This document shows, piece after piece, positions 1 to 20,000 of a stretch of 20,000 nt of DNA. Within the stretch, counting starts at the first letter, position 1. The number at the start of each line of letters is the position of its first letter. Where the stretch lies: the IMG/VR virus record IMGVR_UViG_3300031758_000011, positions 106,524-126,523 of that record. The stretch is one strand, 5' to 3'. Below the pieces are notes generated by a model. That model ran no database searches. It was given only the letters and a program-made list of their open reading frames with translations, and was not told the origin of the DNA. The DNA is from an uncultured virus (IMG/VR IMGVR_UViG_3300031758_000011) (taxonomy: Duplodnaviria > Heunggongvirae > Uroviricota > Caudoviricetes). Both the position numbers and the translations under genes were made by a program.

Positions 1-195
1 GGAAACTTACCAATAATTAGAACGATAACGCAAGGTATTCCACATTGGATAATAGTTAATGGTTATGATGATAACTTTTTTCACATTAAAGACCCATGGT
101 TAGGTGAAATTAAATATAATCAATCTGATTTAGATTATATATGGGAAGTTAGACAGTATCAATTTTTTGAAATTTTAATGAATGAAAATAATTAA
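1..195 (+). CDS. C-terminal part of a peptidase C39-like (papain-fold) protein, truncated by the window edge
   Basis: Frame 1 is open to TAA at 193-195: GNLPII...PHWIIVNGYDD..FHIKDPWLG, which matches the catalytic His...DP motif of C39-like proteases. Confidence 0.7.
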   Translation, partial: GNLPIIRTITQGIPHWIIVNGYDDNFFHIKDPWLGEIKYNQSDLDYIWEVRQYQFFEILMNENN

Positions 196-625
196 AGGAG
201 TTACAGATGAATACATCGACCCAATATTAGATTGGGGTATTCATTTTGAACATGTAATGGATAAAGAATATTTTAAATATTACATATCATGGACAGTAAA
301 CTTTGAAAACTCATTAATGTTATTGGATGACGATGACAAAGTTGTAGGTGCTTATTTGTTTTCTGAAAATCAAATAACCGATTATTTCAAAAACACAGAT
401 AAGTTCAAAGGATTACATGGCGTTGAAGGTATCTTATTATTCATAGAAGAAAAACATAGAGGTGATGGTTGGGGTAATAAGTTAAAAGACATGTCCAAAG
501 AATTAGGATATGATTATATATGGGGGCAACAATTCAAAGGGTTGAATAATTTGCAAGATTGGTTGAAGCGAAGAGAGTTAATAACTGAAACTGATAACAT
601 CTATATAACAGCACAGATTTTTTAA
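182..625 (+). CDS. GNAT-family acetyltransferase
   Basis: LFIEEKHRGDGWGNKL fits the acetyl-CoA-binding motif A (R-x-x-G-x-G); 147 aa. Confidence 0.7.
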   Translation: MKIIKGVTDEYIDPILDWGIHFEHVMDKEYFKYYISWTVNFENSLMLLDDDDKVVGAYLFSENQITDYFKNTDKFKGLHGVEGILLFIEEKHRGDGWGNKLKDMSKELGYDYIWGQQFKGLNNLQDWLKRRELITETDNIYITAQIF

Positions 626-659
626 TGTTTTCTATATATTTATAGTTAAACTTTATTAT

Positions 660-1142
660 ATGAAAAAGAAAGAATTTTTAACTGAAACTAAAAGAAAAGC
701 AATCATTGCTGATAAAGAAAAAGCAATCCTAGAATCGTTTGCAAAAACGTTTAACAAAATCAAACGTATTGATGAGAATGAAGTTCCTATTATGGGTATT
801 GATGAGAATGAAATCAGTAAATTTAAAGTTGGGGATATCGTCATTTGGAGCCCAAAAAAATCAAGATGGAATAATGATTATTCAGTAAGATATGGTGCTA
901 AAGCAAAAGTTATTGAAGCGTCAAGAGACATGTTAAGAATAGAGTGGTTAAAAGACCCTCGTAATTTAGAATTAGTTGGAGGGCAAATGGATGGAAATTA
1001 TTTTACAGATGATTTTGAATTATCTAATGAAGATGGTGTTAACGCTAATAACGCTGAAGATTGGGAAAAAGAATCTAGAGCTCAACAAAATAAAAATGCA
1101 TATCAAGATTTTGACCCAAACGACTTTAATCAAGGTTATTAA
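660..1142 (+). CDS. hypothetical phage protein with a possible SH3-like module (FKVGDIV)
   Basis: 160-aa ORF, preceded by a TATTTATA motif at 637-644; internal IDENE duplication. Confidence 0.6.
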   Translation: MKKKEFLTETKRKAIIADKEKAILESFAKTFNKIKRIDENEVPIMGIDENEISKFKVGDIVIWSPKKSRWNNDYSVRYGAKAKVIEASRDMLRIEWLKDPRNLELVGGQMDGNYFTDDFELSNEDGVNANNAEDWEKESRAQQNKNAYQDFDPNDFNQGY

Positions 1143-1172
1143 GAAAAAATTAAAAAAATAATTACAAAAACA

Positions 1173-1204
1173 CTTGACAAATAGAAAAAAAGTTTGTACA
1201 TTTG
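1173..1204 (+). promoter_or_regulatory. Bacteroidota-type primary-sigma promoter (-33/-7) driving the leader peptide and tRNA operon
   Basis: CTTG(1173-1176)-N20-TACATTTG(1197-1204); the same spacing recurs at six other sites in the window. Confidence 0.75.
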
Positions 1205-1252
1205 TAGTATAAATTTAAACTTTTTAGAAAAAACGATATATTTAATATAAAA

Positions 1253-1348
1253 ATGAGAACAATTAACATACATATGATTTCGATTAATAATTGGAGACGC
1301 AATAGTTTCCATAACGGTCAAGGTATGTTAAATAACATCATAGAATAG
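1253..1348 (+). CDS. putative attenuator leader peptide MRTINIHMISINNWRRNSFHNGQGMLNNIIE (31 aa)
   Basis: ATG 1253 to TAG 1346-1348, followed by TAA; A-rich upstream; lies between a promoter and a terminator; codons match the anticodons of the downstream tRNA array. Confidence 0.8.
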   Translation: MRTINIHMISINNWRRNSFHNGQGMLNNIIE

Positions 1349-1387
1349 TAAAACATTTTATGAAGTAATCAACAAAAAGCCTTGACC
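1316..1387 (+). promoter_or_regulatory. antiterminator pairing of the attenuator
   Basis: GGTCAAGGT (1316-1324) pairs with GCCTTGACC (1379-1387), 8 WC + 1 GU, sequestering the terminator 5' arm and part of its loop. Confidence 0.75.
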
Positions 1388-1406
1388 ACAAATCAAGGCT
1401 TTTTTT
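1374..1406 (+). terminator. intrinsic terminator (attenuator)
   Basis: AAAAAGCCTTGA-CCACAAA-TCAAGGC followed by T7. Confidence 0.9.
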
Positions 1407-1418
1407 ATGCTTATAACT

Positions 1419-1610
1419 ATGGAAGAATTAGTAAGACCACTCGGAAAAGTAAAAGTAAAAAAGTTTAACGAAAACTTTGATGAAATAGTTGACGAGTATA
1501 AAGAAAAAGCAAAACAAATGGGTTACAACGGTGACCTAAGATTTAAAAAAGAAAACGGTAACATAATAATATTTGTTACAATAGACGGTGGCGTTAGCTC
1601 AGTTGGTTAG
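1419..1610 (+). CDS. small hypothetical protein, first gene after the attenuator
   Basis: Likely start ATG 1419 (MEELVRPLG...); the 3' end runs into the orphan tRNA-His 5' half. Confidence 0.55.
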   Translation: MEELVRPLGKVKVKKFNENFDEIVDEYKEKAKQMGYNGDLRFKKENGNIIIFVTIDGGVSSVG

Positions 1611-1621
1611 AGTGCTAGATT
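1587..1621 (+). pseudogene. orphan 5' half of tRNA-His, broken at the anticodon loop
   Basis: G(-1)-GTGGCGT-TA-GCTC-AGTTGGTTA-GAGT-G-CTAGA-TT, then unrelated sequence; closely resembles the 5' half of bacterial tRNA-His; no matching 3' half seen in the window. Confidence 0.8.
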
Positions 1622-1678
1622 TTTAAAGTGATATTTACTTTTTGAACTATTATTCTATATTTATATAAAAACATAAAT

Positions 1679-2257
1679 ATGGAAAAAATAGAATTAGAAA
1701 AACTTCTTAAAGAAGGTTTATCTTTAAGACAAATAAGTAAAAAAACTAATAAATCATTAACGACTATAAGATATTGGGCAGATAAATATGGTCTTAAACC
1801 TAAAAAATATTATCATAAATGGAGTTTTGAAGAATTAAAACCTTTAATAGAATCTTCAAATTCTAAAGCTGAAGTGTTAGAAAAAATGGGTTTAACACTA
1901 AAAGCTGGTAATTATAGAACGTTAAAAAGGTATTTTGATTTATATGGAATAGATAATGATTTATATAAAGGTAACCCTAGAAGAAACGTTACTAAGGTAA
2001 AATATAGTGATTCTGAAATATTTTGTGAAAATTCACAATATAATTCTGGTCATTTAAAGAATAGAGTGTTAAGAAGTAATTTATTAGAGTATAAATGTGT
2101 AAGTTGTGGTAATACTGGTGAATGGATGGGTGGTAAACTAATATTACAAATAGACCATATTAACGGTATAAATAATGATAATAGAATAGAAAATTTACGT
2201 TTTTTATGTCCTAATTGTCATTCACAAACTGAAACATACGCTGGTAAGAATAAATAA
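1679..2257 (+). CDS. HNH homing endonuclease with N-terminal HTH
   Basis: HTH (GLSLRQISKKTNKSLTTIRYW); CxxC...LQIDHINGINNDNRIENLRFLCPNCH. Confidence 0.92.
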   Translation: MEKIELEKLLKEGLSLRQISKKTNKSLTTIRYWADKYGLKPKKYYHKWSFEELKPLIESSNSKAEVLEKMGLTLKAGNYRTLKRYFDLYGIDNDLYKGNPRRNVTKVKYSDSEIFCENSQYNSGHLKNRVLRSNLLEYKCVSCGNTGEWMGGKLILQIDHINGINNDNRIENLRFLCPNCHSQTETYAGKNK

Positions 2258-2259
2258 AT

Positions 2260-2332
2260 GGTGGTTATGGTGTAACGGTTAACATGATAGATTGTGATTC
2301 TATTGATACCAGTTCGATTCTGGTTAATCACC
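2260..2332 (+). tRNA. tRNA-His(GTG) with encoded G-1
   Basis: GTGGTTA/TAATCAC acceptor; ATAGA-TTGTGAT-TCTAT anticodon arm; ACCAG-TTCGATT-CTGGT T arm; C73. Confidence 0.93.
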
Positions 2333-2342
2333 CTTGAACTGT

Positions 2343-2360
2343 AAGTTCTTTGACATGTTG
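2343..2360 (+). promoter_or_regulatory. boxA-like (rrn-type Nus antitermination) element
   Basis: AAGTTCTTTGACATGTTG resembles rrn boxA (E. coli GCTCTTTAACA; GTTCTTTGA form in other phyla); located in a tRNA spacer. Confidence 0.6.
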
Positions 2361-2372
2361 GTAAATTAATAC

Positions 2373-2443
2373 ACAAGTATAGTTCAGTGGTAGAATAGCG
2401 GTCTCCAAAACCGTTGACGGGAGTTCGAGTCTCTCTACTTGTG
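2373..2443 (+). tRNA. tRNA-Trp(CCA)
   Basis: ACAAGTA/TACTTGT acceptor; GCGGT-CTCCAAA-ACCGT; GGGAG-TTCGAGT-CTCTC. Confidence 0.93.
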
Positions 2444-2475
2444 CAATTAACTGAATATTAGTTAATTATAAATAC

Positions 2476-2562
2476 GGAGAGGTAAGCAGAGTTGGCCTAA
2501 CTGCAACCGCCTTGAAAGCGGTAGGCCCTAGAGGTGTGTGGGTTCGAGTCCCACCCTCTCCG
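2476..2562 (+). tRNA. tRNA-Ser(TGA)
   Basis: GGAGAGG/CCTCTCC acceptor; ACCGC-CTTGAAA-GCGGT; long variable arm; G73. Confidence 0.93.
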
Positions 2563-2632
2563 CTAAAATTTAATTTTATGAAAAAAGAATTTGATATGTT
2601 GTAAGGTCTGCTATTCACAGACTCACAACATT

Positions 2633-2821
2633 ATGAGTAAAAACGTAAACAGAGCAAAACTGAACAAAGCACAAAATGGTAGACAATACCGAATCATGTT
2701 AATCAATGATTTCTACCCAATTTATTGGGATGAAGGTATTCGTTTCTATGGAAACAAAATGAGTTATCAAGTTAGAATGTATAAAACTTGGAAACACTAC
2801 CGAAAAACACAGTGGAAGTAA
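2633..2821 (+). CDS. small basic protein embedded in the tRNA array
   Basis: Likely start ATG 2633: MSKNVNRAK...YKTWKHYRKTQWK (62 aa); flanked by RNA hairpins. Confidence 0.6.
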   Translation: MSKNVNRAKLNKAQNGRQYRIMLINDFYPIYWDEGIRFYGNKMSYQVRMYKTWKHYRKTQWK

Positions 2822-2832
2822 TTCCACAATTT

Positions 2833-2904
2833 TGTCTAATGGTGAAATGGTTATCACGCTGCTCTGATACGGCAGTATTTCCAGTTCGAGTCTGGGTTAG
2901 ACAA
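2833..2904 (+). tRNA. tRNA-Ile(GAT)
   Basis: TGTCTAA/TTAGACA acceptor; CTGCT-CTGATAC-GGCAG; TCCAG-TTCGAGT-CTGGG; A73. Confidence 0.88.
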
Positions 2905-2910
2905 CAAGAT

Positions 2911-2987
2911 GCAGATGTATCCCCTCAAGCTTATATCTTGTAGAAAGGGTAGTTGGTCACATGTGAGTTCGAATCTCACCTTCTGTA
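2911..2987 (+). tRNA. atypical tRNA-like RNA, anticodon TAT (Ile), no canonical D arm
   Basis: GCAGATG/CTTCTGT acceptor (1 mismatch); GTGAG-TTCGAAT-CTCAC T arm; CAAG-CTTATAT-CTTG anticodon arm; extra CCCT/AGGG helix; D-loop-like AGTTGGT lies 3' of the anticodon arm. Confidence 0.65.
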
Positions 2988-2997
2988 CAAAATATAT

Positions 2998-3071
2998 TCT
3001 CCTTTAGCTCAGTAGGTTAGAGCAACGCACTGTTAATGCGTGGGTCCTAGGTTCGAATCCTAGAGGGAGAG
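2998..3071 (+). tRNA. tRNA-Asn(GTT)
   Basis: TCTCCTT/AGGGAGA acceptor; ACGCA-CTGTTAA-TGCGT; CTAGG-TTCGAAT-CCTAG; G73. Confidence 0.95.
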
Positions 3072-3081
3072 CAACAAATAT

Positions 3082-3183
3082 TCACCCATAGCTCAGTGGT
3101 AGAGCAAACGGCTAGGTATGATAAGTAAGTTCATACAAGGAGTGTTAACCGTTAGGTCCTAGGTTCGAATCCTAGTGGGTGAG
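3082..3183 (+). tRNA. tRNA-Asn(GTT) with a 30-nt insertion (putative intron) in the anticodon loop
   Basis: TCACCCA/TGGGTGA acceptor, perfect D and T arms; AACGG-CT[3114-3143 insert]GTTAA-CCGTT. Confidence 0.85.
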
Positions 3184-3189
3184 CAAAAT

Positions 3190-3259
3190 GCCGACACTTA
3201 GTGGAAAAGGACCGTCCCTCATATGGATGGTTAAGTGAGTTCGAACCTCACAGTCGGTA
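3190..3259 (+). tRNA. compact atypical tRNA with CAT anticodon (Met or Ile2)
   Basis: GCCGAC/GTCGGT acceptor plus A-A mismatch; CTT-AGTGGAA-AAG D arm; extended CCGTCC-CTCATAT-GGATGG; GTGAG-TTCGAAC-CTCAC. Confidence 0.7.
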
Positions 3260-3265
3260 CAACAT

Positions 3266-3338
3266 GCACTTATCGTTCAACTGGATAGGACAATCGCCTA
3301 CGAAGCGATAAATCGGAGTTCGAATCTCTGTAGGTGTA
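3266..3338 (+). tRNA. tRNA-Arg(ACG)
   Basis: GCACTTA/TAGGTGT acceptor; ATCGC-CTACGAA-GCGAT; A20-containing D loop. Confidence 0.93.
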
Positions 3339-3347
3339 CAACAATCT

Positions 3348-3420
3348 GCCCCTATCGTTCAACTGGATAGGACATGGCCCTTCTAAGGCCAGTATCGGAG
3401 TTCGAATCTCTGTGGGGGTA
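3348..3420 (+). tRNA. tRNA-Arg(TCT)
   Basis: GCCCCTA/TGGGGGT acceptor; TGGCC-CTTCTAA-GGCCA; D and T arms identical to those of Arg(ACG). Confidence 0.93.
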
Positions 3421-3426
3421 CAAAAT

Positions 3427-3511
3427 GGAGAGTAATCCTTGATGGCGATAGGGTCCGACTGCTAATCGTGACGTACCTTTTTGGTATGAGGTTCGATTCC
3501 TCTGCTCTCCG
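3427..3511 (+). tRNA. tRNA-Ser(GCT) with an 8/4 acceptor/T fold and a bulged anticodon stem
   Basis: GGAGAGTA/TGCTCTCC (8 bp); GAGG-TTCGATT-CCTC (4 bp); TCCGA-CTGCTAA-TCG(T)GA; GTACC/GGTAT variable arm; G73. Confidence 0.8.
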
Positions 3512-3567
3512 CAAAATGTTATCTTTATTAGTATAGTTTTATATATTTATTAATGTAAAACTTAACT

Positions 3568-4503
3568 ATGAAAACAATACTATTTTTAATCCTATTTTTA
3601 CCAACATTGTTATTATCACAAACAACTTTGGTTGATGAAGATTTTTCTCCACCAACAACTTCTGGTTGGTCATCAACACCATCTGGGTGGATGTTAAACA
3701 ACTATGGTTCTGGTAATGCATTATCTGGCACATGGGCGTTAAGATTAACTAGTTGGTCAGCTAGTTCACCAAAATATGTTTATTTTCCAGTTACAGTACA
3801 ATCAAATAAAAATTATATTATAACATTTTGGACAAAAAGGGTTTGTAGTTTAACAGTTAACGTCAACGAAACAGCCAATCAAACAACATTAATTCAAAGT
3901 TATTCATCAACAAATCCAGATTGTTCGTCAAATTGGACAAATTGGTATCAATGGACTGATGTTTATTCATCAAACTATGATGGAACTGTATATTTTCAAA
4001 TATTGGTTAATTCAACTTACTTTTCGACTACTTTATATATTGAGGACGTTAAAATTGTTGAAATGGACCCAACGCCATTACCAATAGAATTGATATATTT
4101 TAAAGGTAAAAATGTTAACGACTATAATCTTTTATTTTGGTCAACAGCGACTGAAATAAATAATGATTATTTCACGATTGAAAAAAGTTATGATGGTTAT
4201 AATTTTCATGTTATTGACAATATTGAAGGTGCTGGCTATTCAACACATCAATTGTATTATGAGTATCATGATTATAATTTACAACCATTTATAACATACT
4301 ATCGTTTAAAACAAACTGATTACGATGGTAAAAAAGACGTTAGTGATATAATATCAATAGATAATAGAAATGATAAAGGTGATAAAGCAAAACTAGTCAA
4401 TATAATTAACATATTAGGGCAAACAGTTAACGCTGATTATAATGGATTAATAATTTACCGTTATAGTGATGGTAGCGTTATGAAAGTAAATAACCAACAT
4501 TAA
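3568..4503 (+). CDS. secreted Bacteroidota-like protein (signal peptide, beta-sandwich/CBM-like domain, T9SS-cargo-like C-terminus)
   Basis: Hydrophobic N-terminus; PLPIELIYFKG...WSTATEINNDYFTIEKS...YYRLKQTDYDG Ig-like module typical of T9SS cargo; C-terminal NILGQ...YSDG..KV. Confidence 0.7.
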   Translation: MKTILFLILFLPTLLLSQTTLVDEDFSPPTTSGWSSTPSGWMLNNYGSGNALSGTWALRLTSWSASSPKYVYFPVTVQSNKNYIITFWTKRVCSLTVNVNETANQTTLIQSYSSTNPDCSSNWTNWYQWTDVYSSNYDGTVYFQILVNSTYFSTTLYIEDVKIVEMDPTPLPIELIYFKGKNVNDYNLLFWSTATEINNDYFTIEKSYDGYNFHVIDNIEGAGYSTHQLYYEYHDYNLQPFITYYRLKQTDYDGKKDVSDIISIDNRNDKGDKAKLVNIINILGQTVNADYNGLIIYRYSDGSVMKVNNQH

Positions 4504-4522
4504 TAAGATATTTATCAATAAA

Positions 4523-4554
4523 TTTGGTTAATAAAAATTAATTCTGTACATTTG
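4523..4554 (+). promoter_or_regulatory. Bacteroidota-type promoter
   Basis: TTTG-N20-TACATTTG, 5 nt before ATG 4560 (possibly near-leaderless). Confidence 0.7.
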
Positions 4555-4559
4555 CCAAT

Positions 4560-5456
4560 ATGAAAAAAAATGTTTTAAATATCGAAATAACTAGACCATC
4601 ACAAAAATTGTTTGTGATGCGTGGTATTCCTGGGGCTGGAAAATCAACAATGGCGAAATCACTAATGGGTGAAGGGATAATTCATTCAACAGATGATTTA
4701 ATTGAAGCTACTGGTGACTACAGAGGTTTCTTTGCTAAAATGATAGAGTCTGGAGACTTTAAAGATTTGTCTAGAATGCACTCTAAGAACTTATCTAACG
4801 CAATCAAATCTATGAAAGATGGTATTAGTCCAGTTGTAATAGATAACACGAATATCAAAGCCAATGAGGCTAAAGCATATGTTGTTGCAGCGTTGGAAAT
4901 GGGATTTGATGATAACAACATACAAATACATGATGTTGGCACTCGTAACTTGACTGCTGAGCAATTAGCTGAGTCAAATACACATGGAGTTCCATTAGAT
5001 AAAATAAAAATGATGATGGATTCACATAAATCTGTTGGGCCATTGACTGTTAAAAAAATAGTTGAATCTAAAGATATGTATAAACAATCAGATGTGTTAT
5101 ATTCTTGTGTTTTGTTGGATGGACAATCCAAAGGTACGTTATTGGATAAACTTGGTATATGGATACCAAAAGATTGGACTGTGATAACACATCATATGAC
5201 AATAAATTTGGGTGAACTTAAAGATAAAACTGATTTAGGTAAAGAAGTTACATTGACAGTTGAAGCGTTAGGTCTTTCAGATAAAGCTATGGCTGTAAGA
5301 GTTAGCGGTTATCCATCAAAAAATGAAATTCCACATATAACTATTGCGATTAACCCAGATGGTGGTAAACCAGTTATGAGCAATCAAATAACAAAATGGC
5401 AAGACATTAAATCATTTATGATAAGTGGTATTGTCACTGAAATAAAAAAACAATGA
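4560..5456 (+). CDS. polynucleotide kinase-like P-loop domain fused to a 2H phosphoesterase (RNA end-healing enzyme)
   Basis: Walker A GIPGAGKST, HSTDD, VVIDNTN and THGVP motifs of AAA_33/N4BP2-like kinases; C-terminal HHMTI...PHITI 2H motifs. Confidence 0.85.
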   Translation: MKKNVLNIEITRPSQKLFVMRGIPGAGKSTMAKSLMGEGIIHSTDDLIEATGDYRGFFAKMIESGDFKDLSRMHSKNLSNAIKSMKDGISPVVIDNTNIKANEAKAYVVAALEMGFDDNNIQIHDVGTRNLTAEQLAESNTHGVPLDKIKMMMDSHKSVGPLTVKKIVESKDMYKQSDVLYSCVLLDGQSKGTLLDKLGIWIPKDWTVITHHMTINLGELKDKTDLGKEVTLTVEALGLSDKAMAVRVSGYPSKNEIPHITIAINPDGGKPVMSNQITKWQDIKSFMISGIVTEIKKQ

Positions 5457-5662
5457 GCGAAGTTAAATTAAATTTAAAAGGGTGGGGTTTTGTATATTCA
5501 GAAATTCTATGGATAGAAGGACCCCTTTACAAAATAAAATTTGTGCCAGAAGATAATTTATTGGCAGATATGAGAACTGAAGTATTTCACGTCAAAGAAA
5601 TATTAAACATAAATGATATTTTTATTGACAAAAATTTAAAGATAACAAAATATGAAGATTGA
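5453..5662 (+). CDS. hypothetical protein
   Basis: 69-aa ORF coupled to both neighbours (ATGA overlap upstream). Confidence 0.55.
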   Translation: MSEVKLNLKGWGFVYSEILWIEGPLYKIKFVPEDNLLADMRTEVFHVKEILNINDIFIDKNLKITKYED

Positions 5663-6299
5663 TAAGGATATTAAAGTTTCAGCACAAGTTGTGCTAATTA
5701 ATCCAGAAGGTTACATTTTAGGTGTTTCTAGAAAAGATGACCATAATGATTTCGGATTACCTGGAGGAAAAATGGACCCAGAAGACAATGGTGACCCTAA
5801 AACCACAGCGATACGTGAAACAAAAGAAGAAACTGGATTAGATGTCACTAATCTAAGACTTATTTTTGCTATCCATAAAGATGGGTTCATGGGTTTCACA
5901 TATCTAGCTGATTATTCTGGTAATATAGAACATAACGAACCACATGTTGTTAAATGGCAACCAATGGAAGTATTGGTTAATGGTAGATTTGGTAAATACA
6001 ACAAACTAGTATCGGAATCAATGAATGATATGGGTATTCAATACAAATATAACGTTGACGCTAAAGCAATCAAAGAAGATGTTTCTAGAGTTATTGATGA
6101 ATACTTTAAAGGTGAGTTAAAAGTTGAGTTTATTAGAAAATCATGGAATGATAATTCATACATTGTTTATTTTGTTGATGAAAAGGGCGAGTTGGAAGAA
6201 AGTTTTGGTTTTGACAAGAAGTTAGACGCTAGATTTGATGCGTTATCTAGGAAATATGGTGTTACTATCAGAATTGATTCAAGTTATTATTGCAAGTAA
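5652..6299 (+). CDS. Nudix hydrolase with a C-terminal extension
   Basis: Nudix box LPGGKMDPEDNGDPKTTAIRETKEETGL. Confidence 0.88.
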   Translation: MKIDKDIKVSAQVVLINPEGYILGVSRKDDHNDFGLPGGKMDPEDNGDPKTTAIRETKEETGLDVTNLRLIFAIHKDGFMGFTYLADYSGNIEHNEPHVVKWQPMEVLVNGRFGKYNKLVSESMNDMGIQYKYNVDAKAIKEDVSRVIDEYFKGELKVEFIRKSWNDNSYIVYFVDEKGELEESFGFDKKLDARFDALSRKYGVTIRIDSSYYCK

Positions 6300-6334
6300 T
6301 TGTTTTATTTAGTATATTAGTTAAAAATAGTTTT

Positions 6335-6688
6335 ATGAACAGAAAAGAAATCGACAGAAGATTGGATTTAAGTACCAAATTTATGAAAATGGGCCAATCT
6401 CTTATTACTGAAGGTAAAGAAGAAGGTGATATAGCTTTAGCTCAATTTGGTACAATTATGGTTTTTATGAGTGGTTTACTCATAGGTGGTGATGATGATA
6501 TATTTAAATTTTCTGACTTATGCTCAATGTTTTCATCAAAGAAGATATTAGACGCTATGCAAGATGAAAACCCTATTGCTGATTTATTTAACAATAAATT
6601 GGATGATAAAACTTATGATGAGTTTATCAAAAAAATAAATAGCCTAAGAGATAAAAACAATGGTAAAAACGATGATGAAATAAATTAA
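6335..6688 (+). CDS. hypothetical protein
   Basis: Likely start ATG 6335, after the promoter variant TTG-N20-TATATTAG (6290-6320). Confidence 0.6.
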   Translation: MNRKEIDRRLDLSTKFMKMGQSLITEGKEEGDIALAQFGTIMVFMSGLLIGGDDDIFKFSDLCSMFSSKKILDAMQDENPIADLFNNKLDDKTYDEFIKKINSLRDKNNGKNDDEIN

Positions 6689-6698
6689 TCATCGTTTT
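6666..6698 (+). terminator. possible terminator hairpin
   Basis: AAAACGATGAT/ATCATCGTTTT inverted repeat over the stop codon, followed by a T-rich run. Confidence 0.4.
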
Positions 6699-6699
6699 A

Positions 6700-6731
6700 T
6701 TTGTTTTATTAAAAATTTATACCTACATTTG
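6700..6731 (+). promoter_or_regulatory. Bacteroidota-type promoter
   Basis: TTTG-N20-TACATTTG. Confidence 0.75.
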
Positions 6732-6753
6732 TCTAACATTAAAAAATTAACGC

Positions 6754-7878
6754 ATGTTAGCTATACAAAAATATTTAAGAACACACGGTTTAGAAAAAAC
6801 AATCAAAGACTTTTCTTTAAAAACTAGAGAGTATGAACACAAAATACTCTTGAAGTATGACCAATTAGTGTCACCAACACTTATGTCATTGCCAGAGATG
6901 CAAGATTGTCGTGGAATCATCCTTGAAAAAGGTACTTGGAACGTAATGTCTTTGGCGTTTAGAAAATTCTTCAACTCTGAAGAAGGTAACGCTGCTAAAA
7001 TAGATTGGAATACTGCACAAGTACTTGAAAAATTGGATGGTACTATGATACAAGTGTATTATGATTGGCACGACATGACATGGTATGCTGGTACTACTGG
7101 TACTGCAAACGGTGAAGGTGAAGTTAACAACAAAAATGGTACTAAATTTAACGAATTGTTTTGGGATACTGTTAACAACAAATACACATTCAATGCATGT
7201 TTGTTAAATTATGATTATATCTATGTGTTTGAGTTAACTACACCATATAACATAGTAGTAAAACCACATGGTGAATCATCAGCGACTTTGTTGGCTGTTA
7301 GAAACAGAAAAACACTTGTTGAGTTGTCTGGGAGAGACTTGGAAATGACTGCGGTATCATTGGATATACCATTGGTAAAATCTTTTGATTTAAACGCAAA
7401 AAATGTTGGTCACTTGTTGAAAACATTTGAAGGTATGCCATGGTCTGAAGAAGGTTATGTTGTACGTGATGGTAATGACAATCGTGTTAAAGTGAAAAAT
7501 CCAGCATATGTTGCGGTACACCACTTGAAAGGTAAAACTGCTGAACACAACATATTAACTATTGTAAAAACTAACGAGATAGAAGAATTTGCTGCTACTT
7601 TCCCAGAAAGAACAGAAGAATTAAATCGTCTTAAAGAGTCTTACGATGCGTTGGTTGCAAAATTGAATGTTGTATGGGATGAATTAAAGTTGCGTAAACC
7701 AAAAAACGTAACAAAACCAGAACAAAAAAAGTTTGCTGCTGCTGTGTTTGAAGTTTGTGAGAAATATGATTTAAAAAACTTTACTGGGTTGTATTTTGGG
7801 TTGAAAGATTACAAAATAGCATCAGTTGAAGAATATATGTTTAACTATGACGATAAAACGTTATATAAAATGTTGTAA
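6754..7878 (+). CDS. T4 Rnl1-like RNA ligase
   Basis: DCRGIIL, FRKFFN, motif I EKLDGT, VFELT, EEGYV, VKVKNPAY. Confidence 0.9.
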   Translation: MLAIQKYLRTHGLEKTIKDFSLKTREYEHKILLKYDQLVSPTLMSLPEMQDCRGIILEKGTWNVMSLAFRKFFNSEEGNAAKIDWNTAQVLEKLDGTMIQVYYDWHDMTWYAGTTGTANGEGEVNNKNGTKFNELFWDTVNNKYTFNACLLNYDYIYVFELTTPYNIVVKPHGESSATLLAVRNRKTLVELSGRDLEMTAVSLDIPLVKSFDLNAKNVGHLLKTFEGMPWSEEGYVVRDGNDNRVKVKNPAYVAVHHLKGKTAEHNILTIVKTNEIEEFAATFPERTEELNRLKESYDALVAKLNVVWDELKLRKPKNVTKPEQKKFAAAVFEVCEKYDLKNFTGLYFGLKDYKIASVEEYMFNYDDKTLYKML

Positions 7879-7942
7879 TATGTTAATTGATGGAGGACCA
7901 GAAGGGTTTCAATGGTTTAGAAGTGAAACAAAAAAAGAAAAA

Positions 7943-8191
7943 ATGGAAAATAACGAAATAACAGCGGATTGGGCTAGAAAAACAGCCCAATCTATTTTAG
8001 GTGAAAAAGTGCGAAAAGAAGTTGATGTTTGCTTAAATGGGGTTAAAAAAGCTGTAGAACAGAATAAATTAAGCACTACTATTGCTATATATGTTGATGA
8101 TTTAACCAAAAAAGAGTTAGAAAACAGAGGTTTTATAGTAAACAAATATAGCGACCAACGTGATGGTAGTTATACAACAATATCTTGGTAA
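7943..8191 (+). CDS. hypothetical protein (alternative start 7880)
   Basis: ORF with an A-rich leader before ATG 7943. Confidence 0.6.
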   Translation: MENNEITADWARKTAQSILGEKVRKEVDVCLNGVKKAVEQNKLSTTIAIYVDDLTKKELENRGFIVNKYSDQRDGSYTTISW

Positions 8192-8192
8192 T

Positions 8193-8417
8193 ATGACTAG
8201 AGAGTTTTACACAGAATTAGCTGAACTAATTAAGAAACATAAGATGACATTAGTTACTGGCACACATCAAGGTTTAGAATCATTTACTAAATCATTTGAA
8301 GGTCGAATGTTCTTTGTTACTGATGGGACGAAGAGTCATCATTTACAAGGTGGTGAAAGTATGTTGCATGAAGCATCAACTATTATTAAATTAGAAAAAA
8401 ATAGATATCGTGGATAG
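8193..8417 (+). CDS. hypothetical protein
   Basis: ATG 1 nt after the upstream stop codon. Confidence 0.55.
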   Translation: MTREFYTELAELIKKHKMTLVTGTHQGLESFTKSFEGRMFFVTDGTKSHHLQGGESMLHEASTIIKLEKNRYRG

Positions 8418-8634
8418 AGAAGCGTTAAAGAAAGAAGTGATGGGTAAGGTTGTTAAAAAATCTTACCCAGAACTAGAAAAAGGTGGTCAACATTGTGGTG
8501 TGCCAAGAGGTGTCAGTTTGTATTGTGAAGAATTTGATATTGAAATCAGAATGCAAGCTCATAGGTCTCAATATAGAAATTTAGAATTGGCAGCAACACT
8601 TATGGAGTTGGCTATCGATGAATTAATAAAATAA
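8410..8634 (+). CDS. minimal class-I release-factor GGQ domain protein
   Basis: GGQH...VSL...IEIRMQAHRSQYRNLELA matches the RF domain 3 pattern GGQHVN...CQxxRSQxxNxxxA. Confidence 0.7.
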   Translation: MDREALKKEVMGKVVKKSYPELEKGGQHCGVPRGVSLYCEEFDIEIRMQAHRSQYRNLELAATLMELAIDELIK

Positions 8635-8637
8635 AAT

Positions 8638-8922
8638 ATGAAAGAAATATTAGCAAATCCGTATTTATCAGCATTTGTTGTGTTGATTAGTCAAATCATT
8701 TTCATTTATTTGAGAACAATAAATGTTATTTATACTGCTGAACGTAAAATGGTTCCAGCAATCATAAGTGGTAATGGGATTGGGTTAGCATGGTTAGTAT
8801 CGATATCTATCGGTGGTAATTCAATAATGCATGGTGAGTTCTTACCAATATTAGCATTTTTAATTGGTGGTACGTTAGGTACTTATTGGGGTATTAAAAA
8901 AGAAATGAATAAACATGAGTAA
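8638..8922 (+). CDS. small membrane protein (about 3 TM helices, DUF5698/UPF0316-like)
   Basis: Hydrophobic segments; IYLRTINV and GGTLGTYWG motifs. Confidence 0.55.
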   Translation: MKEILANPYLSAFVVLISQIIFIYLRTINVIYTAERKMVPAIISGNGIGLAWLVSISIGGNSIMHGEFLPILAFLIGGTLGTYWGIKKEMNKHE

Positions 8923-9097
8923 AGATAGTATACAAAATGATTCTCGTATTGAAGAGGAAAACAAACCTAAAGTTTATACAGAAAGGGATGTTATCGAATT
9001 ATTAATAGCTTGTAAAGATAGATTTGGTGGTTCAGAGTTATATGACTACACTAGCGATTCTGAAGTTATTGAATGGTTTAATCGAATTAAAAAATAA
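8915..9097 (+). CDS. hypothetical protein
   Basis: 60-aa coupled ORF. Confidence 0.5.
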   Translation: MSKDSIQNDSRIEEENKPKVYTERDVIELLIACKDRFGGSELYDYTSDSEVIEWFNRIKK

Positions 9098-9099
9098 AC

Positions 9100-9465
9100 A
9101 TGAGTAGAGAAGAATTTGAACAATATCTTATTTCCATTGGTGGTGTTTATAATTGGAAAGGTGCTAACCTTACCAACCCATCTATGTTTGGTGTTGGTGA
9201 AGGTTGGTTTCAGTTGTTAAAGAACCTCATAGACGAACTTTTATCGTTAGGTTGGGATAGAACTATGATTCAATCAAAAGAGAAGTTTGGTGGGCTTAAT
9301 TTCTACGTAAAAGACCCAACACCAGAGATGCATGACATAATATTAACATATGAAAAGTTATCATATGAAATATGTGAAGTTTGTGGTGACCATGGCTATC
9401 CTAGAAAGTTGGATTGGATAAAAAGTTTGTGTGATAAACATGCTGCTGAAAAAGGAATTGATTAA
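9100..9465 (+). CDS. conserved hypothetical protein with a putative Zn-binding site
   Basis: GEGW...KEKFGGLNFY...CEVCG...LCDKH. Confidence 0.65.
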   Translation: MSREEFEQYLISIGGVYNWKGANLTNPSMFGVGEGWFQLLKNLIDELLSLGWDRTMIQSKEKFGGLNFYVKDPTPEMHDIILTYEKLSYEICEVCGDHGYPRKLDWIKSLCDKHAAEKGID

Positions 9466-9480
9466 AAATTTTAAATTAGA

Positions 9481-9512
9481 TTTGGTGGATTCAATTTAAA
9501 TTCGTACATTTG
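9481..9512 (+). promoter_or_regulatory. Bacteroidota-type promoter
   Basis: TTTG-N20-TACATTTG. Confidence 0.75.
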
Positions 9513-9531
9513 TAAAACAAAAGAAAAAAAT

Positions 9532-10926
9532 ATGACTATTAAACAGATTTTTGACGAGATTGCATCAACTAGTGGTAACAACGCTAAGATTGAAATCCTT
9601 AAAAAATACTCAGACAATGAGTTATTGAGAAGAGTGTTATATATGGCTAACTCTAAACGAGTTAAGTTTTATATTAAACGTGTACCAGAATACACTCACA
9701 ACCAAGTTGATTGGACGTTAGAACAAGCGTTGGGTATGTTGATGCAAATCGCAAACCGTGACTTCACTGGTCAACTAGCTATTGATAAACTAACTATTTG
9801 GTTAGAAAACGTATCAGCTGACGATGCTTACATTATTGAACGTATTATCGATAAAGATTGTAAGATTGGTATGGGTACAACTTTTATCAATAAAGTTTTC
9901 AAAGACTTAATCGAAGATACGCCATATATGGGTGCTGTATCATTTGACGAAAAGAAAGCACGTAAAATTTTTGAGAAAGGTGGAAGAGGTTATTCACAAG
10001 TTAAAATGGATGGTCGTTATTGTAACGCAGTTATTCGTAATGGTGAAGTTGAACTAGAAAGCCGACAAGGTGAAGCAACTATTCTTACTGGTGCTAAATT
10101 TCTTTCAGAACTAAGTAATTTTGAAGATTGTGTGTTAAATGGTGAATTAACAATGGATGGGATTCCACGTTATGAATCTAACGGTATTATTGCATCATTG
10201 ATTGATATTTGTGGTAAGAAAGAAAGTCGTTCTGAAAAAGAAAATGAAAAGAAAATTGCTGCTTTTGAAGAAAAACACGGTGAATTACAAGAAGCGTTAG
10301 ATAAAATTCGTTACACAGTTTGGGATACTATATCAATTGATGAATATTTCGAGAAAGGTTCTAAAACACCATATAATGAAAGACTTGAATTTGCTGCTAG
10401 TTATGTATCTGTGGCTAATGCAACAATGATTTCAGTTGTTGAATCAGTAATTGTTGAAACATATGAAGATGCGATTAAACACTTCCAAGAAATATTAGGT
10501 AGAGGTGAAGAAGGTACTATTCTTAAAGCATATGATGGTAGTTGGAAAGATGGTAAACCAACACATCAAATCAAAATGAAGTTGGAATTAACGTTGGATT
10601 TGGTTATCACTGGGTTTAACTATGGTACAAAAGGTACCAAAAACGAAAATGTAATCAGTTCATTCAATGCTGAGACATCATGTGGTAAATTAAAAACAAG
10701 ACCACAAGGGTTAACAGAGTCTTTGATGGCTGAAATTACAGAGAATCAAGACAATTTGTTAGGTACTATCATCGAAGTTAAGTGTTCTGGGTTATCTTTT
10801 GACCACACTGGTGCATACTCATTGTTATATCCAGCGTTTAAACACTTTAGAGATGACAAATCAGAGGCTAACTCACTTGACGAGTGTATAGAAATACAAA
10901 ATGCAGCAATAGGTTTAACAGTATAA
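9532..10926 (+). CDS. ATP-dependent DNA ligase (T4 gp30-like)
   Basis: Motif I KMDGRY, SRQG, LNGEL, VWD, GEEGTILK, IKMK; C-terminal OB fold ending SLLYPAF..FRDDK. Confidence 0.93.
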   Translation: MTIKQIFDEIASTSGNNAKIEILKKYSDNELLRRVLYMANSKRVKFYIKRVPEYTHNQVDWTLEQALGMLMQIANRDFTGQLAIDKLTIWLENVSADDAYIIERIIDKDCKIGMGTTFINKVFKDLIEDTPYMGAVSFDEKKARKIFEKGGRGYSQVKMDGRYCNAVIRNGEVELESRQGEATILTGAKFLSELSNFEDCVLNGELTMDGIPRYESNGIIASLIDICGKKESRSEKENEKKIAAFEEKHGELQEALDKIRYTVWDTISIDEYFEKGSKTPYNERLEFAASYVSVANATMISVVESVIVETYEDAIKHFQEILGRGEEGTILKAYDGSWKDGKPTHQIKMKLELTLDLVITGFNYGTKGTKNENVISSFNAETSCGKLKTRPQGLTESLMAEITENQDNLLGTIIEVKCSGLSFDHTGAYSLLYPAFKHFRDDKSEANSLDECIEIQNAAIGLTV

Positions 10927-10928
10927 GT

Positions 10929-11123
10929 ATGGTAGCAGTATTAGTAGTAGCATTGGGTATTTTATTGGTAGTAATAGCATTTGCCATATTATTTGTTGTT
11001 TATAAAGTAAATAAATTAAAAAATAGAGTAGAAGACACGGTAATTGATAGTGTAAAACAAGTAATTGTTGAACATGGTCCAGAAGCTGTAAAGTATGTTA
11101 AAAATAAAGTAGATAAAAAATGA
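10929..11123 (+). CDS. small single-pass membrane protein
   Basis: Long hydrophobic N-terminus from ATG 10929. Confidence 0.6.
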   Translation: MVAVLVVALGILLVVIAFAILFVVYKVNKLKNRVEDTVIDSVKQVIVEHGPEAVKYVKNKVDKK

Positions 11124-11578
11124 GAAAATTAGTATTATTAGTAATGTGTATGTGGGCGGTTAGCACTTTCGCACAAGATTCAACAAAATGTAATGTTGGA
11201 AAGTATGTATCATGGGGTGTTTCATTATCAAACAATTCAGATTTTAACACTGGTTCATATAGTTCATTAGAATTTGGTGTTGTGTGTAACGATGTAGCTT
11301 TTGGGTTAGCGTTAGGTAGAGGTAGTTTAGATGGTATTTTTAAGAATGATGATATTAGAAACTATTTCTATGAAGTTAAAGTAGCACCATCATTCCCTAT
11401 TGGTAAAGTATATGGTAATATCATATTGGGTGTCGGTAGTTACATTGATACTAAACATAATTTTATTGAATACGGATTAGGTGTATCATATACACATAAT
11501 AAGATAGGATATGGCGTGTCTTACACAAACTGGGATGGTGTCGATTACGTAACACCAAGTATTAGTTACAATTTTTAA
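11120..11578 (+). CDS. putative small outer-membrane beta-barrel protein
   Basis: Signal peptide (AVSTFA-Q); alternating Gly/aromatic beta strands; terminal SISYNF beta-signal. Confidence 0.6.
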   Translation: MRKLVLLVMCMWAVSTFAQDSTKCNVGKYVSWGVSLSNNSDFNTGSYSSLEFGVVCNDVAFGLALGRGSLDGIFKNDDIRNYFYEVKVAPSFPIGKVYGNIILGVGSYIDTKHNFIEYGLGVSYTHNKIGYGVSYTNWDGVDYVTPSISYNF

Positions 11579-11593
11579 AAAAAAAAGAATAAC

Positions 11594-11965
11594 ATGAATA
11601 AAAATAAACGATTAATCAAGTTCCCGTCTATTGAACAATTTAGAACAGTTGTTTCTAATGTCAACAGACATTTCAACTTTGTTGGTTTGGATGAAAATGG
11701 TGAGGCGATTTATGACCCAACATTACCAAAACCAACAATTACGTTCAAAGGTGCTATAAAATTACATGGTACCAATGCTGGTGTGTCTTTTAACGCACTA
11801 AGCGGTATGTGGGCTCAATCTCGTGAGAATATTATCACACCAGCACCTTCAAAATTAATAGAAATTGAGTTTGAAGATGGTTCAAAACAATTATTTGATG
11901 AAAATGCGATTATTAATGGTAAAGTAATTAATGATTATAAAATAGGTGAGATTATTGTTTTATAG
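11594..11965 (+). CDS. Rnl2-family RNA ligase, N-terminal fragment with a 40-aa appended tail
   Basis: KFPSIEQF, motif I KLHGTN, QSRENIITP; ligase-like sequence ends near 11842. Confidence 0.85.
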   Translation: MNKNKRLIKFPSIEQFRTVVSNVNRHFNFVGLDENGEAIYDPTLPKPTITFKGAIKLHGTNAGVSFNALSGMWAQSRENIITPAPSKLIEIEFEDGSKQLFDENAIINGKVINDYKIGEIIVL

Positions 11966-12782
11966 CATACCAATTTTTATATTTGTAAAAATCTTTATTG
12001 GTTAATATAGTAATAATTCGTTTATCAGTAATATTTTCATAAAGTTTGATGTTGTTTCTTTTTGAATTATATAATTCAGTATATGGTAATTTATGTTCCT
12101 TACAAAATTTTCTTAAATTTATTGTTACTACATAAATTAATTCATTGTTGTTGTTATATATGTGGATAATTTCAGCCTCTTTTTGGTAATTTGTTTTATC
12201 TTTTTTAGGTTGTTTTAATTTGTCTCTAGTAGACATTGTTTCACCATCTTTAATAACGTCCAAACGTTCTTTATATTTTTTAGCTGCTAATTGATGGATA
12301 TTTAACCCATCAGATGTGATAGTGTTTCTTTTTGTCTCATCACCTTTTCTAGCGGCTAAATTATATAGATTTTGACCATTATTGTTAATAGTTGTTTTCA
12401 TAGTATTAACTTTTTTTGTTATTGCATTTTTGCGTGATTCTGGGTTGTGTTTTTTACCAAGAAAACCGTAAATAAAACCAGTTGTTGTTACGTTTGATTT
12501 ATTATAAAATTTATCATTTTTAGCAACATTGAATTTAGCATGTAAATGCGACTCAAATAATAAAGCTTCATTTCTAGAATTAAAAACTCTAACTATAACA
12601 TATTTGTAATTGTGTGTATTTAATTTTTGGTCGTTAATAAATTCTTTGTCAGAGCTAGAACTAAAATAACTCACACCTAAATCATATTTAGGTTCTATTT
12701 TTGATGTTCTAGAACCATAGTAATGTTTTTTATTTAGTTTATTAGTAATTCTATAAACATAATGGTAATTTTGTTTTTTCAT
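11952..12782 (-). CDS. GIY-YIG (Seg-like) homing endonuclease
   Basis: YVYRITNKLNKKHYYGSR...YFSSS...EALLFE...FYN; the only convincing minus-strand gene; interrupts the Rnl2 gene. Confidence 0.88.
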   Translation of the reverse strand: MKKQNYHYVYRITNKLNKKHYYGSRTSKIEPKYDLGVSYFSSSSDKEFINDQKLNTHNYKYVIVRVFNSRNEALLFESHLHAKFNVAKNDKFYNKSNVTTTGFIYGFLGKKHNPESRKNAITKKVNTMKTTINNNGQNLYNLAARKGDETKRNTITSDGLNIHQLAAKKYKERLDVIKDGETMSTRDKLKQPKKDKTNYQKEAEIIHIYNNNNELIYVVTINLRKFCKEHKLPYTELYNSKRNNIKLYENITDKRIITILTNKDFYKYKNWYAIKQ

Positions 12783-12820
12783 AATGCTGGTTTATCGTTT
12801 TTTAATAAATATCTATAAAA

Positions 12821-12852
12821 TTTGGAAAAGTTAAAAAAATGTCGTACATTTG
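12821..12852 (+). promoter_or_regulatory. Bacteroidota-type promoter that re-drives the downstream Rnl2 half
   Basis: TTTG-N20-TACATTTG; divergent from a minus-strand TATTTATT at 12804-12811. Confidence 0.75.
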
Positions 12853-12865
12853 TAAAAAATAAAAA

Positions 12866-13126
12866 ATGGAAAAGTTAGTTTTTGATTATACATATTGTTC
12901 CGAACCAGAGTGTTGGGAGTGGAATATACCATTTGAATATGAATCTAAAGAGAAATTCATACTTGATGTTTTAGAGAATCCTATGATTTTAGATGAACTA
13001 GGTATAACATCCGTATATGTATGGCAAATAGTGGAAAAAACTATATTTGAAGAAGATTACGTCAAAAATGTAGATGAATACGTATTCACTTTAGATGAAT
13101 GGTTTGAAAAAAATAAAAAAATATAA
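12866..13126 (+). CDS. hypothetical acidic protein between the Rnl2 halves
   Basis: 86-aa ORF directly after the promoter. Confidence 0.6.
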   Translation: MEKLVFDYTYCSEPECWEWNIPFEYESKEKFILDVLENPMILDELGITSVYVWQIVEKTIFEEDYVKNVDEYVFTLDEWFEKNKKI

Positions 13127-13134
13127 ACATAAAA

Positions 13135-13971
13135 ATGGAAAAGAAAATAAAAAATATTAGAGAAATTAAAACATCTGATAACGCTGGATTTGCATTTTTT
13201 GTGCATTCACATAAAGAAATTTTTGAAGCTATGATTAATGCTGTGTTGTTAAACAATGGTTTAGACGGTGATAAAAATACTGTAACAATCTACGGTGAAT
13301 GGGCTGGTGGTAATATTCAAAAAGGTGTTGGTGTTTGCAATTTACCTAAATCTTTCTTTATCTTTGGTGTTAAAATCACACCACATACTGAAACTGAAGA
13401 AGAGTTAAAAGCTAATCCAGCATATTGGGTTGATTACTCTTATTTAAGAGCACCAGAGCAGAATATTTACAATATTGACGATTACCCTACATATTCAATC
13501 GATATTGATTTTAACATGCCACAATTGGTACAAAATCAGTTGTCTGAGTTGACTATCAAAGTTGAAGAAGAATGTCCAGTAGCAAAAGCTTTTGGTTACT
13601 CTGGAATTGGTGAAGGTATTGTATGGACTGCTGATTTTAAAGGTGTTGTTCATCGTTTCAAGGTAAAGGGCGAACGCCACTCTAGTTCTAAAGTAAAAAC
13701 ACTTGCAGCTGTTGATGTTGAGAAATTAAATTCTATTAAAGAATTTGTTGATTATGCAGTATCTGAAAGTCGTTTTAACCAAGCGTTAGAAAACATTTTC
13801 CCAAACAACGAACCTATTGATGTTAAGAAAATGGGTGACGTTATCAGATGGGTTGTTAATGACGTTATCAAAGAAGAAATGGATACAATGGTAGAGAACC
13901 AATTGGAACCAAAAGAAATAAATAAATACATTTCATCTAAAGTAAGAGAAATGTTCTTTAAAATGGCTTAA
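13135..13971 (+). CDS. Rnl2-family RNA ligase, C-terminal fragment with a 13-aa appended head
   Basis: DNAGF, IYGEWAG, FFIFGV, GEGIVW, FKVKG (motifs III-V); lacks motif I. Confidence 0.87.
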   Translation: MEKKIKNIREIKTSDNAGFAFFVHSHKEIFEAMINAVLLNNGLDGDKNTVTIYGEWAGGNIQKGVGVCNLPKSFFIFGVKITPHTETEEELKANPAYWVDYSYLRAPEQNIYNIDDYPTYSIDIDFNMPQLVQNQLSELTIKVEEECPVAKAFGYSGIGEGIVWTADFKGVVHRFKVKGERHSSSKVKTLAAVDVEKLNSIKEFVDYAVSESRFNQALENIFPNNEPIDVKKMGDVIRWVVNDVIKEEMDTMVENQLEPKEINKYISSKVREMFFKMA

Positions 13972-13972
13972 T

Positions 13973-14173
13973 ATGAACGGAACTGTTTATAGATTAAAAC
14001 AAGATGTAACTGTCGCTAAAGGTATGGACCTTAAAGCTGGACAAGAATTAGAAGTGGTAATGGGAGTTGTCTACATGGGTGGTTTCCCATTACCCTTCGA
14101 AATGCAACAATTATTTGTTAAATTCATTGATAACAACAAAAATTTGTTTGTAGATGATACTAGAACGTGGTAA
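13973..14173 (+). CDS. hypothetical protein
   Basis: 66-aa coupled ORF. Confidence 0.55.
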   Translation: MNGTVYRLKQDVTVAKGMDLKAGQELEVVMGVVYMGGFPLPFEMQQLFVKFIDNNKNLFVDDTRTW

Positions 14174-14645
14174 AAAGAAATGTGATTGTGGTAATGTAGC
14201 TGTATGGTTATACATGCCAGGTTATGCCAATAATGATAACCCATATATCTGTGATGATTGTATTGGTACACCAGATGATATTGGTTGTTCATGCAACTGG
14301 CATTATGGTTTACCACAAGAAGGATTACCAACAGATGAACCAGAAGGTATTGAAAGTAAAGATTGGCGATGGGTTGAATACGAAGGTGATGAATATACTG
14401 ATAAAATAACCAAAGAAGAAGATGGTTATTGGCAGTATATTGATGAACGTGGTAGACCATATCCATGTAATGAGTATGAATATGATGAAGATGGTTTCAC
14501 AGATTACACATGGTTGGGTGAAAAAGTTGCTAATTTAGATATGCGATTCTATTTTTTTAAAGAAAGAATAAAACGTAAGTTTAAAAATTGGTGGAAAAGA
14601 AATATTGCTGATTATATACCAAAACATTTGGAAGATAATTTTTAA
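14154..14645 (+). CDS. Cys-rich hypothetical protein
   Basis: CDCG..CDDC..CSC..PC; 163 aa. Confidence 0.6.
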   Translation: MILERGKKKCDCGNVAVWLYMPGYANNDNPYICDDCIGTPDDIGCSCNWHYGLPQEGLPTDEPEGIESKDWRWVEYEGDEYTDKITKEEDGYWQYIDERGRPYPCNEYEYDEDGFTDYTWLGEKVANLDMRFYFFKERIKRKFKNWWKRNIADYIPKHLEDNF

Positions 14646-14658
14646 ATTAGTAAATTTG
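14627..14658 (+). promoter_or_regulatory. Bacteroidota-type promoter
   Basis: TTTG-N20-TAAATTTG upstream of the PARP gene. Confidence 0.7.
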
Positions 14659-14674
14659 TATAAAATATTGAAGT

Positions 14675-15982
14675 ATGATAGTAAAAGAGAACGGTTTAAG
14701 ATACGCAAAACTGATACATGTATCAGTTGATAATGGTTTGACCAGCCAAAGTAATAAAGTTTATATTATGGAAGAATTATCAGATGGCCGTATCAAATGT
14801 GAATATGGTCGTGTTGGCAAGTCTTTAACAACTGAATATAAACCTAGTTCAAAATGGGATAGTGTGTTGAAACAAAAACTATCAAAAACAAAAGGTTATA
14901 CAGATGTAACTGATTTGTTGGCTGAACCAGTTGTGGATGAATCAAAACCAGTTGATAATAAAGTTGCAAATATCAAAGATGAGATTGTGCGTAAATTGGT
15001 TGATGAATTGATGTCATTTGCCAACAAATCAATCCAACGTAACTATAAGGTAACGCAAGAAGCTGTATCGGAACAACAAGTTACCGCTGCACAAGAGATT
15101 ATCACTAACATTAGTGGATTGATTGCTATTGGTGTAGATATCAAACATATCAATGATATGTTATTGAAACTTTATACAATTATCCCTAGAAGAATGGATA
15201 ACGTAAAAGACCATTTGTTTAGAGAGATTAGTAATGATGTTAGTTTGACTAACGCACAAAGATTGATTGATAACGAACAATCAGCGTTGGATACAATGGC
15301 TGGTCAAGTTGAGTTGATTAAACAACAAAGAGAAGCTGCTAAGAAAGCTGCTGAGGCTGAAGCTGAAGGTAAAAAAGAAGAAGTATCTGAAGTTACTATC
15401 TTAGACCAAATGGGATTATCTATTGAGGTTGAAAATGATACTGAAACGCTTGAACTTATCAAAAAATTGATGGGTCCAAATGTGAATCAAATGAAACGTG
15501 TGTTCAAGGTTGTTAACAACAAAACACAAAAAATATTTGATAAACACATGGATAAAGTTGAAGTTAAGAAACGTAGACTATACTGGCATGGGTCAAGAAA
15601 TGAGAACTGGTTTAACATTTTACAAACTGGGTTACTTATCAGACCATCTGGTGCGGTACATACTGGGTCAATGTTTGGTGATGGTATCTACTTTGCTGAC
15701 AAAGCACAAAAATCTATTGGTTACACATCGTTAAGAGGTTCTTATTGGGCTCATGGTGGTGATAACAAAGCGTTTTTGGCATTGTTTGATGTGCATTTGG
15801 GTAAACAAAAAGAAATATTGCACCATGACTCAAGCTGTTATAAGTTATCTAAGAAAGTGTTAGATAATGAAGGATTTGATAGTGTGTTTGCAAAAGGTGG
15901 CGCTGACCTAAGAAATAACGAATATATAGTATATAACTCAGCACAATGTACTGTATCACATTTAATTGAAATAGGAAATTAA
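14675..15982 (+). CDS. PARP-family ADP-ribosyltransferase (WGR, helical regulatory and catalytic domains)
   Basis: EYGRVG (WGR); LYTIIPR (regulatory); YWHGSR, GSMFGDGIYFAD, KSIGY, NNEYIVY (H-Y-E triad). Confidence 0.92.
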   Translation: MIVKENGLRYAKLIHVSVDNGLTSQSNKVYIMEELSDGRIKCEYGRVGKSLTTEYKPSSKWDSVLKQKLSKTKGYTDVTDLLAEPVVDESKPVDNKVANIKDEIVRKLVDELMSFANKSIQRNYKVTQEAVSEQQVTAAQEIITNISGLIAIGVDIKHINDMLLKLYTIIPRRMDNVKDHLFREISNDVSLTNAQRLIDNEQSALDTMAGQVELIKQQREAAKKAAEAEAEGKKEEVSEVTILDQMGLSIEVENDTETLELIKKLMGPNVNQMKRVFKVVNNKTQKIFDKHMDKVEVKKRRLYWHGSRNENWFNILQTGLLIRPSGAVHTGSMFGDGIYFADKAQKSIGYTSLRGSYWAHGGDNKAFLALFDVHLGKQKEILHHDSSCYKLSKKVLDNEGFDSVFAKGGADLRNNEYIVYNSAQCTVSHLIEIGN

Positions 15983-16695
15983 TGGAAAAGATATTAAAAA
16001 CTGGATATGAATGGTGTTTAGATGCAAATGTTAGAATATTAGACATTTCATCATGGGACACATCTATGGCATTTTACGAAGAATCGTATTATGAAGAAAA
16101 AATTGATGTGCAAGAGTTTTACAGACGTTTAGGGTTATGTAAAGTTAAAGCTGATTCAACACCACGTAAGAGTGAAATGTACTTAGAACGTAGAATGTAT
16201 GGGTTGGTTCCGTATAACATGTCCCCGATTCAACAAGGAATCCAATTTGGTCACGCTGTCGTTGATTATGGTAGAACTGTTGAAGGGTTAAAACCACATC
16301 AACAAATATATAACAAATGGGCTGATAAAGATAAAACATTTATTATTCTTAACGGTGGTACAACAAACAACAACCCAGAAAGATTGGGAACTTTGAATAG
16401 ACACATGCAAACTATGCGTGAAGCTGGTGTGTTGTTGCAAGAGTTTCATGAACCAGATTTGGGTGACCAATTAACAGCGTTTGTTTTCTTAGTTGATGAA
16501 AGGGTGTTTAACAGAACGTTATATCCAGACTTTGTACCAGAAACGTTACCATGGAGTAGACACAAGCCATCAGAGAAAGCTTTATCTCAATTGGAAGAGA
16601 AAAATGCTAAGAATTATAAACAATGGGAAGAAAAAATTGGTGGACCAGTTAATGCGTTCCTAAGAGAATATTTAAGACCATTGAAATTAGCTTAA
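15982..16695 (+). CDS. Pth2-like peptidyl-tRNA hydrolase fold protein with an N-terminal extension
   Basis: MYGLV...QGIQFGHA...W...KTFIIL...FHEPDLGDQLTA resembles PTH2-superfamily motifs. Confidence 0.6.
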   Translation: MEKILKTGYEWCLDANVRILDISSWDTSMAFYEESYYEEKIDVQEFYRRLGLCKVKADSTPRKSEMYLERRMYGLVPYNMSPIQQGIQFGHAVVDYGRTVEGLKPHQQIYNKWADKDKTFIILNGGTTNNNPERLGTLNRHMQTMREAGVLLQEFHEPDLGDQLTAFVFLVDERVFNRTLYPDFVPETLPWSRHKPSEKALSQLEEKNAKNYKQWEEKIGGPVNAFLREYLRPLKLA

Positions 16696-16707
16696 TTTTT
16701 AAAGTAT

Positions 16708-17187
16708 ATGATAAAAGTAGTAGAAAAAAAGAAAAAGAAGAAAAAACAAAATCCATGTTATTTATTGGAGTTTAGTTACATGATTGGTGATGGTAGAGGT
16801 CACACTGAAGAAGAAATGACGGCATCAATAGAAGATGCAGATATTGTTGAGCGTTTTGTAACATTAATAAACAAACTTACACCAACAAAAGGTCACTGGG
16901 GTGTTATGTTAGAAGATGATAGAATTTATAAACATTTTGAAGAAGGACAAATCACTGAAGATGATTATAAATTTTTAACTACGGTTATGTTTGATGACTA
17001 TTATGATGAAGACGATGAAGAAGAAAATGATAACACTGAAGAAGAAAACGAGTATAAAAAATATAGTGGTTATTTTTCTGAATGTGTAATGTCTGTTACT
17101 GAATATTCGTTCTTGGTTTTTGAAGGTGTTGATTTATACTATTATGATGAGTATGGTATAAAACATGAAACAGAGATTATTAACTAA
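16708..17187 (+). CDS. acidic hypothetical protein
   Basis: 159-aa ORF, poly-K start, D/E-rich. Confidence 0.6.
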   Translation: MIKVVEKKKKKKKQNPCYLLEFSYMIGDGRGHTEEEMTASIEDADIVERFVTLINKLTPTKGHWGVMLEDDRIYKHFEEGQITEDDYKFLTTVMFDDYYDEDDEEENDNTEEENEYKKYSGYFSECVMSVTEYSFLVFEGVDLYYYDEYGIKHETEIIN

Positions 17188-17227
17188 AAACTATTGATTT
17201 TTCTCAAAATCTTCTTTATAATTAAAC

Positions 17228-17800
17228 ATGGAAGATTTTGAGAAAGAACAAGAAATTACTAGGTATTTAGATAAATATTATCACGTAAAAGAAGGTGTCT
17301 TTATAATCAAATATGATGACACTCAAGAATGGGGTTTTAATTTATTACAATATCTAGTTAAAATATTTAACCATGAAGTAGACTTTACTCAAGAAGTAAT
17401 CAAAAAATGGTATTTTTCAAAAGGTTATGATGAAAACGCATATAAGCTATCACTTGGAACTAAAAGGATAAATGCTGTATGGTCAGAAGAAAGAATAACT
17501 GATTTACAACGATATGGTATCATGGATGCCGAAGCTGAACTTATCAAATTATTAAGTGATGAGATAGCTAAAGAGATTGATGCACAAATACTTAAAGATT
17601 TAAGAGGTCAAATTAAAAAGAAAGATGAATTTTTTGAGTTATTGGAATGTGTTGGTTTGGAACCAACACAAACAATCTATAATCCAATGAATTTTTCACC
17701 ACAAAAAGGATTTATAACCACAAGTTATGAACGAAGAGAAAATGCAAGGAAGAATAACATTATCTGGAACTATTGGGTTCGAGCCAGAGGACCGAACTAA
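17228..17800 (+). CDS. protein containing a T4 gp23-like major capsid segment
   Basis: KRINAVWSEERITDLQRYGIMDAEAELIKLLSDEIAKEIDAQILKDL resembles gp23 LKA.YS.ELAQDL...G.DA.AEL..IL..EI..EI.RE. Confidence 0.65.
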   Translation: MEDFEKEQEITRYLDKYYHVKEGVFIIKYDDTQEWGFNLLQYLVKIFNHEVDFTQEVIKKWYFSKGYDENAYKLSLGTKRINAVWSEERITDLQRYGIMDAEAELIKLLSDEIAKEIDAQILKDLRGQIKKKDEFFELLECVGLEPTQTIYNPMNFSPQKGFITTSYERRENARKNNIIWNYWVRARGPN

Positions 17801-18269
17801 GAAACATTCTAACCAATCTTCTTGGAAGAAGATTGCTATGGTATTTTTTGATGGTGACGTTGCTGAATATTATGCATGGTTCATCAAGAAAAGATACAAT
17901 CTTATATTAAACAAACCGCTACGTGGTGCTCACATTTCATTTATCAACGATAGTATGAAAGATTTATCACAAAACGGTGTGTTGTCAGCAGAAGAAGTTG
18001 AAGCTAAATGGGAAGAAGTTAAGAAAAAATGGGATGGTAAAAAAATTGATATAGTCTTAGACTTAGACCCTAGAACCAACTCAGAACATTGGTGGTTAAA
18101 CATTCCACATGAAGAAAGAGAACAACTCCAATCAATTAGAGATGAATTAGGTTTGGGTAGACCATATTTCGGAATGCACATGTCAATTGGGTATGCAAAT
18201 GAGAAAAACATTCACCATTCATCATATATTCACGATTTAATTAAAAAAGGTTTCATAAAATTTGCATAA
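17742..18269 (+). CDS. 2H phosphoesterase-like protein
   Basis: Two HxS motifs, GAHISFI and GMHMSIG; likely start ATG 17742. Confidence 0.65.
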   Translation: MQGRITLSGTIGFEPEDRTKKHSNQSSWKKIAMVFFDGDVAEYYAWFIKKRYNLILNKPLRGAHISFINDSMKDLSQNGVLSAEEVEAKWEEVKKKWDGKKIDIVLDLDPRTNSEHWWLNIPHEEREQLQSIRDELGLGRPYFGMHMSIGYANEKNIHHSSYIHDLIKKGFIKFA

Positions 18270-18292
18270 GTCAAAAATGATTTATACATTTG
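18261..18292 (+). promoter_or_regulatory. Bacteroidota-type promoter
   Basis: TTTG-N20-TACATTTG. Confidence 0.75.
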
Positions 18293-18316
18293 TATTATAA
18301 ATTTAAAAATTAAATA

Positions 18317-19213
18317 ATGAGTAGTTCAAATTCAACAAAAGCGGTGATGGTTGCTTTAACTGGTAACGGTTTAATTACTATCTTAAAATTTATTGCAGCG
18401 TTTTTCACTAAAAGTGCGTCAATGATGGCTGAAGCTATCCACTCTAGTGCAGATTGTTTAAACCAAATATTTTTATTGATTGGTAATAAAAGAACCAAAA
18501 AAGAAAACGATGAGTTACACCCGTTTGGTTATGGTCGTGAAGAGTATTTTTGGGGGTTTATGGTTGCAATATTATTGTTTTTTGGTGGTGCTGCATATTC
18601 ATTTTATGAAGGGATTCATAAAATTGGTAATCCAGAACCAGTACAACATGTTACATGGGCGTTAGCTGTATTAGGTATATCATTAATAATTGAAGCTAAA
18701 TCTTTTTATGTTGCATTAAAAGAATTGCGTAAAACATCCAAAGCGTCATTTTTTAAAGCAATAAAGAAATCAGTTGATATTAACTTAATAGTGATACTAT
18801 TGGAAGATGCAGCGGCATTGATTGGTTTAGCAATAGCGTTTATTTGTACGTGTTTAGCTATTTGGTTACCAATATTTGATGGTATAGGTAGTATAATGGT
18901 AGGTATGACGTTGTGTTATGTTTCATACTCGTTAGTGAATGAATTACGTAAGTTGATTATTGGTGAAAGTATGCCTAGAAAAGATAGAGTGCGTATCAAA
19001 GAAATAATTAGCGATTTTGAGTTGGTAACACATGTAAATAGAATAAAAACAATGACGATGGGTAAAAATAACTATTTGTTATTGATATCAATAAATGGTG
19101 ATGACTTTATGAAAGTATATAACGTTGAAGACACTGTTGAAGAAATGAAACGTGATATAATGAAAGAGTTTAAACAAATTAGTGAAATATATATCGAAAT
19201 AAGTGAAAATTAA
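18317..19213 (+). CDS. cation diffusion facilitator (CDF) transporter
   Basis: AEAIHSSAD, HPFGYGREEY, LLEDAAA; about 6 TM helices plus a cytoplasmic C-terminal domain. Confidence 0.9.
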   Translation: MSSSNSTKAVMVALTGNGLITILKFIAAFFTKSASMMAEAIHSSADCLNQIFLLIGNKRTKKENDELHPFGYGREEYFWGFMVAILLFFGGAAYSFYEGIHKIGNPEPVQHVTWALAVLGISLIIEAKSFYVALKELRKTSKASFFKAIKKSVDINLIVILLEDAAALIGLAIAFICTCLAIWLPIFDGIGSIMVGMTLCYVSYSLVNELRKLIIGESMPRKDRVRIKEIISDFELVTHVNRIKTMTMGKNNYLLLISINGDDFMKVYNVEDTVEEMKRDIMKEFKQISEIYIEISEN

Positions 19214-19214
19214 T

Positions 19215-19844
19215 ATGGAAGATAAAGTAAAAGAAATTATTGATTTTGATGATTACAAATCAACAATGTTTGATAAAATAAGATGGTGGTTACAAGACCT
19301 TAGATATTACCCACGTAACTTTGTGATTAGCGTTAAAAATTTGATATCGTGGTTTCCAATTATATGGAAAGACAGAGATTGGGACGACCATTATATCTTT
19401 GAGGTTTTAAAATTTAAAATCAAAAGACAAGCAAAATATATTGCTGAAAGAGATTTCCATACTAGTGCAAAACGTGATGCTGAAATTATGAATCTTGTCG
19501 CTAGACTAATTGAATTAGAACAAGATGAAACTTACAACATGGAATATATGGATTACCATAAGAGTAAACATTATTTTGTTGAAAGCGATAAAGAATTTGC
19601 TGGTGAAAAAACATACGAATGGAAAAGCGATGAATTATCAGAGAATTTCGATGAGTTCTTTAAGAAATACCCAAGACAATATAAAAAAGCTGTCAGTGGT
19701 GAATTATCTAGATTTACTAGATACGATGATGAAGCTAAAAATAAACAAATCTATGCAATGGAGATTGCACATGAGAATCAAGAAAGATGTCATAGATTAT
19801 TGTTTAAGATTTTAGCTGACAATATTAGAAAATGGTGGGACTAG
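19215..19844 (+). CDS. conserved phage hypothetical protein
   Basis: WFPIIWKDRDWD...WWD; likely start ATG 19215. Confidence 0.65.
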   Translation: MEDKVKEIIDFDDYKSTMFDKIRWWLQDLRYYPRNFVISVKNLISWFPIIWKDRDWDDHYIFEVLKFKIKRQAKYIAERDFHTSAKRDAEIMNLVARLIELEQDETYNMEYMDYHKSKHYFVESDKEFAGEKTYEWKSDELSENFDEFFKKYPRQYKKAVSGELSRFTRYDDEAKNKQIYAMEIAHENQERCHRLLFKILADNIRKWWD

Positions 19845-19845
19845 T

Positions 19846-20000
19846 ATGATGTTACAATTAAATCCAACAATACCGATTATAAGGGTATCAGATAACATGA
19901 AAGGTTATGCTTTTTTGGTTATAGATTATTCACAAGAACATGATTTGATGTTTACATGTGCTATGGATAACGGTGAGATTTGGACATTGAAGAATAGTGA
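19846..20000 (+). CDS. hypothetical protein, truncated by the window edge
   Basis: MMLQLNPTIP...IDYSQEHDL...GEIW, open to the end of the window. Confidence 0.6.
   Translation, partial: MMLQLNPTIPIIRVSDNMKGYAFLVIDYSQEHDLMFTCAMDNGEIWTLKNS

Follow-up and report, generated by a model that had tools for sequence, protein, structure and literature searches.

Leader-peptide attenuation is a classical mode of control in enterobacterial amino-acid operons, such as trp, his, leu, thr and pheA, with multivalent forms in ilvGMEDA and thr. An attenuator with a leader containing Phe codons also controls pheST, the operon of phenylalanyl-tRNA synthetase, and a further system, the T-box riboswitch, binds uncharged tRNA directly and does not need an ORF. 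The regulation of tRNA genes in phages is largely obscure, and it is debated whether phage tRNAs serve for codon compensation or for counter-defence. In work on phage tRNA sets as counter-defence, phage tRNAs are proposed as substitutes for host tRNAs lost to tRNA-targeting defences (van den Berg et al. 2023; PMC10264068; Burman et al. 2024; PMC11464382). The terms 'attenuat-', 'leader', 'terminator' and 'promoter' are absent from PMC10264068. A literature search did not find leader-peptide control of tRNA genes described; this type of attenuation is known for amino-acid synthesis genes and is apparently undescribed for tRNA genes.

In this study, a leader preceding a tRNA array was analyzed in a 20,000-nt stretch of DNA from an uncultured Caudoviricetes phage (the window) and in its relatives. 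We consider it likely that a ribosome-mediated leader-peptide transcription attenuator gates the phage tRNA operon, and the leader probably switches the tRNA genes on when ribosomes lack the matching tRNAs. An earlier note on this DNA had proposed a trp/his/ilv-type attenuator with codons matching the downstream tRNAs, and this core reading is supported by the comparative evidence; the promoter, 31-codon ORF, terminator, antiterminator and hairpin that it listed were all located again at the same positions (Table 1). Features by which such attenuators are recognized were found, namely a short, complete ORF within the leader transcript, from start to stop codon, that is conserved as an ORF, enrichment of the leader in regulatory codons cognate to the regulated product, an intrinsic terminator between this ORF and the regulated genes, and a terminator-excluding antiterminator pairing with covariation.

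The locus resembles the enterobacterial leaders in its short ORF rich in regulatory codons, its mutually exclusive antiterminator and terminator, its proposed multivalent amino-acid sensing and, as a candidate, a hairpin in which regulatory codons and antiterminator strand are joined. However, those leaders regulate biosynthetic enzymes, whereas the present one is phage-borne, would regulate tRNA genes and has no sequence similarity to them. Its sensor covers seven amino acids and 9–10 codon families with one to a few codons each, in contrast to their long single-codon runs. Furthermore, the antiterminator strand (region 2) lies inside the ORF, unlike in the enterobacterial leaders, about 24 nt before the stop, and would therefore be left uncovered by a terminating ribosome. 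With pheST, the locus would share leader-peptide attenuation of a component of the decoding apparatus through the decoding of its own codons, although in pheST the target is a synthetase, a single amino acid is involved and the genome is cellular. A terminator/antiterminator switch, a response to tRNA charging and translation-related targets would be common to this locus and the T-box; identity with a T-box riboswitch was rejected because neither the Rfam T-box leader model nor any other Rfam cis-regulator matched in the window at E ≤ 1.

Table 1. Features of the leader, the intervening genes and the tRNA array in the window.
Feature	Position	Strand	Evidence
Promoter, Bacteroidota type TTG-N20-TAcaTTTG	1174–1204	+	motif match
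Leader ORF, 31 codons (MRTINIHMISINNWRRNSFHNGQGMLNNIIE)	1253–1348	+	ATG 1253, TAG 1348; conserved
Sensor stretch, codons 2–18	1256–1306	+	16/17 codons read by array tRNAs
Candidate 1:2 protector hairpin; tip TGGAGAC/GTTTCCA at 1292–1311	1263–1331	+	minimum-energy fold
Region 2, antiterminator strand GGTCAAGGT	1316–1324	+	pairs with 1379–1387, covariation
Intrinsic terminator formed by regions 3 and 4, with T run; 5' arm GCCTTGACC at 1379–1387	1374–1406	+	fold, covariation
ORF67, small conserved protein, first gene past attenuator	1407–1610	+	tblastn conservation
tRNA-His 5' half, ancestral, broken in anticodon loop just before GTG	1591–1625	+	alignment to intact tRNA-His of L007, L009
HNH homing endonuclease gene, inserted at tRNA-His break	1679–2257	+	phrog_10822, E 3.5e-47
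tRNA-His(GTG)	2261–2333	+	tRNA search
tRNA-Trp(CCA)	2373–2444	+	tRNA search
tRNA-Ser(TGA)	2476–2563	+	tRNA search
tRNA-Ile(GAT)	2833–2905	+	tRNA search
Non-canonical tRNA-like gene	2909–2990	+	called by neither ARAGORN nor Rfam
tRNA-Asn(GTT)	2998–3072	+	tRNA search
tRNA-Asn-like, 30-nt insert in anticodon loop	3082–3184	+	
CAT tRNA	3189–3260	+	relaxed settings
tRNA-Arg(ACG)	3266–3339	+	tRNA search
tRNA-Arg(TCT)	3348–3421	+	tRNA search
tRNA-Ser(GCT)	3427–3512	+	relaxed settings

The promoter site also contains a TTGACA-17-TACATT fit at 1174–1202. The + strand of the genome has 27 copies of its motif, compared with about five in shuffles; the copies in the window at 1174, 4524, 6701, 9482, 12822, 14628 and 18262 each lie immediately 5' of an ORF start, and further copies are present at 11955 and 13335. 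The cores TTG and GTA..TTTG are invariant in 11/11 aligned homologues. The unit of promoter, ORF and terminator recurs as 44 distinct units in uncultured phage contigs, most with a leader ORF of 29–33 codons; the ATG, frame and stop are kept in 43, and the remaining unit is truncated by the contig end. Across 40 distinct leader sequences the ATG is invariant. Indels in the ORF are multiples of three and codon position 3 is the most variable, the main homologue sample having been gathered by a DNA pattern that fixes codons 10–11 and 14–18. Conservation of the leader in relatives, which had been proposed as a check, was thus observed at the level of the ORF.

When the ORF was read again, its codons were identical to those listed in the earlier note, with seven Asn and six Ile in the peptide, and the count of 19 array-read codons among the first 21 was reproduced (24/31 overall). 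Among 538 short ORFs of the 126.5-kb genome (20–60 codons, six frames), the window leader ranks first for array-codon content, with the runner-up at 0.62; it alone among 671 ORFs reaches 19/21, and 98 long ORFs give a background of 0.275. For codons 2–18, 16/17 was reached in none of 20,000 composition-preserving, stop-free shuffles. Codons 1–18 are nearly all decoded by the downstream tRNAs, the sensor amino acids being His, Trp, Ser, Ile, Asn, Met/Ile, Arg, Arg and Ser. In the 40 distinct leaders, membership in the array set collapses from codon 19 on, and variable sensor positions stay within the codon set (M/I/R at position 8, I/N/M/H at position 9). Two diverged leaders, L080 and L103, have 15/17 and 14/17 codons in the set with the peptide order shuffled, and match their own detected arrays only in part. 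Codon 3 is ACA (Thr) in 28/40 leaders, yet the array has no Thr tRNA; this codon sits in an N-terminal preface shared with the leaders of arrays C and D described below. The conservation of sensor codons is not purely a codon effect, because some invariant codons are also structural: TGG has a conserved CCA as its pairing partner, and GAC pairs with GTC.

The terminator stem consists of 12 pairs at 1374–1404 followed by the T run, and a hairpin with a T run is present in 42/42 units with enough sequence. In its alignment 92% of cells are paired, and 8/8 pairs show double-sided compensatory changes. Region 2 forms nine pairs with the terminator 5' arm, one of them G-U, as had been claimed; the duplex energy of −16.4 kcal/mol was reached in none of 2000 shuffles of 1211–1373. 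In the homologues, the segment at codons 21–24 is complementary to the terminator 5' arm of its own locus, with duplexes of −14.1 kcal/mol for own pairs versus −9.5 kcal/mol for cross pairs, a result reached in 0/10,000 permutations, although permutation figures overstate independence because the sequences are related. The leader window that pairs best with its own terminator begins 57–63 nt from the ATG in 41/42 homologues. The covariation expected by the earlier note was found: in 40 sequences both sides change in 6/8 antiterminator pairs, and the covariation score peaks at slide 0 and was reached in 0/500 shuffles. Across loci, compensated antiterminator/terminator pairs include GGTCAAGG/CCTTGACC, GAATTCGG/CCGAATTC and GAAGTGGG/CCCACTTC, as well as GAGTCGG/CCGACTC, GAATCGG/CCGATTC, GGGTCGG/CCGACCC and GAGACG/CGTCTC.

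The pairing TGGAGAC/GTTTCCA (1292–1298 with 1305–1311), previously regarded as a possible pause hairpin, does belong to the minimum-energy fold of the window but is better interpreted as the tip of a more extended candidate 1:2 protector hairpin, in which region 2 and its 3' flank lie opposite the sensor codons as their pairing partner. In 42/42 homologues the minimum-energy fold is an equivalent long hairpin (median z −2.0). The 'off' state is the least secure part of the model, because covariation of this hairpin is weak (7/500 shuffles reach it) and RNAalifold gave no consensus.

From the sequence we infer translation of the ORF, stalling, the consequent read-through and a natural trigger. 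Transcription would begin at the promoter and give a leader RNA of about 200 nt holding the 31-codon ORF, in which nearly every codon from 2 to 18 is matched by a downstream-encoded tRNA (His, Trp, Ser-UGA, Ser-GCU, Ile, Asn, Met/Ile-CAU, Arg-ACG and Arg-UCU). In a long, imperfect 1:2 hairpin, the sensor codons would make up the 5' strand, and region 2 would belong to the 3' strand. An undelayed ribosome would cover region 2 or leave it to re-pair with strand 1 behind the ribosome; with region 2 occupied, the terminator would fold and transcription would end ahead of ORF67 and the tRNA genes. If a cognate aminoacyl-tRNA is scarce, the ribosome would stall at approximately codons 4–17 and hold strand 1, upon which region 2 could pair with the terminator 5' arm and RNA polymerase could continue into ORF67 and the array. 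The net effect would be a supply-matched feedback, in which slow decoding of its own codons leads to production of the tRNA block. The OR-gate behaviour suggested in the earlier note is hypothetical, and so is the trigger, which may be either anticodon-nuclease attack or plain supply feedback or starvation. Codon 18 (nt 54) is the last of the array-set stretch, and the median start of region 2 is nt 61, approximately one ribosome front edge away.

The array does not lie directly behind the terminator, as the earlier note had it; in the window, ORF67, the tRNA-His 5' half and the HNH gene intervene, and the distance to the first intact tRNA is 850 nt with two ORFs between. ORF67 encodes 63–67 amino acids with a core of about 56, its 3' end overlaps the tRNA-His remnant, and a tblastn match to it lies immediately 3' of the terminator in 36/44 units. 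It had no match in Pfam or PHROG, and a Foldseek search of the PDB with its AF2 model (pLDDT 81.6) gave no hit at E ≤ 0.001. The C-terminal region of the HNH protein resembles HNH genes of unrelated phages. A search for an internal promoter, also proposed as a check, found none of the family type within 1205–4523; the HNH gene could hold a promoter of another type. Ten anticodons had been said to be covered by the leader. Nine of them are supported by ARAGORN/Rfam (GTG, CCA, TGA, GAT, GTT, ACG and TCT by default, GCT and CAT at relaxed settings only), whereas Ile-ATA depends on the non-canonical tRNA-like gene.

Downstream sequence exceeds 3.5 kb in 39 units, and in these the ARAGORN anticodons are GTG (34), TCT (33), GTT (33), ACG (32), CCA (30), GAT (28), TGA (26), CAT (25) and GCT (24), others being rare. 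In a sample drawn through ORF67 and not through the leader, the 48 usable loci comprised 35 with leader and array, two with the leader alone, one with the array alone and ten with neither. In addition, the promoter motif, a short ORF and a terminator were found at 7/7 further arrays examined in three jumbo relatives. The array sets of these relatives are A (H, W, S, I, N, M, R), B (P, Q, Y, T, G, K), C (C, V, L) and D (F, E, D, A), and the four sensor stretches jointly partition all 20 amino acids, a pattern suggestive of a designed sharing of tasks between tRNA blocks. Leader codons 2–19 fall in the amino-acid set of their own array in 67/72 cases for A, 51/54 for B, 19/36 for C and 22/36 for D (backgrounds 0.29, 0.33, 0.15 and 0.23), so that 159/198 lie on the diagonal of the four-array matrix; the co-variation of leader and array anticipated for related jumbo phages is therefore present. 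The antiterminator pairing in arrays B–D is individually weak, with 3/7 beating 95% of shuffles.

Alternatively, the leader may be an arrest or sensor peptide, as in the TnaC and SpeFL families; its amino-acid sequence (…SISNWRRNS…), rather than its codons, would then stall the ribosome upon a small molecule or some other signal and operate the same terminator switch. The family A peptide core is strongly conserved, the 'RNS' motif is retained even in the shuffled L080 and L103 leaders and Ser at position 12 is preserved through both TCG and AGY codons, all in favour of an arrest peptide. However, leaders B, C and D of the same genomes have wholly different cores spelled from the amino acids of their own arrays, the variable A positions exchange chemically unlike residues (M/I/R, I/N/M/H) within the codon set, and L080 and L103 have their residues in shuffled order, which makes this explanation unlikely. 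Sensing of the general pace of translation, or of transcription–translation coupling, by codons that are merely slow in the host would fit leader codons that are wobble-read or rare (TCG 0.20% and CGC 0.01% of gene codons). We regard it as quite improbable, since four leaders in one genome have four disjoint amino-acid sets, each fitting its own array, for which a general pace sensor has no need, and since leader A excludes AAA, GAA and TTA, all of them frequent codons of the phage. A free-standing gene for a small RNA or a small protein, with downstream genes expressed independently, would suit the strong terminator and a stable terminated product of about 195 nt, but has very little probability given the covariation between codons 21–24 and the terminator 5' arm, for which a plain terminator has no use, the tie of the unit to tRNA arrays and the absence of a family-type promoter downstream.

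If leader-peptide attenuation is the correct reading, these would be the first tRNA genes controlled by decoding of their own codons, a textbook mechanism would reach a new target class and viruses, and the leaders would reveal the tRNAs that are handled by the phage as limiting ones. More tentatively, the phages may carry a modular, codon-group-resolved decoding monitor, in which each attenuator induces only its slowly read tRNA block; this is possible but doubtful. The natural trigger could be host tRNA loss to anticodon nucleases, in which case the leaders would detect tRNA-targeting defence and induce replacement tRNAs. In the window, tRNA repair genes adjoin the array, and at locus L105, which has lost its array, the same leader precedes kinase/CPD and Rnl1 repair genes.

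An earlier note on this sequence had read the region ahead of the tRNA array as a multi-codon leader-peptide attenuator. The features that it reported do exist, and the leader ORF, the terminator and the complementarity between region 2 (the antiterminator strand within the leader) and the 5' arm of the terminator were all found as described (see the table). Comparative evidence, namely retention of the ORF, covariation and codon match, supports this reading well, and the unit is probably a leader-peptide transcription attenuator that gates the array.

The codon match was assessed against an array set, explicitly but generously defined, of 18 codons assigned to the array tRNAs. In the leader of the window, 19 of the first 21 codons and 24 of the 31 overall belong to this set. 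Genome-wide, the leader comes first among 538 short ORFs (the runner-up scores 0.62), and no other among 671 ORFs reaches 19/21. Array-set codons make up 27.5% of the codons in genes, where CGC and TCG account for 0.01% and 0.20%, respectively, and none of 20000 stop-free nucleotide shuffles of codons 2-18 reached 16/17. The claimed correspondence between leader codons and array tRNAs exceeds chance.

Relatives were collected in several ways. A search with the upstream protein gave 11 viral-contig loci, and the short ORF is kept in all ten distinct homologous regions, as the earlier reading would expect of a conserved leader. The invariant core served as a DNA pattern that retrieved 53 stretches, which reduce to 44 different units with 40 different leader ORFs; as this sample is skewed towards conservation of codons 10-11 and 14-18, a second search was made through the protein family of ORF67, the small conserved gene that follows the terminator. 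Among the 68 loci obtained, a profile search found a leader in 51 (13 of them off the exact pattern), and diverged leaders were recognized by eye in two more, L080 and L103. The 48 usable ORF67-anchored loci comprised 35 with leader and array, two with the leader only, one with the array only and ten with neither, so that the leader tracks the array and not ORF67 (Fisher 1e-7, ignoring kinship between loci). In both loci with a leader only, leader and ORF67 lie directly 5' of HNH or kinase/CPD and Rnl1 genes. In locus L086 (3841-3892) the 5' half of the leader is missing together with the ATG, but region 2, the terminator and ORF67 are still there, as is an array of 16 tRNAs; this locus is a natural variant whose switch cannot be translated.

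Across the 40 leaders, codons 1-18 fall inside the array set except for ACA at codon 3 (28/40) and a few AAA, AAG, ACT and ACA codons, and membership collapses from codon 19 onwards. Variable positions exchange unlike residues within the set (M/I/R at position 8, I/N/M/H at 9 and N/M/S/I at 13), and there is strikingly little variation among the arrays downstream of the leaders. The diverged L080 and L103 leaders retain the composition with an altered residue order; AGA and internal ATG are absent from their codons 2-18, and no Arg-TCT or CAT tRNA was detected in their arrays. For the L080 codons TCG, TGG, ATT and ATC, however, the partner tRNA was undetected in its own array. ARAGORN overlooks odd tRNAs (the L080 His tRNA was found by Rfam only and read by eye). 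Per-locus covariation of leader and array in these two loci is suggestive only.

Co-variation of leader and array was also apparent between arrays of different content. Three jumbo phage relatives with the same leader type (leader A), with 22-45 tRNA matches each, carry further arrays (B, C and D), and all seven that were examined are preceded by the promoter motif, a short ORF and a terminator. The amino-acid sets of arrays A-D partition all 20 amino acids. Codons 2-19 fall in the set of their own array in 67/72 (A), 51/54 (B), 19/36 (C) and 22/36 (D) cases, which places 159 of 198 codons on the diagonal and bears out the co-variation for which the earlier note had proposed to look. The seven-residue N-terminal preface of leader A recurs in leaders C and D; past it, 9/10 residues of leader C and 11/11 of leader D are in set. 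The antiterminator pairing of units B-D lies at the equivalent relative place, with only three of the seven beating 95% of shuffles.

A hairpin and T run follow the leader ORF in all 42 units with enough sequence; in a 40-sequence alignment 92% of the terminator cells are paired, and all eight pairs show two-sided changes. Leader nucleotides 57-72 are complementary to the terminator 5' arm of the same locus, in sequences that vary between lineages, and the best partner window begins at nucleotides 57-63 from the ATG in 41/42 units. Antiterminator pairing within a locus is favoured over cross pairing by 4.6 kcal/mol, a margin reached by 0/10000 permutations. Of the eight antiterminator pairs six have changes on both sides, and the covariation score is 0.291 compared with 0.166 in shuffles (0/500 reach it), with its optimum at slide 0; nine rows of one subgroup are one register off and were scored as unpaired. 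The covariation that the earlier note had suggested seeking in both helices is thus present. The L080 and L103 leaders have matches of their own, GAGATG/CATCTC and GAAGTGGG/CCCACTTC.

The off state is less firmly characterized. In the minimum-energy fold of the window unit the sensor codons pair with region 2 and its flank (1:2), including TTAACATAC/GTATGTTAA; the pause hairpin TGGAGAC/GTTTCCA proposed earlier does occur in this fold, as the tip of the longer hairpin rather than as a separate element. Inspection of TGGAGACGCAATAG by eye found no conserved elemental pause motif. Removal of the terminator 3' arm switches the fold to the antiterminator. The first 84 nt of all 42 homologues fold as an equivalent long hairpin, with a median of 10.5/12 region-2 bases paired with the sensor stretch and a median z of -2.0 (21/42 below -2). 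Because the covariation of 1:2 is weak and RNAalifold gave no consensus structure for leader nucleotides -8 to +84, the element is a likely candidate for the off-state hairpin. The median distance from the end of region 2 to the leader stop codon is 24 nt, so a ribosome at the stop would leave region 2 uncovered; re-forming of 1:2 behind the ribosome, allowing the terminator to form, would therefore explain termination.

The promoter-like site matches sigma-70 hexamers and also the Bacteroidota-type motif TTG-N18-21-TAnnTTTG, which occurs 27 times on the genome + strand compared with ∼5 times in shuffles. Transcription of the tRNAs from an internal promoter would have told against attenuation; a scan of 1205-4523 for the family-type motif gave no copies. 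RNA-library matches occurred in eight runs, each a small share, and the four inspected were contigs. One of 187 nt, present in identical form in both X3 and X5, matches 1292-1455 with zero differences and runs across the terminator, coverage for which library DNA could account.

Features of the window, and further arrays in the jumbo phage relatives
Feature	Position	Remark
Promoter	1174-1204	
Leader ORF	1253-1348	31 codons
Region 2	1316-1324	complementary to 1379-1387
Terminator	1374-1406	
ORF67	1407-1610	after terminator
tRNA-His 5' half	1591-1625	identical to intact L007 tRNA-His up to anticodon loop; break just before GTG
HNH endonuclease gene	1679-2257	at break in tRNA-His anticodon loop
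Array, in order		His, Trp, Ser-TGA, unannotated 76-aa ORF, Ile-GAT, odd tRNA-like gene, Asn, Asn-like with 30-nt insert, CAT tRNA, Arg-ACG, Arg-TCT, Ser-GCT
Kinase fused to tRNA-ligase CPD domain (fungal-type)	4560-5456	downstream of array
NUDIX protein		downstream of array; among tRNA-repair-type genes
Rnl1-like ligase	6754-7878	downstream of array
DNA ligase		downstream of array; among tRNA-repair-type genes
Rnl2-like ligase	13135-13971	downstream of array
Protein with PARP catalytic domain	14675-15982	downstream of array
Promoter motif copies just upstream of ORF starts	1174, 4524, 6701, 9482, 12822, 14628, 18262	ahead of kinase/CPD (4524), Rnl1-like (6701), DNA ligase (9482), ORF at 12866 (12822), PARP-domain gene (14628)
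Other motif copies	11955, 13335	
Array B (relatives)		Pro, Gln, Tyr, Thr, Gly, Lys; leaders MTTTTTYQTQYQPKGGKP…, MKTQTTYQTQYQPKGGKP…, MKTTGMTYYQPKQTQGGKP…
Array C (relatives)		Cys, Val, Leu; leader MRNTFNILVLLSLCLLV…
Array D (relatives)		Phe, Glu, Asp, Ala; leader MRTLTNIFDFAFFAAEEDY…

The array had been placed directly after the terminator, which proved incorrect, as ORF67, the tRNA-His 5' half and the HNH gene intervene. Members of the ORF67 family, a conserved protein of ∼56 amino acids, lie between attenuator and first tRNA in 36/44 units and are also found elsewhere without leader or array. An AF2 model predicts a beta-alpha-beta-beta fold (pLDDT 81.6); Pfam and PHROG gave no match, nor did Foldseek against the PDB at E<=0.001. 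A complete tRNA-His, unlike the 5' remnant in sequence, starts 3 nt past the HNH stop (window 1591-2333), and the arrangement looks like intron-less homing by an element bringing its own replacement tRNA-His.

The enterobacterial amino-acid attenuators share the logic of the window unit, the closest being the multivalent ilv and thr leaders and the pheST leader, and sequence and comparative tests found four of six defining features of a leader-peptide attenuator in it. What is new relative to known attenuators is that the unit targets tRNA genes, is carried by phages, has so broad a sensor and belongs to a family of re-tuned leaders. A full-text search of literature outside subscription journals found no description of such control of tRNA genes, and the terms attenuat-, leader, terminator and promoter are absent from a key phage tRNA paper (PMC10264068). 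An Rfam search of the window returned tRNAs and weak chance matches, with no T-box or known leader.

Several tRNA-like genes are unusual. The tRNA-Asn-like gene at 3082-3184 (Rfam tRNA 58 bits) has its insert within the anticodon loop, and an insert-bearing Asn-like gene in the L005 array is also called by the intron mode of ARAGORN. Protein-mediated tRNA splicing or healing is conceivable in this phage, since it encodes the kinase/CPD protein and the Rnl1-like ligase. The gene at 2909-2990 combines a normal acceptor and T arm with a hairpin loop CTTATAT (TAT); a normal D arm is missing, and its variable region contains AGTTGG, which resembles a D loop. Neither ARAGORN nor Rfam calls this gene, yet L007, L026 and L047 carry it at 96-100% identity. 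Long tRNA-like genes that contain large inserts occur at L080 1729-2194 and L103 318-538 (∼106-116 nt; Rfam tRNA scores 39-48 bits), and to some of these ARAGORN assigns a TTA anticodon ('stop' tRNA); together with the CTA tRNA, they hint at stop-codon suppression in this phage group.

The window is the final 20 kb of a phage-like contig of 126,523 bp (G+C 29.9%), which outside the array encodes a tmRNA (Rfam 61 bits; cutoff 47 bits), a tRNA-Met and the CTA-anticodon tRNA. A search of the GenBank phage collection found HNH and tRNA pieces only, the HNH matches corresponding to its C-terminus (window 2093-2258), and no close relative. Among genome contigs the DNA pattern had three matches, of which that on a 20.6-kb contig (31% GC) is a real unit; the other two lie in DNA of 63-68% GC and are due to chance, and none of the three gave host information. 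The tRNA/RNA repair-type genes form a run across window 4524-16695. L139 (genome 96500-106523; features at L139 1268-1630, 2562-3095 and 6638-6708) carries the tmRNA, and the CTA-anticodon tRNA directly 3' of a family-type promoter. A stretch of ∼480 nt between another such promoter and tRNA-Met (genome 99092-99593) matched no Rfam family, and this spacing recurs in the jumbo relatives L144 and L148. Finally, a long hairpin at 17189-17256 (− strand), between the ORFs at 16708-17187 and 17228-17800, weakly matches Rfam plant microRNA precursor models (33 bits; cutoff 71).

Follow-up and report, generated by a model that had tools for sequence, protein, structure and literature searches.

The window, the 20,000-nucleotide stretch analysed here, forms the end of a 126.5-kb virus record (G000; 30% G+C) that encodes a tail sheath, a baseplate, gp32, RNR, a tmRNA and a CCA-adding enzyme. 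A second record (G004) is 99.96% identical over 16 kb, extends about 65 kb further, contains 34 tRNA matches and is rated 24% complete. This extension and this completeness indicate that the phage is probably a jumbo phage, of which roughly half is covered here. The window contains a block of tRNA genes (Table 1) preceded by a TAnnTTTG box, which we take to be a Bacteroidota-type promoter. The same box lies upstream of the leader in L033, L034, L040 and L167, and these boxes suggest a Bacteroidota host. The block is also preceded by a leader ORF and an intrinsic-terminator-like hairpin, the 5' arm of which can alternatively pair with the leader in a fold predicted to be more stable than the terminator (-22.5 vs -13.6 kcal/mol). 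The leader recurs in L033, L034, L040 and L167, and the arrangement of promoter, leader and terminator is conserved in four relatives; in L033, the leader and the terminator arm have changed together.

Other features of the block and its surroundings were also observed. The 5' half of a tRNA-His ends at the anticodon loop (1588-1621) and is followed by an HNH gene (1679-2257) and then by a complete, different His gene (2261-2333); the half gene and the HNH gene look like a homing endonuclease inserted at the anticodon loop. Two tRNA-like genes were overlooked by ARAGORN at default settings, i.e., an atypical one with a TAT-like loop (2908-2991) and a CAT tRNA (3189-3262). The DNA of a small basic ORF in the block (2633-2821) is about 92% identical to L033, L034 and L018, and the ORF has no family match. 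Elsewhere in the record, the tRNA at G000:C1:103137-103208 has a CTA anticodon though code 11 fits, and TAG ends 10 of 116 ORFs. Besides, the near-identical record G004 contains more long tRNA-like genes with inserts or split halves (L184:12611-12738, 13628-13763 and 15550-16200).

The gene at 3082-3183 was matched by the Rfam tRNA model at 58.4 bits, with an anticodon loop of 35 nt against the 5 expected. ARAGORN overlooked this gene at default settings and reported a 30-nt intron when introns were allowed. Excision of either 3113-3142 or 3114-3143 from the 102-nt sequence gives the same 72-nt tRNA-Asn(GTT), in which the acceptor (7/7), D (4/4), anticodon (5/5) and T (5/5) stems are fully paired, the loop reads CTGTTAA and the discriminator is G. 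An ATT call made by ARAGORN for this gene (34/35) was ruled out, as the empty alleles described below read GTT. Folding of the insert gave, as the minimum-energy structure, the hairpin GTATGA/TCATAC, which pairs 3116-3121 with 3131-3136 (z = -4.15; none of 200 shuffles was equally stable). No target-site duplication was found at the insert apart from one ambiguous T. The intact Asn gene ends 10 bases upstream. The gene is a canonical tRNA-Asn with a cleanly inserted 30-nt element, and a preliminary description made from the sequence was correct in proposing a full cloverleaf in which removal restores CT-GTT-AA, the GTATGA/TCATAC hairpin in the insert and an intact Asn gene beside it.

Table 1. 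Features of the window that bear on the insert-containing tRNA-Asn gene (positions of the window)
Feature	Position	Strand	Support
TAnnTTTG box upstream of the tRNA block	1197..1204	+	
31-codon leader ORF with 7 Asn and 6 Ile codons; antiterminator strand near 1314-1325	1253..1348	+	
Intrinsic-terminator-like hairpin and T run ahead of the tRNA block	1374..1406	+	-13.6 kcal/mol
tRNA block: His, Trp, Ser, Ile, atypical tRNA-like gene, Asn, Asn with insert, CAT tRNA, Arg, Arg, Ser	2261..3511	+	
Intact tRNA-Asn(GTT), anticodon stem unlike that of the insert-bearing gene	2998..3071	+	ARAGORN and Rfam
5' exon of tRNA-Asn: acceptor 5' strand, D arm, anticodon stem 5' strand, C32	3082..3112	+	
30-nt insert: 3-nt lead, 21-nt hairpin, 6-nt purine tail	3113..3142 (32/33)	+	Register from homology with the L110 copy
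Alternative insert limits, 33/34 register, identical product	3114-3143	+	
6-bp hairpin with 9-nt loop, covarying in the family	3116..3136	+	
3' exon: U33, GUU anticodon, A37-A38, T arm, acceptor 3' strand, discriminator G	3143..3183	+	
P-loop kinase fused to 2H cyclic phosphodiesterase (candidate end-healing enzyme)	4560..5456	+	AAA_33 E 1.2e-8, tRNA_lig_CPD E 8e-6
T4 Rnl1-family RNA ligase, intact (candidate sealing enzyme)	6754..7878	+	
Rnl2-family ligase gene in two pieces (11594-11965 and 13135-13971)	11594..13971	+	
Homing endonuclease gene within the split Rnl2	11952-12782	reverse	

The window insert belongs to a family of five distinct inserts (30-32 nt) present in six tRNA-Asn bodies and in one CAU tRNA of a distant phage. 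The six distinct tRNA-Asn bodies came from pattern scans of viral and metagenome contigs and carry four distinct inserts (30, 31, 31 and 32 nt). Differences in insert length are confined to the A-rich tail, which is 6-8 nt long. The window, L018 and L044 share an identical insert, and their exons differ from each other at 4-22 of 72 positions. Clean excision gives a tRNA-Asn(GTT) in all six Asn bodies and a tRNA(CAT) in the CAU body (L110), and is exact in 7/7. The CTGTTAA loop and all five anticodon pairs are retained in each of the six Asn bodies, with exons that differ at 4-29 of 72 positions, and compensatory changes occur in the acceptor, anticodon and T stems. The weaker bodies are those of L017 and L042, which have a discriminator U, and only 5/7 acceptor pairs are formed in L042. 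Across the five insert sequences, the hairpin is paired in 30/30 cells and both sides have changed at two of the six pairs; this level of covariation was equalled by 21 of 500 shuffles, and slid registers were 3-60% paired. The support that these alignments would lend to covariation of the hairpin is modest, i.e., two events in five related sequences. An intact Asn gene is found near five of the six insert loci, and the sixth, L040, has little flank. No second or source copy of the element was detected in G000, G001, G002, G004, G005 or G006. Several tRNAs of the clade (L018, L040, L017, L042, L033 and L034) have a T-T mismatch closing the T stem, whether they carry the insert or not.

Empty alleles were found for both host tRNAs. 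L033 and L034 match the spliced form of L018 (93.6% over 78 nt), and L184, in record G004, matches the spliced form of L110 (93.3% over 75 nt). A search with the kinase protein (Table 1) led to seven loci: one belongs to the same phage, four stop short of the Asn genes, and the two others, from relatives, have two and three intact Asn genes, with the insert absent. Among these intact genes is the empty allele of L018. Two to three Asn genes are thus normal in insert-free members of the clade, and the intact neighbour alone does not prove that the insert-bearing gene is a dormant spare, as had been suggested. The conserved insert, the compensatory changes and the empty alleles point to an intron-like element rather than to a recent inactivating insertion, the outcome that the preliminary description had tied to a lack of conservation. 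The insert is real, conserved and mobile, and its splicing is likely.

The CAU copy, L110, came from an insert-blind scan that gave at least 120 loci, of which at least 101 passed the tRNA geometry filter and at least 72 were distinct. Its insert is homologous to those of the Asn bodies, with 23 of 26 letters identical to L040, while the next-best unrelated insert among the matches listed (72 distinct) shares 15 letters and none of 5000 shuffles reached 23. The phage itself is distant, its RNR small subunit being 48% identical. The TAT, CTT and CTA registers are formally possible for L110, but the intact CAT allele of the same body in G004 pins the insert to 34/35 and leaves no other register open; an assignment as Lys(CTT) at 35/36 was dropped on the same ground. 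Placed at 34/35, the L110 insert consists of 3 + 21 + 6 nt, the same as the window insert at 32/33, and both inserts are preceded by C and start with TA. Since the CAU copy has a single register, 32/33 (3113-3142) is favoured for the window; an insertion at 33/34, with 32/33 as the alternative, had been proposed before, and this homology makes the alternative the likelier of the two. The comparison of the two copies indicates that the element has moved between two different tRNAs. Besides, the insert splits the anticodon of L110, and thus this gene would be able to decode only if spliced. Just upstream of its insert-bearing CAT tRNA, the L110 phage carries a GOLLD RNA and also a tRNA-Glu whose D arm has a 41-nt insert (L189:3684-4488); the GOLLD RNA is not located inside a tRNA and was rejected as a tRNA insert.

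Viral tRNAs often contain short loop inserts, many of which fit TAT or GTA at 36-37/38; others are separate families. Eight loci (L048, L072, L085, L086, L108, L118, L120 and L124) have T-loop-hairpin inserts of 44-50 nt, mostly fitting 35/36. Other short hairpin inserts fit 34/35 in Asn and Lys tRNAs (L015/L162, L068, L021 and L023), and those of L068 and L162 look mutually related. In the annotated phage collection, 36 records gave partial tRNA matches, none of which spans 80% of the gene. Eight matches in GTDB genomes included no bacterial copy of the insert: five were archaeal tRNA inserts unlike that of the window, and three, in Ureaplasma, span the neighbouring intact gene. The Ureaplasma loops show that bacterial tRNA-Asn genes contain the same short sequence as the spliced junction. 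Further matches were rejected as chance (four of six in a first 16-mer scan), as neighbouring-gene artefacts (seven of 18 in a later pattern scan), as part of a promoter-like stretch without the hairpin (four of eight in a context-free scan) or as lying outside tRNAs (two of six in another context-free scan). L205, also outside a tRNA, has a perfect stem and scores 29 bits with model R1; it was picked by pattern from the whole collection and is probably due to chance. L041, one of seven matches of the metagenome scan, resembles an archaeal gene with several introns and was dismissed as unrelated.

The closest parallel is found in the Lak megaphages, for which passages of Devoto et al. 2019 (PMC6784885) describe unexplained, highly conserved 'enigmatic' tRNA introns with empty alleles, and an identical insert across genomes though the exons differ. 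Going by these passages, the Lak introns and the window family both occur in large phages of Bacteroidota hosts (the host of the window phage being inferred), are located in the anticodon loop, restore this loop upon clean removal, are identical across genomes and have empty alleles, and neither has a known splicing machinery. An intact isoacceptor coexists with the intron in Lak as well (Lak A1 Tyr), and by eye, unscored, both elements start with a short lead of U/A, a hairpin and an A-rich stretch. On the other hand, Lak-type introns span about 80-140 nt; the Lak inserts in rows of Table S6 (PMC6784885) are 79-114 nt long, lie after the anticodon and contain a T-arm-like or mini-tRNA module, whereas the window family has 30-32 nt, consists of a hairpin only and is found at positions 32/33 and 34/35. 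Model R1, which is short and of low power, gave no match on a Lak A1 stretch with three introns (L191; E up to 5). The window insert thus behaves as a Lak-type phage tRNA intron outside the Lak sequence family. The preliminary description, which saw only group I introns as bacterial precedent, has to be revised in this respect, as short phage tRNA introns had been reported in Lak phages in the passages mentioned (PMC6784885). The literature, mostly outside subscription journals, gave no description of a 30-32 nt insert family and no explanation of phage tRNA introns, and parts of the main text of PMC7162821, PMC12619734, PMC12990946 and bioRxiv 2021.08.26.457843 contain nothing on such inserts. 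Phage tRNA introns are hence already known from Lak, and the hairpin-only build, the covariation and the move between two tRNAs are new.

Archaeal and eukaryotic introns processed by EndA/TSEN are also short, hairpin-like and found at non-canonical loop positions, and the Thermoproteales have transposing intron families in which the same element occurs in different tRNAs. The window family shares all of these traits, but has no bulge-helix-bulge (BHB), no EndA match and a bacterial host. With eight registers tried for each of six family members, the central helix of a BHB reached at most two of four pairs, in agreement with the earlier remark that no canonical BHB is present. Most TAT-type 37/38 inserts fail this test too, which makes a ruler-type enzyme compatible with the absence of a BHB. 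No EndA or RtcB (Pfam) was detected among 125 G000 proteins (124 of 127 predicted ORFs and one substituted ORF) and 91 of 96 ORFs of the G004 extension, a set covering roughly half of the genome. Four further insert-bearing phage records, two of which carry unrelated inserts, were likewise without EndA (0/4) and RtcB (0/4), and all had Rnl1 (4/4). The 3' junctions differ, since the Asn copies end in GAG before U33 and the CAU copy in GTT before A35; together with the tail of 6-8 nt, this makes a single cutting rule hard to state.

In known heal-and-seal systems, T4 Pnk/Rnl1 rejoins a single nick, and the healing and sealing by fungal Trl1 relies on TSEN for cutting. The window phage has a comparable gene set, consisting of the kinase-2H, Rnl1, three HAD-type proteins (HAD phosphatases) and RlaP, and also the CCA-adding enzyme, but the nuclease for two cuts is missing, and jumbo phages often have repair genes of this kind whether or not they carry introns. 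The kinase-2H also matches the polynucleotide kinase phrog_505 (E 1.9e-9), and a PDB search gave a weak match to T4 Pnk (E 0.037). Of the proteins first proposed for healing and sealing, the kinase-2H, with its two domain matches, and the intact Rnl1 are borne out, but Rnl2 is split here; its pieces are separated by a homing endonuclease gene and another ORF. The Rnl2 gene is contiguous in L167 and L034. The kinase-2H gene is also present in relatives whose Asn genes are insert-free, and so the repair kinase does not point to splicing as had been thought; no homologue of it was found in the L110 record (73% complete). Parts of PMC7824862 describe repair genes as widespread in jumbo phages, where tRNAs and repair enzymes counter the cleavage of tRNAs by the host. 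Considering this wide occurrence and the kinase of the insert-free relatives, the repair genes make splicing possible but are no evidence for it. An ORF at 17727-18269 of the window has two HxS motifs and is, by eye, a second 2H phosphoesterase; its sole match is a PHROG of unknown function. Among RNA data, 20 runs each shared at most 0.13 of words, and the four examined consisted of contigs only, with a depth near nil over 3110-3152 and no joint skipping the insert.

Based on these results, we propose, with a probability of about one half, that the insert is a mobile minimal intron, excised by a nuclease and sealed by a phage repair ligase. It probably belongs to a small group of mobile introns that consist of a hairpin only and reside in tRNAs of large phages, and the phages bearing this family probably infect Bacteroidota. 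In the proposed scheme, the insert-bearing gene would be transcribed with the tRNA block, under a leader-peptide attenuator that would be read through during slow decoding of Asn, Ile and other codons. An endoribonuclease of the phage or the host, not EndA-like by Pfam, would make one cut between C32 and the UA-N and hairpin with which the element starts, and another where the purine tail ends. The ends would then be healed by the repair enzymes of the phage, and Rnl1 would join the exons to form a second tRNA-Asn(GUU). The element itself may spread among tandem tRNA genes by recombination and rarely insert into a new tRNA. A spliced mobile intron is favoured by the exact reversibility in 7/7 bodies, the stem-preserving change of the exons, the covariation, the empty alleles and the presence in a second tRNA with a split anticodon. 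The missing nuclease, the unlike 3' junctions, the intact Asn gene in 5/6 loci and the weaker bodies of L017 and L042 count against splicing, the nearby intact gene meaning that splicing is unneeded for decoding.

The alternative that survives best, possible although in our view doubtful, is an unspliced tRNA mimic, in which the hairpin would block the ribosome while the intact tRNA body and the contiguous U33-GUU-AA loop would bind or divert a host protein that targets tRNAs, for example an anticodon nuclease. A decoy for an Asn-specific nuclease would need no such hairpin in a CAU tRNA, and there the same element splits the anticodon, whereas at 32/33 in the Asn copies the anticodon remains in one piece, as a mimic would have it. 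The conservation of hairpin and loop as a functional module, the coverage of decoding by an intact Asn gene in 5/6 loci and the other tRNA-like genes with long inserts in the same phage are consistent with mimicry, as is the counteraction of host tRNA cleavage by jumbo phages with tRNAs and repair enzymes, described in parts of PMC7824862. A mimic would also account for a splice signal and an EndA not being found, but not for a removal that is exact in all seven bodies.

A selfish or neutral DNA insert is improbable; it would put a redundant tRNA gene out of action and spread through gene conversion, perhaps because it destroys the target of a tRNA-directed homing endonuclease. A dead gene would lose the compensatory changes seen in the acceptor, anticodon and T stems and in the insert hairpin, and no second copy of the element was present in the genomes searched; the acceptor decay in L042 and the identity of the insert across mosaic bodies are nonetheless what such a spread would produce. 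Homing endonuclease genes are indeed frequent in these tRNA blocks, as in the window, where half of a tRNA-His directly precedes an HNH gene, and an HNH gene or its remnant lies directly upstream of the insert-bearing gene in L167 and L039; this position is found in only two of the six Asn loci, though, and HNH also precedes insert-free tRNAs in L033 and L034.

In group I introns, the 5' exon ends in U and the intron in G. It is most improbable that the insert is a reduced group I intron, excised in trans by a ribozyme from another locus: it does, like bacterial group I tRNA introns, interrupt the anticodon loop of a bacterial-type tRNA, and at 32/33 the Asn copies do end in G, but it has no catalytic core and about a tenth of the size, its 5' exon ends in C and the CAU copy in U, and no group I or II intron scored above the Rfam cut-off in 120 kb of G000, the window and the G004 extension.

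Returning to the spliced mobile intron, we tentatively extend it to a wider proposal, which we hold with less than even confidence, i.e., that phages of Bacteroidota may run protein-dependent tRNA splicing in the bacterial cell, in which a non-EndA nuclease would read the C-UA-N-hairpin of a mobile 30-nt intron anywhere in the anticodon loop and a repair ligase would seal the exons. If this is true, the intron would keep a nuclease-proof reserve tRNA that is matured only when the repair enzymes are active. Spliced or not, such genes are overlooked by standard annotation or are assigned the wrong anticodon, and few substrates for asking whether splicing takes place, and by what, could be much smaller than this 30-nt element, which has both filled and empty alleles in two tRNAs. 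If unspliced, the element would be a defined tRNA mimic; if spliced, viruses infecting bacteria would use protein-based tRNA splicing with an undescribed nuclease.
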